A stretch of DNA of 64,000 bases from a candidate division WOR-3 bacterium. GTDB lineage: Bacteria; Hydrothermota; Tepidihabitantia; B3-TA06. The position numbers and the translations under genes are program-made. Location: positions 1-64,000 of the forward strand of contig CBFGKC010000005.1 in NCBI GenBank assembly GCA_965649265.1. Direction: 5' to 3'. The notes below the pieces were generated by a model that searched no databases, was not told the DNA's origin, and saw nothing but the letters and a program-made list of their open reading frames with translations. Positions 1 to 64,000 of this stretch are shown piece after piece. How positions within the stretch are numbered: position 1 is the first letter of the stretch; each line of letters starts with the position of its first letter.

Positions 1-410
1 GCCCAGTGGGCAGGGTAGAACCTGCTCCTTGGCTTGCCCTTCGTCTTTACACCCAACCTGCGAAGGATGTGTCTCATCGTGTTCTCCGACAGGTGGATGT
101 TGTACTCCCTCCTCAGTATCCAGGCTAGTCGCCTTCGACCGTATCCTGTTGCTTTGCGAAGCTTGGATATCAGCCGCTCTACCTTGGAGGCCGTCCTGCG
201 AGGCGAGATGTGAGGTCGGCGGGAGCGATCTCTGAGGCCTTTATCTCCCTCCTCCTCGTGGCGTCTTAACCACTTGCGAACTACCTGACGGGAGGTCCCA
301 AGCTCACGGGATACCCCAGAGATACTTTTCAACTCCCGATAACGTTCCACCATCAAAAGCCTTGCTTCAACCATGTTCATAATGTATAATCTCGCATACC
401 GTATTTGCAT
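1..410 (-). mobile_element. IS481-family-like transposase, N-terminal part (runs off the window start; not in ORF track)
   Basis: Manual minus-strand translation from ATG at 410 is open to base 1: MQIRYARLYIMNMVEARLLMVERYRELKSISGVSRELGTSRQVVRKWLRRHEEEGDKGLRDRSRRPHISPRRT...GYGRRRLAWILRREYNIHLSENTMRHILRR. It has an HTH plus the RSRRPHxSP motif typical of IS481 transposases; the DDE domain lies outside the window. Confidence 0.8.
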
Positions 411-412
411 AC

Positions 413-466
413 GCGGGGAATCTCCCTTAACAAGCTTCGCTTGTCAATACTCATGGAGATCCCCGC
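413..466. promoter_or_regulatory. Nested inverted repeat just upstream of the transposase start
   Basis: GCGGGGAATCTCC (413-425) pairs with GGAGATCCCCGC (455-466), with an inner ACAAGC-ttc-GCTTGT hairpin (430-444). It overlaps the minus-strand AAGGGAG RBS-like sequence (428-422). Confidence 0.6.
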
Positions 467-526
467 TTTCTTTAATACCATCCTTAAACCCTGGTAACCT
501 TCTCCTGGCGAAATGACTATTCGGGG

Positions 527-555
527 TTGACAAAAGGCCTTTGCGGCCTTAGAGT
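527..555 (+). promoter_or_regulatory. sigma70-type promoter of the skp-lpx operon (probably leaderless)
   Basis: TTGACA (527-532), 17 nt, TAGAGT (550-555); ATG at 563 with no SD sequence. Confidence 0.6.
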
Positions 556-562
556 TAGGGTT

Positions 563-1549
563 ATGGGGAATAAAACACTACTTTCAATACTGGGCGCCGT
601 TCTCTTGGCGGGAGCGGTCTATGCCCAGACAAAGACGGCTTTTGTCGATTCTGAGAAAATCCTGGCCGAGTATGAAGATGCAAAGCTTGCCCGTGCAACT
701 CTTGACCAGGCAATACTCCAGTGGCGAAACGAACTGGATTCAATGCGCCGCGCCAATGAAAAAGCGGAGGCTGAGTTCAAGGCTCAACAGCCCATGCTCT
801 CAGAAGAAGCCCTGAGGGCGCGCCAGCAGGAACTCGCAAAGATGCGCAAGGAATATGACGACTTCGCTCAGAATATATGGGGCGAAAACGGTAAGGTGTC
901 GAAAAAACATGGAGAACTTTTTTCACCAATTCTGGATAAGATGAACAAGGTCATTGAACAGCTGGCCGCAGAAAAGGGAATAGGACTTGTTCTTGACCTT
1001 TCGGCTGGAGGAATTCTTTACGCGGATGCGAATATGGACATTACATCTGACGTAATTACTGAACTAAACCGTGAATACGTCGCCGTGTCCGCAAGTTTCA
1101 AAAAAAGAGTGGCCGTATTGAGCGTATTTCCGGATTCAAGATCACAGGCAGCCGGACTTGCAAGCGAGGTGCGCGGGATGATGCTGAAAACGGTCATTTC
1201 GTCTCTGGGTAACACGGATCTCAATTTCGAGCAGGTCGGGGAATCGGAGATACAGACTGTGCTTCAGTCGTACGGTGCAACCTTTGAGAGTGCCGTTGAC
1301 GATACCAACGCATTAAGGATAGGATTAAGTCTTAACGCGGACCTGGTCATGAAAGCCAGCGTCACCACCGAAGCGGGACAGATTTCGGTCATAATAGATT
1401 CCTACCTCCCCAAGGAGGGCAGAAAAATCATACAGCTGGGTGACCAGGTTGCCGAGAAAGACAAGAATCTCTATCTCGAGCAAAAAGTCCGGACAATGGT
1501 AGCTCAAATACTCTCATCTTCCGTTTCTTCTGAAACTAAACAGCCTTAA
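563..1549 (+). CDS. skp: OmpH/Skp periplasmic chaperone with an extra C-terminal alpha/beta domain
   Basis: Signal peptide, KTAFVDSEKIL, coiled coil, and GLVLD..GILYAD..DITSDVITELN (Skp end), followed by about 155 extra aa. Lies upstream of lpxD. Start moved to ATG 563. Confidence 0.8.
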   Translation: MGNKTLLSILGAVLLAGAVYAQTKTAFVDSEKILAEYEDAKLARATLDQAILQWRNELDSMRRANEKAEAEFKAQQPMLSEEALRARQQELAKMRKEYDDFAQNIWGENGKVSKKHGELFSPILDKMNKVIEQLAAEKGIGLVLDLSAGGILYADANMDITSDVITELNREYVAVSASFKKRVAVLSVFPDSRSQAAGLASEVRGMMLKTVISSLGNTDLNFEQVGESEIQTVLQSYGATFESAVDDTNALRIGLSLNADLVMKASVTTEAGQISVIIDSYLPKEGRKIIQLGDQVAEKDKNLYLEQKVRTMVAQILSSSVSSETKQP

Positions 1550-2535
1550 TGCCTACGCCTCTCTTCCTTAGTAAAATCACAGGGGGAGAGGTAGCAGGAG
1601 ACGATTCTTTTGAGATTAGAGGCGCCAATGATTTCGCGAACGCCGGCAGGGATGAACTCGCGTTCTACGACGGAAGCGATAGTGAAAAGCTCTCCGGCTC
1701 GAAAGCCGGATGCATTATTACGAATCTGAGGCCGGCAGCTTTCAAAGCCCGATCACTCATCATCGTTTCAAACGTTCGTCTTTCCTGGGCCAGGGCCCTA
1801 TCCGCTTTTTCGCGAATAAGAGACGAAGCTTGTGGATCATTGACTTTCGTCTCGCCCTCCTCATCGGTAGATTCCTCAGCCGTGCTTCTTCCCTTCACAT
1901 ACGTCGGGCCAGGCGCCTCAATAGGTGAAGGATCCGTTATCGGACCCAACGTTACCATACTCAGCGGAACAAGGATCGGTGCCCGTGTCAAGATCAATGC
2001 CGGGTCCGTTATCGGTTCGGAGGGGTTCGGCTACACAAAAGACGAGGAAGGCAATCACGTTCACATACCACAACTCGGCATAGTAATAATAGAAGATGAT
2101 GTCGAGATAGGGGCCGGTGTGACCGTGGACAGGGCGGCGATCGGAGAAACGAGGATAGGCAAGGGAACCAAGATCGATAACCTGGTTCACATAGCCCACA
2201 ATGTGAAAATCGGTGAGAGGTGCATCATAACAGGACAGTGCGGTATAGCCGGTTCCTCCGTTCTAGATGATGAGGTTGTGCTTGCCGGGCAAGTCGGGGT
2301 CAAGGATCATGTCCGCATCGGGAAAGGAGCCGTTGTGCTCGCCAAGTCTGCCGTTTTCAAGGACATAGAACCCGGGGCTGTGGTTTCGGGCATCCCGGCC
2401 CGCGACCACAGGCAAACGCTTCGAGCCCAGGCAAGACTCTTGAGAGGTGAATCGGGGAATAAAGGATCGTCCGGGGAAAAAAAGGCTCAAAACACTACAT
2501 TGCTTTCAGAAGATGCAGGTACAAAGAACGATTAA
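1549..2535 (+). CDS. lpxD: UDP-3-O-(3-hydroxyacyl)glucosamine N-acyltransferase
   Basis: IGSEGFGY, IPQLGIVIIEDDVEIGA, TKIDNLVHIAHNV, GQCGIAGS and hexapeptide repeats. Confidence 0.95.
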   Translation: MPTPLFLSKITGGEVAGDDSFEIRGANDFANAGRDELAFYDGSDSEKLSGSKAGCIITNLRPAAFKARSLIIVSNVRLSWARALSAFSRIRDEACGSLTFVSPSSSVDSSAVLLPFTYVGPGASIGEGSVIGPNVTILSGTRIGARVKINAGSVIGSEGFGYTKDEEGNHVHIPQLGIVIIEDDVEIGAGVTVDRAAIGETRIGKGTKIDNLVHIAHNVKIGERCIITGQCGIAGSSVLDDEVVLAGQVGVKDHVRIGKGAVVLAKSAVFKDIEPGAVVSGIPARDHRQTLRAQARLLRGESGNKGSSGEKKAQNTTLLSEDAGTKND

Positions 2536-3298
2536 GACGAGGATCGAGCTTTCGGGCGACACCCTCTGGACTCCTGGAAGATCGAGGGTAATCATGTTTC
2601 CCGCAGAACCGAATACTGGCATATTGATGCAAAAGGTGAATAAGGGTCAGGTAGTCAAATTCCATCTATCCGTAAAGAACGTTTATGTAAACTCTTCACG
2701 AGTCGTGCTCAAGAAGGGGGAGGAGAGGCTCTCTTTCATAGAACACCTTCTTGCCGCCGTTTACGGCATGGGGATAGACAACGTGAGGATAGAAGTCGAA
2801 GGTGATGAACTGCCGTTTTTCGACGGAAGCTCTTCGGCGTATGTAGAGGCCATCAAGAATGCCGGCATCGAAGAGCAGGGGGTGGCCAGACAAAAGCTCT
2901 CGCTTAAAAGATCCCTCATGCTCATTGCACGCGGACGGATATTTTATCTTTCCCCTGCTCCCAGACTGGGAATAAGTTACGTTTTTTTTCATAAGGGGTT
3001 GAGATTAAAGAGATTTATGGATATAGAAGCCATTTTTGCAGACTCGATAGCGCCTGCAAGGACATTTGCAGCAGGTCCTTTCCCGAGTTTTGAGTACCCG
3101 TTTGGAGTTCGTCAAAGCAAAAAGCTGAGCTTTCCCTATCCGTCGAGATTCTCCGATGAGATGCTAAGGCATAAGGTTCTCGACATGATAGGTGATCTTG
3201 CCCTTCTTGGGAAGCGGCTGGCAGCGCACATATGGGCTTTCGGCACAGGACACCGGCACACGCACGAGGCCGTAAAGCTTCTTCTAAGAGAAACCTGA
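2513..3298 (+). CDS. lpxC: UDP-3-O-acyl-N-acetylglucosamine deacetylase (divergent)
   Basis: QRTIK at the N-terminus, IEHLLAA, LPFFDGSS, IAPARTF, RHKVLDMIGDL and GH zinc/catalytic motifs. Start taken at ATG 2513. Confidence 0.9.
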   Translation: MQVQRTIKTRIELSGDTLWTPGRSRVIMFPAEPNTGILMQKVNKGQVVKFHLSVKNVYVNSSRVVLKKGEERLSFIEHLLAAVYGMGIDNVRIEVEGDELPFFDGSSSAYVEAIKNAGIEEQGVARQKLSLKRSLMLIARGRIFYLSPAPRLGISYVFFHKGLRLKRFMDIEAIFADSIAPARTFAAGPFPSFEYPFGVRQSKKLSFPYPSRFSDEMLRHKVLDMIGDLALLGKRLAAHIWAFGTGHRHTHEAVKLLLRET

Positions 3299-3317
3299 AG
3301 AACCAAGGAGGTTCTTA

Positions 3318-3764
3318 GTGACGACAATGAATATTGATGAGATAAGAGAAAAACTGCACCACCGTTACCCGTTCCTTTTGATAGACAGGGTGACAAAACT
3401 CGAGGATGGGGAGGCCTGGGGCTACAAGAACGTGACTCACAACGAACCCTTCTTTCCGGGGCATTTTCCGGAGTTCCCGGTGATGCCCGGGGTACTGATC
3501 GTCGAGGCGATGGCACAGCTAGGCGGTCTCATAATCCTTGCAAAGAAGGACGGCCCGGAGGATCGCAACATGCTTTTTATGGGTATCGATAAGATACGCT
3601 TCCGCAGGGCGGTAAGACCCGGCGACAGGCTGGATATGCACGCGAAGATTGTCATGCACCGCAAGGCCGAAAAGACGGAACAGGCAAGGTTGGAAGTTCA
3701 AGCGCACGTCGAAGGCGAACTTGCAGCCTCCGGCGAGTTCCTGGTCGGCCTTTTCCCCAAGTAG
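3318..3764 (+). CDS. fabZ: 3-hydroxyacyl-ACP dehydratase
   Basis: HRYPFLLIDRV, KNVTHNEPFFPGHFP..PVMPGVLIVEAMAQ; AAGGAGG RBS before the GTG start. Confidence 0.95.
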   Translation: MTTMNIDEIREKLHHRYPFLLIDRVTKLEDGEAWGYKNVTHNEPFFPGHFPEFPVMPGVLIVEAMAQLGGLIILAKKDGPEDRNMLFMGIDKIRFRRAVRPGDRLDMHAKIVMHRKAEKTEQARLEVQAHVEGELAASGEFLVGLFPK

Positions 3765-3798
3765 GCGATAAATCATTATACTTTTAATGATTTATCGC
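3765..3798. repeat. Perfect 14-bp inverted repeat between fabZ and lpxA
   Basis: GCGATAAATCATTA-tacttt-TAATGATTTATCGC; no U-tract, so more likely REP-like or an operator than a terminator. Confidence 0.7.
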
Positions 3799-3811
3799 GT
3801 CTAAAGCCATA

Positions 3812-4603
3812 ATGGCTATTCATCCAACCGCAATAGTTTCATCTGAAGCCAGAATCGCTGACGGGTGCAGCATTGGCCCGTATGCGGTCATCGAGGACGG
3901 TGCCGTTATCGGCCCAGGAAGCGAGATTGCTTCGCACTCGGTCATAAAAAAAGGCGTAATCATCGACAAGAGGTGCTCTGTAGGAGAATACGCAGTCCTT
4001 GGTGGTCTGCCTCAGGATACCCGATTCGAAGGCGAAGAAAGCTTTGTCGAGATAGGGGAAGGGGTTACCATCCGCGAATTTGCAACCGTTCATCGCGCAA
4101 CCGGCCGGGGCGAACGAACCGTTATCGGCTCCAACTCCCTCATCATGGCTTATGCGCATGTTTCGCATAATTGTATCTTAGAAGAGAACGTTACCGTCGT
4201 AAACGCCGTTCATCTTGCAGGTCATGTCACGATCGGCAGGGCTGCATTTATCGGAGGGTCGACGGGAGTTCATCAGTTTGTTCGCATAGGCAGTCTTGCA
4301 ATGGTCGGCGCACACTCTTACCTGACACAGGACCTCCCCCCCTACCTTCTGGGCTCCGGCAATCCTTTCAGGGTGAGAGGTATCAACCGTGTCGGACTCG
4401 AACGGGCCGGCATCCCACAAGATCGTCGAACACTTTTGCGAAGAGTCTATAGACTTCTCTACCGCGACCCAAGGCCGAGGGTGGAGGCATTTGCCGATCT
4501 TTCGCCTGAGGAGAATCTTGTTCCAGAAGTATCCGAATTTATTAAGTTTATAAGCGAATCCGGTCGTGGCATCAGGTTGAAGACCGGAAGGGATGACGAT
4601 TGA
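3812..4603 (+). CDS. lpxA: Acyl-ACP--UDP-N-acetylglucosamine O-acyltransferase
   Basis: IHPTAIV, GGLPQD, IREFATVHRAT, MAYAHVSHNC, HQFVRIG, GINRVGLER. Confidence 0.96.
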   Translation: MAIHPTAIVSSEARIADGCSIGPYAVIEDGAVIGPGSEIASHSVIKKGVIIDKRCSVGEYAVLGGLPQDTRFEGEESFVEIGEGVTIREFATVHRATGRGERTVIGSNSLIMAYAHVSHNCILEENVTVVNAVHLAGHVTIGRAAFIGGSTGVHQFVRIGSLAMVGAHSYLTQDLPPYLLGSGNPFRVRGINRVGLERAGIPQDRRTLLRRVYRLLYRDPRPRVEAFADLSPEENLVPEVSEFIKFISESGRGIRLKTGRDDD

Positions 4604-4866
4604 GAAACATCCAGGTCAAGGTGATTCCGAAGTCCTCGAAACAGAGAATATCCGAGGTGTCTCCGGAGAATTTCAAGGTGTGGGTTCACTCGGCTCCCGA
4701 GAAGGGCAAGGCTAACGATGAGGTGATAGAACTTGTCTCCGAGTACTTCAAGGTGTCTCCGTCAAGGGTCAAATTGCTCAAGGGCGAACACTCACGAACA
4801 AAGATCCTGGCTATTGACATGGACACTCTTTCCCGTAAGATTGGAAGTCAAAACAAGGAGGCGTGA
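4600..4866 (+). CDS. DUF167/YggU family protein
   Basis: VKVIPKS...APEKGKANDEV...KGEHSRTK. Confidence 0.85.
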   Translation: MRNIQVKVIPKSSKQRISEVSPENFKVWVHSAPEKGKANDEVIELVSEYFKVSPSRVKLLKGEHSRTKILAIDMDTLSRKIGSQNKEA

Positions 4867-5681
4867 TGGCCAGATATATTTTGGCTTTTATACTTCTGCT
4901 GGCAGGCGGCTTGGTCCTTGTGGCCCTGAACTGCGACAGCGTAAACACGACGCAGCAGAGGGTGGATTTTGAGGAGCTTAACGTAGTTACCAGGAGCGTA
5001 TATCTGACTCAATACGAGGAACCCAGAGCTTACTCGCTCGTAAATTTCTCCTGGGCAGGGTCAGACGCAGGCCTCGGTAAGGAGCTTATCGTCGAAAGAA
5101 GCTCGGGTAACGATTTTCTCGTACAGGATACGATTGCTCTGACAGGCTCTGCCGGGAGCTTTTCTGACCCTGACTCTCTTTCCGCAGGCCTGGCCGTAAA
5201 TTACCGCCTCCTTTCCTTTGACCAGGGCAGGACTTCGGTAGTACATGACTTTAAATGTGAACCGCTCGGACAAATCAAGTTTCTTATACAAGATACCGTT
5301 TTCAGTGTGACAACTCAATCGGAAGACAAAAAACCGTCCCGCAGAGTCGAACCAAGGGAGAACCAAACCAGGGTGCGTGTTTCATTCCTGTGGGAACCTT
5401 TACCAGGCGTGCAAGAATATGATGTCGAGATAATGTCACTTAAGAATCTTGCGCCCTTACCTGATGGGGAAGTGCTTGTAAAAGGAGAACTAAAATCAAT
5501 CGACAAAAACAATATAGTATGGGATATAGATACCGATAAGCTCGTTCCTGGCAGGAGTTACATTCTCAAGGTTAAGGCGCAACTTCCGGACGAGCATGGT
5601 TCAAGGACAACCGAAGGATACAGGCTTTTTGTCCTTTCCGGTGCCCCGAAACAAGTAAAACCAGTTAACGGAGGAGGGTAA
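4866..5681 (+). CDS. Hypothetical exported protein or lipoprotein with beta-sandwich (FN3-like) character
   Basis: Hydrophobic N-terminus ending VALNC; AAGGAGG RBS; beta-rich sequence; operonic. Confidence 0.6.
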   Translation: MARYILAFILLLAGGLVLVALNCDSVNTTQQRVDFEELNVVTRSVYLTQYEEPRAYSLVNFSWAGSDAGLGKELIVERSSGNDFLVQDTIALTGSAGSFSDPDSLSAGLAVNYRLLSFDQGRTSVVHDFKCEPLGQIKFLIQDTVFSVTTQSEDKKPSRRVEPRENQTRVRVSFLWEPLPGVQEYDVEIMSLKNLAPLPDGEVLVKGELKSIDKNNIVWDIDTDKLVPGRSYILKVKAQLPDEHGSRTTEGYRLFVLSGAPKQVKPVNGGG

Positions 5682-5687
5682 GAAATT

Positions 5688-6425
5688 ATGAATGATCAAA
5701 AGAAAAACGAAAATCGCCACATATGGATGACGGTGTTAATTTCAGCCGCTGTGGCCCTGGTCGTCTCTCTCCTGGTTACTGCGGCTTTTAACATACCTGT
5801 CTTGCTTTCATTTTTTTCAAAACCGGTGCCTCAGTTCGAAGGTATGACAATAAAAGAAGCCCAACTCCTCTCCACGAAGTACCACCTTGTTCTGACCACG
5901 GTTGACGAGGAACCCAGCGAAATTAAAAAGGGTACAATCCTAACCCAGGAACCAAAGGCCGGCACAAGGTTAAAACGCGGCGAGGAGATACGCGTCGTCG
6001 TAAGCTCTGGAAAGCCGACAGTTAAAATGCCTGACCTTGGAGGTTTTGACCTGATCCATGCAACCGAGATGCTTCAGGCCACGGGTCTTTTCGTTGAAGA
6101 TGTAATTTCCAAGCACGACACGATGCTTGAGGACCTGGTAATTTACACCGAGCCGGCTTCAGGTTCGCCTGTTGAAAAGGGAAGCAAGATAATCCTTTTT
6201 GTAAGTCTCGGACCCAGCGAAGTTGAGGTGCCCAAGGTAACGGGCAAAAGGCTCACGGAAGCTAAGTCCATCCTTGAGGAAAAAGGGTTCTCTCTTGGTG
6301 ATATACGATACGAAGTAACCACTGAATATTACCAGGGTATCATAATGAGACAAACACCTAAAGCAGGCGAAAAGGCGGCCAAGGGTTCTGAAGTGGACCT
6401 TGTGGTTGCCGGAGTGTTGCGCTAG
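5688..6425 (+). CDS. Membrane-anchored triple-PASTA domain protein
   Basis: TM helix followed by three VP/MP...G.I..Q.P.AG....G..V.L.VS repeats. Confidence 0.88.
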   Translation: MNDQKKNENRHIWMTVLISAAVALVVSLLVTAAFNIPVLLSFFSKPVPQFEGMTIKEAQLLSTKYHLVLTTVDEEPSEIKKGTILTQEPKAGTRLKRGEEIRVVVSSGKPTVKMPDLGGFDLIHATEMLQATGLFVEDVISKHDTMLEDLVIYTEPASGSPVEKGSKIILFVSLGPSEVEVPKVTGKRLTEAKSILEEKGFSLGDIRYEVTTEYYQGIIMRQTPKAGEKAAKGSEVDLVVAGVLR

Positions 6426-6426
6426 G

Positions 6427-7176
6427 ATGGCTGCTGAAAAGACTCGCGGCAGAGGATTTCTAAGGGTACTCCTGGTCATAGGTGGACTGATTGCTTTCTT
6501 TATTGTAGGCGTAGTGATAGCCAACTACATCGTTATGCCCCTTGTTGTCGGTAAGGGCAACGTCGTGGAGGTTCCGAACGTTGCCGGCCTGCCCCTTGAA
6601 GAAGCAATGGTAGTGCTCGATGAGAAAGGCTTCAAGGCGGTAGGTGACCAGAAGCGCCCGGATACGCTGTACGAAGAAGGTACGGTCGTCGAACAGAAAC
6701 CTGCGGCCGGAAGCAAGGTCAAGAAAGGACGTCTTGTTCAGCTAGTTGTGTCGAGCGGTGTCGAGGCCGTCCGCGTGCCTTACCTTCTCGGTCTAACCTG
6801 GGAGCAGGCGCTCTCCATCGCCGAGCGGCGCGGTTTCGAGATTGAAAAGGTAGACACGGTGCAGAGCGATACTCTGGCACCCGGACGAATCGTTACCATG
6901 AAGCCCGATCCTGAGACTCGGGTAACGCCCGGAACCAAACTGCATCTCTACATCTCGGCAGGGGCTGCGGACAAGAATATACCCATGCCAACTCTCATAG
7001 ATATGCCACTTGAACGGGCTCGCTCGGTTCTTGAACGCGACTCGTTGGTTCTCGGAACCCTGAATTACATGGCAATCTCCGGCAAGGGCGGCATAGTAGT
7101 GCTTCAGGCGCCGGACCCCGGTGTGCTTGTCGGCGTGGGCGATACGGTTCACCTTACGGTCGGGCAGGAACAATAA
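6427..7176 (+). CDS. Membrane-anchored triple-PASTA domain protein
   Basis: TM helix, then VPNVAG...QKPAAGSKVKKGRLVQLVVS, VPYLLG and MPTLID repeats; start at ATG 6427. Confidence 0.88.
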   Translation: MAAEKTRGRGFLRVLLVIGGLIAFFIVGVVIANYIVMPLVVGKGNVVEVPNVAGLPLEEAMVVLDEKGFKAVGDQKRPDTLYEEGTVVEQKPAAGSKVKKGRLVQLVVSSGVEAVRVPYLLGLTWEQALSIAERRGFEIEKVDTVQSDTLAPGRIVTMKPDPETRVTPGTKLHLYISAGAADKNIPMPTLIDMPLERARSVLERDSLVLGTLNYMAISGKGGIVVLQAPDPGVLVGVGDTVHLTVGQEQ

Positions 7177-7304
7177 ACCGCCCCGACACACACATCCCGA
7201 AGTGTCGTGGGAGCAAGAGTTGTGAGTTGTGCGTCGAATCTAATGTTCATACAATCGGAGAGTCAGACAAAATCGGACGAGTTTAAAAAAGGCAGAAATG
7301 ACTC

Positions 7305-7955
7305 GTGAATGACAGAATTCAAATATCCGCCTCCATTCTAAACTGCGATTTTTCGCGGCTTGGAGAAGAAATACGCGCCGCCGAGAAAGCGGGCGTGGAT
7401 GCCTTTCACCTCGACGTGATGGACGGCCATTTTGTGCCAAACATAAGTTTCGGCCCGCCCGTCACCGCTCACATACGCAAGCTCACGGAACTCCCCATCC
7501 GTGCGCATCTTATGATAACGGATCCCGTCAAATACGCGCCCCGCTTCATTGAAACCGGCGCGGACGAAATTTTGTACCACGTCGAGGTCGCCACAGAGCT
7601 CACCCTACCCCATCTTTTAGACTTTTCAATCCCCGTAGGTGCGACACTTAACCCCAACACCCCGCTCGAAACCGTGTACCCGCTGCTGCCCGATTTGTCG
7701 CAAGTTTTGCTCATGAGCGTGTACCCGGGATTCGGAGGCCAGGGATTCATACGCGAGACCCTCGACCGTATCCTCTTACTAAAACGTGAGATAGAGCGCC
7801 AGGGGCTTTCCACGCCGATTTCGGTGGATGGCGGCATAAATCCCGAAACTGCGCCGCTTGTGCGCGACGCCGGGGCCGATATCCTCATCGTCGGTTCGGC
7901 ACTCTTCCGCTCCCCCGACTACGCCGAGGTCGTCCGCAAGGTCAAAGGACTGTAA
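7305..7955 (+). CDS. rpe: Ribulose-phosphate 3-epimerase
   Basis: SILNCDF, HLDVMDGHFVPNISFG, HLM, MSVYPGFGGQ, VDGGIN, GSALF. Confidence 0.97.
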   Translation: MNDRIQISASILNCDFSRLGEEIRAAEKAGVDAFHLDVMDGHFVPNISFGPPVTAHIRKLTELPIRAHLMITDPVKYAPRFIETGADEILYHVEVATELTLPHLLDFSIPVGATLNPNTPLETVYPLLPDLSQVLLMSVYPGFGGQGFIRETLDRILLLKREIERQGLSTPISVDGGINPETAPLVRDAGADILIVGSALFRSPDYAEVVRKVKGL

Positions 7956-7981
7956 GTTTCAACAAATCAGTACTTAATATA

Positions 7982-8020
7982 GGGGTCCCCGCAAAATTAC
8001 GAAAGTGATTTTGTGGGGTG
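7982..8020 (+). repeat. GGGGTCCCC-hairpin palindromic repeat, copy 1
   Basis: GGGGTCCCCGCAAAATTAC-gaaa-GTGATTTTGTGGGGTG; related copies in the opposite orientation at 55241-55278 and 62184-62224. Confidence 0.7.
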
Positions 8021-8021
8021 G

Positions 8022-8056
8022 AAAAGTGGGACAAAAGTGGGACAAAAGATGGACAG
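8022..8056 (+). repeat. Tandem AAAAGTGGGAC repeat
   Basis: AAAAGTGGGAC x2 plus degenerate AAAAGATGGAC; the same motif recurs near 62035-62059. Confidence 0.7.
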
Positions 8057-8211
8057 GGATTTGGCGTTAAAAGCGGGTAAGTGCCAGCAAATCTGTTGAC
8101 TTATGGCGTTTTTGAGCAAAAATCGAAAAATGGGAAAAAAGGGCCGTTTTCCCCCCTTTTTGACTGAAAACGGTCAAGAGGCGGGGTGCAATCCCCCTCT
8201 CGTTCCCCCGG

Positions 8212-8467
8212 AGCGACGTTCCCCCTTAACAAGGGGGAATTGTCCGGCCCCCCTTTCGGTAAGGGGGGTAGGGGGGATTTCCCCTTAGTTCCCCTTCCCT
8301 TGATGAGAAGGGGGTAGGGGCAAGGTGGAACTTAGGAGTATAAAAGATCAACCATGAACTGGGCTTCACCGCCCCCCCATCCCCCTCCATCAAGGAGGGG
8401 GAGGTTTTTACCCCGGCAATCCCTCCGGCCACCCTTCCGGGTGTCCTCCTTCCTCAGAAAGGGAGGC
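8212..8467. repeat. Cluster of C-rich/G-rich REP-like palindromes, including an inverted pair (8291-8328 / 8365-8401)
   Basis: CCCCTTCCCTTGATGAGAAGGGGGTAGGGGCAAGGTG and TTCACCGCCCCCCCATCCCCCTCCATCAAGGAGGGGG; similar pairs at 9986-10086 and 62594-62721. Confidence 0.75.
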
Positions 8468-8502
8468 AAGGAAGTTTACTCGATTACCTGAAGCACTCCC
8501 AC

Positions 8503-8538
8503 GTCATTGTGAGCGGCTGAAAGCCGCCTGGCAATCTC
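8503..8538 (+). repeat. GTCATTG...GCAATCTC palindromic element
   Basis: GTCATTGTGAGCGGCTGAAAGCCGCCTGGCAATCTC matches the widespread GTCATTGCGAG...GCAATCTC REP/RPE-like family. Confidence 0.6.
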
Positions 8539-8569
8539 AAACGAAGCGGCACATTCTAAAACTCACTCC

Positions 8570-8597
8570 TTGACAAGGCAACCTTAAAAGGTATTAT
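8570..8597 (+). promoter_or_regulatory. sigma70-type promoter (probably leaderless)
   Basis: TTGACA-16nt-TATTAT; GTG start 7 nt downstream. Confidence 0.6.
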
Positions 8598-8604
8598 TTA
8601 GACT

Positions 8605-9969
8605 GTGGAGTGGCTGTCGGATTATTTCTTGTCGATTATATTACCTGTTGGCCTTGCGGCTTTAGGCATCATCGTAACGATTTTAGTGTCCATTTACTTT
8701 CACAAAAAGGGAAAAGAATCTTTTGAGGAGATTAAAAAGGAGTTGCCGGAGTTGTTATATCAGATGATTAAGCAATACGGACTAGACGAAGATAATTTGC
8801 TACTTGAAAACCTGAATAAGGCTATAGCAAAAGCAACTGTTTTTGAAAAAAGGAGAATTATTTATCTCTCAAAAGGTATTCAAGCAATGATAGACTATAA
8901 GTATGCCGAAGCTATTGATAAGTTCCAAAAATGCAACAGATTGGCAAGGAAAGATAGCGAACGTTGTGCTTATTACTACCTCATCGGAATATGCCAAAAG
9001 GAAAGCGGGCAGATCTGGGAGGCGAAGAAGAGCTTTAAAGAAATGCGAGGCATTGCTGAAAAAGCTTCTCTTAAACCGGCCATTGCTGCGGCATTAAGAA
9101 GTCTTGGAACAATTTATGGTGTCACCGGAAAGAATACAAAGGCCTTTGGATGTTTAAATTGTGCCCTTGAAATAACTAAAGAAATCAATCATCATCGCGG
9201 GCAAGCTCTTTGCTTTGTTGAGATCGGACACCTATATCGTGTTTTAGGTAAAAAAGAGAAAGCATTGGAATTTCTGCAAAAAGCAAATGAACTTGCGGTA
9301 AAAATTGAAGACAATAGATTGTACTCTGTGGTTGTTGGTTGTATGGGAAGAGTTTATCTGGTTTTTGACGATCCGCGTAAGGCGCTCGATTTGTTTGAGA
9401 AGGCGCAGAACATATATGAGAACACAAATCTATCTATAGACATAGGAAATGCCTATTTGATCCTTGGGGAGCCACAAAAGGCACTTGAGTGTTATCTGAA
9501 AGCCTTGAAGACAGCAGAGAAAACTAGTAACCCCCAAGGTCTTGCTGATGCTCTTAGCAACATCGGGAGTGTCTATTACACCCTTGGCGAGCTTCAGAAG
9601 GCTCTTGAGTATCACGAGAAGGCGTTGAAGATACATGAAAAGATTGGGAACCTTGAAGGCCGAGCTAATAATCTCGACAATATCGGACTTGTCTACTACT
9701 CCTTAGACGAACCTCTAAGAGCGCTTGACTATTGCTACAAATCATTAGAAATAGCTTCTAAGAATGGTTATCTTGGAAGTCAGGCTCAAGCCCTCGAGAA
9801 TATAGGTGCTGTATACTGCATCAGTAGTATAGGCAATTTTCATAGAGCCCTAGAATTTTTCAATCGTGCACGGGATATTTTTGTAAAGATTGGAGATAAA
9901 GGCAAAATCTCACATTGCGACGACAACATCGCCCGAGCCAGGCAGAAGCTGGCCGAGCAGGGAAACTGA
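8605..9969 (+). CDS. Membrane-anchored tetratricopeptide repeat protein (AT-rich gene)
   Basis: N-terminal TM helix and about eight TPRs (ALSNIGSVYYTLGELQKALEYHEKALKI). Confidence 0.88.
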   Translation: MEWLSDYFLSIILPVGLAALGIIVTILVSIYFHKKGKESFEEIKKELPELLYQMIKQYGLDEDNLLLENLNKAIAKATVFEKRRIIYLSKGIQAMIDYKYAEAIDKFQKCNRLARKDSERCAYYYLIGICQKESGQIWEAKKSFKEMRGIAEKASLKPAIAAALRSLGTIYGVTGKNTKAFGCLNCALEITKEINHHRGQALCFVEIGHLYRVLGKKEKALEFLQKANELAVKIEDNRLYSVVVGCMGRVYLVFDDPRKALDLFEKAQNIYENTNLSIDIGNAYLILGEPQKALECYLKALKTAEKTSNPQGLADALSNIGSVYYTLGELQKALEYHEKALKIHEKIGNLEGRANNLDNIGLVYYSLDEPLRALDYCYKSLEIASKNGYLGSQAQALENIGAVYCISSIGNFHRALEFFNRARDIFVKIGDKGKISHCDDNIARARQKLAEQGN

Positions 9970-9985
9970 GGTTTTCCAATGATTA

Positions 9986-10086
9986 CCTCCCCCTTGACGG
10001 GGGAGGTTGGGAGGAGGTGAAACTAAATTTCACAGCAGGACGTTAAGACTTTCACCGCCCCCTCCTCCCCTCCATCAAGGAGGGGG
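9986..10086. repeat. Inverted pair of REP-like palindromes
   Basis: CCTCCCCCTTGACGGGGGAGGTTGGGAGGAGGTGA ... TTCACCGCCCCCTCCTCCCCTCCATCAAGGAGGGGG. Confidence 0.75.
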
Positions 10087-10248
10087 ACCCACACCCCTAT
10101 CGGGGCGTCTCCATCGGTAGCTTGTAATCAAAGGAAATAACCCCTCCTCCTCTTTTTTTACGGCCACAAGCGCGGGACGCCGCTTCGCGGCTTAATCCTT
10201 AGGCCTTCTCTATTATCTAATAATAATTGTTATAACTGGTTTATCTGC

Positions 10249-10276
10249 TTGACAAGTTAATCTTGAAAGGTAATAT
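10249..10276 (+). promoter_or_regulatory. sigma70-type promoter (probably leaderless)
   Basis: TTGACA-16nt-TAATAT; ATG at 10284. Confidence 0.55.
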
Positions 10277-10283
10277 TGACCCT

Positions 10284-10745
10284 ATGTCTGAGCGGCTCAT
10301 TAAGCGACCTCGCGGCGATGCCCGCAAGTACGCGTCCTGGTGGCGCGCAAGGCTCGTGTGGCTCATCGCGTGCGGCACAGTCTCGCTCGTCCCGCTCGTC
10401 ATCGAGATGCTCTTTCTCATCATCACCGGACAGCAGTTCCGGCTCATCCTTTCGAGCCCTTCCATTCCCGCAATAGGCGTCATATGGTGCGGCCTCACCG
10501 TGTACAACATTTTTACGCTCCAGGCGTACAAGCGCAGGCCGTTCCTTCTCTATTTTTGGATATCTGCACTCGCGGCCCTCGCCGCGCTCGCAATCGCAAG
10601 CGCCGCCTTTCTTATCGCGAGCGACTTGCCCTGGTTCGTAGGCCTCGTAAATCTCCTGCCGGTCGCAGCCGCGGTGGCCGCGAGCCTTTGGGCTCAACGC
10701 TTCGTATCGGTGCTCGAGACCCGGTCATGGGGTGCGATTGAGTAA
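10284..10745 (+). CDS. Hypothetical integral membrane protein (about 4 TM helices)
   Basis: Four hydrophobic segments; overlaps the start of the next TPR gene; promoter directly upstream. Confidence 0.6.
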   Translation: MSERLIKRPRGDARKYASWWRARLVWLIACGTVSLVPLVIEMLFLIITGQQFRLILSSPSIPAIGVIWCGLTVYNIFTLQAYKRRPFLLYFWISALAALAALAIASAAFLIASDLPWFVGLVNLLPVAAAVAASLWAQRFVSVLETRSWGAIE

Positions 10746-11859
10746 CGGCCTTGCCCTGGCGCTGATCATTGCAGCGAGCGGTATTGCCGCGCTACTATCC
10801 GCGGCAATGATAGTCTATTCCATAATGAGGTCCAACGCCTTATCCACCGAACTCCACAAGGAGATCGCAGCGATCAAGAAAAGGCTTGACGCGCCGGACG
10901 TATATCTCGGCGGTCTCCCTGAATCGAACGGGCGGAAAAAGAACATAATACTCTTTTCGGCCTTGAGGCTCTTCGAGGACGGCAAGTACGCCTCGGCGCT
11001 GGCCGCACTCGGCGACGTTCTTCCATTTGTCTCCGACGACAAGGAGCGCTGCTCGCTTGAGAATCTTGCCGGGCTTTGTCGGGCAAGGTGCGGGGCGATC
11101 CGCGACGCTGAGAAAACCTTCCTCGATGTGGTCGCCACGGCGCAGCGAAACGGGCTGGATGCGGCTCTTGCGCCCGCGCTTGGAAATCTTGGCGCTATCT
11201 GCTTCACACTTGGAGAGCTGGAGCGCGCGCTCGAATTTCTGCAAAAAGCCTTAAAGATAGACGAGCAGGCGAGCAGGCAAAAAGCCCAGGCGCGAGAGCT
11301 GGGAAGCATCGGCAGCGTATACTTCGCCCTTGCCGAGCAGAAGAAGGTGTTCGGGCATTACCAGAAAGCGCATGAATACTACAAGAGGGCGCTCAAGATC
11401 AACGAGGAGATAAAGGATATTGAAGGCCAGGCGCGGGAACTTGGTAACATAGGCGCATATTACCTGGCGATAGGCGATTCGGCGAAGGGCTTGGATTTTT
11501 GCGAAAAGGCTCTTGAGGCGGCAGAGAGGATTGACAACCTTGAGCTTGCGGTAAGCCAGCTCAACGGTCTTGGGATAATCTACAAGACGCTCGAGAGACG
11601 CGAGGAAGCGCTTGCGTGTTTCGAGAAGGCTTTGAAGAAAGCCGACCGCGTGGGCAAGCCGGAAACGAAAGCCTCGACGCTTGCAAACATCGGCGCGCTT
11701 TACGCGCACATGGGTAATAACAGGCAGGCTCTGGAATACTTTCTTAAGGCTCGCGTCGTATACGCAAAGATAGGAGCGGCCGAGAAGATTGCCGTCTGTG
11801 AAAGCAACGTTTCACGCGCCAGACGGAAACTTGCCGAGCAGGAGGGGGAGAGGCGTTGA
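10732..11859 (+). CDS. Membrane-anchored tetratricopeptide repeat protein (GC-rich paralogue of 8605-9969)
   Basis: TM helix, TPRs (ALGNLGAICFTLGELERALEFLQKALKI), and a C-terminus (RARRKLAEQ) shared with the paralogue. Confidence 0.85.
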   Translation: MRLSNGLALALIIAASGIAALLSAAMIVYSIMRSNALSTELHKEIAAIKKRLDAPDVYLGGLPESNGRKKNIILFSALRLFEDGKYASALAALGDVLPFVSDDKERCSLENLAGLCRARCGAIRDAEKTFLDVVATAQRNGLDAALAPALGNLGAICFTLGELERALEFLQKALKIDEQASRQKAQARELGSIGSVYFALAEQKKVFGHYQKAHEYYKRALKINEEIKDIEGQARELGNIGAYYLAIGDSAKGLDFCEKALEAAERIDNLELAVSQLNGLGIIYKTLERREEALACFEKALKKADRVGKPETKASTLANIGALYAHMGNNRQALEYFLKARVVYAKIGAAEKIAVCESNVSRARRKLAEQEGERR

Positions 11860-11990
11860 CAACAAGGGTTGCTATCTAATATCATCTCCATAAACTTCCG
11901 CTGTAATGAATCGAATGGACTGCAAGGCGTATTCGGATTTGCAATGCGTGGTTCGGGCGGCGGTGGACGCCAGCGTTGCGGGGTGCCTTG

Positions 11991-13352
11991 ATGTTTGACG
12001 CGATTCGCGACGCGTTCGTGAAGCTGCGGCGCGAGTTAGTGGGCCGCGGGAGCCTTTCTGAAAAAGAGATAAAGGATTTTCTCAAGAACCTGCGTCTTAC
12101 GCTGCTCGAGGCCGACGTCAACTACAAGGCCGCAAAGGCCCTGGTGGAGCGGCTCGAGACTAAACTCGCCACGACCGAGGTATACAAGTCGCTTGCGCCG
12201 GGTAAGCAGGCGCTTAAGGTCATCTACGAGGAGCTTGCCGAATTCCTCGGGGGCAAAGCCCAGAGGCTCGAGATAGGCAAGTCGCCGACTGTCTTGCTCC
12301 TGCTCGGACTTCAGGGAATCGGGAAGACCACGATGGCCGCCAAGCTCGCGAAGCTCTACTCGAGCAAGCATCCGCTGCTCGTTGCAGCGGACATAAAACG
12401 TCCGGCAGCGGTCGAACAGCTGGAAGCGCTATCCAAAAAGGCAGAATCGACTTTTTTTGGACCGCCGACACCGAAAGCAAAAAATCTCGATACGTGTCTT
12501 TCCGCTCTGAAATACGCCAAGGAGCATTCCAACGAACTCGTCATCATAGATTCGGCGGGCAGGCTTCACATAGACGAAGAGATGGCTGCGGAGGTGAAGG
12601 AGATCAAGGCGAAACTCTCGCCTGATTTCACGCTTCTCGTTCTGGACGGGCTTTCGGGACAGGACGCACTCAGACAGACCGAGGAGTTCCACGCCAAAAT
12701 CGGCGTTTCCGGAGGCATACTCACCAAGCTCGACGCGGATTCGCGCGGCGGTGCGGCCATAAGCTTCCGCCACGTTACAGGGCTTCCCATTTTCTTCATC
12801 GGCACCGGGGAGAGGGTGGAGGACATAGAGGTCTTTCACCCGGACCGCATGGCGAGCCGCATTCTGGGCGAAGGCGACATTCTCACGATGGTCGAGGAGG
12901 TGCGGCAGGTTGTGGACGAGCAGGCCTCCCGGGACATGGCCCAGAAGCTGATGGCGGGAAGGCTCGATTTCAACGACCTCCTTGCGCAGATGCATCAGGT
13001 CAAAAAAATGGGCGACCTCTCGAAACTTCTCGAAAAACTTCCCGCCGGTATGACGCAAGGGCTTGGCGCCGAAAGCTTTGACCCCACCGAACTCAAGCGC
13101 ACCGAGGCGATAATTCTCTCAATGACGCCCGAAGAGCGCGCAAATCCGGGGCTTCTCGACGGCAGCCGCAAGCTGCGAATCGCTCGAGGCTCGGGCACGA
13201 CACCTGCGGACGTGAACCAGCTTCTCAAACAGCTCGATGTGATGCAAGGCGTGGCCAAAATGACGAAGCCGGGCAGAGTCCCTCTGGCGGGCCGGGGCAG
13301 GGCGGTCATGGGGCATGGGGGGAAGAAAAGGAAGCGCAAGAACAGGCGCTAA
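11991..13352 (+). CDS. ffh: Signal recognition particle protein Ffh
   Basis: LLEADVN, GLQGIGKTT, DIKRPAA, DSAGR, TKLD, FHPDRMASRILG, M domain with IILSMTPEER and SRKLRIARGSG. Confidence 0.96.
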   Translation: MFDAIRDAFVKLRRELVGRGSLSEKEIKDFLKNLRLTLLEADVNYKAAKALVERLETKLATTEVYKSLAPGKQALKVIYEELAEFLGGKAQRLEIGKSPTVLLLLGLQGIGKTTMAAKLAKLYSSKHPLLVAADIKRPAAVEQLEALSKKAESTFFGPPTPKAKNLDTCLSALKYAKEHSNELVIIDSAGRLHIDEEMAAEVKEIKAKLSPDFTLLVLDGLSGQDALRQTEEFHAKIGVSGGILTKLDADSRGGAAISFRHVTGLPIFFIGTGERVEDIEVFHPDRMASRILGEGDILTMVEEVRQVVDEQASRDMAQKLMAGRLDFNDLLAQMHQVKKMGDLSKLLEKLPAGMTQGLGAESFDPTELKRTEAIILSMTPEERANPGLLDGSRKLRIARGSGTTPADVNQLLKQLDVMQGVAKMTKPGRVPLAGRGRAVMGHGGKKRKRKNRR

Positions 13353-13386
13353 CCCTGCTCCCTGGCCGCGATCGGTTATTATCTCC

Positions 13387-13418
13387 AAAAAAAGAGGCGG
13401 CCTTTAGGCCGCCAAAAA
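13387..13418 (-). terminator. Intrinsic terminator between convergent genes
   Basis: GGCGGCC-ttta-GGCCGCC stem with an A7 run on the left, giving a U-tract on the minus strand. Confidence 0.75.
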
Positions 13419-13437
13419 CAAGTCAAACGGATTGCGT

Positions 13438-14163
13438 TTATTCGGACTCTTCATCCTCGCTGTCGTCATAGTCTTCATTGATTACCTTCTTTGAGCCGCC
13501 GATGAGGCCGTCATCGTCGCCGCCGCCGAAGAGGATGCTCGCCTGGGCGTATACACCGGATGGATTGATCTCTGGAGCAAGTCGCAGGTTGCTGCCGTCC
13601 TCAAGGGACCATTCACCCTGGAAGGGACTCCACATATAGCCGCCCTTTATCTGCAAAGCAACGAACTCGATTGGAATCAAGATTGAAATGTTGGGAGCTA
13701 CAGTAAAGGTTCCGTAGTTTACCTGTGAAGAGCGCGCAGGATTGATTAGAAGAGAATCAAAAGTTACATCCCCTAACACCGGTCTGAGATTCATAGAAAG
13801 ATTAGTGCCGCCGATTCCGATTGCAGGCCAAATGCCGAAACCGCGCCATATGTTAATGAAGTAGCCGGGTTCAAAGAAGCCGCCGGAGTAACTCAGATCT
13901 ATAGAGACGCTGTCGCCGTCAATGCGCCGCGAACCGCCGAAACCCCAGCCGCCGACCATTACACCCGCGCCGCCCCAGCCGCCGCCGCCAAAGGTAAACA
14001 TCTGATTGTCAATGCTCGGGAAACGAGTGTCGTGGGCCTGAAGAGCATTGTTGAGAGCCGATAAATCGGGCATCGTGTAGGTCAAAACGAAGCCGCCGTA
14101 GCCGTGCCCGCCGGCAAAAGCCACCGCTGCGAACATCGCCATTATTAATACTACTTTCTTCAT
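13438..14163 (-). CDS. Hypothetical exported protein, probably an outer-membrane beta-barrel
   Basis: Signal peptide MKKVVLIMAMFAAVAFA; Gly/aromatic alternating strands; AGGAGG RBS. Confidence 0.7.
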   Translation of the reverse strand: MKKVVLIMAMFAAVAFAGGHGYGGFVLTYTMPDLSALNNALQAHDTRFPSIDNQMFTFGGGGWGGAGVMVGGWGFGGSRRIDGDSVSIDLSYSGGFFEPGYFINIWRGFGIWPAIGIGGTNLSMNLRPVLGDVTFDSLLINPARSSQVNYGTFTVAPNISILIPIEFVALQIKGGYMWSPFQGEWSLEDGSNLRLAPEINPSGVYAQASILFGGGDDDGLIGGSKKVINEDYDDSEDEESE

Positions 14164-14209
14164 CTAAACCTCCTATTGGTTTATTTATGTTTTTCAAGTT
14201 TCTTAAATC

Positions 14210-14240
14210 TATAAGACGGAACTGACCCTTAAAGGTTTCA
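14210..14240 (-). promoter_or_regulatory. ECF (sigmaW-like) promoter
   Basis: Minus strand TGAAAC-16nt-CGTCTTATA; a near-identical motif lies at 15662-15692. Confidence 0.6.
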
Positions 14241-14251
14241 TCTCATACTGC

Positions 14252-14279
14252 TTGACGCGGGCTTAAAGATCCCTATAAT
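14252..14279 (+). promoter_or_regulatory. sigma70-type promoter
   Basis: TTGACG-16nt-TATAAT upstream of the cupredoxin gene. Confidence 0.6.
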
Positions 14280-14362
14280 ATTAGTAGGAAATTGAAATGA
14301 CTAAACAATCTCTTTTCAAAGCGATTTAAAAACCAATAAGAAATGGCCGATGGAGGTCTGAG

Positions 14363-14986
14363 ATGAAAAGAATTAATCCTTTTACAATCGCGGTTTTGAC
14401 GTTGTTCGCTTTGGTGCCGTCATTGTCGGCGGCGAGCAAGACGGAGGTCGAGATTGAAGATTTCGCTTTCGTGCCGAAAAGCGTCACCATTTTCCAGGGC
14501 GACACAGTCGTGTGGAAAAACCGCGACAACGTTGGCCACACCTCGACCAGCGGAGAATCCGGAGTGCCGAACGGCCTGTGGGATTCAGGCATACTCGGCA
14601 GAGATCAAACTTTTTCGCGAGTTTCCGACTCGGCGGGCACATTCCCCTATTATTGCAAGCCCCATCCAATAATGACCGGAACCGTCGTCGTTGAACCAAG
14701 ACCTGATACCACCGACTCAACACCTGCAGTAATAATCGAGAATAACGATGAACCCGTCCCGCAGCTCAAGGTAGAAGCAGGTGTCGTAAAGTTTTCGGTA
14801 ATTGAGCGCGGCCCGGTTGATGTAACGATATACGATGCGACAGGGCGTCAAATGGAACTGGTCGTTCGCGGATTCTTCACAAGCGGCGTGCACAGCCTGC
14901 CTATGAAACCACTGGAAAGAGGAGTTTATTTCGCAAGGCTCGTGTCTGGGGAATATGTAGTGACCCGCAAGATTATTCAACTTTAA
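14363..14986 (+). CDS. Plastocyanin/amicyanin-like blue copper protein with T9SS-type C-terminal domain
   Basis: Signal peptide; FVPKSVTI..GDTVVWKN..GHT; YYCKPHPIMTG type-1 Cu ligands; C-terminus IYDATGR...GVYFARL...TRKIIQL. Confidence 0.85.
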   Translation: MKRINPFTIAVLTLFALVPSLSAASKTEVEIEDFAFVPKSVTIFQGDTVVWKNRDNVGHTSTSGESGVPNGLWDSGILGRDQTFSRVSDSAGTFPYYCKPHPIMTGTVVVEPRPDTTDSTPAVIIENNDEPVPQLKVEAGVVKFSVIERGPVDVTIYDATGRQMELVVRGFFTSGVHSLPMKPLERGVYFARLVSGEYVVTRKIIQL

Positions 14987-15049
14987 GGATTTCGCAAAGA
15001 GCGGTTACGAGCACTTCACGTTAACCCCTCCTCACCCCTCCCTCCTCGG

Positions 15050-15082
15050 AAATGCGACCTGGGTTTTTCTCAGGTCGCATTT
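15050..15082 (+). terminator. Hairpin downstream of the cupredoxin gene
   Basis: AAATGCGACCTG-ggtttttct-CAGGTCGCATTT followed by CTTCT. Confidence 0.5.
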
Positions 15083-15189
15083 CTTCTGATCGAGTTACTG
15101 GAATCTTATTACTGTGCCGTATTATCTCTCGTGTGTAGCTTGTTCCGTGTATCGGGGGGTGGTTGTGTGTTTCGGGTGATGCGCCACGA

Positions 15190-15340
15190 GTTACGGTGTG
15201 TTACGGGTTGTGTGTTACGGGTACGAGTGTTATTTCCTCTTGATAAAACTGCATAGAAGAATCCCAAAAAAAAGGGTGTTTCTGAGGAGGACGGTGTTAC
15301 GGGCGGGGTGTTAGGGGTTACGGGTGTTACGGGTTACGGG
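15190..15340. repeat. GTTACGG microrepeat tract (7 copies) with GGGTGTTTCTGAGGAGG
   Basis: GTTACGG at 15190, 15200, 15214, 15296, 15317, 15326 and 15333; GGGTGTTTCTGAGGAGG at 15274-15290 recurs at 62976-63007. Confidence 0.75.
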
Positions 15341-15636
15341 ATGGGGACGCTTTGCGATCCAGGCAACCTCGCGCACGTAAGCCACGATATTAGTATCAAC
15401 AGAGCCAACCCGCCTAGTATCAAACCCGCTATCGTCCAGATGATGCTCTTGCCTTTCTCCCGCATTAGGCTCTCGATACCCAAAAGTACAGATACCAGCG
15501 ACATCGCCCAGGCTACCCAGCTAAGGATATACCATACGAGCGGTATCTCCTTTATCGGAAACTGCTTGGGACCTATGAAGAAGAAAATGAAGGCAACAAG
15601 CCCTAACGCAAACGAAATCAATCCCATTGTAGGCAT
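15334..15636 (-). CDS. Small membrane protein (DUF4190-like)
   Basis: Three hydrophobic helices, S.VLLGI.SL..EKGK...IAGLILG; AAGGAGG RBS. Confidence 0.65.
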   Translation of the reverse strand: MPTMGLISFALGLVAFIFFFIGPKQFPIKEIPLVWYILSWVAWAMSLVSVLLGIESLMREKGKSIIWTIAGLILGGLALLILISWLTCARLPGSQSVPIP

Positions 15637-15661
15637 TTTTGACCTCCTTGGTCGTTATGTA

Positions 15662-15692
15662 TATAAGACGTTGAAAACATCCAAGGGTTTCC
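15662..15692 (-). promoter_or_regulatory. ECF (sigmaW-like) promoter
   Basis: Minus strand GGAAAC-16nt-CGTCTTATA. Confidence 0.6.
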
Positions 15693-15780
15693 ATTCAGAC
15701 CGTATGGAAAGGGTTTAAACGGATCTATTGCCTTTATCGAAGGCAGCTAAGTAACGACTCCTCGAGCAGGAAGCCTGCCA

Positions 15781-15808
15781 TTGACCACAAGGAATATTTA
15801 GATATACT
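15781..15808 (+). promoter_or_regulatory. sigma70-type promoter (probably leaderless)
   Basis: TTGACC-16nt-TATACT; ATG 6 nt downstream. Confidence 0.6.
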
Positions 15809-15814
15809 AATTTT

Positions 15815-17086
15815 ATGATGGGATTGTTATTTTGGTTAATCATCGGGACCGGACAAACCTCGGGTAACCTGGGACGCGAAATGCCCCTGGAACTCGGAAC
15901 GGTTCCGGAGAAGTCTATCTTAATAGACGACTATGTGTTGAACGCCGGCGATACGCTCTTGATTATCGTGAAGGGGAGTTATTCTTACAGTTACCCGACG
16001 CAAATCACCCCGACAGGACAGCTCATGCTGATGCTTCCGACCTCGACGCCTACCACTACATTCGGGAAAACGCTCGGGACCTTAAGTCTCGTAAACCTTG
16101 ACGTGGTAGGTTATACCGTAATAGTTGACCTTCCGGTAAAAAAGGCTCGCGAAACGGTGGCAAAGGCTTTTTCGGAGTTCATAAGGCCTGTTCAGATTGA
16201 TTTTGTTCTTCTCGGGACCAGGGCATGCAAGATAAACGTGCTTGGGGATGTTCAGTGGCCGGGAAGTTATCTGGCTACGCCTTTTTTGCGAGTCAAAGAT
16301 GCGATCGATATGGCGGGAGGTATTACATCAACAGGTTCTACTTCGAACATCCTTCTGGCCAGGCGTTCGGGTGACAGCATAATGGTAAACCTGCGGCGCT
16401 ACAGGGAGGAGGGAGACCTTGACGCTAATCCTTATCTTAAGGACGGTGACCTTTTGTTCGTTCCAAAGATGGAAAGGTTCGTCAGCCTGACCGGCATGGT
16501 CTTCGCCAAGGAGGCAGTGGATGAACCAGCGCTTCAGACCTTGTTTTTGATGGATACAGTGAGCCGCGTTATAGAGGCGCAGAGCCGGCTGGAGTTCGAC
16601 AAGGGAGAGCGTGTGTGCGATTTTCTCAAAAAAAGGGCGGTTCTTCTTCCGCAGGGAGATCTTGAACATTGCTACATCGCACGCGGTGAAGAGAGGCTAT
16701 TCTTCAACATGCAGGCTTATCTTGCCGGGGAAAAAGTCGATAACCCACTGCTTGAACACGGGGATCTTGTGACGGTTCCACGAGCCGAGCGATACGTGTA
16801 CGTGACAGGTGAAGTAAGAAGACAGGGACCGGTCTTTTACGATCAGAACATGACGATCAACCAGTACATAGGGTTGGTAGGAGGTTTTCTTACTACCGCG
16901 GACGTACGAACCATAAAAGTTCTCTACAAGGATGGACGAACCAGGCTGGCTCATCCTGACATGAAGCTCGAACCGGGAGCGACCATATATGTCCCCCGTC
17001 GTTCACTGGACGAATTTCGTGACTGGATATCACTCACCGTAGCCGCGCTCGCTCTCATAACAACCATAGTGGAATTCGGGAGGTAA
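15815..17086 (+). CDS. Polysaccharide export protein with SLBB domains (Wza/KpsD-like)
   Basis: YVLNAGDTL, VLGDVQWPGSY...DAIDMAGG, NPYLKDGD, VTGEVRRQG...LVGG, PGATIYVP and a C-terminal amphipathic helix. Confidence 0.85.
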   Translation: MMGLLFWLIIGTGQTSGNLGREMPLELGTVPEKSILIDDYVLNAGDTLLIIVKGSYSYSYPTQITPTGQLMLMLPTSTPTTTFGKTLGTLSLVNLDVVGYTVIVDLPVKKARETVAKAFSEFIRPVQIDFVLLGTRACKINVLGDVQWPGSYLATPFLRVKDAIDMAGGITSTGSTSNILLARRSGDSIMVNLRRYREEGDLDANPYLKDGDLLFVPKMERFVSLTGMVFAKEAVDEPALQTLFLMDTVSRVIEAQSRLEFDKGERVCDFLKKRAVLLPQGDLEHCYIARGEERLFFNMQAYLAGEKVDNPLLEHGDLVTVPRAERYVYVTGEVRRQGPVFYDQNMTINQYIGLVGGFLTTADVRTIKVLYKDGRTRLAHPDMKLEPGATIYVPRRSLDEFRDWISLTVAALALITTIVEFGR

Positions 17087-17088
17087 GC

Positions 17089-18216
17089 ATGAAATTCAGC
17101 ATTCTGGACATAATCAGTTTCATACTTCATCGCTGGTGGAAGATGCTGGTGGTTCTGGGCGCGTTCATCGTTCTTGGAGTCGTGCTGGCTTTCGTATTGC
17201 CTAAGCGCTACAGATCAGAGGTTAAAATCCTTCCCGCAGGACAGGAAAGCAACCTCTCGAGCGTTCTTTCGGGAATTCAATCCCAGTTGGGGCTAAGCGG
17301 GCTTTCCATTCCCGGCTCCGATGCTTCCGGCATCGTGCAGGTATACAAAGACATTCTTCTTTCGAGAACTGCCACAGACTACGTCATCGATACTTGTTCT
17401 CTTATGAAGCGTATGAAAATCGACAAGAGAACCGAGGCCTACGCCAAACTCGAGAGCATGACGGCATTCGAGTTGACGCCGGAATTCGTATTTGTTATCT
17501 CCATAGTGGGCGAAAACAATGAAGTGGTTGCGGACGTGGCCAACGCATACGCAAGAGCGCTTGATAACTACCTCAAGTACTCGAGCACGACAAGGGGCAG
17601 ACATCTGAGACAATTCGTTGAATCGAGATTGAATGACGCAGAAAAGGATCTTAAGGCTGCACAGGATTCCCTGACTGCTTTCCAGAAACGGAACGGGCTT
17701 CCGATGATAAACCCCGAAACTGGTGCCGACATACAGGCTTTTTCGGATCTGAAGGCTCAGGCCATTGCAAAGGAACTGGAACTGGATTACATGCAGTCGT
17801 TTTCGACAATAAACAACCCCCAGTACGAGGCAACAAGACGCGAACTTGCGCTTATCCAGGCCAAACTGGCATCTCTGCCTCCACTCGCCTCGCGTTACCT
17901 GGAACTCTACAGGGATTTCCAGGTTCAGCAGCAGATATATATGCTACTAGTGCAGCAATACGAGCAAGCAAAACTCATGGAAGCGAAAGACACGCCTTTG
18001 ATAGCAGTGCTGGAATGGGCGAAACCGGCCGAGGAACCGATTTTCCCGCAAAAGAAACTAGTAGTGGTCGTGTTCTTCGTCATAGGACTTGTGCTGATAT
18101 TCGCATATGCCCTTATTCGCGTTTACTGGGAAAACGTCACATCAAACCCTTCGGCTCACAAAAAGATGTCCAGGCTCAGGAATGATTTAAAGGAAGCCTT
18201 TGCCCGGCGCAAGTGA
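17089..18216 (+). CDS. Wzz/GNVR-type polysaccharide chain-length determinant
   Basis: Two TM helices flanking a coiled-coil periplasmic domain; LPKRYRS; VLEWAKPAEEPIFPQK. Confidence 0.85.
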   Translation: MKFSILDIISFILHRWWKMLVVLGAFIVLGVVLAFVLPKRYRSEVKILPAGQESNLSSVLSGIQSQLGLSGLSIPGSDASGIVQVYKDILLSRTATDYVIDTCSLMKRMKIDKRTEAYAKLESMTAFELTPEFVFVISIVGENNEVVADVANAYARALDNYLKYSSTTRGRHLRQFVESRLNDAEKDLKAAQDSLTAFQKRNGLPMINPETGADIQAFSDLKAQAIAKELELDYMQSFSTINNPQYEATRRELALIQAKLASLPPLASRYLELYRDFQVQQQIYMLLVQQYEQAKLMEAKDTPLIAVLEWAKPAEEPIFPQKKLVVVVFFVIGLVLIFAYALIRVYWENVTSNPSAHKKMSRLRNDLKEAFARRK

Positions 18217-18233
18217 CAAGCTTTTAATTTTTA

Positions 18234-21200
18234 ATGAGACTAAAAGAACTACGCCTTTACGGTTTTAAATCTTTTCCTCAAAAGACGGTGCTTGCCTTAT
18301 CCCCGGGCATGACGGCCCTTGTCGGCCCGAACGGCTGCGGCAAATCGAACGTTCTGGATTCAATACGCTGGGTGCTCGGCGAGCAAACACTTTCGAAATT
18401 ACGATGCGGTCGTAATGAAGACCTTGTCTTTGCCGGAAGCGATCGGCTGCCCGAGCAGGGTTACTGTGAAGTCAGCCTGACCGTCGAGAACGAAGGGGAT
18501 TTTCCCGATCTCCCCTCAGAGGTTGAAATCAAAAGAAGGTACTACCGCACGGGTGAATCCAACTTCTGGATTAACCGCGAGGAGTGCCGGTTGAAAGAAA
18601 TTGAGGCTATTTTGCGCGGAGGCGCCGCAGGCGGCAGGCTCTATTCGGTTTTTGACGCGGCGAAACTTGCATCCATAGTCTCCGGCGAACTTGACAACCT
18701 TATGGAATCGGCAGCCGGGGTCCTGGGGTTCCGCGAACAGCGTAAGGAATCGGAGAGAAAACTGGAACTTGTCCGCCGTGACCTTACCAGACTCGATGAC
18801 ATCATAAACGAAAGAGAACGTATTGTAAGAGGACTTGCCAGACAACGCAGGCGGGCGGAAGTCTTCAGGGAACTCAAATCGACTCTCGTTTCGCTCGAGG
18901 GTCACAAACTTCAGGCACGCTATGACCTCGTCAACAAGGAACTCGAGGACAAGACCGCCGAGGTGACGAAGCTGGAATCCGACGAGCGCAAAAACCTGAT
19001 TTCAATAGAGAGTCTCAGAAATCTCCTGAAAGAACAGGACGAAGAACTCGCCAGGCTGATCGGCGCCGAACACGAAACCAGAGGGACTCTCGACGAATTG
19101 AATTCAAGGCTGTCCCAAACCAAGACTTCCCTTTCCTCTCTCAAAGCTCGCAGTCAGGCGCTTCTTGAAAACATCGGGAGAATCACCGAAGAACAGAAAC
19201 AAGCTCTGGCACGAACTGAAGATATAGATAAGGAGATAACCCAGACGAATCTCCAGAGAGACGAGGTTCTGGAAAGAAAGGACAAGGCCTCCGTCGATCT
19301 TAAAGCCGCCCGCGAGAAACTGCAGGAGGAGGAGCGCAATCTGGCCGATCACCGCAACAAAGTTCGCTCAGCCAGAGAAGAGACAAAGAGACTCTCCTCG
19401 GAACTCGCAAGGCTTTTTGAAGAGCGCACTCGCGAGCACTCGCGCGGCGAGAATGCCAAGGCCCTTGCAGAGGCCACCCGCTCCGAGCTTGCCAAGCTTG
19501 CCGAACGCTCGGAAGTGCTGAAAGTCGACATATCATCCGTGAGAGAAACCATAGAAGAAGCAAGGTCAAGAAGCGAGGAGAGCGAGAAGGGCATCAAGGA
19601 AACCGAAAGCAGGCTGGCCGCCGCAAACGGGGAAACAGAAAACCTATCGTCCGAACGTCAGGAAAAGCTGGAACAGGGCTCACGCCTTGCAGGAAGTGCG
19701 GCCTCGCTTCGTGAGAAAATTGAAGACAAACCGAGAAAACTTCTGAGAGAAAGACTGGGATCGAAATTTATTGCTCAGTTGGAGGATTTCGTAAGCTACC
19801 CGGAAAAACTTGAAGCGGCCCTGGAAGCAGTACTCTACGACATCCTTGGATTCGCCGCGGCAAAGGAGCTTCCCGATCTCGAATCATTCGAGATTGAAGG
19901 TCAGGCCGGGATGCTGCTCTCCCGCGAAGAAAGTCCGGAATCAAAAACCAGACCGGCCGATCCGCGCGTGAAACTCTGGCTGGCTGATGAGGTTAAGGTA
20001 AAGGAACAAGCCCCGGCGCTCGTGAAGAAGCGCCTCCATGAATGGGCGCTGGTTGATCGTAAGGACCTTGTTGCGCTCATGCAAAGCCATCCCGGTGTCT
20101 CGTTCGTGACCGAAGATGGTACCGCGCTGCGCGCAGACGGGGTCGTGTTGCTCGGAAGGCCCAGGGGAGTGCTCGCCGACAGGCGAATACTCAAAACAAT
20201 GGAAGCACAGGCGAAGGATATATCTGAAGCTATAACTTCCATTGAATCCAGGCTGGACGAACTTCGAAAGAATCGCGAGAAATTCGAAGAAGACCTTGCT
20301 TCCAGACGTAAGGTTTATCTCGAAAGCATGGCGAATCTGAAAACTTCGGAAGCGGAGCTTGAAAAAATCCAGAAGCAAGAAACTGAGATCGGCCGAGAGA
20401 GAGAACGTCTCCGCAGGGAAGAAAAGACGAAGACGGAAGAAGCCGGTTCTTCCCTGGCCAGGCTTGCCGAGCTCGACGAGTCCATTAAGAAGCTCGAGGT
20501 CGACAGGGACTCAAAAGAAGCGGAACTTTCCGATCTCGACCAGGTCCTTTCGCGCGAGGAGGAAGCGCTGAGGGAAAAGCTTACCGGCCTCAACGAATTG
20601 CTTCTGGCGCTGGGCAGGGAGGAGGAGTCGGAGCGAACGGTTCTGGACCGCATCACGAGACTCGGCCAGGAACGCAAGCGCCTTGAAGAAACAACTACCA
20701 CAAAGAAAACCGACGAAGGCCAAATCAATGAAGAAATCAAAAAAATAAGCAAGTCGATTGAAGAACTGGTTAATGAAGCCGGCGCTCTTGAAAGCCGCCG
20801 CGCAGAAGCGGAAAAGACACTTGCCGGGATCGACACAGGGAAAATAATCGAGGAGAAGAAAAAGTCCGAGGAGTCTTTCAGAGGCGGGGAAAAAGAACTC
20901 GAGAACATAAGAGAGAAGCTCGTAAGATTACGCACAGATGTTCTCCTTCTTGGACGCGAGCAAAAAGAACTTGAGCCCATTATTCCCAAAAGGGGACCCG
21001 AAGAAGCAGCGCCTGAATCGCTTACCCCGCAAGAGATCGAGAACCAGATAGCTGAGACACAAAGGAGGATAGCCGAACTCGGGCCTGTAAACGAATACGC
21101 GGCAATCCAGTTCGACGAGGAGAAAAGCGAGCTGGACCGTATGAAGGCCCAGCACCTCGATGTCGTGAAGGCCGCAGAGAGTCTTGAGGGAATTATAAGG

Positions 21201-21707
21201 GAGATCAACACCCAGGCTCGCAGCCGTTACGAACAAACTTTTGTTGCCGTCCGCGAGGAGTTTCGCAGAACTTTTTCCTTCTTCTTCCCGGGCGGAGAGG
21301 CTGATTTGAAGTTGGAGAATCCGGATGATCCTTTCAATTCGCCTATCCAGATCACGGCAAGACCCGAAGGCAAGCAGCTCAAGCGGCTTGCCCAGCTTTC
21401 CGACGGCGAACGTACGATGCTCGGGATATCGCTGTTGTTCTCCTTCTACGCGGTGAGACCGGCTCCGTTCCTTTTCGTGGACGAGCTCGACGCACCTTTA
21501 GACGACAACAACGTTTTAAAGCTCGCCTCCTTCCTGGCTCGAGTCAAGGACAAGATCCAAATATTCGTGATAACCCACAATAAGAGGACAATGGAAAAAG
21601 CCGACACCATCTACGGCGTAACAATGGAAGAGCCGGGCGTTTCAAAGATAATTTCGGTTCGCCTGAAGGACGTGAAACGTCAGCATGTGGCCGTGGAAGA
21701 AACTTAA
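18234..21707 (+). CDS. smc: Chromosome segregation protein SMC
   Basis: GFKSF, VGPNGCGKSN..DSIRWVLGE, long coiled coils, LGPVN..A..F, LSDGE signature, DELDAPLD, ITHNKRTM. Confidence 0.95.
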   Translation: MRLKELRLYGFKSFPQKTVLALSPGMTALVGPNGCGKSNVLDSIRWVLGEQTLSKLRCGRNEDLVFAGSDRLPEQGYCEVSLTVENEGDFPDLPSEVEIKRRYYRTGESNFWINREECRLKEIEAILRGGAAGGRLYSVFDAAKLASIVSGELDNLMESAAGVLGFREQRKESERKLELVRRDLTRLDDIINERERIVRGLARQRRRAEVFRELKSTLVSLEGHKLQARYDLVNKELEDKTAEVTKLESDERKNLISIESLRNLLKEQDEELARLIGAEHETRGTLDELNSRLSQTKTSLSSLKARSQALLENIGRITEEQKQALARTEDIDKEITQTNLQRDEVLERKDKASVDLKAAREKLQEEERNLADHRNKVRSAREETKRLSSELARLFEERTREHSRGENAKALAEATRSELAKLAERSEVLKVDISSVRETIEEARSRSEESEKGIKETESRLAAANGETENLSSERQEKLEQGSRLAGSAASLREKIEDKPRKLLRERLGSKFIAQLEDFVSYPEKLEAALEAVLYDILGFAAAKELPDLESFEIEGQAGMLLSREESPESKTRPADPRVKLWLADEVKVKEQAPALVKKRLHEWALVDRKDLVALMQSHPGVSFVTEDGTALRADGVVLLGRPRGVLADRRILKTMEAQAKDISEAITSIESRLDELRKNREKFEEDLASRRKVYLESMANLKTSEAELEKIQKQETEIGRERERLRREEKTKTEEAGSSLARLAELDESIKKLEVDRDSKEAELSDLDQVLSREEEALREKLTGLNELLLALGREEESERTVLDRITRLGQERKRLEETTTTKKTDEGQINEEIKKISKSIEELVNEAGALESRRAEAEKTLAGIDTGKIIEEKKKSEESFRGGEKELENIREKLVRLRTDVLLLGREQKELEPIIPKRGPEEAAPESLTPQEIENQIAETQRRIAELGPVNEYAAIQFDEEKSELDRMKAQHLDVVKAAESLEGIIREINTQARSRYEQTFVAVREEFRRTFSFFFPGGEADLKLENPDDPFNSPIQITARPEGKQLKRLAQLSDGERTMLGISLLFSFYAVRPAPFLFVDELDAPLDDNNVLKLASFLARVKDKIQIFVITHNKRTMEKADTIYGVTMEEPGVSKIISVRLKDVKRQHVAVEET

Positions 21708-22521
21708 AGAGGGATTTGCAGGCCTCCGGGCAAGGCTGGAGGCTGCATTCGCTAAAGGGGACAAGGATACGCTCGAGGAAATACTGGTGGAAGCTGACGT
21801 CGGCGTCGAGAGAGCAAGAGAACTCATCTCGTTATCCAACGGCCGCAGGGAAAGGCTGGTTGAACTCATCAGTGAAATTCTTGGCAAAGCTGAACGTACC
21901 CTTGATACAAGCAAACGGCCTACCGTGATAATGCTCGCCGGGACTAACGGCTCGGGAAAAACCACGACGACGGCGAAGCTCGCTTTGCTACTCAAAGAAA
22001 AGAGAGTACTAGTTGCTGCTGCAGACACCTATCGTGATGCCGCAGGCCTTCAACTCGAGCGCTGGGCCCAGCGCATCGAGACCGACCTCGTAACGTCAAC
22101 CAAAGGCCAGGATGCAGGAGCAGTCGTCTGGGACACCCTGAGCAAGGCTACGTCTAAATATTACGGTGTAGTGCTTCTGGACACCGCAGGAAGACTTCAT
22201 ACCCGGCGCGACCTTATGGATGAGGCCCAGAAGATCCGCCGTGTCTGCGAGAAAAAGATACCAGGTTCCCCTCACGAAGTCCTTCTCGTGATTGACGCAT
22301 CCACCGGACAGAACGGGCTAAGGCAGGCCGAGGAATTCACAAAAGCGCTTGGGGTAACCGGACTCATAATCACTAAACTCGACGGCACATCAAAGGCCGG
22401 CATCATAATCCCCATCGTGCAGAAGTTAGATTTACCGGTATACTTTGCAGGTATCGGCGAACAGCCGGAGGACCTCGTTCCCTTCTCAGCCGATGAGTTT
22501 GTCCGGGCGCTTCTCGACTGA
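21685..22521 (+). CDS. ftsY: SRP receptor FtsY (short, no acidic domain)
   Basis: GTNGSGKTTT.AKLA, DTYRDAA, DTAGRLH, DASTGQNG, TKLDGTSKAG, GIGE..EDL.PF. Confidence 0.95.
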   Translation: MWPWKKLKEGFAGLRARLEAAFAKGDKDTLEEILVEADVGVERARELISLSNGRRERLVELISEILGKAERTLDTSKRPTVIMLAGTNGSGKTTTTAKLALLLKEKRVLVAAADTYRDAAGLQLERWAQRIETDLVTSTKGQDAGAVVWDTLSKATSKYYGVVLLDTAGRLHTRRDLMDEAQKIRRVCEKKIPGSPHEVLLVIDASTGQNGLRQAEEFTKALGVTGLIITKLDGTSKAGIIIPIVQKLDLPVYFAGIGEQPEDLVPFSADEFVRALLD

Positions 22522-22574
22522 CCCCCTCCCCTCTCCCGCAAAATTCTCACGAAGGACTTGAGTCTGTGACGCTC

Positions 22575-22602
22575 TTGACTCGCTTATGGTGATTCTTATA
22601 AT
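22575..22602 (+). promoter_or_regulatory. sigma70-type promoter (probably leaderless)
   Basis: TTGACT-16nt-TATAAT; ATG 6 nt downstream. Confidence 0.65.
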
Positions 22603-22608
22603 TTCCTT

Positions 22609-24714
22609 ATGTGCGCCGCAGCGGTTTTCATCCTGACCCTTTTAGTCGGGGCACCTTTCCCGGATGTCGTCTATGAACCATATATTGATTCAGTGATAGC
22701 CTCGGTTTCCACCGATTCCATCTCCTGGACGATAGCCTCACTTTCGGGCGAAACCGCGGTCACTATAGAGAGTTTGCCGGATTCGATTCCCGAGAGGTAT
22801 GCCTATTCGCCCGGCTCTTACAAGGCAGCCCGGTGGCTCAAGGAGCAGATGGAATCCAGGGGACTTGAGACGAAGCTTGAATCTGTCCTGACGGATGTCT
22901 TCTATGACGTTGACATCCTGCCCTCAGGGTACGGATGGGCTACCGCTTCGGGCTGGGATACCACCTTTACCCCAGGTGTCTACCTCTATCGCACCGAGGA
23001 CGCAGGCGCTTCGTGGAAGGCAATAAAGAATGACACCTTACATTGGAGCAAGCTTACCACTCTTTCTAAAGATTCGATGTGGGGCATTGCTGGATCCAGG
23101 ATAGTTCGCACAATAGACGGAGGGCAATCTTTTCAGACGGTTCTTGACGCTGGAGTTACGCTAAATGATATCTCTGTCTTAAGTCAAACCGAATGCTGGG
23201 CCGCGGGCGGTTCCTCCATGGATGGAGTCCTCTACTCGACCACGGATGGGTGGAAAACTTACAAGATTGATTCCTTACCGAACCGTGGCTACATCTCACG
23301 TGTGGATTTCCTATCAAGAGACACCGGATGGTTAGTGTTTAGCGGGATGCATCTCGCACGGGCCACGGACGGTTGCGAAAACTTGATGCTTCTTGACCCA
23401 CCCATTACTTCCATATCCTCCATAGAGTTTGTAGATTACAATACAGGGTACATCCTTGGTCAGAGTTCCGAACACAAGGGACGAATTCTCAAAACCACTG
23501 ACGCCGGGGTTACATGGCAAATTCTCCAGGACTCGCTCGGTTCCTGGCCCCATGATATATCCATACCGGGCAGGGATACGCTTTGGGTCGTGTGCGACTC
23601 AGGAATCCTTCTTGTTTCTTACGACGCAGGACAAACCTGGGAAAGAAGAAATTTACCCACAAATGGTTGGTGTTTATCGATAGACATAAACCGGGACGGC
23701 ACGGGCTGCATCGCGGGACAACAGGCTTTGCTTTACTCAACCGATCTCGAAAACTGGAACTTATCTCAAGTTGCGGACGGGAATTTCATGTGGAACGTGG
23801 TCGGGAAACTCGCGGGACAGTACTCGACCCAGGTTCTGATAACAGCCCATTACGACGCTCGCAGCGAGAGCGTTGCCTGGACTCCCGGAGCCGACGACAA
23901 CGCATCCGGCGTTGCTGCAGTGATGGAGGCGGCAAGGCTTCTTGCAGCCAGGGAGTGGAAACACACCCTGAAGTTCATCTGCTTCGGGGGGGAGGAGGTA
24001 GGCATGTTCGGTTCTCGCGGCTACGCATACAAGGCACGCGAGCGGGGCGACAGCATCCTTGCGGTGCTGAACACCGATATGATAGGCTACGACGGCAACA
24101 AGGACAAGAGCTTGGAGATAGACGCCAACCCCGACGACCCTGTATCCATCGGCGCAGCAAAGATGCTCGAAGGAGTCATTTCCGCATACGACATAGGGCT
24201 CAGTCCGGTCATTCACACCACTGATTCGAGAAAAAACAGCGACCACAGCTCTTTCTGGTTGGTAAACGTCCCGGCCCTGTTCCAGGGCGAGGACCGCGGC
24301 GACTTCAACCCCTTTTATCATAAGACCGGCGACAGGTTGAAGGAACTCGATACCGCGTACCTCGCCGACAACGTCAGAGCCGCACTAGGCTGGATGGCCG
24401 TTGCCGCGAATCTCGACTCTATCGCCGGCACGAGAGAAAATCCCTTGCCGCCCGCCGAGATTATTTCCTTAGCCGCGCACTCGACAATCGTTCGCTCCAG
24501 CTGCGTTTTTACCATAAGCTCACCGTGCCCGCTCCAGCCGCGTATTTTCGACGCTTCGGGTCGTCTTGTCCGGACCATGCCTGTGATCAACGCCGGCACC
24601 GGCGCTAAGGAAACCGTGGAGTTTGACTTGAGCGGTATTCCGGCAGGTGTTTACTGGTTCATATTTGAAGGTTCAGCCGGACATGGTTCAAAGAAGATAA
24701 TCGTTGTCAACTGA
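22609..24714 (+). CDS. M28 family aminopeptidase with inserted YCF48/BNR beta-propeller and T9SS-type C-terminal domain
   Basis: TAHYD, PGADDNASG, GEEVGMFGS, NTDMIG, SDHSSF, YHKTGD; seven Asp-box-like repeats (RTEDAGASW, KTTDAGVTW); C-terminus IFDASGR...AGVYW...KKIIVVN. Confidence 0.88.
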   Translation: MCAAAVFILTLLVGAPFPDVVYEPYIDSVIASVSTDSISWTIASLSGETAVTIESLPDSIPERYAYSPGSYKAARWLKEQMESRGLETKLESVLTDVFYDVDILPSGYGWATASGWDTTFTPGVYLYRTEDAGASWKAIKNDTLHWSKLTTLSKDSMWGIAGSRIVRTIDGGQSFQTVLDAGVTLNDISVLSQTECWAAGGSSMDGVLYSTTDGWKTYKIDSLPNRGYISRVDFLSRDTGWLVFSGMHLARATDGCENLMLLDPPITSISSIEFVDYNTGYILGQSSEHKGRILKTTDAGVTWQILQDSLGSWPHDISIPGRDTLWVVCDSGILLVSYDAGQTWERRNLPTNGWCLSIDINRDGTGCIAGQQALLYSTDLENWNLSQVADGNFMWNVVGKLAGQYSTQVLITAHYDARSESVAWTPGADDNASGVAAVMEAARLLAAREWKHTLKFICFGGEEVGMFGSRGYAYKARERGDSILAVLNTDMIGYDGNKDKSLEIDANPDDPVSIGAAKMLEGVISAYDIGLSPVIHTTDSRKNSDHSSFWLVNVPALFQGEDRGDFNPFYHKTGDRLKELDTAYLADNVRAALGWMAVAANLDSIAGTRENPLPPAEIISLAAHSTIVRSSCVFTISSPCPLQPRIFDASGRLVRTMPVINAGTGAKETVEFDLSGIPAGVYWFIFEGSAGHGSKKIIVVN

Positions 24715-24831
24715 TCCCAAAATCTCCCTCTTCAATCGCCGCCGTTTTCAGGAACAATTGGCAAGAGCATTGACATGAATGAAGATGGTCGTTATTATCC
24801 TTTCAAAATTCTCAACTACGGAGGCTTTTTT

Positions 24832-26154
24832 GTGGTTATATCTCTGATTCTAAGCGGGATGGTTGTTCTTCTGGCGGGCGCGGTTGAAATACCATACGAT
24901 AACGGAATAGATTCGCTGATACAGCGGGTCTCGCTCGACTCAGGCCGTTTCTTCATCGAGAGTTTAAGCGGTGAGAGAAGAGTGACGATTGCCGGAAAAA
25001 GCGATTCCATTCCGGTGAGGCACTCGCTTTCGGGCGGTATAATGAAAGCCGCCAACTGGCTCGTTGAGCAGTTCGAATCAAGAGGAGTTGAAGCCGAAAT
25101 CCAGAAATTTAATGCCGATATTGCCTCTTTGAACTCGCCGCGTCCGTTACCGATAGGAATGGATGCCTCAGAACGCGATAAAATCGTCAATACCCTTTCC
25201 GCTGCGCCTGAACTTTTCACCTTCAACAACGTCGTGGCGACCATTCCCGGAAAAGACTCGAAAGAGGTTGTGCTCGGTGCCCACTACGACGCGACCAGCG
25301 AAATAATCGGTTACTATACACCGGGAGCCGATGACAACGCATCCGGGTGCGCGGCCGTTCTTGAAGCGGCAAGAATAATGTCGGCGTTCAAATGGCAGCA
25401 CACTTTGAAGTTCGTGCTTTTCTCGGGAGAGGAACAGGGTCTGTTAGGCTCAGAGTACTATGTTAAGGATGCCGTTTCAAAAGGAGAAACCATCCTTGCG
25501 TCCCTTATCATGGACATGATAGCTTACAATGGCGATGATGTTCCACAGATGGATCTGCACTGCTGTCTGTGGGATAATCGGTCACAGCTGATGGGTGACA
25601 CCCTTGCCTCCCTCATGCAAACTTACTCTCTCGGGCTCGTGCCTGACATTCACATTGCCGATGCCACCGACCGCAGCGACCATTACTGGTTCTGGATAAA
25701 GAATATCCCGTCCGTTCTGCTTATAGAAGATTTCGACGATTTTACACCCTTTTACCACAAGATGAAGGACCGTATAGGTACTCTGGATACAGCCTTTTTC
25801 CATGATGCGATGCGACTCGTGATGGCATGGGCCTCAATAGAGGCGGGCCTTATAGTGGATACGCCGGTTGTAGTGGCGGAGCAAAGCCCACAGCCCGCAA
25901 ACGATTTTACACTCGATCTTTCCCGGCGTATTGTCAAAGATAAGGTTTCATTCAGCATACGTTCTGAGGGAAATGTTGTACCGCAGGTATTCGATGCGTC
26001 CGGACGCAGGGTTCTTGTTCTGGCCTCCCTCCCCCCCTCCATTGAGAACCGATCAGTTTCTCTCGACGTGAGCGACCTTTCCGGCGGTGTCTACTGGTTG
26101 AAAGTTACAGGCAACTCCGGGAGCGTGACCGAAAGATTCATAATAACTCGTTAA
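24832..26154 (+). CDS. M28 family aminopeptidase with T9SS-type C-terminal domain
   Basis: GAHYD, PGADDNASG, GEEQGLLGS, DMIAY, SDHYWF, YH..D; VFDASGR...GGVYWL. Start at GTG 24832 after GGAGG; promoter TTGACA-17-TATTAT at 24770-24798. Confidence 0.88.
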   Translation: MVISLILSGMVVLLAGAVEIPYDNGIDSLIQRVSLDSGRFFIESLSGERRVTIAGKSDSIPVRHSLSGGIMKAANWLVEQFESRGVEAEIQKFNADIASLNSPRPLPIGMDASERDKIVNTLSAAPELFTFNNVVATIPGKDSKEVVLGAHYDATSEIIGYYTPGADDNASGCAAVLEAARIMSAFKWQHTLKFVLFSGEEQGLLGSEYYVKDAVSKGETILASLIMDMIAYNGDDVPQMDLHCCLWDNRSQLMGDTLASLMQTYSLGLVPDIHIADATDRSDHYWFWIKNIPSVLLIEDFDDFTPFYHKMKDRIGTLDTAFFHDAMRLVMAWASIEAGLIVDTPVVVAEQSPQPANDFTLDLSRRIVKDKVSFSIRSEGNVVPQVFDASGRRVLVLASLPPSIENRSVSLDVSDLSGGVYWLKVTGNSGSVTERFIITR

Positions 26155-26214
26155 GTTACGCCGCACCGCTGCTTAACCAGGAACCGAAAAGCGGAAACAA
26201 CCCGGGTCGCTGTT

Positions 26215-28455
26215 TTAAAAACTGAAAGAGAGCTTTACTTCCAGGCTTCTTGCAGGAATCGGACCCGGAGTGCAGGCCTCGTAGAAATCGAGCGCCCTCT
26301 TATACGCGCTCACCTCTTCCCCGGCCGTGATGTACCCGTCGTGGTTTAAGTCCCTGGAGGGGTGATACTTTGATTCTCCGAGATAAACGCGATCCGGATA
26401 ATCGTTCTCTGATGGATGCGCCGGGTCTGCGACCTTTCCGAAAACCGGCCCTGTCCAGCCGAAGGGATTAAGCAAAGTCACTTCGACGGAAGGACGAAAG
26501 ACGCCGAACGTAAAGGTTCTGCCCAGAGAGAACTCCAGCCATACCCACCACGGCATGTTGTCCTGGCCCTCCTCCTCGGGGAATCCTGAAGCGAGAGCGG
26601 CTCTGGGAGAGAAGGACCATTCCCTGAATAAAAACGGGAATTCCACAGGTGTCTGGAAACGTGTGTTGAGAACGATCTTGTGCCTTGAATCAAAAGGCGT
26701 ACGGTCCAACGTGTCGGTCGTGGAAGCGCCGTTAACGAGGTTTTCGTAATCTTCAAAGACACCCTGGCTCGTCGATTTGCTCGATGAAAATCTGTACGAG
26801 AGATCCAGCGAGCCCCACTCGGAGTAGTAACCTATCCAGGGCATTGCGGTAACGCAGACGCCGTTCGCGTCGAGATAGATTCCCGCCGCAGGAGACAGGG
26901 TATCGAGAGAGTCGCCTGAATGAATAAGTTTAGCGCCAGGGGTTTTGTAGCTTACGTTTGAAGAAAGATCGAAGCCCATATGCCAGTTACCGGAGATCCT
27001 TCTTTGAGCGGTTACCCATGTGCGCCACGCCCTTTCCGGAGAGGCCTTGACCTTGGGAAATAAAAGAATCGTGTCCGTCCGCGATGTATCCCCGTTATTA
27101 TCCAGAAACCACGCATAGGGCAAAACGCCTGCGGCCAGATCGGAGCCTGCGTAGATGTCAATATCCCACAGAGACGTAGAAGCCGTAACTCGCGGCATCA
27201 AGGAAAGCTTGATATCCAGGGTATCATCATCAATAAGAGTATCCTTTCTTTCTGTTTCCATGTATATGAATCCCAGCCCGGGCTCAATCCATGATTCGCC
27301 AAGATGCAGCCTGTCCGCCAGATAGAAATCGCCGAATCTGGGCGTATACTGGAATTCGTCGGTGAGAATCCTCGTTTGTTCCATATGGATCGATCCGGAT
27401 ATGAAGTCGTATCCCGTAAAGGACAAAAACCCTCGAAGCTCATTAATATCCCCTGCGAAAAAGTTCGCCGACGCCCTCGCGCAATTGGCCACTGAACTTC
27501 GTTCGGTGATTCTGGGATTCGTTCCTTGCGAATAGAAAAGACCCTCCACGCCGAATGGATTTTCGGTATTAAGCGCCGCGTGAGGCGAAGTCGTATCCTG
27601 TGTGACAAAACCCGTAAACAGAGGCATTTCGTCGCCTTCTCTTCCGCCCCGCCACAGATACCCCGAGTATCTTGAAAGCGTCATTCTCAGATCGATGGCT
27701 TTTTTGTCGTAAATGAAATCAAAATACAAGAGATTGGCGCTGGTGTAGCTCGCGGTAGAGGAAAGAGGATTGAAAAACCATTCAGGTGAATAGATATCCC
27801 TTTGATTGAGGGAACTTGCGTATCCTATCCGGGCGCACAAACCCTCGGAGGGAACAACAGTAGCCGTTGCCGCGTATGTGTAGGCCGAGAGCCCGGTGCG
27901 AATGTCCGCTGAGGACGATTTCAGGTTGTAGTAAGGCCTCTCCTGCCATCGCATCAACGCACCATCCGCTGAAACGGTCAGTTTTTCCCCGAGCGGAACG
28001 TCCACGGATAAATCCGCCTGACCGTTCTTTGCGTCGGGAATAAAAAAAGGCGATGTCGTGTTGAAGTTGATATAAAGTTGCCGGTCACGCGCGTCCCTCT
28101 GCGCAAAATTCACATTAGGGGCAACGCTTCCGCTCTGTCTTTCGAGCAAGGCCTCTCCGCACATAGCCGACGGCAGAAACAAAGACAATTCGGAGGTTTG
28201 TGGATCTGTGAGCGGAATGCCGTTAAGTGTAATCCTGGTCTCATCAGGTCTGAAGCCCGCGAGTGTAATGGATTCTCCTTTGACGGTAAAATCTGGCAGC
28301 AGCCACGCCGAGCGAATCCGCGCCTGGGGATCAGCCGATACAAGACCGGGTAACAGATCGCTGTATGGAAATACACGGCCTGATTTTAGAAAAAGCACAG
28401 TATCTTTTTCAGGGATTTGGGCCAGCAACCCGAGAAAGACCAGCCAGTTAAACAT
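26215..28455 (-). CDS. Divergent TonB-dependent-receptor-like outer-membrane beta-barrel protein
   Basis: Plug-like segment (LAGFRPDETRITLNGIPLTDP), amphipathic strands, C-terminal RSLEVKLSFSF, and an EF-hand-like DLNHDGYITAGE. Confidence 0.65.
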   Translation of the reverse strand: MFNWLVFLGLLAQIPEKDTVLFLKSGRVFPYSDLLPGLVSADPQARIRSAWLLPDFTVKGESITLAGFRPDETRITLNGIPLTDPQTSELSLFLPSAMCGEALLERQSGSVAPNVNFAQRDARDRQLYINFNTTSPFFIPDAKNGQADLSVDVPLGEKLTVSADGALMRWQERPYYNLKSSSADIRTGLSAYTYAATATVVPSEGLCARIGYASSLNQRDIYSPEWFFNPLSSTASYTSANLLYFDFIYDKKAIDLRMTLSRYSGYLWRGGREGDEMPLFTGFVTQDTTSPHAALNTENPFGVEGLFYSQGTNPRITERSSVANCARASANFFAGDINELRGFLSFTGYDFISGSIHMEQTRILTDEFQYTPRFGDFYLADRLHLGESWIEPGLGFIYMETERKDTLIDDDTLDIKLSLMPRVTASTSLWDIDIYAGSDLAAGVLPYAWFLDNNGDTSRTDTILLFPKVKASPERAWRTWVTAQRRISGNWHMGFDLSSNVSYKTPGAKLIHSGDSLDTLSPAAGIYLDANGVCVTAMPWIGYYSEWGSLDLSYRFSSSKSTSQGVFEDYENLVNGASTTDTLDRTPFDSRHKIVLNTRFQTPVEFPFLFREWSFSPRAALASGFPEEEGQDNMPWWVWLEFSLGRTFTFGVFRPSVEVTLLNPFGWTGPVFGKVADPAHPSENDYPDRVYLGESKYHPSRDLNHDGYITAGEEVSAYKRALDFYEACTPGPIPARSLEVKLSFSF

Positions 28456-28460
28456 ATTAT

Positions 28461-28488
28461 AGCTTAGCCTGAATCAACTGGATGTCAA
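28461..28488 (-). promoter_or_regulatory. sigma70-type promoter (probably leaderless)
   Basis: Minus strand TTGACA-16nt-TAAGCT; ATG 5 nt downstream. Confidence 0.55.
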
Positions 28489-28595
28489 GACGACACTTGC
28501 ATCCTTGGGGTGAATGTCGCGGGATTGCAACTGCCGGCTGCGATGCTTGCCTTTGATTGAAGCCTGGCCTCTGAAATATACTCTTTGTGGAGATT

Positions 28596-29537
28596 TTACC
28601 GGGAGGCTCGCTTGCTCTTGATTCGTTCCGCGACTCGCCAGGCGATTATCAACTGGGCCAGACCGATCTCGTCAACCGTTTTGAGCGCTCGTGGGAGAAC
28701 CAAGGCATTCGCTTTACCGGCGAGTGTCGCTATTCTTTGTTCAACCTCAACGAGCATATCCCTTGAGATGAAACCGTTGATTTCGATTCTGCTTTTCGGT
28801 TTTTTTCCTCTGAGATCCTTGCGGTACTCGAAATAAAGCTCCTCGGCCTGGGTATGGCACATTCTCGACAAATTCAACGGAAGGTGTATATCAGAAAGTC
28901 TTTCATCGGTAATCTTCTGCAGCAGTCTTATCCAGTAAGGTGACCCCTTGCCGAAATGTGACCGGGATAACTCCTCTTTTATTTGAACTACGATCTCCGC
29001 GCTGCTGCGCTGAGGTTCAATCCATCGCCGGTAGTCGGGCTGGCGCTCAGCGATGGAGGCGAGAACCGACTTCTTTGAGTGACCGCGCTCCTCTACGTCT
29101 CTTTTTATCTTCCACGCTTCCTTGACTTGTTTGTCAGGATCTATGTAGATGGAAAAATCCCAAAGCGCTCTCAATTGCCTGGTATAGAAGGGGAGAAGAC
29201 CTTCAAGAATGACCACCAGCCCGGGTGTGAATTTTTCCGGCGGCCGGAAGGTTCCGTCGGAGTGATCGTAACACGGTTTCATTATGCTCAGGCCTTGCCT
29301 GAGCATCCCAGCGTGCCTTGCAAGAGCGTCGAGATCGTTTGCCTTTGGATTCAGGGCGGTTAACCCGCGCCTCTGGCGCTCCTTTCGGTCAAAAAGGTGA
29401 TAGTCGTCGAGGGATATCGTGGAAACCCTTCTCTCGCCGAAAAGATGCCTGATACCATGAGCAAAAGTGGATTTGCCCGAGCCGGAATCGCCGGCTATTG
29501 CGACGAGAAAGGGGGGAGGGGGGGCAGCTTTCACCAC
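28596..29537 (-). CDS. prk: Phosphoribulokinase (archaeal/RHP-type sequence features)
   Basis: AGDSGSGKST, LDDYH..DR.ER..GLTALNPKAND, KPCYDHSDGTF..PE, EGL, DFSIYIDP, WKIKRDVEERGH, RQPDY..IEPQR..A; overlaps the RuBisCO stop codon. Confidence 0.88.
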   Translation of the reverse strand: MVKAAPPPPFLVAIAGDSGSGKSTFAHGIRHLFGERRVSTISLDDYHLFDRKERQRRGLTALNPKANDLDALARHAGMLRQGLSIMKPCYDHSDGTFRPPEKFTPGLVVILEGLLPFYTRQLRALWDFSIYIDPDKQVKEAWKIKRDVEERGHSKKSVLASIAERQPDYRRWIEPQRSSAEIVVQIKEELSRSHFGKGSPYWIRLLQKITDERLSDIHLPLNLSRMCHTQAEELYFEYRKDLRGKKPKSRIEINGFISRDMLVEVEQRIATLAGKANALVLPRALKTVDEIGLAQLIIAWRVAERIKSKRASR

Positions 29538-30796
29538 TGCTTGTGTCCCCAGATTTCGTACGCGGCACCCACGTCTGCGTCCCTTGCGGCAAGTGCTTCT
29601 ATGGATTCTCCCTTGAGCGCGGCGTCAATAACCTTGCGTGTCGTTCTTGCGCCTGCCCTCGTCCCCCCGGGGTGGCCGTGAATACCCCCACCTTGCATGA
29701 TGGCGACGTCGATTCCGAACGCCTCGAGAAGCGCCGGGATCAAAAACGGATGCAGCCCGCCTGATGCGACTGAAAGAACCGGCTTTAACGGACGCCAGTC
29801 CTGTTTTAGCATGACGCCGTCCGCTGCGGTTTCGTCCTTGTTCATATCGGCGTGAATCCTTTGAACCTCCTCTCTTGATCCCTCCATCTTGCCGACGATT
29901 GTGCCGATATGGAGTTGATCGACGCCGGCAAGCCTGGCCAGTTTTGAAAAGCACGCAGTGCTCATGCCGTGCTCGGGAATCCGGGTGAAAGCTGCGTATC
30001 CTGCCCTGTGCGCATGAATCGCCAGCCCTTCCGTGTGTTTCCGGAGCGACTGAACCGCCGACCACCCGGCCGTGACCACGTCAATCATTACGTACTTCGC
30101 GCCGGCCTTCTTCGCCAGCTCAACTCTTTTGACCATCTCATCGGCAGGCGCGGTGACGTTAGGCAGATAACCCTTTTTCTCTCCGGTTTCACGCTGCGCC
30201 CTATCCTGAGCCTTGAGCGACAGTTCAAGTCTTTTCTCGAACCGGTTGAACTCCTGATTCGTCAGGTTTTCGTCGTCCTTCACGATATCGCATCCACCCG
30301 CCATTGCTTCGTAAAGAACGTTCGAGAACTGGTCGGGCGATAAACCCACCTTTGGTTTGACGATAGTGCCTACAACCGGCCTCCCTTTTATTTCAAGCAT
30401 CTTTTTGACACCGGACGCGCCCAGTGCCGGCCCCTGAAAGCTTTCCAGGAGCTTTGCGGGAAGGCTGAAATCTTCCAGTCGCAACTTCGCAACCGCCTTC
30501 ATACCGTAGATGTTTCCGGCAATTGACGAAAGGATCTGGGACAGGGAACCCGGTTCAAAAAGCCCCTGGGGATAAGCGATCCAGACATAGGGCGGGGACA
30601 CCTTGTAGATGTGCGGCTTAAGGGTCTCCCCTACCTCCGGAATCATCGTTGCTACGTCTGTCCAGGTTCCTATGGACGACTCACCGGCCAGCGCCCCGGC
30701 GACTTCCTCGATACTCTTTCCGGAAGAGGGTTCTACCCGGAAAACGGTTAAAAGATCCCCTCCCCCCGGTGCGTACTCGAGGTCCAGATAATCCAT
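29531..30796 (-). CDS. rbcL: Form III ribulose-1,5-bisphosphate carboxylase large subunit
   Basis: GESSIGTWT, IAGNIYGMK, GTIVKPKVGL, GGCDIVKDDENL, HAHRAG, DQLHIGT.VGKMEG, VASGGLHP, GGGIHGHPGG; 421 aa from ATG 30796 after AAGGAG; no rbcS nearby. Confidence 0.92.
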   Translation of the reverse strand: MDYLDLEYAPGGGDLLTVFRVEPSSGKSIEEVAGALAGESSIGTWTDVATMIPEVGETLKPHIYKVSPPYVWIAYPQGLFEPGSLSQILSSIAGNIYGMKAVAKLRLEDFSLPAKLLESFQGPALGASGVKKMLEIKGRPVVGTIVKPKVGLSPDQFSNVLYEAMAGGCDIVKDDENLTNQEFNRFEKRLELSLKAQDRAQRETGEKKGYLPNVTAPADEMVKRVELAKKAGAKYVMIDVVTAGWSAVQSLRKHTEGLAIHAHRAGYAAFTRIPEHGMSTACFSKLARLAGVDQLHIGTIVGKMEGSREEVQRIHADMNKDETAADGVMLKQDWRPLKPVLSVASGGLHPFLIPALLEAFGIDVAIMQGGGIHGHPGGTRAGARTTRKVIDAALKGESIEALAARDADVGAAYEIWGHKQW

Positions 30797-30823
30797 GTCA
30801 TCTCCTTTGGTTGTTGTGGTTTG

Positions 30824-30851
30824 AGTATAAGACAAAAAAGTGACCGGTCAA
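30824..30851 (-). promoter_or_regulatory. sigma70-type promoter of the rbcL-prk operon
   Basis: Minus strand TTGACC (30851-30846)-16nt-TATACT (30829-30824). Confidence 0.65.
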
Positions 30852-30900
30852 GAAACGTCACCATACCGGTCGAATCGTGGTCAAGCCCGGTTTTCGAAGA

Positions 30901-31670
30901 TTATCTTGAAATCACAATCGTCTTTAAGACACGAGTGATGTTGCCTGTCTCCAGGGTTATGAAGTACGAACCGGAGAAGGGACCGGTTTTATCCCACGGG
31001 ATCGTAGTTGTACCCCGGACAGCCTGTGCATCGTAAAGGGTCTCGACGAGCCGACCCGCAACATCCCAAATCCGCACCCTCGCCGAACCCCTGGAGGGGA
31101 TGCTGAAACTTATCTCGGAGTTTGTGATTAAAGATAATCTCGCATCATCAGTCATCGGTTCCGATTTTTCGATCCCCAGAAGAGTGCCCACGCGACCCAT
31201 GTGGCGCAAGGTCGGGTCACCGTAAAGGGCAAGGCCGTAAGTGTTTAAGAAGCCGGTCCCTAGATCCTCTTTGAAATATTCTGCCCTGGCGGCATTCCAA
31301 TCGCTGCCCCACGATACGCGCGTGTGTGCAAGAACTCCTGCGCTTGTTTCGTTAAGAAGAGCCTGTGCGAGATTAAAAAAGCTTTCTGGATAACCGTTCA
31401 GGCATGACATCAAAAAAGCCACGTTCGGGTATGAGTGATTAAGTTTCGCGGCGTCCGGGACTGAAAGCCCCAGGGGCCAGTCGAGCTCAGCGTCCTCGGA
31501 TTGACCGTCGCCGTTGTCATCGTACCAGACACATCGTGCGAATGTAGACGACGAACCTTGATTGTTCTCGACAAACACCCCCGCGTTGCTGCCGGCAAGC
31601 GCAGAAACGAGGTTTTCGTTCGTAAAGGGAATGTCGCATTTATAAGACGAGGGATCGTCACTCCCCTTTT
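30901..31670 (-). pseudogene. Truncated C25 (gingipain-like) peptidase paralogue with T9SS-type C-terminal domain
   Basis: Aligns to the C-terminal part of 31790-34048 (PSSYKCDIPFT..AGVFVENNQG..FARCVW..NVAFLMSCLNGY). Catalytic His is replaced by Gln, about 35 aa are deleted internally, and there is no signal peptide or propeptide. Confidence 0.7.
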
Positions 31671-31745
31671 GCGGGAAATTCTCCTTTTCAAGCAGTTCCG
31701 GGCACTTAAGTTACATAGAATTCCCGCCGGGTTTGGATGCGCTCT

Positions 31746-31773
31746 AAAAAAAGGCCGGGCATCGCCCGGCCTT
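31746..31773 (-). terminator. Intrinsic terminator of the C25 peptidase gene
   Basis: AAGGCCGGGC-atc-GCCCGGCCTT with an A-run on the left (U-tract on the minus strand). Confidence 0.8.
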
Positions 31774-31789
31774 GAAATCATAAATTGAA

Positions 31790-34048
31790 TTAGTTGATAA
31801 CAACCGCTTTGACGGTGCGAATAAGATTTTCAGCCTTGAGGGTGATGAAATATGAGCCCCTGGGCAGTTCGCTCTTATCCCATGAAAGAACCTCGTCGCC
31901 TGCTTTTGCGGTTCCTTGATAAAGCGTCTGTACGCGTCGCCCGGCGGCATCCCAGACCTCGACGCTTACGCTCATTGCAGTTGGCAAGCTGAAGAGTATG
32001 CGATTGTTACGATCTACGGTTAAGCTTACCGGTATCAAAGGTGTCACGTTTTCACTTACCGCCTGGAGTGGAGGTAACGTCCCGCTGCGACCCATATGCC
32101 TGATTGCCGGATCGCCGAAGATGATATGCTCGTAGGTGTTTATATACCGGCTCGTTCCGGATTCAAGGTTGTAATAATTGAGCCTGCCGGCATCGACGGC
32201 ATCGCCCAACACGTAGTCGTAGGTTTCGGATTTCTTGAGGTAATTTTCCAGAACGTAACAGTAAAGACCGTTTTGGCCGCCCTGGGACGGATTGGTCCAG
32301 CCTTGCCTGCCGAGCGCGGAACGCGTGTGAGCTACCACTGCTACGCTGCCGTAATTCAAGAGGGCTTGAGCAAGGCAGTTCGACTCCTCGGCATAGCCGT
32401 TAAGGCACGAAAGCAGAAAAGCGACATTGGGGTTGGTTGTGTTAAGTGTAAATGCATCGCTGCTTACGAGACCGTTCGGCCAGTCGAATTCGGCGTCTTC
32501 AGGCACGTTATCGCCGTCGTCCGTCGCCCAGACGCATCGCGCGAAACTGTTCTTCCAGCCGTGGTTGTTCTCGACAAAGACACCGGCGTCTGTATTCTTA
32601 AGGGTGCTTTTGAGGTTGTCTTGTGTGAGGGGGACGTCCGGAGTGTAGGCCGAAGGCATTCTTCCATCTTCTTCATAGAGGGTCTTGGCGGATGCTGCTT
32701 TTACTATCCCGTTATTCATGAGGTATTCCATGTAGTAAGCGGCATCAAAACCAGCTGCGCCCGAACCGTTCCAGTTCGGATACCAGAGGATCCCTCCGGC
32801 AAGAACCGAAGTCTGCTTGTAAGTCGAATTGGTGCTGTTTTCGAACAACCAGGTCTTTTGTAATATCTTGGCTACGGTGCTCGGGTTGGAATTGTTGATA
32901 CGTCCGACGTGAAGTTCCATGCCGAAGTCCGGGGCGTCCTGGGGGTTCGGGAAGCCGCCGGCAGAAAGCATTTCACCGTAGTAACCATCCTTGTCGGAAT
33001 CCCATGAAGCGTTATCGGCAGCCGTCAGGTCGCCGTAATAGCAATCCGAAGGCATTGGGGCAACGTCGGCGTCGGGTGTATAGCCGTTAATGTAAGGGGA
33101 AAGAATTCGCATCGGGATATCGGTAAAGTGACCGACTATTAAAAGGTAATTGCAGTCCGTGGCGTTTTCCCTCAGCCAGTTGCGTATCTTCTGGGGAACG
33201 TCGGCCCCTTCGCTTGCTGCAACAATCTCTTCCTTGGTCACTACTTCCACATCAAAACCGGTGCTTTTGCGCCAGTAGGAGTAGCGACTTGTGGAGTCCT
33301 TGAGGGCAGCCGTGGTCAGGATGAGCATTTTAGGTTTGGCAAGAAGTCTTTCTTCAGGCTTGTACCACTCCTGGACCTGAGCCTGGTTGTAAAGCCCCCG
33401 AGGTACATCGGATTCAAGGCTGCCGGCCTCGATAAGTCTTGAGATAAACTCCTGGTGTTCCTTATCTGCAGGCTGGTATGAGATGCGAATCGAAATATTT
33501 TTCGCGACTGAAAGATTGCCGCTTACAGGATCGTACGCAAAAGGATAACACGCGACTGTCACAAGGGAATACTCGCGCTGCTCGTATTTTGAGTATGTTT
33601 CACCTAAAAGATCGGAAAGAGCCTGTTTTCCCGAGTAAACCAGTTCACGGGTAACTTCATAGTCCTTGAATAACTTCTCGACGTACTCACCTGAAGCGCC
33701 GAGCGGCATATCAGGCAAGCTTGCTTCCAAAAGATACTTGCCGTCTACCGGGGAGCGTGTCCCAGTTATCTCTACGTCTTTCACGACACTACCGGGAGGC
33801 AGTACAAAGGTATATGTCGGCATTGGCAAACGTGGATAACCCGCATATGCGGTGTAACCAACTTTCTCCATTTCGATTCTGGAATAACCCTTGTCCAGGG
33901 TGGAAATTGTGAATGCGGGCGTTGTTACATTGAATACAAGGGTTCCCTCATTACTAGTAAGGGTGACACCTCTTGTCACAATCGATCCGGCGACCGTGAT
34001 TGGAAATACGGCCACAAAGAACACAATCAAGGCCACTATCTTTTTCAT
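31790..34048 (-). CDS. C25 (gingipain-like) cysteine peptidase with propeptide and T9SS-type C-terminal domain
   Basis: Signal peptide MKKIVAL; propeptide G.P.LP...LPP..YPFAYDP; YLLIVG, SDCYYGDL, VGRI, NHG and SC dyad, FGDP; VWDAAGRRV...GSYF. AAGGAG RBS; promoter TTGATT-16-TATAAT at 34166-34139. Confidence 0.88.
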   Translation of the reverse strand: MKKIVALIVFFVAVFPITVAGSIVTRGVTLTSNEGTLVFNVTTPAFTISTLDKGYSRIEMEKVGYTAYAGYPRLPMPTYTFVLPPGSVVKDVEITGTRSPVDGKYLLEASLPDMPLGASGEYVEKLFKDYEVTRELVYSGKQALSDLLGETYSKYEQREYSLVTVACYPFAYDPVSGNLSVAKNISIRISYQPADKEHQEFISRLIEAGSLESDVPRGLYNQAQVQEWYKPEERLLAKPKMLILTTAALKDSTSRYSYWRKSTGFDVEVVTKEEIVAASEGADVPQKIRNWLRENATDCNYLLIVGHFTDIPMRILSPYINGYTPDADVAPMPSDCYYGDLTAADNASWDSDKDGYYGEMLSAGGFPNPQDAPDFGMELHVGRINNSNPSTVAKILQKTWLFENSTNSTYKQTSVLAGGILWYPNWNGSGAAGFDAAYYMEYLMNNGIVKAASAKTLYEEDGRMPSAYTPDVPLTQDNLKSTLKNTDAGVFVENNHGWKNSFARCVWATDDGDNVPEDAEFDWPNGLVSSDAFTLNTTNPNVAFLLSCLNGYAEESNCLAQALLNYGSVAVVAHTRSALGRQGWTNPSQGGQNGLYCYVLENYLKKSETYDYVLGDAVDAGRLNYYNLESGTSRYINTYEHIIFGDPAIRHMGRSGTLPPLQAVSENVTPLIPVSLTVDRNNRILFSLPTAMSVSVEVWDAAGRRVQTLYQGTAKAGDEVLSWDKSELPRGSYFITLKAENLIRTVKAVVIN

Positions 34049-34433
34049 GAGCATGACTCCTTATTGTTAGCGTTCAGCGATATTCTCCTTTATAAATCGT
34101 CCAGAAATCAGGACCGTTTTCAGAAAATCACCATATGTATTATAGTCCGCAAAAAACATTAATCAAGTCCCGGTTCAGCTATCATGGGTGATAGCATCAA
34201 TAACATTCAAACCACTTCGACGTCCGAGAACCCAGGGATATCCCTTTGTCTCGATCTCGGAAACGGCCGCACTCTCTAACTTTCAATACTGTGCGGTTTA
34301 GAACATTCAAGTTATTAAAGGGAAGACGGGGCCAGCAATAACACAGATTATCACGTTTCTTTTCTTCCCATGTTGTTCTATGTTGGAGATTTCTTGAAAC
34401 TTACAAGAACCCATTAGAAAGGGATACAACACC

Positions 34434-34461
34434 TTGACAGAGGTAAATTTGCTCCTATAAT
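34434..34461 (+). promoter_or_regulatory. sigma70-type promoter
   Basis: TTGACA-16nt-TATAAT, then a GGAGG RBS. Confidence 0.7.
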
Positions 34462-34493
34462 GTGCGCCGAAAGAACATTTTCGGAGGTAGTGA

Positions 34494-34871
34494 ATGATAG
34501 AAGTTGAATGCCCGACGTGTGAAACACGTTTTATAGTCTCCGGTAAGAAGGAGGTAGGAGATAAGGTTGAATGCCCAAGTTGCGGTGAATTGCTACGTAT
34601 TACAACACTTGATCCTTTGGAAGTAGATTACTGGGATGAAGAGGAAGAGGAGGAGGAAGAAGAAGCGACTCCGGAGGAACCTATTGTTGAGGACACATCA
34701 GAGATAATTGAGGAAGAATTCACTCGAGAAGTAAATATAGAAGACGAAGAAAACGAATCCTTTGAACTACCCGAGAGAAGCCCTCTTTTTGACGATTACG
34801 ACGACGTCGAAGAAGAAGAGGAGGAGTGGGAGGAAGAAACCAATGATGAAGAGGAAGACGAGGATCGTTAA
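34494..34871 (+). CDS. LysW-like zinc-ribbon protein with long acidic tail
   Basis: ECPTC...VGDKVECPSCGELLRIT..DPLEV followed by about 78 aa rich in E/D; lacks the terminal EDWGE. Confidence 0.7.
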   Translation: MIEVECPTCETRFIVSGKKEVGDKVECPSCGELLRITTLDPLEVDYWDEEEEEEEEEATPEEPIVEDTSEIIEEEFTREVNIEDEENESFELPERSPLFDDYDDVEEEEEEWEEETNDEEEDEDR

Positions 34872-34958
34872 TTAGGACCGATCCATGAAAGCATTTTCCT
34901 TGACACTTTCCGCTCTCAGGACGATGTCATTACCTGAATAATTGAGGAAGAATGCGGC

Positions 34959-34987
34959 TTGACATCTCAGAGCTAAAAGGCTAAAAT
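34959..34987 (+). promoter_or_regulatory. sigma70-type promoter of the glmM operon (near-leaderless)
   Basis: TTGACA-17nt-TAAAAT; ATG 8 nt downstream, no SD sequence. Confidence 0.6.
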
Positions 34988-34995
34988 AACTCTAA

Positions 34996-36312
34996 ATGGC
35001 AAAGTTTTCAGTATCAGGGCTTCGCGGAGCTGTTGGAACTGACCTTACGCCGTATGATTTCATGCGTCTTTCCAACGCTTATGCCAGCTTTACCAACCAC
35101 GTGCGCATGCTTTGTTCAAGGGATGCCCGCATTACGGGCGCCATGCTTGAGGGTGCGGCGCAAGCAGGCCTTCTTGCGGCAGGATCGGACGTTCTTTCGT
35201 GCAGCGTTGTTACCACTCCCACTTCGGTATACGGGACTAAAGTCCTCGATGTAGGCGGAGGAGTGGTTATAACCGCAAGTCATAATCCCGCAAACGAAAA
35301 CGGACTCAAGTTTCTTGAGAAAGGTCGTTTTCTTGTTCCTTCAAGGAGTGAAGAATTCGTGAAATTCTCATCCGACTTTGAATTCAAAACTTGCGAGCCT
35401 CTCAATTGCGGAGTACTTGAAAAGGGTGATGCGATAAGCGCTCATAAGAAGGCTTTGCTTGAACTCTTCGGGAAAGGAGCCTTTGAACCAAGACTTCGCG
35501 TTGGTCTTGATCCGGTAAACGGCGCAGCGGGAAGCGAGGCAAAGGAAATACTTGAGGCGCTTAATTGCGAAGTTCATGCAATCAACTATGAACCCACCGG
35601 CCGTTTTGCCAGAGGTGGTGAACCCGTTCCGGAGAATCTTGGCGAATTGTGCACGCTAGTTCACGACAAAGGACTCGACGTCGGCTTCGCGTTCGACCCT
35701 GACGGGGATAGACTCGCTTTGGTGGACGAGCTAGGCCGGGCGCCGGGAGAGGAGTACACGGTTCCACTATGCTCCAGATGGGCGCTTGAGAGGAAAAAGG
35801 CTGACCTGGCTGTGAATTTATCGACCTCAAGGATGATTGAAAGCGTCGCGAGGGAGTGGGGGGTAAAGCTTCACCGGACACCCGTGGGTGAGGCGCATGT
35901 CGTCGACAGGCTGTTGGATGTAGGGGGAACGGCGGGAGGAGAAGGCAACGGGGGTTTCATCTACCCTTCATTCAATGCCACTCGCGACGGTCTCCTTGCA
36001 ATGGCCGTCGTGATTGAACTCGTGCGCAAGAACGGACCTCTTTCAGGGTTAGTCGATTCGCTGCCCGTCTACTACATCCGCAAGGATAAGTTCAACGTGG
36101 AATGGTCTCCCCGAATGGTTGAAAAGGTTCGCTCGCTCTTACCCAAGGCGGAAGTGGATACGCGTGACGGCTTGTGGCTTGGTGACGAGGACTTCTGGCT
36201 TCACTTGAGACCCTCAAACACCGAACCGGTGGTCAGGATAGTGCTCGAGGCGAACAATAAGGAGAAAGGGAATACGATACTAACGGAGGTCAAAAAAACA
36301 TGTGCGGAATAG
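34996..36312 (+). CDS. glmM: Phosphoglucosamine mutase / phosphohexomutase
   Basis: SGLRG, ITASHNP, FDPDGDR, GEGNGG, RDG, RPSNTEP; adjacent to glmS. Confidence 0.8.
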   Translation: MAKFSVSGLRGAVGTDLTPYDFMRLSNAYASFTNHVRMLCSRDARITGAMLEGAAQAGLLAAGSDVLSCSVVTTPTSVYGTKVLDVGGGVVITASHNPANENGLKFLEKGRFLVPSRSEEFVKFSSDFEFKTCEPLNCGVLEKGDAISAHKKALLELFGKGAFEPRLRVGLDPVNGAAGSEAKEILEALNCEVHAINYEPTGRFARGGEPVPENLGELCTLVHDKGLDVGFAFDPDGDRLALVDELGRAPGEEYTVPLCSRWALERKKADLAVNLSTSRMIESVAREWGVKLHRTPVGEAHVVDRLLDVGGTAGGEGNGGFIYPSFNATRDGLLAMAVVIELVRKNGPLSGLVDSLPVYYIRKDKFNVEWSPRMVEKVRSLLPKAEVDTRDGLWLGDEDFWLHLRPSNTEPVVRIVLEANNKEKGNTILTEVKKTCAE

Positions 36313-38132
36313 TCGGATACCTGGGAAATCGCGACCTTGAATCGGTAATACTGGTCGGTCTTGAACGACTGGAATACCGAGGTTACGATTCGTGCGGGAT
36401 AGCCGCGGTTGATAATTCGAAGATCGTGATAACAAAAGTCGTCGGAAGGCTCAAGAACCTGAAGGACGCTTTGGCGAAGAACCCGATTAAAGGGTCCGTG
36501 GGTATAGGTCACACTCGCTGGGCAACTCATGGTTCGGTAACCCAGCGCAATGCCCATCCTTTTACCGACCAGGACGGCCGCTTCGCCGTTGTACACAACG
36601 GCATCATTGAGAACCATTCCGAACTCAGGACGAAACTCATAGCCGGCGGGCATCGATTCGAATCGGAAACCGATTCGGAAATAATACCACATCTTTTTGC
36701 CGACAACTATAAGGGCGACATCTTTGAGGCCATTCTCGAGACGGTCAAAGGACTCAAGGGAAGTTTTGCATGGGCTGCGGTATCAAAAGAGCACCCGGAT
36801 ACCCTTATCGGTGTCAGGGTGGGCTCCCCCCTCGTTGCCGGGATAGGTCATGACGAGTTCGCCCTGGCTTCAGATCCGTTGGCCCTCGTGGGAACGAGCC
36901 ATCACATGATTGTGCTCGAAGACAAGGAGTTCGTAATCCTCGAGCGAGGAAAGGAACCCCGCGTTTTCAACTTTGCGGGCGAGAAGATTAAAACCAAGCT
37001 TGCACCGATTGAACTGCGGCCCAAGGCCATCTCGAAGGGACGATACCGCCATTTCATGCGCAAGGAGATTTTCGAGCAGCCCGGTGTCATAGCGGAAAAC
37101 CTCAAGCGCCGATTCCGAAACGGTGACATCTCTCTCGGCTCTGGATTCAGGTTCTACCCTGACGAGATGGCGGACTTCAACAGGATACTCATCCAGGCGT
37201 GCGGCACAAGTTATCATGCAGGTCTCGTGGGCCGGTTTTATCTCGAGAAATTCACGAACATACATTCGGAAGTCGAGATTGCTTCCGAACTCATTGACCG
37301 GACACCTGTTTTCACAAAGCACGATCTTATGGTCGCAATAAGTCAATCTGGAGAAACGGCGGATACAATAGCGGCGCTGCGTGCCGCGCGGCACAATGCC
37401 GATCTAAGAATTCTTTCGATCCTTAACGTCAAGCGAACATCCCTGGACAGGGATTCAGACTCTTCTATATATATCCATGCGGGGCCTGAGATTGGAGTGG
37501 CTTCGACGAAGGCATACACGGCAGAGGTTTTTGCCCTTTTGGCATTGACTCTGGAACTCGCACGCAGACGAGGTAGCCTTAAACCCAAGGAACTAAAAGA
37601 GATAAAATCGGAACTTCAGGAACTTCCCGCAAAGATTTTGACCGTTCTTAAGCAAGATGCCCGGATTCACGAAATAGCCAAACACTTCCAGAAGCGAAAT
37701 TCCTACCTTTTTCTCGGCCGCGGTGTAAATTATCCCACGGCGCTCGAAGGCGCCTTGAAACTAAAGGAAATAAGCTACGTTCACGCAACAGGGTATCCAG
37801 CGGGCGAGATGAAACACGGTCCCATCTCCCTCATCGATTCCAAAACCCCGGTCGTTGTTGTGGCACCGAGGGATTCGACTTACGAAAAAATGAGTGCAAA
37901 TATTGAAGAGGTCTCCGCCCGCGGTGGCCAGGTGATAGCAGTCGGGACAGCAGGTGACAGCGAACTCAAGGCCAAAAGTGCCGAATTCATCCCCGTTCCC
38001 GAAGCTCCGGATTACTTGCTGCCCTTCCTGACGGTGATACCTCTGCAACTACTTGCTTACCACACGGCGGTGTTTCGCGGATGCGACGTGGATAAACCCC
38101 GCAATCTTGCCAAGAGCGTCACGGTGGAATGA
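36300..38132 (+). CDS. glmS: Glutamine--fructose-6-phosphate aminotransferase
   Basis: MCGIVG, LEYRGYDS, GHTRWATHG, SQSGETADT, GVASTKA, VDKPRNLAKSVTVE. Confidence 0.98.
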   Translation: MCGIVGYLGNRDLESVILVGLERLEYRGYDSCGIAAVDNSKIVITKVVGRLKNLKDALAKNPIKGSVGIGHTRWATHGSVTQRNAHPFTDQDGRFAVVHNGIIENHSELRTKLIAGGHRFESETDSEIIPHLFADNYKGDIFEAILETVKGLKGSFAWAAVSKEHPDTLIGVRVGSPLVAGIGHDEFALASDPLALVGTSHHMIVLEDKEFVILERGKEPRVFNFAGEKIKTKLAPIELRPKAISKGRYRHFMRKEIFEQPGVIAENLKRRFRNGDISLGSGFRFYPDEMADFNRILIQACGTSYHAGLVGRFYLEKFTNIHSEVEIASELIDRTPVFTKHDLMVAISQSGETADTIAALRAARHNADLRILSILNVKRTSLDRDSDSSIYIHAGPEIGVASTKAYTAEVFALLALTLELARRRGSLKPKELKEIKSELQELPAKILTVLKQDARIHEIAKHFQKRNSYLFLGRGVNYPTALEGALKLKEISYVHATGYPAGEMKHGPISLIDSKTPVVVVAPRDSTYEKMSANIEEVSARGGQVIAVGTAGDSELKAKSAEFIPVPEAPDYLLPFLTVIPLQLLAYHTAVFRGCDVDKPRNLAKSVTVE

Positions 38133-38222
38133 GAGAGAAGGGATGAGGCGTACCGGATTAGGATTTTTAACCCAAACAACCAAAACCGTTCTCAGGATGA
38201 GAGAAGGGTTAAGGAGGTCTTG

Positions 38223-39305
38223 ATGGCCAAAGCTCAAGGAAAGCACGAAAACTCGGAGAAAGACGATCGCAAGCGGGCGCTCGACACAGCAATAGGACAG
38301 GTAGAGAAACAGTTCGGCAAGGGTTCGGTGATGCGCCTTGGCGAAAGGCCAGCCGGTGCAGGAATTAAGGTAATACCTACGGGCTCGCTGTCACTGGATG
38401 TGGCACTTGGAGTCGGCGGTTTCCCACGCGGAAGATTAATCGAGATATTCGGCCCCGAGGCTTCGGGTAAGACAACCCTTACTCTGCAGGCGGTGGCCAA
38501 CGCGCAAAAGCTGGGCGGCCAGGCGGCGTTCATCGATACCGAGCACGCGCTCGACCCGATTTATGCCCAGGCCTTGGGTGTAAATATTGACGACCTTCTC
38601 ATCTCCCAGCCCGACACGGGCGAGCAGGCGCTAGAGATAGCCGAGATCCTAACTCGTTCCGGAGGCATTGATATTTTCGTACTTGACTCGGTGGCCGCTC
38701 TCGCACCACGCGCGGAGATAGAGGGTGAGATGGGCGACTCGCACGTAGGTCTGCAGGCGCGCCTCATGTCCCAGGCGCTCCGGAAATTGACGGCGGTAGT
38801 CTCACATTCCAACACTTGCGCAATCTTTACTAATCAGCTGCGCATGAAGATAGGAGTCATGTGGGGAAATCCCGAGACTACACCAGGTGGCCTCGCACTT
38901 AAGTTCCACTCCTCCGTTAGACTTGATATAAGACGCATTGCCTCGATCAAGAAGGGGGAGGAGGTCATCGGCAGCCGTACACGCGTCAAGGTCGTCAAGA
39001 ACAAGCTTGCACCTCCCTTCAGGCAAGCGGAGTTCGACATTCTATACGGCAAGGGTGTCAACTACCTCGGTGAGCTTGTTGATCTGGGAGTCGATCTCGG
39101 GCTCGTTCAAAAGTCAGGTACGTGGTTCTCCCTGGCCGACGAAAGAATGGGCCAGGGCCGCGACGCAGCCATCGCTTTCCTCGACGAGAATACAACTTCA
39201 AGAGAAAAACTCGACTCAGACGTCAGGAAAAAAATATTTTCTGGAGCAAAGGTAGGCGTTTCCAAATCGGAACCAGACGATGCCGGTGCTGAATCCGAGG
39301 AGTAA
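38223..39305 (+). CDS. recA: Recombinase RecA
   Basis: [55 protein letters not shown]. Confidence 0.99.
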
Positions 39306-39314
39306 TCCGCTTTA

Positions 39315-39776
39315 ATGAAACTTCAGAGTCCAGAGGAGCAGGTGCGCCAGGCGTCCCTCAGGCTTTTAAAGTACCGCGACCGCAGCACGAGTGAGATGCG
39401 TGAAAGGCTCCGCAAGAAGGGCTTCGATCGTTCGTTAATCGAGACTGAACTAGAATGGCTTCTGGCACAGCGCTTGCTTGACGACGAGAAGTTCACAGGA
39501 GTCTGGATACGTCACAAGCTCGCCATATCCCATAAAGGCAAGAGACTGATAGCCGCTGAGCTGGGTGCTAAGGGGATAAGCCCCGATCTTTTCAGAAAGG
39601 TATGGGCAGAATATCTTGAGGAAGAACAGCGCTCGGCTTTGGAGTGGACGCGCGCGCACGCTTCGGGATATAACCTTCTTGAATTATACGAGAGGCGCGG
39701 CAGGATAAGAGACGGACTCTACAGAAGAGGATACTCGGAGGATGCGATTGAGATTGCACTGAAGGAGATCGGATGA
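39315..39776 (+). CDS. recX: Regulatory protein RecX
   Basis: LLKYRDRS..EMRERLRKKG, LLDDEKF, ELGAKGI, LYRRGY; directly after recA. Confidence 0.9.
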   Translation: MKLQSPEEQVRQASLRLLKYRDRSTSEMRERLRKKGFDRSLIETELEWLLAQRLLDDEKFTGVWIRHKLAISHKGKRLIAAELGAKGISPDLFRKVWAEYLEEEQRSALEWTRAHASGYNLLELYERRGRIRDGLYRRGYSEDAIEIALKEIG

Positions 39777-42358
39777 ATTCAAAAGAACTCAGGCAGGCTT
39801 ACTTGAACTACTTTATTGAACGCGGGCACACGCTCGTCCCGTCGGCACCGCTCGTTCCCAAAAAGGACCCCACAATCCTTTTCAACGTCGCGGGAATGGT
39901 GCAGTTCAAACCCCTGTGGGGAGGTCTTATTGATCCTCTCCCCTATACCAGGGCGACTTCTGTCCAGAAATGCCTGAGGCTCAACGATCTTGACGTAGTT
40001 GGCACCGACGCGACCCATGATACCTTTTTCGAGATGCTCGGCAACTTCTCTTTCGGCGATTATCAGAAGAAAGAAGCAATAAGCTTTGCGTGGGAGTTCG
40101 TGACCTGGTTCATGAAGCTGCCTTTGGAGCGGCTTTGGGTGACTGTGCACGAAACGGATGAGGAGGCTGCAGAGATATGGCGAGACGAGATAGGTATTCC
40201 AAAACACCGTGTGGTCTACCTCGGGGATGCCGACAACTTCTGGGGACCGGTGGGAGGCCGAGGCGCGTGTGGGCCTTCGAGCGAGATATTCTGGGATCTC
40301 AAGTGGAAGAAGGGGGATGAAGGCAGAGGTCCTGCGCACAACGAAGACGAACGGTACACGGAGATTTGGAATCTCGTGTTCCCGCAGTTCGACCAGCAAG
40401 AGGACGGCTCACGCCCCTTCCTGAAATACAGAGGCATCGACACCGGAGCCGGACTCGAGCGCATGACCATGGCCGCGCAGGATGTTGAAACGATATTTCA
40501 CACCGATCTTTTCAAGCCCCTGATGCAGGCGGCGGCGAATACAATAGGCATGACTATCTCCAAGGAGACGTGGGAACCCCTGGCAATAACGGCCGACCAC
40601 GTCCGCGCGATCACAAACGTCATAAGCGAAGGAGTGAGACCGTCAAACACCAAACAAGGTTACGTAGTCAGACGCTTACTGCGGCGCGCGCTCGGGGCAC
40701 TTTATCCCTTCGGCATCGAGGAGCCCCTACTGTACAAGATTTCAGGGCAGGTGATTGAACAGATGCGTCATGTATACCCCGAACTCGAGGAACGCAGAGA
40801 GCAGGTGGCGCTCATGATTAAAGGAGAGGAGGAGCGCTTCCTAAGGACGCTCGAATCGGGCATGAGGTTGTTCGAGGATGCCGCGCACGCCGGCACTATC
40901 GCAGGTCAGGATGCGTTCAAGCTCTACGATACGTTCGGGTTTCCGATAGATCTTACGAAACTACTCGCCAAGCACAAAAAAATAGAGGTCGACCTCGAAG
41001 GCTTCGAACAGGCAATGGAAGGGCAGAGGGAGAAATCGAGAAATGCGTTAGATGTTACATCTGATTTCAAAGAGAAGTGGGTAGGAGATGCCATTGATGT
41101 CGAATTCGTGGGATATGAGGATATTGATATCGAAACCATCATAACATCTCTCGCCTACGACGAAAAGATGGGTGAAGTAAAACTTGCACTTGTGGAGTCG
41201 CCGTTTTATGCCGAAGCAGGCGGGCAGGTAGGGGATACGGGCAGAATTGTCGGAGAGGATTTTGAGATTGAGGTGTTGAAGACGGACTACAATCAGGCCG
41301 GCACAAGAGTCAGTCACGGCAGGTTCCTTAGGGGCGGATTTTCAAAGGAAATCGCTGGAAAGGATGTTCGCGCCTTCGTCGATATCGCACGGCGCAGGGA
41401 GATAGAGCGCGCGCACACCGCGACGCATCTGCTTCACGCGGCTCTGCGCAAGACGCTGGGTGACCACGTCAAGCAGGAAGGTTCTCTCGTCGAGCCTGGA
41501 AGGCTGCGTTTCGACTTCTACCACCCCTCGCCGATGACGCAGGACGAACTGACGGAAGTCGAACGAGCGGTCTACAATTGGGTAATTGAGAATCACGACT
41601 CGACAATCAATGAGATGTCCATCGACGAGGCTCAGGCAAAAGGCGCGCTCGCATTCTTCGGAGAAAAGTACGGAGATAAGGTCCGAGTCGTAGAGATTCC
41701 TGGCATCTCGACGGAGCTTTGCGGTGGAACGCATCTGGAAAGAACCGGCGATATAGGCATGTTTCTCATCAGTTCGGAGTCAGGCGTCGCGGCAGGCATC
41801 CGCAGGATTGAGGCGCTGGTCGGGAACCGCGCATTCGCTGAGATTGAACACGAGCGTGAGACACTCGCAGAGATTTCATCAGCACTAGGTACCGACAAGG
41901 AAAAACTCCTGAAGAAACTCGAGGAGCTAAAACAGAATCTGGCACACGAAACAAAAGCAAGAGAGGCTATTGCCCGGAAATATGCGGAGGGTCTCGTCTC
42001 GGAAATTCTGGGCAGCGCGAACAAATTTGATGAGACGGATTTTGTCTGTGCCAGGGTCGAAGGTGTATCGAGGGACGATCTGCGACTCATCGCGGACTCG
42101 TTGAAATCAAAACGCGAAAACATTGCAGGCCTTCTTGCTTCACCCGACAACTCAAGAATGACAATTCTCTGCTTTTCGTCCAAGTCCTCTTCCCGTAAAT
42201 ACCCCGCGGGCGAAATACTAAAGGCCGTTGCGCCGCGCTTCAAGGGAGGGGGAGGGGGCTCTCCTACGCTCGCCGAAGGAAGTATTGCCGAAACTTCACT
42301 TGAGGATTTGACGTCTGCCTTTATGGATATTGTAAAAAAAGGAAGAGAGGAACTATGA
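39773..42358 (+). CDS. alaS: Alanine--tRNA ligase
   Basis: DPTILFNVAGMVQFK, TFFEMLGNFSFGDY, EIWNLVF, IDTGAGLER, HTATHLLH, ELCGGTH, GGGGG. Confidence 0.98.
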   Translation: MNSKELRQAYLNYFIERGHTLVPSAPLVPKKDPTILFNVAGMVQFKPLWGGLIDPLPYTRATSVQKCLRLNDLDVVGTDATHDTFFEMLGNFSFGDYQKKEAISFAWEFVTWFMKLPLERLWVTVHETDEEAAEIWRDEIGIPKHRVVYLGDADNFWGPVGGRGACGPSSEIFWDLKWKKGDEGRGPAHNEDERYTEIWNLVFPQFDQQEDGSRPFLKYRGIDTGAGLERMTMAAQDVETIFHTDLFKPLMQAAANTIGMTISKETWEPLAITADHVRAITNVISEGVRPSNTKQGYVVRRLLRRALGALYPFGIEEPLLYKISGQVIEQMRHVYPELEERREQVALMIKGEEERFLRTLESGMRLFEDAAHAGTIAGQDAFKLYDTFGFPIDLTKLLAKHKKIEVDLEGFEQAMEGQREKSRNALDVTSDFKEKWVGDAIDVEFVGYEDIDIETIITSLAYDEKMGEVKLALVESPFYAEAGGQVGDTGRIVGEDFEIEVLKTDYNQAGTRVSHGRFLRGGFSKEIAGKDVRAFVDIARRREIERAHTATHLLHAALRKTLGDHVKQEGSLVEPGRLRFDFYHPSPMTQDELTEVERAVYNWVIENHDSTINEMSIDEAQAKGALAFFGEKYGDKVRVVEIPGISTELCGGTHLERTGDIGMFLISSESGVAAGIRRIEALVGNRAFAEIEHERETLAEISSALGTDKEKLLKKLEELKQNLAHETKAREAIARKYAEGLVSEILGSANKFDETDFVCARVEGVSRDDLRLIADSLKSKRENIAGLLASPDNSRMTILCFSSKSSSRKYPAGEILKAVAPRFKGGGGGSPTLAEGSIAETSLEDLTSAFMDIVKKGREEL

Positions 42359-43050
42359 ATCTATTTTTTTCAGCCATGTTGCTTTTCAACGCAGGATTCA
42401 GTGACCCGCATATTGCTGACGGGGAAAGACTCATTTACAAGGGATACGATGACGGGAACAAGACATCGAGGGAAATAGTACACATTGTCTACGACAAGGG
42501 TGATTACTACTATTCAACTCACGAACATCTGGATACCACTAAAATAATTGTAAAGTGCAAGGTGCGCAAGTCTGATTTTTCTACAATGCAGGTGATAAAG
42601 GATCGCTCGGGCCGTTTTCAGCTCAGCATAGAGCCCTGTTCGGGAGGCATTTTCGTCAAAGATGGATTCAAGGCAAAGGAGAACAGGATAAACCACTCGG
42701 GAGTTTTTTACGACCGCCATACCCTGCTTGACGTCTTTAGGGCATTCCCGTTTGAAAATCCTCAAAGAATAGAGTTCCCTTTCTTTGAATCTAACGTTGG
42801 AAAGGTCATAACAGGCACTTGCGTATACGACGGTATCGAAACGATAAAAACCGATATCGGTGAATTCAAATGTTACAAACTGACTCTTGGATTCAAGAGC
42901 CAGCTCATCGAGACGGTTTACAAGGTAGCGGTTGCGGGCCGCAGCTTCGATTTTTACTACGAGGTTGCCGAACCACACCGCATGATTTACTGGACTGACA
43001 ACAAAGGAAGTTATTTGAAACTGATCAGAGACGAAAGCGTGGTAAAATGA
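42355..43050 (+). CDS. Hypothetical exported protein (DUF3108-like)
   Basis: Short signal-like N-terminus; GE.L.Y; E.IKT.IGEFKCYKL beta-rich pattern; overlaps neighbours by 4 nt. Confidence 0.55.
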   Translation: MNLFFSAMLLFNAGFSDPHIADGERLIYKGYDDGNKTSREIVHIVYDKGDYYYSTHEHLDTTKIIVKCKVRKSDFSTMQVIKDRSGRFQLSIEPCSGGIFVKDGFKAKENRINHSGVFYDRHTLLDVFRAFPFENPQRIEFPFFESNVGKVITGTCVYDGIETIKTDIGEFKCYKLTLGFKSQLIETVYKVAVAGRSFDFYYEVAEPHRMIYWTDNKGSYLKLIRDESVVK

Positions 43051-43763
43051 GCGAAAGCTGGCAGATTGTCGAGGCACTGCTTTTCGCCTCGCCCGACATT
43101 GTTTCTCTTGACCGGCTGGGAAAGGCGGCCGATCTTACCCCTTCCGAGGTAAAAACGTGTATAGAGAAGCTCAACAGGGATTACGAGGCCGAGGGCCGGG
43201 CATTTCACGTAAGGGAAGTAGCCGGCGGCTGGCAGATGTCCACTCATGCCCGTTTTGCACCATGGATAGGTCGCCTTTTACAAAAACGCGGTCGTGACCG
43301 TCTTTCAAAGGCGGCTCTGGAGACGCTGGCCGTGATAGCCCACCGCCAACCCATCAACAAACCGGATATAGACCAGGCACGCGGGATAGATTCCTCATAT
43401 ATACTGACCAATCTTCTCGAACGCAGCCTCATCAAAATCAAAGGTCGCGACAAGCGCGCGGGGCACCCGTTTGTATACGGCACCACTCCCAAATTTCTTG
43501 AATATTTCGGATTGAATTCACTGAAGGATCTACCAGACCTGGAGGAACCTTCCGTCAAGGAAGAAGACATAATGCCGCTCGAGGAGGGGCTGGAGGCTTC
43601 CGAGGGTTCGCAGGCGGAGCTGCCCATCCAAGAGGAACCTAAGGATGATCTTCAAGCGGAACCGGTAGACCCCGAGGCGCTGCATGCCATAGGTTACAGA
43701 ATTGACACGGGCGAGGAGAAAGACAGCGCGACACCAGAAAAGGCCAAAGAAGTTGACACTTGA
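43047..43763 (+). CDS. scpB: Segregation and condensation protein B
   Basis: VEALLFAS, VAGGWQM.T, LSKAALETLAVIAHRQP, RGIDS, YGTT.KFLEYFGL.SL.DLP. Confidence 0.95.
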   Translation: MSESWQIVEALLFASPDIVSLDRLGKAADLTPSEVKTCIEKLNRDYEAEGRAFHVREVAGGWQMSTHARFAPWIGRLLQKRGRDRLSKAALETLAVIAHRQPINKPDIDQARGIDSSYILTNLLERSLIKIKGRDKRAGHPFVYGTTPKFLEYFGLNSLKDLPDLEEPSVKEEDIMPLEEGLEASEGSQAELPIQEEPKDDLQAEPVDPEALHAIGYRIDTGEEKDSATPEKAKEVDT

Positions 43764-44280
43764 ACCGCATGTACCGCAAGCGCTGTTGATTTGCGGGCTT
43801 CTCTCCGCAGACAGGAAGATGCTCGACTCGATAGAAAACCCGCTTAAAACAAAATTGGGAGAAGCGGAACTTCGAAGCGATATATTTCCATTTGAATGGA
43901 CCGATTATTACAACTCCGAGATGGGCGCAGGAATACTCCGAAGATGGCTGGTTTTCAAGGAACCGCGCAATCTTGAAAAGCCCTGGAGCTATAAACTGGC
44001 ATCAACGGAGATCGAAAGGGAGTACTGCAAAGAAGGGCGGCGCACCATTAATATAGACCCTGGATTCATCCGTCTTGACGGGCTATGGCTTCTATCCACG
44101 AAACCCGCCGGACACAGGGCATATTTGGACAGAGGTGTTTGGATTGAGATGACCCTTCGTTTTCTGAAGGATTGCTGCGAGGAAATGCCCTGGACTTACC
44201 CCGATCATCGAGATCCCCAGGCTCAAAAATTCCTCTTAAAAGCCCGAGAGGTCCTGAAAAGAGCTTTGAGAGATGTTTGA
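43753..44280 (+). CDS. DUF4416 family protein
   Basis: FEWTDYY..EMG, K..STEIE, RTINIDPG, ..TK...HR.YL..G, PWTYPD; start uncertain (43702 or 43753). Confidence 0.8.
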   Translation: MTLEPHVPQALLICGLLSADRKMLDSIENPLKTKLGEAELRSDIFPFEWTDYYNSEMGAGILRRWLVFKEPRNLEKPWSYKLASTEIEREYCKEGRRTINIDPGFIRLDGLWLLSTKPAGHRAYLDRGVWIEMTLRFLKDCCEEMPWTYPDHRDPQAQKFLLKAREVLKRALRDV

Positions 44281-44635
44281 AGTAGAAGTTACCACACCAT
44301 TGAATTTCAGTCACCGCCTTGAAGGTTTTGGAGAAGAATTCGAGTCGGAGCACGAACATACCTGGAGAATAACCGTTACAATCTCAATCGGGGCACTTGA
44401 CACATTCGGAGTGGCAGTGGACTTTGTCAAGTTAAAAAAAGAGTTGGTCGATTTCCTGAATCCATATCAGGGCTGCTTTCTGAATGGTCATGACGCTTTC
44501 AAGGCCACCCCCCCCACCGCGGAGAACATAGCTCAATTGGTCGCAGGATGGTTTCTACAAATCTACCCCGGGCTGGTTAAGTCCGTTGCCGTGGGATCAG
44601 ATAAAGAACTTGCGAGATATCTTGTCTCACACTAG
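44273..44635 (+). CDS. 6-pyruvoyl-tetrahydropterin synthase / QueD family protein (Cys-less)
   Basis: SHRL, EHEHTW, VDF..LK, LN, PTAENIA. Confidence 0.8.
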   Translation: MFEVEVTTPLNFSHRLEGFGEEFESEHEHTWRITVTISIGALDTFGVAVDFVKLKKELVDFLNPYQGCFLNGHDAFKATPPTAENIAQLVAGWFLQIYPGLVKSVAVGSDKELARYLVSH

Positions 44636-44678
44636 TTCTGTGGATCCACAAGTTATTGTTCCTCTACCTTCTCGAAAT

Positions 44679-46169
44679 CTAATTTGAAGTTCTTACCGTA
44701 AGAACCAGGGTTTCCCCGGTCTTTCGCAATTCGGCGACAATGGATTTTATCTCAACGGCATCCATGAGCGGGAAAATCTTCTTTTGCACATCTGCCGGTG
44801 TAACTCCCTGGGTTCTGTCTGCTGCGTAAAGAAGATAAGGTTTCAGAACCTCTTTGAATCTTGGCCAGAAGACCCATGCAACGGGCCTTTCAATACCCGC
44901 AGAGGTACACGAGTTTTTGAATTCGCTTGATGCATCCATCGTCCGCCCCGAAGAAAACCTGTCTTTCATCCACGGGATGAGACCAGTATCGCTGGTTACG
45001 ACGAATTGACCGTCATACATAAACCAGGCCATGCCTGCGAACTCCTCCCCAAAATCCAGATAGTGAAAGACCATGTTATCGGATTCAAGTGTGGTATCAA
45101 AGGCTAATGGAAAGAGCCAAGAAGTAGCAGTTTGCCAGCTTTGCTCAGTCTTTCCCGAGGCTTTTATCTTTGTCATCCAGCGCAATGGGGCATACCACTT
45201 GTCCACGTTCCATCCCTGGACAATCACATCGGCCTCACTCCCAAGGTCGGCTGCCATGGAAGCGAAGTTTTTCTCTATCTCGGGATTTCCGAGAACTTCA
45301 ACCTTCTCCTCTTTATCTGAAAGTTTCAAAGCTTCCTTCCATGCCGAATATGGTTCGAGTCCAGAAAGACTCGCAAAAGCGGCCGCATCGTCGGGGATTG
45401 AAGCGTAACTTTGGGGCGCGCGTGCGTTAACGAGAAGGCTTCCAAGAATTCCAGAGGGTCTGTCAAGCTCTAGTGTGAATTCAAGACCCTTCTGAGAATT
45501 TTCAAACGTCCACAGTAGTTTTTTGTACACAAGGTATTTCCCGGGATTCCGCGAAAGGCCGTAGGCAAGTAGATTATTGCCATCTTCAGGAAAAGCCTCC
45601 TCCTCCTTCAATGTCTTGGACGATGCTACGTTCAAGGCCTCAAGCAGCAGCTTCTCGGAAGTAGAGAACCACAGATAGTCTCCGGCAAAAGCAATGGCGG
45701 AACCGTCAGAGAAAACGGCATATGGGAAACCTTCTGCCTTCTTCTCTCTCCCGCGAGAAAGAGCGGCTTTCCACAGCATCTTCACGTTCCAGCGCGGCTC
45801 GGTAATAAGAAGCATCTGACCTTCGCCGTAGTCCGAGTAAATGAAACGCTTTCCTAATATATGCAACGGCTCAAGGTGAGTACGCTCCCGTATCTTCACA
45901 AGCCTCTCCTGATTAGCGAAGTCCTCTTCAATACCGACTTTCTTCACGGTGCGTGAAATCTTCGCTTTTTTATACACCCCACCGGCCAAGTCGAGGTTGA
46001 CTACGATATAACTGTAAGCTCCTTTAGGAAGAAGCTCCTCCAGGACCACGACCTTTCGTTCAAGTTTTGGGGTGTTTGAAAGAAATGCGTAGGCGACTCC
46101 TGCGCCTGCAACAAGCACTCCGAAGGCTATGCCCAATCCAATCAGAATTCTTTTCAAGGTTTTGCTCAT
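44679..46169 (-). CDS. Hypothetical membrane-anchored protein, last gene of the alpha-2-macroglobulin operon
   Basis: N-terminal TM anchor; 4-nt overlap with the upstream gene. Confidence 0.65.
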   Translation of the reverse strand: MSKTLKRILIGLGIAFGVLVAGAGVAYAFLSNTPKLERKVVVLEELLPKGAYSYIVVNLDLAGGVYKKAKISRTVKKVGIEEDFANQERLVKIRERTHLEPLHILGKRFIYSDYGEGQMLLITEPRWNVKMLWKAALSRGREKKAEGFPYAVFSDGSAIAFAGDYLWFSTSEKLLLEALNVASSKTLKEEEAFPEDGNNLLAYGLSRNPGKYLVYKKLLWTFENSQKGLEFTLELDRPSGILGSLLVNARAPQSYASIPDDAAAFASLSGLEPYSAWKEALKLSDKEEKVEVLGNPEIEKNFASMAADLGSEADVIVQGWNVDKWYAPLRWMTKIKASGKTEQSWQTATSWLFPLAFDTTLESDNMVFHYLDFGEEFAGMAWFMYDGQFVVTSDTGLIPWMKDRFSSGRTMDASSEFKNSCTSAGIERPVAWVFWPRFKEVLKPYLLYAADRTQGVTPADVQKKIFPLMDAVEIKSIVAELRKTGETLVLTVRTSN

Positions 46170-46759
46170 CGAGCCTCCTCTTTTATAAGTCGTGCCAGGC
46201 TGTCCCGGCCAACCGCTAATAAAGTTTCTTGTGTCATCAAGGCCGCGGCAAGATATCCCCGCCGCAGCTCCAAAGTATCCCGGCTCCTCAGAAGCCGCTC
46301 TATCACAACAGTATCATCAGGTAAATTTCTCTCGGCTCCAAGTTGCCGTAGCTGCCCGGAGCAGATAACGGCCAACCCCTCATTCATCCAGAGAGGGACC
46401 CTGTAAGGCAAAAGAACCAGGTGCACGTATTCGTGCACTATCGTCTCGTCGAGTACTCCCCTTCCCTCGAGAATCTCCAGAGGCTGGGTAATAAGCTCCC
46501 CGTTACAAACAGAGGCTCCTTGCCAGATTGAGCACCCCGTCCATGCCGCGAAATCGCCGCTTGAAGGAGCAACCCTCATCCTGCAAATCATAGGCTGAGG
46601 AAGACCCAGGTAATCCTCTACTATCTTTTCAGCCTTGGCAATCGTTTCCTGCAATCGCTTTACTTCAGCAGGAGTGTACTTTTCGGACTCCACGATAATT
46701 TTCCATCTACCCCATGGAATTACCGTGGCAAAAAGGAGGATAGCAATTCTCAGTGCCAT
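46166..46759 (-). CDS. Putative zinc metallopeptidase (peptidase MA-like)
   Basis: HEYVH...PLWMNEGLA gluzincin motif. Confidence 0.75.
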   Translation of the reverse strand: MALRIAILLFATVIPWGRWKIIVESEKYTPAEVKRLQETIAKAEKIVEDYLGLPQPMICRMRVAPSSGDFAAWTGCSIWQGASVCNGELITQPLEILEGRGVLDETIVHEYVHLVLLPYRVPLWMNEGLAVICSGQLRQLGAERNLPDDTVVIERLLRSRDTLELRRGYLAAALMTQETLLAVGRDSLARLIKEEAR

Positions 46760-47775
46760 TCGCTCACCTGGGTTCCTTTGTAGTAGTAGGAAAGTATTTC
46801 ACGGTAATTCTTGCCGTGGGCGGCCATGGCAGCCGCTCCCCACTGGCATAGACCTACGCCGTGACCTAGTCCGTGTCCCTTGAATACAAAATCCTCCCCA
46901 TCCTTCTTTACGTCGAACCACGAGCTTTTGAGTGTTCCCCAACCGAGTGATTTCGCGAGTAAGTCACGGAAATCCCAACCGGAGAATATCATAGACGAGG
47001 AACCCCTGACCCTTATCTGCTGAACCCGAGAATCTGGGGCTAAAGAAACAATCTCAATAGAGGATACGTGTGGCAAGCCGAGAGCCGAGGCCACGAAGTC
47101 AGCCGAAACGCAATATTCCCAACACAGGTCTGGGGAGTTCTTACAGTAATCGTCATTGACCGAAACAAGATAAGACGCTCTTTCATCCGGCCAGATGGAT
47201 CTCGCATCTGCGGTTTTCCCTCCGCATGAGGAATGGTAGAATATCTCACAGGGATTCCCATCATAAGTAAGGACGAGTCCGCGAGTCTCACCCACTGCCT
47301 TAATTGTCAATGGTGTCGTGCTTTCAAGACCGAGGTAGGATTGACAATGAGTAAGATCGCAAAAATCCCAGTCGTCGTTTTGGTGGCGGGATGCGGTATG
47401 CGTGAATGTACGGCACAAAACCGCCTGTGCCTTCAGTGCTTCAAGTCCCGCTCTCGGAACCATCTCGGCTCCGACGACGGATGAAAGATAGGAATCCTCG
47501 TCCAGTTTATTGACAAACACTAACTCGCCGTTTTCGGCTTTCACCTTGAGTGAACCAGGATATCTGCGGTTCATTTCGCCACACTGAATAGTGAAAGAAT
47601 CCACGTCAAGGACCCACTCGATTGATTTGATCCCGTTCACGAAAAGTGTATTAGTCTTGGCCTCCAGACTTACACTGCCTTTCCTGGAAACTACATTCGC
47701 CTTCACAGGATGGTGTGACGAAAGGATATGGACACTCACGGCTGATACCACAAGAAGAATGCTAGCGATCTGCAT
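46750..47775 (-). CDS. SpoIID/LytB domain protein (putative lytic transglycosylase)
   Basis: YLSSVVGAEM, EALKAQAV.CRT, DFCDLTHCQSY, FYHSSCGG.T, GLGHGVGLCQWGA, IL.YYY.G; start at ATG 47775 after GGAGG. Confidence 0.9.
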   Translation of the reverse strand: MQIASILLVVSAVSVHILSSHHPVKANVVSRKGSVSLEAKTNTLFVNGIKSIEWVLDVDSFTIQCGEMNRRYPGSLKVKAENGELVFVNKLDEDSYLSSVVGAEMVPRAGLEALKAQAVLCRTFTHTASRHQNDDWDFCDLTHCQSYLGLESTTPLTIKAVGETRGLVLTYDGNPCEIFYHSSCGGKTADARSIWPDERASYLVSVNDDYCKNSPDLCWEYCVSADFVASALGLPHVSSIEIVSLAPDSRVQQIRVRGSSSMIFSGWDFRDLLAKSLGWGTLKSSWFDVKKDGEDFVFKGHGLGHGVGLCQWGAAAMAAHGKNYREILSYYYKGTQVSEWH

Positions 47776-48709
47776 ATCCACCTCCGAAGTAGGATGAGAA
47801 TACGAGTCCGGCAAGCTGTGCGGCGTCTTTGCCTTCGCCGCGCTTGAGGAATACTACCAGAGCTATTCTGGGATCGGCGTATGGTGCGAAACCTACGAAC
47901 CAGCCTTGTGTCACCCAGCTTTCGAGAACTGTTGAAGTCCCGGTCTTGCCCGCAACGGCAACAGATGTAATATCGGCCGGTTTTCCCGTTCCCCTTCGCA
48001 CTACGTCACGTAGAAGCGGTCGGACTCGCGCGAGTGCTTTTTGATCAGGGAGAGTTGAGAGCATGATTGCAGAGCCATGAGAAAGCCTCGGCTTGATTAG
48101 ACTGCCGTTTGTGGCAATTCCAGAGATCAAAGCGAGCATAGCCACCGGTGTAAGCTGGATTGCCGCACCCTGACCTATTGAGAATTCACGAAGCGCCGAG
48201 TCTGTAGAAGGAATCTGGATTAGACTCTCCCCCTCGCCCGGCAGGTCAACTCCGACCTTCCCGCTGAGCCTCAGATTTCGAGGAAGCGCAGCAAGCTCTT
48301 CAGCGGTCAGACTTCTGGATAGATTCTGAAAGTAGAGATTGCAGGATTCGACGAGCGCACGGTCAAAATCGACCCAGCCGTGCCCGTCGCGCATCGAGCA
48401 GCGTAGCGTATCCCTCCCCCTCACTTCGATACCCGTACAGAAGAAACTGTCATCGGTTACCGAACCTTTGTCCAATGCGGCGAGAGCGGTCAGCATCTTT
48501 GCTACCGAACCTGGCGGAAATCTCTTTGAGAAAAGGAGATCCTTGTCCGTCGCCGCAATGAGATAGCCCGATTTCAGATCCATTACGGCAATCGCGGCCC
48601 TGTCGCCTGCAATCTCAGAGCATCGCTTCTCGAACTCGGTATAATCAACGAATCTGCCGCCGGCTGCAACTGCGGGAACAGTCAAAAGAATCAGAAAGCC
48701 CAGTATCAC
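47762..48709 (-). CDS. Stand-alone penicillin-binding transpeptidase domain protein
   Basis: PGSVAK (SxxK), SCN (SxN), AGKTGT (KTG), GWFVGFAP. Confidence 0.88.
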   Translation of the reverse strand: MILGFLILLTVPAVAAGGRFVDYTEFEKRCSEIAGDRAAIAVMDLKSGYLIAATDKDLLFSKRFPPGSVAKMLTALAALDKGSVTDDSFFCTGIEVRGRDTLRCSMRDGHGWVDFDRALVESCNLYFQNLSRSLTAEELAALPRNLRLSGKVGVDLPGEGESLIQIPSTDSALREFSIGQGAAIQLTPVAMLALISGIATNGSLIKPRLSHGSAIMLSTLPDQKALARVRPLLRDVVRRGTGKPADITSVAVAGKTGTSTVLESWVTQGWFVGFAPYADPRIALVVFLKRGEGKDAAQLAGLVFSSYFGGGYADR

Positions 48710-51700
48710 TCCTTTACGGTTATGATGGACTCGGAGGAATGCCCTGTTTTCTCGGGATAATACATAAGCGATATTCTTGCAGGCATCACATGATAGGTTC
48801 CTGGCAGGTACGGTTCGAGGACATACGAGAGTACACGCTCACCGGTCCAGATATGACTCATGAAGAAGGCGACATGATCGTCATGTATCTCACGGCCGGA
48901 GTACATGTAACCCCACTCATCATCGTAGTCGTAGTAGCCCCACCAGTAGCGCTCGTTCTTTATGGGATAACGGTCGCGATCCTTGGACACTTCAAAGCCT
49001 GCAGGTATGGGGTCAGCAAGCATCACGTATTCGAACTCGTTTTCGCAATCCACGTAGAGCTTCACGAACAGTGGCTCGCCTATCTTGACAGGGCCCTTGA
49101 GTTCTTCCTTGTAGTATACCAACTCGTCATTTTCGACTCTGGGAACGAGCCTGTAGTACCTGCGATGGACCTTGAGCTCGGTGCCGCCTTCGGGGATACC
49201 CTCCTCCTCGCTGTAGAAAGAAAGGACGGAACTGAAGAATAGATTCCCCTGTCCTGTTTTGTGGACCTTAAGGGTATTATTGCCCATTGAGGCGCTCGAA
49301 AAATCGAGTTCGATAGGCCTGTTGAACTCAAGTATATCTTTCTCGGAGACGTTGTAGGAAGCTATCTTGCGGCCGTTCAGGGTAAAATCGATATCAATCT
49401 TGGGTGAGGTGTCGCTCGTGATCTTAAGGAATTCTGCAATTGCCAAGAGGGAGAGTGCGGAATCCTTGGTGGACTTCCAGTGATTTCCTCGGCGCTCGCG
49501 GAGCAGCCAGTATACTATCTTGGGAACCATCTCGTCCTTGGGAGATATGGCCAGGAACGCGCGCAGTGTTGTTGCGGTAACCTCTACGGGGTCATCTCCC
49601 CAATACTCGACTGCCCGAGTTGTTGCGCTCCAGTAAACTATCTCGCCGTCAGATATCGCGTCCTTTTTCAAACGCTCGAGTGCTGCCTTCGCCTTTGCAG
49701 TTTCGCCGACCTTTTGCCAGGTCAACGCGATAAGGGCGCGAGAGTAGGGGTCAAGTTCACCCTTCTCGAGTGATGCAGCCTCTGATTTAATGAGCGAGGA
49801 GTTGTCGCCAGGTGCGAGGGAAAGAACGTAGATCATGTAAGCGCGCTCGACAGTCGCAATATCCTTCCCGTTCGCAAGAAGATTCTTAATGGCCGCAGTG
49901 CCTCGCTCGATGACCTTGGAATTGATGTCGTAACCGAGATTGGAGGCGTAAATTAAGCCGTGCATGACGTACGCAGTCATGTAGTTCATCGTCTGATCGA
50001 ATTCCCACCAGCCCCAACCGCCGTCTGAATGCTGGTAGCCGTATAGCTTCGCCAAGCCTTTCTCTATCATCTTCGGCAGCTCGGCTGCGAGTTTGGGGTC
50101 GCCGCGCTTCGGATCTTTTATGAGATCGGCTACGAGGAGGTCCGGGAAGAAGCTCGACATCGTTTGCTCCGCGCAGCCGTAGGGATATCCGGCAAGGTAT
50201 GAAAGACCCGAAAAGAGGGCTGAACCGATAGTAGGGGTGAGGGTCAAAGAACCTTTAATGCTCTGCATATCAGTACCCTCAGGAATCTTGAACTCTCTAG
50301 TCACGCGCTCGTCGGCGCCGGGCATGAATGCAGAAAGTACAAGGTTACGCTCTACTCCGTGAGGGTTGATGGGGACCTTTATCTGCATTGCATCTGAGAT
50401 ATCGGGAGCGATCGCCTTTGCTATGAGAGTGGCGTCCCCTGTTGCCGTGGCTCTTACCGGCCAGTCTACCCTGTAACTGCCACCAGGTCTTATGTTTTCT
50501 GTGTGAGTCGTCTTGTCGAGAAGCTCGAGCCCGGCTGCTGAGAACGAAAGCTCCACCTCTTGGCTGCTTCTGGTGTAGTTGTGGACTATTGTGGAAATTA
50601 CGAGACTGTCGCGTTCGGTGATGAAGCGCGGAGACATGATGCGAACAAGGAGGTCTTTGGTGACCAGGGTCTTTTCCCTGCTCTCGCCGACCTTAGTGTC
50701 TGGGGTTATTGCCCTCGCCGTGGTTCTCCAAGTAGTCAGATTCTCAGGATACGTAAAGGAAACGCTGGCCTTGCCCTGACCGTCGGTTCTGACAAATGCG
50801 TTCCAGTATGCCATATCCTCGAATCGCTGGCGGACCTGGGGCTCCTCGCGTCCCTTATATGCAGCGAGCACAACGCTGTCCTTGGCCGCGCCTGAGAGAC
50901 GTGAGTACTCCTGTTCGTAGCCGTAGAAGGAGAAGTAGACCGAGGAGGAGGTCGAGACTTCATTGTACCTTTCTCCGTAGAAATAATCCTCTATGGGAGG
51001 TGTTATCTCCTCGGCCAGCGAGTAGAGTGCCTCATCAACGACGGCAAGGGAAAGGTCGGCCTTCACCGGTTTGCCCTTCGAATCCTTGACTACTATGTCG
51101 AGCTTGCCTTTCTCGCCCGGCTCGTAACGGTTCTTGTCTGGTTTCACCTGGATTGCAAGAAGCTCGTTCTTGCGGTTGATCTTGAACTCCTTCTCCTGCC
51201 TGAAGAAATCGCCGTCGTATACCCCGGCGATTGAAAGGTAAGCGTTTGGCACGAACTCCTTGCGGACGTCGAATCTTATGAGCGCGGTGTTTCCCTTGAG
51301 GCTGACGACGTCTACCTTGTATATCCTGTCGGCTTCTATCGAGGCTATCATGTGCGCGTCCTTGTAAGGGGCGATGACTAGCGCCTCGGCCTTGTCGCCC
51401 GGCTCGTAAGTCTCCTTGTCGAACACGATCTGGATCTCGTCAGTATTCCAGGAGTAGTAACCTCCGTAGGAGGATACCCACACCCAGCTCTCCTCGCTCG
51501 ATTGATTGCCGTCAGGGTCTTCGGTTGATGAGTTGAAATAATACGATCCAGCTTCCTTTGGAGTAAAATCAAAACTCGCCTGTCCCATCGGACCCACGGA
51601 GATTGTCCTTCTAGTGACAAGCTGATCTTCCTTGTTCCAGTAGTGCTTGTAGATTTCGATATCGACTACGGCAGCAGCCGGTTTCCCGAAGATGTCGCGC

Positions 51701-53292
51701 GTTTTTACCGAAAGACTCATCTTCTCGCCAGGCTCAACAACGTACTTTGAAGGCCTTACATCTATGAGTATCCCGGATTCTGCAACGAAAGCGTATGCGG
51801 AACCGGTTTCGGATTTACGCGATTCGTCACGAACCTCGGCATCGAATGTGTATCGGTAACTCGCGCCGTCCTTGGGTGTGATGTATTTAAAGACGGCCTT
51901 GCCCTGATCATTTGTCTGCGTCTTCAACTCGTCGACGTACTCGGAGCCGTACCAGTAATAGTCGTCGTAATTGACCCGGTAAACCTTGAGCGACACATCC
52001 GCGCGAGAGACAGGGGCGCCGAAAAAGTAATCGGCCGCAACCGTTATCTTGACCTCGTCACCCTGAACGTAGGCCTCCTTGTCCGCAGATACTTCGACCT
52101 TGTATTCGGGTTTTCGGTATTCCTCGACCCTGAACTGCACGGAATGGTAAGTGCTGTCCACACTGGCGCTCAGGGTGTAGCGGCCAAGACGGCCAGAAGA
52201 AGGAACCACGAGAGAATCCGCGAGTGCACCCCAGGAATCGGTTTTCAAAGTTTTTTTATAGATCTCGTTACCTTCAGGATCGCTGACGATTACTTCCACG
52301 TCCTTCACTTGCGGCGTTCGATAAGTGCCGTTTTCCTTTAATCGAAGAATACCCTTGAAGTATACGACCTGGTCGGGTCTATATATCGGCCGCTCAGTTT
52401 GGAGGTAGAGCTTTGCTCCACTCTTACCCATATATCCCCCCTCCCCTTCGTAGTCGTAGTAATAGTAGTTGTCAAGAATGGCGAAATCATTCCCGTCCTG
52501 CGCCAGTACGCGAAGGTGAGTGGTGTCGAAAGCGGCATGGAAGAGACCCTTGCCGTCCGTCTTCCCTGCGGCGACCTTCGATGTATCGGAAAGGACCATG
52601 ATCTTTGCTCCGCGGCGAGGCTTGCCGTCCGTGGAGGAGACCGCGAAAAGGTAAACGTCCCTGGTATCCTGCTTCGCCACGAGCGACATCTCGCTTACTA
52701 TGACAGGGGTGTATGCGACCCGGGTGCCGTAGTAGGCTTCAACGAGATATACGCCCGGCTCGTCGAGAGCCAGGTCGACATCCTTGTAATGGTAGTCCGA
52801 GTAGTAGTAGTAATCTTCGTTGGTTTTCTTTTTCTTTTCGAACTTGATCTTCCATTCCCTGATGAAAGGGTACCCCTTCAACTTTGGAATGCTCGCCTGA
52901 CCGATTCTCTCAGGTGTTTCTTCCGGTTTCTCGAGCCTCGGGAGGCCTAGAAAATCCCGCAACGACACGCGGCTGTCTTCCCCGATTATCTCGCGGGAAA
53001 GGTAGCGAGTGTTATGCTTCGTGCGGTCGGCAAGACCCTCTATCACGTTGAAGAAATTAGCGGGCTTGACCTTGGCACCAACCCTGGGCGAGCGCACGTT
53101 CTCCTGATGAGAAAAAAACTCTATCGGATCATCGATCCTGTAGAGCCTCATGTATACTTCGTCCGTACCCGAGGCCTCGAGCCTTATCTCGGTGGAGGAA
53201 CCCGGCGCATATATCGAAGGGGTTGAAACGTATATGTAGGGGTGGGCGAAAAGCCCCCCTGCGAGAGTCAATAAGAAAGAAAAAAACTTCAT
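48706..53292 (-). CDS. Bacterial alpha-2-macroglobulin (YfaS-like)
   Basis: TERPIYRP, VEEYRKPEY, VRQRFEDMAYW, PENLTTW, thioester motif YPYGCAEQ, QHSDGGWGWW, DPIPAGFE, PGTYHVMPA..MYYPE. Confidence 0.93.
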   Translation of the reverse strand: MKFFSFLLTLAGGLFAHPYIYVSTPSIYAPGSSTEIRLEASGTDEVYMRLYRIDDPIEFFSHQENVRSPRVGAKVKPANFFNVIEGLADRTKHNTRYLSREIIGEDSRVSLRDFLGLPRLEKPEETPERIGQASIPKLKGYPFIREWKIKFEKKKKTNEDYYYYSDYHYKDVDLALDEPGVYLVEAYYGTRVAYTPVIVSEMSLVAKQDTRDVYLFAVSSTDGKPRRGAKIMVLSDTSKVAAGKTDGKGLFHAAFDTTHLRVLAQDGNDFAILDNYYYYDYEGEGGYMGKSGAKLYLQTERPIYRPDQVVYFKGILRLKENGTYRTPQVKDVEVIVSDPEGNEIYKKTLKTDSWGALADSLVVPSSGRLGRYTLSASVDSTYHSVQFRVEEYRKPEYKVEVSADKEAYVQGDEVKITVAADYFFGAPVSRADVSLKVYRVNYDDYYWYGSEYVDELKTQTNDQGKAVFKYITPKDGASYRYTFDAEVRDESRKSETGSAYAFVAESGILIDVRPSKYVVEPGEKMSLSVKTRDIFGKPAAAVVDIEIYKHYWNKEDQLVTRRTISVGPMGQASFDFTPKEAGSYYFNSSTEDPDGNQSSEESWVWVSSYGGYYSWNTDEIQIVFDKETYEPGDKAEALVIAPYKDAHMIASIEADRIYKVDVVSLKGNTALIRFDVRKEFVPNAYLSIAGVYDGDFFRQEKEFKINRKNELLAIQVKPDKNRYEPGEKGKLDIVVKDSKGKPVKADLSLAVVDEALYSLAEEITPPIEDYFYGERYNEVSTSSSVYFSFYGYEQEYSRLSGAAKDSVVLAAYKGREEPQVRQRFEDMAYWNAFVRTDGQGKASVSFTYPENLTTWRTTARAITPDTKVGESREKTLVTKDLLVRIMSPRFITERDSLVISTIVHNYTRSSQEVELSFSAAGLELLDKTTHTENIRPGGSYRVDWPVRATATGDATLIAKAIAPDISDAMQIKVPINPHGVERNLVLSAFMPGADERVTREFKIPEGTDMQSIKGSLTLTPTIGSALFSGLSYLAGYPYGCAEQTMSSFFPDLLVADLIKDPKRGDPKLAAELPKMIEKGLAKLYGYQHSDGGWGWWEFDQTMNYMTAYVMHGLIYASNLGYDINSKVIERGTAAIKNLLANGKDIATVERAYMIYVLSLAPGDNSSLIKSEAASLEKGELDPYSRALIALTWQKVGETAKAKAALERLKKDAISDGEIVYWSATTRAVEYWGDDPVEVTATTLRAFLAISPKDEMVPKIVYWLLRERRGNHWKSTKDSALSLLAIAEFLKITSDTSPKIDIDFTLNGRKIASYNVSEKDILEFNRPIELDFSSASMGNNTLKVHKTGQGNLFFSSVLSFYSEEEGIPEGGTELKVHRRYYRLVPRVENDELVYYKEELKGPVKIGEPLFVKLYVDCENEFEYVMLADPIPAGFEVSKDRDRYPIKNERYWWGYYDYDDEWGYMYSGREIHDDHVAFFMSHIWTGERVLSYVLEPYLPGTYHVMPARISLMYYPEKTGHSSESIITVKE

Positions 53293-53330
53293 TCTGCCCT
53301 CCTTGGGGCGTGGAAGGTTTTCATGACCAG

Positions 53331-54038
53331 CTAATCTAAAATCTTGAACCTGTAAAATCCTGCAAAGGACGGGTTCTTTACATCCGGCCTCCAGGTTTCG
53401 TCGTCCAGGGACATAAGTGTTTCAAATTTCACGAGCCGCATCTCTCCCTTGTCCTTCTCGCCAGGGCCGGTGTGATAGATGAGGTAAGGTTCCCCCCTTA
53501 TTTCAAGATAAATCATTACGTGGGAAGGATGGCCCTTGGGTGTAAAGAAAAGAAGATCCCCGGGCAGCACACCCTCTCCCCTGCTTCGCCCCAGAGGTTT
53601 CGTGTGATAGAGCATTAGATGCTTAACATCGGCGAAGTTACCGAGTTTGCCGAGTTTTTTGTCGTCAGGAGCGTAGGGACCGGCGGAAAGTCTGAAGATA
53701 TCGGTTCCGATATAGGGAACATCTGGATAGTTGAAGGTCTCGAGTTCAGGGATGCCCGGATTTAGAAGCTCACCGAATTTCTGCCGCCAGGACTCGTCAT
53801 GTTTACAGAGCGCCTCGCGATATGAGTACCTTACAAGATCGGCGCAATCGACGATATCCTTCGTGGGATCGAGGTACCTTGAAAGTGCAATGGTTGAGAA
53901 CCACTTCCTGAAGTTGGTCCGGTCGGATGGTTCCCTGAGTTCGGCCGCATCCGGAAAACCGTCAGAGTCCCTATCTCTTGCTTCGTGTGGCGTTTGAACA
54001 AAGATACAAAGATAGAATAAAGGGAAAAAAATTACCAT
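53331..54038 (-). CDS. DUF1175 (YfaT-like) NlpC/P60-fold protein
   Basis: FR.WF, DCADLVRYSYREAL, PGDLLFF, HVMIY, YHTG, WRP...NP.F.GFYR; start at ATG 54038. Confidence 0.88.
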   Translation of the reverse strand: MVIFFPLFYLCIFVQTPHEARDRDSDGFPDAAELREPSDRTNFRKWFSTIALSRYLDPTKDIVDCADLVRYSYREALCKHDESWRQKFGELLNPGIPELETFNYPDVPYIGTDIFRLSAGPYAPDDKKLGKLGNFADVKHLMLYHTKPLGRSRGEGVLPGDLLFFTPKGHPSHVMIYLEIRGEPYLIYHTGPGEKDKGEMRLVKFETLMSLDDETWRPDVKNPSFAGFYRFKILD

Positions 54039-54124
54039 CAGCGCCAACCTTCTATCGTCCAGAAATTACACTCCTGAAGGGAGCGGGTGTTTGTTAATAG
54101 GACCCTGCCGAAAAGCCTTTTCAT
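54038..54124 (-). CDS. Possible 28-aa leader ORF (MKRLFGRVLLTNTRSLQECNFWTIEGWR)
   Basis: GGAG before ATG 54124; the stop overlaps the DUF1175 start (TGATG). Confidence 0.3.
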   Translation of the reverse strand: MKRLFGRVLLTNTRSLQECNFWTIEGWR

Positions 54125-54140
54125 CCTGTCTCCGACTCCC

Positions 54141-54168
54141 AGTATAGAGGAGCATTAAGCCTTGTCAA
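54141..54168 (-). promoter_or_regulatory. sigma70-type promoter of the alpha-2-macroglobulin operon
   Basis: Minus strand TTGACA-16nt-TATACT. Confidence 0.65.
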
Positions 54169-54276
54169 GTAACCAGGCCGTTCTTAGGGTCGATTCGGTA
54201 AAACTATGGAGTTGACTTTTTTCCAAGGGGATGCTATTATCCTTGGTAATTATCGAAATGACTCCTAGGAGGTTTA

Positions 54277-55230
54277 ATGATTGGATTTCTTGTAGTTGTG
54301 CTACTTCTCGCATTTCTTGCGATTCTTTTCTTCGGCTTCAGGCTGCAGAGACTCTTTATCCGTCATCCCGCAGGAGAAGTGCAGAAGGCAAAACGTCAGG
54401 TTAGACCTGCCGCATACGTCGTGGCTGCGCTGGCCGTCCTCGTTTTAGCCATAGTCGTGAGCTTTATCAGGATTGTGCCAGTCGGGAACGCGCTCGTCAT
54501 CTTCTGGATAATCCCTAAGACCTACAGTGTTTCCCGCGAGGGCATCAATTTCATTCCGCCGATTATAACCCAGACATCACTTTACGATTTACGCAGGACC
54601 GAGTACACCATGTCCAGCGCCGTCGAGGAGGGTCGGCGCAAGGACGCAGACGACGCGCTGTGGGCTCCCACCAAGGAAGGGCTTGAGGTAGGTCTCGATC
54701 TTACGTGCTGGTATCACCTTGACCCGAACAAGGTATTCGATATACATCGACTGATCGGCCCTGACTTTGAGGAGAAGGTCGTAAGGCCGACCATTCGCTC
54801 CGCCGTTCGCCTTACCGTATCCGGTTACACCATAATGGATATATATTCCGGCAAAAGGGAAGCAGTACAGGAGGAGATACAAAGACGCCTGAAGAAGCTC
54901 CTTGAGCCGGACGGGGTAATCGTCGACGGAGTAGCCCTGCGTGATGTTCAGTTCACCGAGGATTTCGCGAAGTCGATTGAGGAGAAACAGATAGCCCAGC
55001 AGAAGGCCGAAAAGATGGAGTATATTCTTCTGCAGGAGCAAAAAGAGGCCGAACGCAAGGGCATAGAGGCCGAGGGTAAGGCAAAGGCCATAGCCATCGT
55101 CTCGCGCGAGCTCCGCGCCAACCCCAACTACATAAAGTATCTGTATGTGGATAAGCTGGCTGACGATGTTAAGGTGATAGTGTCCGACCAGGCGACTATA
55201 ATGGACTTGAAGGGTATCATTGGCCAGTAA
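54277..55230 (+). CDS. Prohibitin/SPFH (band 7) family membrane protein
   Basis: Two TM helices, TKEGL.V.LD, VVRPTIRS..R, LRDVQF...FAKSIEEKQIAQQ, EAEGKA; promoter TTGACT-17-TATTAT at 54212-54240; AGGAGG RBS. Confidence 0.9.
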   Translation: MIGFLVVVLLLAFLAILFFGFRLQRLFIRHPAGEVQKAKRQVRPAAYVVAALAVLVLAIVVSFIRIVPVGNALVIFWIIPKTYSVSREGINFIPPIITQTSLYDLRRTEYTMSSAVEEGRRKDADDALWAPTKEGLEVGLDLTCWYHLDPNKVFDIHRLIGPDFEEKVVRPTIRSAVRLTVSGYTIMDIYSGKREAVQEEIQRRLKKLLEPDGVIVDGVALRDVQFTEDFAKSIEEKQIAQQKAEKMEYILLQEQKEAERKGIEAEGKAKAIAIVSRELRANPNYIKYLYVDKLADDVKVIVSDQATIMDLKGIIGQ

Positions 55231-55240
55231 GCTCTTCTTG

Positions 55241-55278
55241 TACCCCAAAAGAATACGGAGTATTCTTTTGGGGACCCC
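55241..55278 (-). repeat. GGGGTCCCC-hairpin palindromic repeat, copy 2
   Basis: TACCCCAAAAGAATAC-gga-GTATTCTTTTGGGGACCCC. Confidence 0.7.
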
Positions 55279-55522
55279 GCCTACTCAGATCCTTAAGAGT
55301 CACTACGTCTTGAAATGACTACGTTTTACGGAGTCCAGGAAGGCGACACTTATGAAGCACCGATACGCTGTTGCTTCGTAGGGACCCCTCTCCTCTTCTT
55401 TAAAGGAGCGTGGATGAGTTCGACCAAACCAAAGCAGACGTTGGCGGTCAGACTTCCAGGAACTGAAGAGTCGCTTTTTAGGATTTCAAACAGCTTTTCG
55501 TGCAAGCTCCCTGAGTAGATTC

Positions 55523-56581
55523 ATGTGGCTTGCCGAACTTGGTGTAGCGGGGTTCAGGAATCTCGCGGAACAGAAGCTCGAATTCGGCGAGCACGCGAAC
55601 ATCGTCTTCGGTTCCAACGGAGCCGGGAAGACCAATCTCCTTGAATCAATCTCAGTGCTCGCTCGCGGCCGCAGCTTCCGGACGCTTCAGGACTCGGAAC
55701 TCCTTGGATTCGATGCGGAGCGGTTCCGTGTTGCAGGAAGGGTGGAGAATGAGCGAGGCCAGACATGGACCGGCCGCGTGTACTTCTCACCGGCGGAGAG
55801 GAAACATTACTTCCTTGAACGACGCGAGATACTCAAACGCTCCCTCTTTTCAGGATGGCTTCCTGCATCTATCTTTCTTCTCGACGACCGCAGGCTTATT
55901 GCAGGCTCGCCCGCGGAACGAAGGGCCTTTCTTGACGAAGCATTGAGTAAACTCTCACGCACTTACGGTTTTCTTCTCTCAGAGTTTCGCAGGGTTCTCC
56001 TTTTTCGTAATGCCCTGCTTAAGAAAGGCTCGGGAGATGATGAATTCAGGGTGTGGGAGAGGCGACTTGCCGAACTCGCCGGGGAGATTGCAGGGCGGAG
56101 GTCGGAATACTGGCAGCGTTTCATCGTGCACTTCGAACGAATGGCCAAGCGTTTCCTGCCTTCCGCCGAGCTCAAGGTGGAATACTTAAGCAACGTAAAG
56201 GAGGAGGAGGATTATGCCGAACTTCTTGAGCGTTCGCGGGAATCGGAGAAGAGATACGGGTTCACCAGCCGCGGTCCCCACAGGGACGACTTCAGGGTAA
56301 GGTTGGGGTCCCGTCCGCTACGTTCGTTCGGCTCTCACGGGCAGCAGAGGCTTGCCGCACTCGCCCTGGCGCTGGCAGAATCGGAGACCGCGCTCGCTGC
56401 GGGCGTTAAGCCCGTGTATCTCATGGACGACGTCGCAGCAGAGCTTGACGATTACAACACCAGACTTCTTTTTGAACTGGTAAGATCGAAGGGCCAGCTC
56501 TTCTATGCCGCGGCAAAACCTCCACGCGACGTGGAAGGGAGAAGATTTCATGTCAAGCAAGGCTCGATCAAGCAAGTTTAA
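55523..56581 (+). CDS. recF: DNA replication and repair protein RecF
   Basis: FRNL, GSNGAGKTNLLE, GSPAERRAFLD, GPHRDD, GSHGQQR, LMDDVAAELD. Confidence 0.93.
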   Translation: MWLAELGVAGFRNLAEQKLEFGEHANIVFGSNGAGKTNLLESISVLARGRSFRTLQDSELLGFDAERFRVAGRVENERGQTWTGRVYFSPAERKHYFLERREILKRSLFSGWLPASIFLLDDRRLIAGSPAERRAFLDEALSKLSRTYGFLLSEFRRVLLFRNALLKKGSGDDEFRVWERRLAELAGEIAGRRSEYWQRFIVHFERMAKRFLPSAELKVEYLSNVKEEEDYAELLERSRESEKRYGFTSRGPHRDDFRVRLGSRPLRSFGSHGQQRLAALALALAESETALAAGVKPVYLMDDVAAELDDYNTRLLFELVRSKGQLFYAAAKPPRDVEGRRFHVKQGSIKQV

Positions 56582-56873
56582 ATCGCTTAAGGAAGCGGCT
56601 TCCGAGATTCTCAACTCAAGGCTCGGCTCAAAATTAGCCGATTATGAGGCAGTAAAGATGTGGCCCGACGCCGCAGGTGCAAAGATCGCATCAAGATGTG
56701 TTGCAATGGGAATAAAATCGGGTATACTTTATGTTACGGTGCCGACAAATGTCTGGCTCACCGAACTCAAAGCACTTAAGAACAAGCTGATAACAAACGT
56801 TAATACAAGGGTTGGACGGGAGGTGGTCAAGGATATCAAATTTATAGCGGGTAATTCTAAGAGGAAGATATGA
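56550..56873 (+). CDS. DUF721/DciA family protein
   Basis: W..AAG..IA, G.LYV.V....W..EL, V.DI.F; lies between recF and gyrB. Confidence 0.85.
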   Translation: MSSKARSSKFKSLKEAASEILNSRLGSKLADYEAVKMWPDAAGAKIASRCVAMGIKSGILYVTVPTNVWLTELKALKNKLITNVNTRVGREVVKDIKFIAGNSKRKI

Positions 56874-58768
56874 ACGAACGCTACGATGCAACACAAATCC
56901 AGGTTCTTAAAGGACTTGAAGGCGTAAGAAGACGCCCCGCCATGTACATAGGTGACGTGAGCGTGCGCGGACTCCATCACCTTGTCTCAGAGATTGTAGA
57001 CAATTCCATTGACGAGGCCATGGCTGGGATATGCAAAAATATCACCATCACGATTCTTGCGGCCGATCAGGTCTCCATTGAAGACGACGGACGCGGTATC
57101 CCGGTGGATACCCATCCCGATTTGGGGGTTTCGGCACTCGAGGTCGTCATGACCGTCCTTCACGCCGGAGCCAAGTTTTCGGGAAAGGTATATACGATAT
57201 CGGGCGGCCTCCACGGCGTCGGTGCCTCGGTGGTAAACGCCCTGTCGGAGTGGCTCGAAGCCGAGGTTTACAGAGACGGCAAGATATATCAGCAGCGCTA
57301 CGAACAGGGAATCCCCCAGGGACCGGTAAAACCTGCCGGTTCCACGAAGAAAACGGGCACGAAGATAACGTTCAAGCCTGATGCAACGATATTCAAAAAG
57401 ACGACGTTCAACCCCGAGGTACTTGCCACGAGACTGCGCGAGGTGGCCTATCTCAATCCCGAGCTTGCCATCAAACTCGTGGATAAAACCGCGAACACCG
57501 AGCAGGTGTTTCACTACAAGAACGGCCTTCTGGACTTCCTCGCTTATATTGACCATGGTTCAAATCGCCTTCACAAACCCGTTTACATCAAAGACGCTCG
57601 CAACGAGATAGAGGTTGAGGCGGCCGTGGAGTATACCGACAGTTTCTCGGAAAATATTATAACTTTTGTAAATACGATTAATACGCACGAGGGCGGAACC
57701 CACATGGTGGGATTCAAATCGGCCCTGACGAAAACCCTCAACGACGCCGCGCGCAAGGCCGCCACACAGAAGTCAAAGAACGTCGAGCTTTCGGGCGAGG
57801 ACGTCCGGGAGGGGCTCTCCGCGGTAATTTCGGTGAGGATGAGGAACCCCCAGTTCGAAGGTCAGACCAAGACCAAGCTGGGGAACAGCGAGGTCAGGGG
57901 CATCGTGGAATCCATTGTATCGGAAGGTCTGTCCCGTCATTTTGACGAGCAGCCGAGGGTCTTGAATCTCATACTCCAGAAGGCCCAGGCTGCCGCGCGA
58001 GCGCGTGAAGCCGCACGCAAGGCACGCGATATCGAACGAAAGAAGAGTCTTCTTTCGTCGGAGACGCTGCCGGGAAAGCTTGCCGACTGTTCGTCGGATA
58101 ACGCAGATGAGTGTGAGCTTTTCATTGTCGAGGGTGAATCGGCAGGAGGTTCGGCAAAACAGGGCCGCGATCGCCGCTTCCAGGCGGTGCTCGCATTGCG
58201 GGGAAAGATTCTTAATGTTGAGAAATCCGCCCTGAACAAGATATTGGCAAATAATGAGATAAAGGCGATAGTGGGGTCGGTCGGAACCGGTTTCGGGGAG
58301 GACAGCTTCGAGCGCGAACGCCTGCGCTACTCGAAGATAGTCATAATGGCAGATGCCGACGTTGACGGTTCACACATCCGCACGCTTCTTTTGACTCTCT
58401 TTTACCGCCACATGAGGGAGTTGATTGAGAACGGCATGATCTACATCGCGCAGCCGCCTTTATACAAAGTAAAGCATGGCAAAAAGGAAGCTTACATATA
58501 CACGGATGATGAACTGGAATCGTACCGTAAGCAGCGCTCCAACCCGGACGGTCTTGAGGTCCAGCGATTCAAGGGTCTGGGCGAGATGAATCCGGAACAG
58601 CTCTGGGAGACCACGATGAATCCGGAAAAACGGATACTCAAAAAAGTGAACGTGGCCGACGCCGCCGAGGCGCACAAGGTATTCTCCGATCTTATGGGTT
58701 CGGAAGTAGGTCCGAGGCGGGAATTCATAGAAACCAACGCGCAATTCGTTGAAAACCTCGATATTTAG
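56870..58768 (+). CDS. gyrB: DNA gyrase subunit B
   Basis: VRRRPAMYIG, EIVDNSIDE, GGLHGVG, FEGQTKTKLGN, VEGESAGGSAKQGR, DADVDGSHI, RFKGLGEMNPEQLWETTM, NLDI. Confidence 0.96.
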   Translation: MNERYDATQIQVLKGLEGVRRRPAMYIGDVSVRGLHHLVSEIVDNSIDEAMAGICKNITITILAADQVSIEDDGRGIPVDTHPDLGVSALEVVMTVLHAGAKFSGKVYTISGGLHGVGASVVNALSEWLEAEVYRDGKIYQQRYEQGIPQGPVKPAGSTKKTGTKITFKPDATIFKKTTFNPEVLATRLREVAYLNPELAIKLVDKTANTEQVFHYKNGLLDFLAYIDHGSNRLHKPVYIKDARNEIEVEAAVEYTDSFSENIITFVNTINTHEGGTHMVGFKSALTKTLNDAARKAATQKSKNVELSGEDVREGLSAVISVRMRNPQFEGQTKTKLGNSEVRGIVESIVSEGLSRHFDEQPRVLNLILQKAQAAARAREAARKARDIERKKSLLSSETLPGKLADCSSDNADECELFIVEGESAGGSAKQGRDRRFQAVLALRGKILNVEKSALNKILANNEIKAIVGSVGTGFGEDSFERERLRYSKIVIMADADVDGSHIRTLLLTLFYRHMRELIENGMIYIAQPPLYKVKHGKKEAYIYTDDELESYRKQRSNPDGLEVQRFKGLGEMNPEQLWETTMNPEKRILKKVNVADAAEAHKVFSDLMGSEVGPRREFIETNAQFVENLDI

Positions 58769-58776
58769 GAGGATTT

Positions 58777-59835
58777 GTGGAGAGACACGAACTCTTCAAG
58801 GAACTTACTGAAGCCTTTGGACCCTCGGGTTACGAAACCGACGTTCGCACCATAATGGCGCGCCATTTCGAAAAAAACCTGAAAGTTTCTACCGATAATC
58901 TGGGATCGGTCGTCGGATATCATGAGGGCGATGCCAAGGGCCCCAAGGTTCTTCTAGCCGCACACATGGACGAAGTGGGATTCATGGTCAAGAAGGTGAC
59001 CAAGAACGGTTACATCTATTTTCTTCCATTAGGAGGGTGGTGGCCCCAGGTGCTCTTGAGCCAGCGGGTCAAGGTGAGAACGCGTAAGGGTGATTTTGAG
59101 GGTATTGTGGGCTCAAAGGCCCCGCACGCAATGAAGGAGGAGGAGCGCAAAAAAGTTCCCGAGATGGACAACCTTTTCATCGACATCGGTGTTCTTGGCG
59201 AGAACTCTCTTAAAGACGCGGACATACGGCCGGGTGATCCCATAGTGCCTGTTTCGCCGTTCAGCGTGCTTCAAAACGGTGTGCTTGCATCCAAGGCGTG
59301 GGATGACCGCGTGGGCTGCGCCGCACTGTCGGAGATCGCAGAAAAGCTTCCCAAGCACTCATCCAGACTCTATCTCGCGGGAACAGTGCAGGAGGAGGTG
59401 GGGCTGCGCGGTGCAAGAACCGTTGCAGGTCTCGTGGAACCGGATATTTCGATAGCCATTGACGTCTCGCTGTCATCAGATTCGCCGGGCGAGGATTCCG
59501 AGGCGCTAGAGCGTTTCGGAGCGGGCGCGGCAGTCCTCATTTACGATTCGACGATGATCCCGAATCTCAAGTTCAGGGATTTCGTGTGCGAGACTGCCGA
59601 GGCCGAGGGTATTAAATATCATCTCGCCTCCCTGCGCGGCGGCTACGATACGGGTGTCATTCATATATCAAAGATAGGCGTGCCTTCCATAGCCCTCGGG
59701 CTTCCCGCGCGTTACATACATTCGCACGTGGGAGTCATTTATGAGGAGGATTACGCGGCGTTAGAGAGGCTCCTTCGCGCCCTCATCGGACGCCTCGATT
59801 CCTCGAAGGCAGCCGAAATTGCCAAATTCGCATGA
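58777..59835 (+). CDS. M42 family (TET-like) aminopeptidase
   Basis: GPSGYE, DNLGS, AAHMDEVG, KAWDDRVG, VQEEVGLRGA, RYIHSH. Confidence 0.93.
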   Translation: MERHELFKELTEAFGPSGYETDVRTIMARHFEKNLKVSTDNLGSVVGYHEGDAKGPKVLLAAHMDEVGFMVKKVTKNGYIYFLPLGGWWPQVLLSQRVKVRTRKGDFEGIVGSKAPHAMKEEERKKVPEMDNLFIDIGVLGENSLKDADIRPGDPIVPVSPFSVLQNGVLASKAWDDRVGCAALSEIAEKLPKHSSRLYLAGTVQEEVGLRGARTVAGLVEPDISIAIDVSLSSDSPGEDSEALERFGAGAAVLIYDSTMIPNLKFRDFVCETAEAEGIKYHLASLRGGYDTGVIHISKIGVPSIALGLPARYIHSHVGVIYEEDYAALERLLRALIGRLDSSKAAEIAKFA

Positions 59836-59845
59836 AGGAGGAATT

Positions 59846-61912
59846 GTGAGCGCAAAGGATCCTAAAAACGTACGCACTTTCGGTTTCTTCGGTCATGGCG
59901 GATCGGGCAAGACCACCCTGGCCGACGCGATACTTTTCTTTACCGGCGCGAACTCCAGACAGGGAAAAGTGGATGCCGGAACATCCATCTTTGACTTTGA
60001 CGAAGAAGAAATTGCCCGCAAGAACAGTCTCAGCCTTGCGCTGGCATCGTGCGAGTACCAGGATCATCTTTTAAGTATCGTTGATACTCCCGGTTATGCC
60101 GACTTCATAGGCGAGATGATTTCCGGATCGCGCGCCGTGGATGTGGGCATTATTGTCGTGGACGCCGGAACAGGAATCGGCGTCGGCACCGAGATGGGCT
60201 GGAAGCGGCTTGTTGACGAACACAAGGGCCGCGCCTTCTTCGTAAACAAACTCTCGAAACCGGATACCGATTTCGCGGCCATTTACAAACAGCTCGTGGA
60301 GGCATTCGGCACATCGATAGCGCCAGTGACTATTCCTATCGGTGCAGGCGCAGGATTCTCCGGTGTAGCCGATCTTATTTCAGAAAAGGCGTTTGTGACG
60401 AAAAACGGAAAAACCGAAGTCCAGGCGATTCCGGATTCAATGAAAGGTGAGTTTGACACCTACAAGGAAAAGATGATCGAGGCTGTTGCCGAGATAGACG
60501 AAAGCCTTTTAGAGAAGTATCTGGAGGGGAACGTCCCGACCACCGCCGAGCTTTTACCGATTTTCAAGAAGGGCGTTGCAGAGGGAAAGATATATCCCCT
60601 GTTTGCGGGAGATGCGCTCTCCATGGCGGGTGTCCAGCCCCTTGTGGACTTCATCGTGGGATTCTTCCCTTCGCCGTTGGACATTCCCGCCCTCAAGGTC
60701 ACAAAGGACGGTCAGGACGCGGAATTCGTCGTTCAGGGCTCAAAGGACACGGTCGCATACGTATTTAAGACAGTATCGGACCCGCATCTGGGCGATCTTT
60801 TATACACACGCGTCTTCTCGGGTGAGATTGCGACCGGCAACACCGTGCAGAACATCGACCAGGGTTCGTCGGAACGAATCGGCCAGGTGCTCGCACTACA
60901 GGGCCGCGAGCGCTCGGATGCAGGCAAACTCACCGCAGGCATGATCGGCGGCCTCGTCAAACTGAAGACGACGGGCACGGGTGATACGCTTACCTCGGGT
61001 GCAAAACTGGCCATAGGGAAGCTTACTTTCCCCAACCCGCCCATATCGGTTGCGGTGGTCCCCCAGTCAAAGGGCGACGAGGAGAAGGTCTCCAACGCGC
61101 TCGCAAGGTTGCACGATGAGGACCCTACCTTTGTCTACCGCTTCGATCCCGAGCTCAAACAACAACTTATATCGGGCATGGGCGAGCTGCACCTGGATGT
61201 CATCCTCTCTAAATTGAAGAAAAAGTTCGGTGTCTCGGTTGAAACCAAGAAGCCGCGCATCCCGTACCGCGAGACCGTAACGGCCAAGGCCGAGGCCCAG
61301 GGACGACACAAAAAACAGTCGGGCGGCCGCGGTCAGTTCGGCGACGTATTCCTGCGTCTGGAGCCCTTGCCGCGCGGCGGTGGTGTCGAATTCGTGGACG
61401 AAATTTTCGGCGGCGCGGTGCCCAAGAACTACATCCCGGCGGTCGAAAAGGGCGTGCGCGAGTTCGTGACGCAAGGCTATCTTGCGGGATATCAAATGGT
61501 TGACGTGCGGATCACGCTTTACGACGGAAGCTACCACACGGTGGACTCCTCCGAAATCGCGTTCAAACTCGCCGCGCAGATTGCCATGAAGACCTGCTGC
61601 GAGAAAGCAAAACCCATTCTGCTCGAACCCGTGCTTTTCGTAGAAGTGACCGTTCCTGAAGAGTTTATGGGCGACGTTATCGGCGACCTCAACTCGAGGC
61701 GCGGACGAATCCAGGGTATGGACGCCATTGGCCGCAACCAGGTGGTCAAGGCGACGGTGCCCGAAGCCGAGATGTACAAGTATGCTACGACATTACGGTC
61801 GGTTACGCAGGGTCGCGGTTTCTTTACCGCGCAGTTCGACCATTACGACCCCGTGCCTCAGGAGGTTTCCGCGAAAGTGATAGAGGAAGCCAAAAAGGCA
61901 AAGGAAGAGTAA
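59846..61912 (+). CDS. fusA: Elongation factor G paralogue (EF-G2 type)
   Basis: GHGGSGKTT, DTPGYADF, NKL, GMGELHL, KKQSGGRGQFG, DGSYHTVDSSE, GDLNSRRG; the G2 motif RGITI is replaced by RKNSL; start at GTG 59846 after AAGGAGG. Confidence 0.9.
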   Translation: MSAKDPKNVRTFGFFGHGGSGKTTLADAILFFTGANSRQGKVDAGTSIFDFDEEEIARKNSLSLALASCEYQDHLLSIVDTPGYADFIGEMISGSRAVDVGIIVVDAGTGIGVGTEMGWKRLVDEHKGRAFFVNKLSKPDTDFAAIYKQLVEAFGTSIAPVTIPIGAGAGFSGVADLISEKAFVTKNGKTEVQAIPDSMKGEFDTYKEKMIEAVAEIDESLLEKYLEGNVPTTAELLPIFKKGVAEGKIYPLFAGDALSMAGVQPLVDFIVGFFPSPLDIPALKVTKDGQDAEFVVQGSKDTVAYVFKTVSDPHLGDLLYTRVFSGEIATGNTVQNIDQGSSERIGQVLALQGRERSDAGKLTAGMIGGLVKLKTTGTGDTLTSGAKLAIGKLTFPNPPISVAVVPQSKGDEEKVSNALARLHDEDPTFVYRFDPELKQQLISGMGELHLDVILSKLKKKFGVSVETKKPRIPYRETVTAKAEAQGRHKKQSGGRGQFGDVFLRLEPLPRGGGVEFVDEIFGGAVPKNYIPAVEKGVREFVTQGYLAGYQMVDVRITLYDGSYHTVDSSEIAFKLAAQIAMKTCCEKAKPILLEPVLFVEVTVPEEFMGDVIGDLNSRRGRIQGMDAIGRNQVVKATVPEAEMYKYATTLRSVTQGRGFFTAQFDHYDPVPQEVSAKVIEEAKKAKEE

Positions 61913-61975
61913 ATTGATTCTATAAGCATCGCTAAAGCGATTCTTATGTAAACCCTGATCAAGAAAATTCTTTAG

Positions 61976-62000
61976 GAAGGCCGGCCTTGAGCCGGCCTTC
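61976..62000 (+). terminator. GC-rich hairpin after fusA
   Basis: GAAGGCCGGC-cttga-GCCGGCCTTC; weak U-tract. Confidence 0.5.
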
Positions 62001-62034
62001 AATTTAGCAGTCGACAAGGGAAAATCGGGTTAAA

Positions 62035-62059
62035 AAAAGCTGGACAAAAGTGGGACAAA
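62035..62059 (+). repeat. AAAAG(C)TGG(G)AC tandem motif, second locus
   Basis: AAAAGCTGGACAAAAGTGGGACAAA matches 8022-8047. Confidence 0.65.
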
Positions 62060-62183
62060 TTCCGCGGCCCAAAACCGTACTTAGAGCTTTACGCCTCTTT
62101 TGAAATCACATCCCGTTGTCACTTACAATGGCCCACGCAAAGCTAAGTGGATGTGCTGCGAAAACGGGCAAAAAGGGGGGGCC

Positions 62184-62224
62184 TACCCCAAAAGAACACC
62201 GGAGACGTTCTTTTAGGGGACCCC
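62184..62224 (-). repeat. GGGGTCCCC-hairpin palindromic repeat, copy 3
   Basis: TACCCCAAAAGAAC-accggagac-GTTCTTTTAGGGGACCCC. Confidence 0.7.
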
Positions 62225-62289
62225 GACGACTTTTGGAAAAAGTCTTTCAGAAGCCTGCCTGCCGAAAATCGAGATCGAGGCAAACTTCT

Positions 62290-62725
62290 GAACTGCCACC
62301 GAGGTGGCAGTCGACCCGGCTTGAAGAAACCCGTCAGTACCTCCCTCACCCGGCTTTATTAAGGGGGGGAGGGGTATTATCTACCTCAGGAAGTCGCTCT
62401 GCGCCTCCTTGGGGATGAAGTGAATGCTCCTTAGATACCAGTCGAAAACGCAGGAGCTTACCTCTGTGTACCCCTTGGGATAAGCTTTATCCCAAGGGGC
62501 ACGCTGAAGTCGGCCCCTACGAACTCAATTCCTCCAACCAGGGGAGCTTACCCTCTCCCTTCGGGAGAGGGCGGGGGTGAGGGAAACGCATCTCCTTCCC
62601 TCGACGGGAAGGGGTGGGGGGCAAGGTAGCGGCTGGGAGCCGCATGGGCCGAACGATAACGTTCGGCAAACGCTCTTCTAGAACGTACACCTCCTCCCAG
62701 CCTCCCCCATCAACGGGGAGGAGAT
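62290..62725. repeat. Dense cluster of REP-like palindromes between convergent genes
   Basis: ACTGCCACCGAGGTGGCAGT, CCCCTTGGGATAAGCTTTATCCCAAGGGG, a GTAG-type GCACGCTGAAGTCGGCCCCTAC, CCCTCTCCCTTCGGGAGAGGG, and an inverted pair at 62594-62627 / 62688-62721. Confidence 0.75.
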
Positions 62726-62735
62726 TTAAATGTCT

Positions 62736-64000
62736 CTACCTCACTATCACGATCTTCCGGGTGACGCCCACACTGCCCGATTCGAGCCGCGCGAAGTAGA
62801 CGCCTGCCGAAAATGCCGCGACCTTCACCTCGCCTTGCCTGCGGACGGCTAGACTTGAAACCATCCTGCCCGACGCGTCGTAGAGCTCGATGGTGCCTTG
62901 CTCGCCTTGGCTCAGGGAATATCGCAGGGTGATCTCCGAATTAATTGGCGAGGATATTTCGAGGTGGGGTGTTACGGGTGTTTCTGAGGAGGGTGTTTCT
63001 GAGGAGGGAGGCTCGGTGACACCTACGTTACCTAGCGAGTCGGTCTTGATGAGCCAGAGATCCATTTTTCCTGCGCCGTATGAGTCTGTTCCTCCCATGA
63101 CAATATAGCCGTTGTCCGGGGTAACCAGTACCCTATATCCGTAATCAAATCCACTTCCTCCAAAGATTCTATTGAAACGCTCTCCTCCAAAGTAACCACG
63201 TTCTGATAAAATAAGATCCGGATACTCATCCGTCCTGCATGAAACCCCGGTTACGATGTAAGCATTAGAACCGACACCGTTCTCAACGCAAAAGCCTTCT
63301 TGCTCTCCTTCTCCTCCCCACGCCGCTGTCCAATCATAATTTTCTAAATCAACAAAGTAAGTAGCTCCTAAGAAAATATCGGAAGGATCATCTGGATTTG
63401 GAGAACTCCACCCAACGCAGAGGTATCCGCCCGGCGACCATCTCTCCTGAATATAGTTTATATTACCTCCGGGGCTCTCATCCGTTGAGAAAACCTCACC
63501 TGAAGTGTCTATCCTTACGAAGCGGGTTCCCATTGTAAAAGACTGAACTAACAAAACGTATCCGTATACAAATTGGTGATTAATCTGGGCGCTGATTAGT
63601 AGATCATCCTCACTCTCACCGTAAGTCTTTGTCCATACTGTATCACCATCTCCTTCAATGCGCAGTATCCACACATCTGTACAACCGGCGCCCTCCGATT
63701 CTGTCTCGCCTAAAACCATATACCCCTCCGGCATCTCGAACACGAACTGACCACAATCAGACACACCAGGTAAACCATAACTACGTTTCCATACTGTGTC
63801 GCCAAGTGAATCGGCCTTCACTATCCACAGGTCTCCATCTAATGCCATTTCGCCAGCATCTCTATATCCTGTTATTATGTATCCACCATCCTTTGTTTGT
63901 TGAACATCTTCACCTACATCATTCATAGGTCCACCATACGTACGAGTCCACTGGGTATCACCTTGCTGGTTGACCTTCACCAGCCAGAGATCGTATGCAT
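62736..64000 (-). CDS. Secreted repeat (beta-propeller-like) protein with T9SS-type C-terminal domain; N-terminus outside the window
   Basis: Repeats W..K.D..GDT.WT.TYGG; linker TEPPSSETPSSETPVTP; LYDASGR...AGVYFARL...TRKIVIVR. The frame is open to base 64000. Confidence 0.85.
   Translation of the reverse strand, partial: AYDLWLVKVNQQGDTQWTRTYGGPMNDVGEDVQQTKDGGYIITGYRDAGEMALDGDLWIVKADSLGDTVWKRSYGLPGVSDCGQFVFEMPEGYMVLGETESEGAGCTDVWILRIEGDGDTVWTKTYGESEDDLLISAQINHQFVYGYVLLVQSFTMGTRFVRIDTSGEVFSTDESPGGNINYIQERWSPGGYLCVGWSSPNPDDPSDIFLGATYFVDLENYDWTAAWGGEGEQEGFCVENGVGSNAYIVTGVSCRTDEYPDLILSERGYFGGERFNRIFGGSGFDYGYRVLVTPDNGYIVMGGTDSYGAGKMDLWLIKTDSLGNVGVTEPPSSETPSSETPVTPHLEISSPINSEITLRYSLSQGEQGTIELYDASGRMVSSLAVRRQGEVKVAAFSAGVYFARLESGSVGVTRKIVIVR

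Follow-up and report, generated by a model that had tools for sequence, protein, structure and literature searches.

A form III-type RuBisCO and an archaeal-type phosphoribulokinase share an operon in a WOR-3 bacterium and may form a CO2-incorporating bypass

rbcL and prk form a two-gene operon

The window analyzed here is a 64,000-nucleotide stretch of contig CBFGKC010000005.1 (assembly GCA_965649265.1) from a candidate division WOR-3 bacterium. The list of open reading frames (ORFs) and a reading of the sequence place rbcL and prk in a two-gene operon on the minus strand. rbcL (positions 29531..30796) encodes a RuBisCO large subunit of 421 amino acids (aa) and starts with ATG; the Shine-Dalgarno sequence AAGGAG (30802..30807, minus strand) lies 5 nt ahead of this codon. 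Further upstream on the same strand, at 30824..30851, we found a putative sigma-70-like promoter, TTGACC-16 nt-TATACT, which matches the consensus at 10 of 12 positions and was the top one of 4 sites within 28300-31100 (shuffled sequences gave a mean of 1.6). An alternative upstream TTG start of rbcL at 30835 would sit within this promoter motif. The stop codon of rbcL (TGA) overlaps the GTG start of prk in the sequence GTGGTGA (29531..29537, minus strand; the plus strand reads tcaccac), which suggests translational coupling of the two genes. In three relatives (L003, L004, and L006), the match to the phosphoribulokinase (PRK) starts 4 nt before the rbcL match ends. The prk gene itself (28596..29537, minus strand) encodes a 313-aa PRK of the class II/archaeal type. 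The overlap, the promoter motif, and the ribosome binding site had all been described in an earlier note on this DNA and are present in the sequence, the promoter as a consensus match. The minus-strand location of the two genes had not been stated there.

The upstream neighbor (30901..31578, minus strand) is a 225-aa C-terminal fragment that gave no Pfam match and is paralogous to the C25 peptidase encoded at 31790-34054 (44% identity to residues 467-754 of the peptidase); it forms the conserved flank on the upstream side of the locus. Downstream lies the gene of a 746-aa protein without a Pfam family (26215..28455, minus strand), which is a conserved flank of the operon. A scan of 28300-31100 detected no terminator-like site on the minus strand 3′ of prk. 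Outside the operon, rpe (7305..7955, plus strand) encodes a ribulose-phosphate 3-epimerase (TIGR01163, 240.6 bits; cut-off, 212.6), as had been noted earlier, and is a pathway partner that could supply ribulose-5-phosphate (Ru5P). The window had also been said to lack rbcS, activase, AMP phosphorylase, and R15P isomerase genes, and none was found among the 44 window ORFs scanned.

The large subunit is of form III type and the kinase is of the archaeal PRK type

Pfam detected RuBisCO_large_N and RuBisCO_large in the rbcL product, and the NCBIfam model TIGR03326 (rubisco_III) matched with 526.7 bits (cut-off, 497.45). The scores with the form IV models MtnW and OiaX remained far under their cut-offs. 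Matches were obtained with PDB entries 6hun (E value, 2e-121) and 1geh/3a12 (1e-106). Residues E39, T44, N95, K147, K149, K173-D-D-E176, H263, R264, H296, K303, S345-G-G, and G369-G-G were invariant in 120 of the 120 closest homologues; we take these catalytic columns to be those of spinach E60 to G404, mapped by motif contexts. The full active-site set, from which the earlier note had argued against a form IV RuBisCO-like protein (RLP), therefore holds up, and by residues and models the protein is a bona fide form III-type, non-RLP enzyme. One RuBP-binding position, absent from the residue list of that note, differs from expectation: after H-R-A-x, the protein carries Tyr267 where His is expected (presumably spinach H298). 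All rows of the WOR-3 order share this change with the Ammonifex/Desulfothermobacter group (Tyr in 23 and Phe in 1 of the 120 homologues), and judged by this distribution it is a clade marker and no private defect. The small subunit (rbcS, PF00101) was detected in 0 of 14 genomes, including the genome from which the window comes. A role of the RuBisCO in methionine salvage, prompted by the presence of MtnA, was set aside in view of the full carboxylase residue set and the coupling to PRK.

The prk product contained the Pfam domain PRK (PF00485) and scored 286.1 bits with the PRK model NF005655 (cut-off, 236), compared to 111 bits with uridine kinase (cut-off, 180) and 35 bits with pantothenate kinase (PanK; cut-off, 235). 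It aligned to PDB entry 6gve_J over residues 5-208 (E value, 6e-58) and to the archaeal PRK of entry 5b3f_A across residues 7-303. The P-loop GDSGSGKS is present as previously read and is the same as in 5b3f. The LDDYH, KPxYxH, EGL, WKIKRD..ERGHS, and RxPD blocks agree with solved PRKs and were invariant in 14 clade members. On these sequence criteria, the kinase is a true PRK of the class II/archaeal type. A grouping with uridine or pantothenate kinases, which had been named as the outcome that would speak against a PRK, is contradicted by the model scores, and the tree described below separates the protein from Udk.

The RuBisCO falls in a bacterial PRK-linked clade

Both trees were quick searches with SH-aLRT support only. 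The RuBisCO tree placed its two form I rows on a single long branch and contained no sequences of forms II, I′, and I-alpha or of Thermodesulfobium acidiphilum. The WOR-3 RuBisCOs formed a clade of 14 rows (support, 99), and this clade was placed, with a support of 90 in this quick tree with its long-branch form I, as sister to form I plus the Ammonifex group and two further rows (L111 and P0017). Together, these sequences constituted a 27-row clade (support, 99) nested among archaeal sequences. By its position in the tree, the rbcL product falls in a bacterial PRK-linked clade that includes Ammonifex/Desulfothermobacter. This placement, from a quick tree with two form I rows, disagrees with the III-b assignment made by Zeng et al. 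(2025, mSystems, PMC12542636).

In the PRK tree, the window PRK stood apart from the E. coli Udk outgroup, with a branch of 3.7 changes per column, and the join of Udk with the cyanobacterial-type rows was flagged as a meeting of long branches. The window PRK grouped with archaeal-type sequences in a clade that holds one 'Archaeoglobus sp.' sequence. The Ammonifex PRK appeared elsewhere, on a long branch; it and the window PRK are not closest relatives of one another.

The operon is conserved at its locus and absent from some relatives

Within a set of 14 genomes, 8 had PRK and RuBisCO and 6 had neither, and PRK scored over the cut-off in exactly the RuBisCO carriers. Among the genes tested in this set, none except prk tracked the operon: regardless of RuBisCO, [NiFe] hydrogenase was found in 14 of 14 genomes, and pyrimidine-nucleoside phosphorylase and the fructose-1,6-bisphosphate (FBP) aldolase/phosphatase were found in 13 each. 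Conservation of the operon in relatives, a check that had been suggested, was evident in that prk directly followed rbcL in 9 of 9 loci. Of 10 other genomes of the family, 7 carried RuBisCO, as opposed to none of 27 genomes that represent other families in the class. Among the genomes searched, four genera of the family and two sister families had the operon. For form III loci from other genomes, 77 of 80 had no PRK in their flanks. In Ammonifex thiophilus, prk lies directly after rbcL.

The gene order C25 peptidase, rbcL, prk, 746-aa protein recurred at the same locus in other genera of the family. At least one flanking gene was kept in 6 of 7 family loci (both in 2), and a homologue of the 746-aa protein was located directly 3′ of prk in 5 of 7. 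This homologue was also present at the operon-less locus of the sole other same-genus genome searched (G001, 96% complete). There, the operon is cleanly absent from the matching intergenic spot, and in place of the upstream neighbor there is a longer paralogue, made up of two adjacent ORFs (555 and 185 aa). The closest named homologues among the matches listed were from 'candidate division WOR-3' and 'Candidatus Stahlbacteria' (64-72% identity). Scans of genome and metagenome contigs, listing at least 599 and at least 591 stretches, held one close relative each among the matches listed, which is no measure of distribution.

We considered it most improbable that the operon is an assembly chimera or a decaying, functionless relic. 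The host genome is a metagenome-assembled genome (MAG) of 27 contigs, and the operon is missing from the same-genus genome; however, independently assembled genomes of three other genera have the same gene order, which disposes of the chimeric contig that the earlier note had allowed for. The G+C contents of rbcL (56.7%) and prk (52.4%) match the host genome (51.3%) and are similar to those of recA and rpe, and the surroundings of the operon are core housekeeping genes. Moreover, neither ORF is interrupted, the catalytic columns do not vary, and homologues with 68-78% identity carry no stop codons. As judged from these comparisons, the operon is neither chimeric nor recently acquired but part of the core chromosome, and it is most likely a vertically inherited accessory trait.

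The host encodes a fermentative gene complement

The MAG is 96.4% complete. In the window, we found lpxD, lpxC, lpxA, OmpH, two M28 peptidases, C25 and M42 peptidases, and Por_Secre_tail domains; these domains and the closest named homologues agree with the earlier description of a diderm, peptidase-rich, T9SS-tagged, WOR-3-like host. The genome encodes phosphoglycerate kinase, type I GAPDH, triosephosphate isomerase, a split transketolase, RpiB, and Rpe, in addition to the FBP aldolase/phosphatase (597 bits; cut-off, 520) and a TalC-type transaldolase (TIGR00875, 304 bits; cut-off, 246). The latter has Glu and Phe at two columns that, as we assume for their roles, divide transaldolases from F6P aldolases. 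All other enzymes of a transaldolase-variant Calvin cycle are encoded, and no SBPase emerged, with neither GlpX nor a class I FBPase being found; by gene content, the FBP aldolase/phosphatase and the transaldolase could close the cycle.

Phosphofructokinase (PFK, PF00365) was over the cut-off in 0 of 9 family genomes, including this one. Profile searches of the genome did not find class II FBA, GlpX, or phosphoketolase, and tblastn detected none of zwf, gnd, edd, eda, fbp, and pfkA. These negative results rest on Pfam/NCBIfam models or E. coli queries and a 96.4%-complete MAG; PfkB-type and ADP-dependent PFKs, class I aldolases, and unusual or non-molybdenum respiratory systems lay outside the searches. 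Having found the FBP aldolase/phosphatase and no PFK, we infer that sugar-phosphate metabolism is anabolic only. A RuBisCO shunt burning stored glucan or hexose in a PFK-less cell was considered and dropped: none of 14 genomes yielded a glycogen phosphorylase (PF00343) or a PGI (PF00342), and E. coli-type glk, pgi, and xylAB had no match in the genome.

Genes for Rnf and acetate kinase are present, as are those for the following hydrogenases: an [FeFe] enzyme of the trimeric HydABC type, accompanied by its maturases; a group 3b-like [NiFe] enzyme encoded by four genes; and a membrane [NiFe] enzyme of group 4, which has an Mrp module and both CxxC motifs. The molybdopterin oxidoreductase core, sulfite/nitrite reductases (including the Dsr type), cydAB, and cyoAB were not found in the genome. 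At the gene level, no respiratory reductase or oxidase was found that could provide the lithotrophic energy source for a Thermodesulfobium-type cycle. The genes around those for the nucleoside phosphorylase, DeoC, and MtnA were unrelated housekeeping genes, with no nucleoside-catabolic operon.

A CO2-incorporating bypass and its alternatives

From the gene identities, the operon, its conservation, and the genome complement, we infer enzyme activities, a flux direction, and a physiological role. We lean toward reading the operon as an accessory, vertically inherited bypass that would incorporate CO2 on the way from Ru5P to 3-phosphoglycerate (3-PGA) in a fermentative heterotroph. PRK would phosphorylate Ru5P with ATP, and the small-subunit-less, homo-oligomeric RuBisCO would carboxylate the product to two molecules of 3-PGA. 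Ru5P would be supplied by the cell's own non-oxidative pentose-phosphate enzymes (Rpe, RpiB, split transketolase, and TalC-type transaldolase). The host is predicted to be an obligately fermentative, peptide-degrading WOR-3/Stahlbacteria bacterium that would use the module during heterotrophic or mixotrophic growth. Among the routes found, PRK-RuBisCO would be the sole one to lead from the pentose/hexose-phosphate pool back to 3-PGA, skipping the NADH-forming GAPDH step. The module could close into a cycle; that it supports autotrophy is unlikely. The earlier proposal of a PRK-RuBisCO shunt or Calvin-type role stands as a sensible reading, with the AMP pathway missing genome-wide.

A narrower possibility, which we regard as doubtful, is a natural 'RuBisCO shunt' rather than autotrophy: pentose phosphates (e.g., from the ribose of scavenged nucleosides) would leave their pool for catabolism solely through the module, to 3-PGA and with CO2 as a co-substrate, and therefore no NADH would be formed upstream of pyruvate. 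RuBisCO shunts are known in oilseed embryos and in engineered PRK-RuBisCO yeast and E. coli. If it operates here, the shunt would be their wild counterpart, and it would fit a heterotrophic RuBisCO-PRK coupling predating the Calvin cycle, given an enzyme near the base of form I.

Several observations count against the bypass that we favor. Pentose or nucleoside uptake, ribokinase, xylose, and DeoB-type phosphopentomutase genes were not found in the genome, so that no candidate source of catabolic pentose phosphate emerged among the genes searched. No tested gene but prk tracks the operon. Finally, the closest characterized users of this RuBisCO clade, Thermodesulfobium and Ammonifex, are described as autotrophs (PMC12999727, PMC13454268).

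True chemolithoautotrophy, i.e., a full transaldolase-variant Calvin cycle with CO2 as the main carbon source and H2 as the donor, is, in our view, unlikely. The RuBisCO lies in the well-supported clade (99) with Ammonifex/Desulfothermobacter and form I, Ammonifex shares the gene order, the hydrogenases could yield NADPH, NADH, and reduced ferredoxin from H2, and autotrophy was proposed for WOR-3 in the main text of Zeng et al. (2025, PMC12542636). However, the searches revealed no lithotrophic or respiratory system that would yield ATP (molybdenum oxidoreductase core, Dsr-type sulfite reductase, and terminal oxidase were all not found), the hydrogenase set is typical of H2-evolving fermenters, and the genome is rich in secreted peptidases. 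By a stoichiometric inference, the ATP gained per NADH from H2 via HydABC and Rnf would fall far short of the demand of the cycle. In addition, 3 of the 10 other family genomes, including a same-genus one, have lost the operon, and those relatives evidently live without it. Archaeal-type AMP salvage through the pentose-bisphosphate pathway, with the adjacent kinase being incidental, is very improbable. It is the usual job of form III enzymes, as stated in the preprint of Jaffe et al. (2019, bioRxiv 386292), and most form III loci elsewhere lack a flanking PRK; however, the searches for AMP phosphorylase and R15P isomerase that had been called for gave nothing over the cut-off in the genome. 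The sole TIGR03327 match is a thymidine/pyrimidine-nucleoside phosphorylase (NF004490, 535 bits versus 269; AMP_phos, 210 versus 535), the sole TIGR00511 match is MtnA (TIGR00512, 343 bits versus 279; e2b2, 166 versus 314), and prk is translationally coupled to rbcL and strictly co-occurs with it. We give hardly any credence to a reductive hexulose-phosphate (RHP) pathway as proposed for Methanospirillum hungatei, with Hps and Phi replacing transketolase-based regeneration. The PRK is of the archaeal type and aligns over its full length to the M. hungatei enzyme (5b3f), its clade contains the 'Archaeoglobus sp.' sequence, and a sister-family genome (G013) has RuBisCO, PRK, and an adjacent Hps-like/Phi pair. 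Against this, Hps (TIGR03128) and Phi (TIGR03127), which were also to be searched for, were over the cut-off in 0 of 9 family genomes, including this one; the weak matches were Rpe and GlmS-like SIS domains, and transketolase and transaldolase are present.

Relation to known systems

Thermodesulfobium acidiphilum has reportedly been shown to run a transaldolase-variant Calvin cycle. Like the window genome, it has a small-subunit-less form III-type RuBisCO with PRK and no SBPase, and transaldolase makes S7P, as far as described in PMC12999727 and PMC8927339. It is an H2-oxidizing, sulfate-reducing obligate autotroph, whereas the host studied here lacks a detectable sulfite or respiratory reductase and resembles a peptide fermenter. 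Ammonifex thiophilus, related to the Thermodesulfobium type, shares the rbcL-prk order and a RuBisCO of the same broad clade. M. hungatei is said to combine PRK with a form III-a RuBisCO in the RHP pathway. The two PRKs belong to one structural class, align over their full length, and have the Cys-less P-loop GDSGSGKS in common; however, the identity to the window PRK is about 38-40%, and here a bacterium with transketolase and transaldolase has no detected Hps or Phi. Thermococcus kodakarensis reportedly employs the pentose-bisphosphate (AMP) pathway, in which a RuBisCO of the same family is used outside classical autotrophy. There, RuBP is formed via AMP phosphorylase and R15P isomerase, both absent here, whereas PRK would make RuBP from Ru5P in the window host.

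In Gottesmanbacteria of the CPR, a form III-c/III-like RuBisCO occurs with PRK (Jaffe et al. 2019, bioRxiv 386292). According to this preprint, these are likewise uncultured fermenters that combine PRK and a RuBisCO of form III type with a bifunctional FBP aldolase/phosphatase, and they share the debate between a partial Calvin cycle and a PRK-fed shunt. They keep deoA and e2b2 and have PRKs called 'putative bacterial type' near cyanobacterial ones, whereas the genome studied here lacks the AMP route, and its PRK falls among archaeal-type sequences.

The earlier note knew of no such system from this lineage. This is not borne out by Zeng et al. (2025, PMC12542636): form III RuBisCO plus prk is reported there in five WOR-3 MAGs of the genus B3-TA06, without AMP phosphorylase and R15P isomerase. 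That WOR-3 bacteria have this operon is therefore no news, and the interest lies in its physiological use. Their set of 181 MAGs possibly includes this one. WOR-3 subgroup 1, as presented in that paper, belongs to the same phylum and probably the same family as the window genome, and it resembles it in the form III-type RuBisCO with prk, the lack of AMP phosphorylase and R15P isomerase, and the lack of an oxidative pentose-phosphate pathway. In contrast to the one genus and five MAGs reported there, we found the operon in four genera of the family and two sister families, and whereas that text writes 'rbcL/S', no rbcS was detected in our 14 genomes.

The RuBisCO clade, as placed in our quick tree, would mark, or lie close to, the step between archaeal form III and form I, and its native role therefore bears on the origin of the Calvin cycle. 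The host is an apparent obligate fermenter without evident means to pay for autotrophy and is thus well suited for testing whether PRK-RuBisCO has a heterotrophic function. The main text of Zeng et al. (PMC12542636) contains 'aldolase' 0 times, calls FBPase rare, and describes subgroup 1 as without gluconeogenesis. In contrast, the FBP aldolase/phosphatase was found here in 13 of 14 genomes, with a transaldolase that could close the cycle. The published reconstruction, as given in that text, thus appears to have missed the enzyme that closes gluconeogenesis and the cycle, and the pathway map of the lineage should be revised to include it.

Identity of the rbcL-prk operon

The operon is encoded on the minus strand and comprises rbcL (29531..30796; ATG start, ORF of 421 amino acids [aa]) and prk (28596..29537; GTG start, ORF of 313 aa). 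On the coding strand, the two genes overlap in GTGGTGA, where the rbcL stop codon lies inside the prk start region. A promoter-like TTGACC-16-TATACT (30851..30824, minus strand; 10/12 consensus matches) was the top of four sites in a simple consensus scan of positions 28300-31100 (shuffled mean, 1.6), and AAGGAG is located 5 nt 5′ of the rbcL ATG on the same strand. All three signals are thus present as described in the earlier note; a terminator-like hairpin was not found behind prk on the minus strand.

A domain search detected both RuBisCO large-chain domains in the rbcL product, which passed the NCBI equivalog model for type III RuBisCO (526.7 versus a cut-off of 497.45 bits). The top solved structures were archaeal form III enzymes (6hun with an E value of 2e-121, followed by 2cwx, 1geh, and 3a12). 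The MtnW and OiaX models remained far below cut-off, and a form IV identity was rejected. In an alignment of the 120 best database homologues, the columns of E39, T44, N95, K147, K149, K173-D-D-E176, H263, R264, H296, K303, S345-G-G, and G369-G-G were invariant (120/120); from the motif contexts, we take these to correspond to spinach E60 to G404. The assignment to a RuBisCO outside form IV therefore held. Two residues past H-R-A, where His usually stands, the protein carries Tyr267 (codon at 29996-29998), presumably equivalent to the distal-phosphate/RuBP-binding ligand H298 of spinach. Tyr was found at this site in 23 and Phe in 1 of the 120 homologues; these 24 sequences include all RuBisCOs of the WOR-3 order, those of Ammonifex thiophilus and Desulfothermobacter acidiphilus, and a few unnamed sequences. 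His is kept in two form I and the remaining form III sequences examined. Tyr267 is a clade marker rather than a lesion.

The prk product passed the phosphoribulokinase model NF005655 (286.1 versus a cut-off of 236) and fell below the cut-offs for uridine kinase (111 versus 180) and pantothenate kinase (35 versus 235). It aligned over its full length to the Methanospirillum PRK (5b3f) but only with its catalytic half to the cyanobacterial PRK (6gve). Its P-loop, GDSGSGKS, is the same as in 5b3f and lacks the regulatory Cys of GDSGCGKS, as had been noticed from the sequence.

Phylogeny of RuBisCO and PRK

In a quick maximum-likelihood tree with SH-aLRT values as its only support, the RuBisCOs of the WOR-3 order formed a single clade (14 sequences; support of 99). 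Their sister group (support of 90) consisted of two form I enzymes on a long branch, the Ammonifex/Desulfothermobacter enzymes, a protein of the "bacterium S5B7_HD70" MAG, and one unnamed protein. Together, both groups (27 sequences; support of 99) were nested among archaeal form III enzymes, a placement that does not match the III-b assignment in the main text of Zeng et al. 2025 (PMC12542636). Among named sequences, the closest RuBisCO and PRK homologues bear the annotation "candidate division WOR-3 bacterium" (64-68% identity), and a locus with 72% identity carries the title "Candidatus Stahlbacteria bacterium."

In the PRK tree, built and supported in the same way, the family PRKs (13 sequences; support of 95) fell inside a 25-sequence clade (support of 99) together with unnamed metagenomic proteins and PRKs from elsewhere in the order. 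Both a class I PRK and the uridine kinase of E. coli were remote from them; neither the tree nor the model scores placed the kinase with uridine kinases, in line with the PRK identity given in the earlier note. P0150, a protein labelled "Archaeoglobus sp." (50% identity), nested in the WOR-3-order/metagenomic clade. The Ammonifex PRK branched elsewhere, on a long branch, although its RuBisCO is related; the two genes of the operon thus do not have one shared history with the Ammonifex pair. The tree suggests transfer between domains, with rbcL-prk pairs assembled independently. A PRK gene adjoining a form III-type rbcL is uncommon among the RuBisCO loci listed from other genomes (3/80: Stahlbacteria, Ammonifex, and the S5B7_HD70 MAG), and RuBisCO was present within the retrieved flanks of 12 of the 80 metagenomic PRK loci among the matches listed.

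Distribution and inheritance of the operon

RuBisCO was detected in 10 of 41 related genomes (the host genome included): in 7/10 other genomes of the same family, in 1/1 and 1/2 genomes of two sister families of the order, and in none of the 27 genomes from other families of the class. The PRK gene directly follows rbcL in all nine loci of relatives (53-67% identity). Among the 14 closest genomes, PRK exceeded the model cut-off in 8, exactly those with RuBisCO. Within the family, the order C25 peptidase, rbcL, prk, and homologue of a 746-aa protein is kept; of seven family loci, two retained both flanks, four retained one, and one retained none, with several contigs ending near the operon. G001 (96% complete), the only other genome of the genus searched, has the syntenic region but not the operon: the gap between the stop codon of a C25 paralogue and the start codon of the 746-aa protein homologue is about 80 nt there, compared to 2.4 kb in the host genome. 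These patterns point to a vertically inherited operon of long standing that is occasionally lost cleanly, as is typical of an accessory trait.

The GC content of rbcL (56.7%) and prk (52.4%) is unremarkable for the host (genome, 51.3%; recA, 55.4%; rpe, 56.5%). Upstream of the operon, a 225-aa ORF (30901-31578, minus strand) represents a 5′-truncated paralogue of the C25 peptidase (gingipain family) next to it. At its position, G001 carries a longer C25 paralogue split into neighbouring ORFs of 555 and 185 aa.

Carbon pathway complement

The host genome was searched by family searches, by tblastn with two sets of E. coli K-12 proteins (28 and 15), and by NCBIfam models on the matches. It encodes PGK, TPI, a type I GAPDH (423 versus a cut-off of 367 bits), a bifunctional fructose 1,6-bisphosphate (FBP) aldolase/phosphatase (597 versus 520 bits; contig C1, 359623-360714), a transketolase split over two adjacent ORFs, RpiB, Rpe, and a 219-aa transaldolase (TIGR00875, 304 versus 246). 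The latter has Glu and Phe at the columns of E. coli FsaA Q59/Y131 and TalB E96/F178, which we take to be the transaldolase rather than the F6P-aldolase state. Of the partners for which the earlier note had proposed a search, transketolase, transaldolase, and FBP aldolase/phosphatase were thus found in the genome; Hps/Phi, AMP phosphorylase, and R15P isomerase were not. Genome-wide searches also did not detect a class II FBP aldolase, GlpX, or phosphoketolase, and E. coli queries gave no match for fbp, rpiA, zwf, gnd, edd, eda, pfkA, deoB, deoD, rbsK, glpK, xylAB, glk, or pgi. PFK (PF00365) exceeded the cut-off in 0/9 family genomes, and PGI (PF00342), glycogen phosphorylase, and rbcS were each found in 0/14 genomes. 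The FBP aldolase/phosphatase is present in 13/14 genomes, including three family members without RuBisCO, so gluconeogenesis and the nonoxidative pentose phosphate pathway form the standing anabolic network of the lineage. Adding just the two genes rbcL and prk can turn this network into a closed cycle.

G013, an rbcL-prk carrier from a sister family, contains an Hps-like gene (190.3 bits; cut-off of 200) adjacent to a Phi gene (180.9 versus 160; contig C63, 4457-5640), a candidate gene set for a bacterial reductive hexulose-phosphate pathway. The relative G012 has an Hps-like/Phi pair without RuBisCO.

Energy metabolism

The host genome carries Rnf genes, acetate kinase, and a HydABC-type [FeFe] hydrogenase (NuoE-like, NuoF-like, and a 674-aa HydA) with HydE/F/G maturases (contig C6, 45679-53174). 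Among 14 relatives, only G015 also had Fe_hyd_lg_C; the rest of the family gave no match. A cytoplasmic [NiFe] hydrogenase is encoded by four genes whose best matches are sulfhydrogenase subunits, all below the cut-offs. A further operon (contig C14, 5653-17719) comprises NuoH/B/C/D-like proteins, three antiporter-like proteins (Proton_antipo_M), MbhD/E, and MnhE; its large subunit retains both CxxC nickel-site motifs, and the complex is a membrane-bound [NiFe] hydrogenase of group 4 that includes an antiporter module of the Mrp type. The layout resembles that of formate hydrogenlyase. Of the molybdopterin oxidoreductase domains, the preceding 556-aa protein carries just the two at the ends, Fe4S4 and dinucleotide-binding. 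The core of such oxidoreductases, sulfite/nitrite reductase, and subunits of cytochrome bd or heme-copper oxidases were not found in the host genome. This gene set looks like the outfit of an H2-evolving fermenter. By our stoichiometric reasoning, the requirement of 3 ATP per 2 NAD(P)H cannot be covered by H2 via HydABC plus Rnf.

Physiological role

The predicted enzymatic core, converting Ru5P, ATP, and CO2 into two molecules of 3-PGA, is well supported. On balance, we favor an accessory heterotrophic or mixotrophic function of rbcL-prk. The pair would return sugar phosphates to lower glycolysis, for which no other route was found; it would bypass NADH formation and could run cyclically when energy allows. 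The operon is dispensable, since it was lost in close relatives. Weak points of the accessory function are that searches of this MAG with models or E. coli queries identified no genes for pentose or nucleoside uptake or activation and that, in the contrast of 8 carriers and 6 noncarriers, no gene besides prk tracked the operon among the single families tested.

True autotrophy via a transaldolase-variant cycle, the published WOR-3 hypothesis, appears unlikely: the kinship of the RuBisCO with enzymes of autotrophs speaks for it, but the energy metabolism speaks against it, as no process was seen that yields ATP for an autotrophic Calvin cycle. The AMP pathway is close to excluded, as family and NCBIfam searches assigned the AMP phosphorylase candidate to thymidine/pyrimidine-nucleoside phosphorylase and the R15P isomerase candidate to MtnA. 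The same holds for the reductive hexulose-phosphate pathway, with Hps and Phi in 0/9 family genomes, and for an artefact. The chimeric contig that the earlier note had considered is excluded by the conserved site shared with relatives, the PRK/RuBisCO co-occurrence, and the host-like GC content.

Relation to published WOR-3 genomes

The earlier note's central claim, that such a system was not known from this lineage, falls. According to their main text, Zeng et al. 2025 (PMC12542636; preprint June 2025, mSystems October 2025) reported form III RuBisCO and prk in five WOR-3 MAGs of the genus B3-TA06, found neither R15P isomerase nor AMP phosphorylase in them, and put forward a bacterial Calvin cycle. 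There, FBPase is described as rare and subgroup 1 as lacking gluconeogenesis. The main text contains no occurrence of "aldolase," and since FBP aldolase/phosphatase is nearly universal here, this enzyme seems to have been overlooked in the reconstruction as presented there. Our analysis adds the conserved locus with clean operon loss in a same-genus genome, the strict PRK/RuBisCO co-occurrence across several genera and two sister families, two enzymes that close the cycle (FBP aldolase/phosphatase and transaldolase), the missing rbcS, the H298Y change shared across the clade, and a carrier without any recognizable respiratory energy source. Some of these annotations may already be in the supplementary tables of that study.

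Genomic surroundings

The host genome (2.74 Mb, 27 contigs, 96.4% complete) includes the window as its contig C5. The housekeeping genes ffh, ftsY, smc, recA, alaS, gyrB, fusA, and glmS in the window place the operon in the core chromosome. The picture of a diderm, peptidase-rich host with a T9SS was borne out by lpxD/lpxC/lpxA, OmpH, and several T9SS sorting tails, together with two M28 peptidases, one C25 peptidase, one M42 peptidase, and an alpha-2-macroglobulin. A 207-aa cupredoxin (plastocyanin/azurin family; 14363-14986, plus strand) is encoded in this genome without a detected terminal oxidase or nitrite reductase. At 47762-53292 (minus strand), a 1,528-aa bacterial alpha-2-macroglobulin is directly followed by a penicillin-binding transpeptidase and a SpoIID-like protein, presumably the known A2M-PBP pairing of diderm bacteria, one that suits a host with many secreted peptidases.
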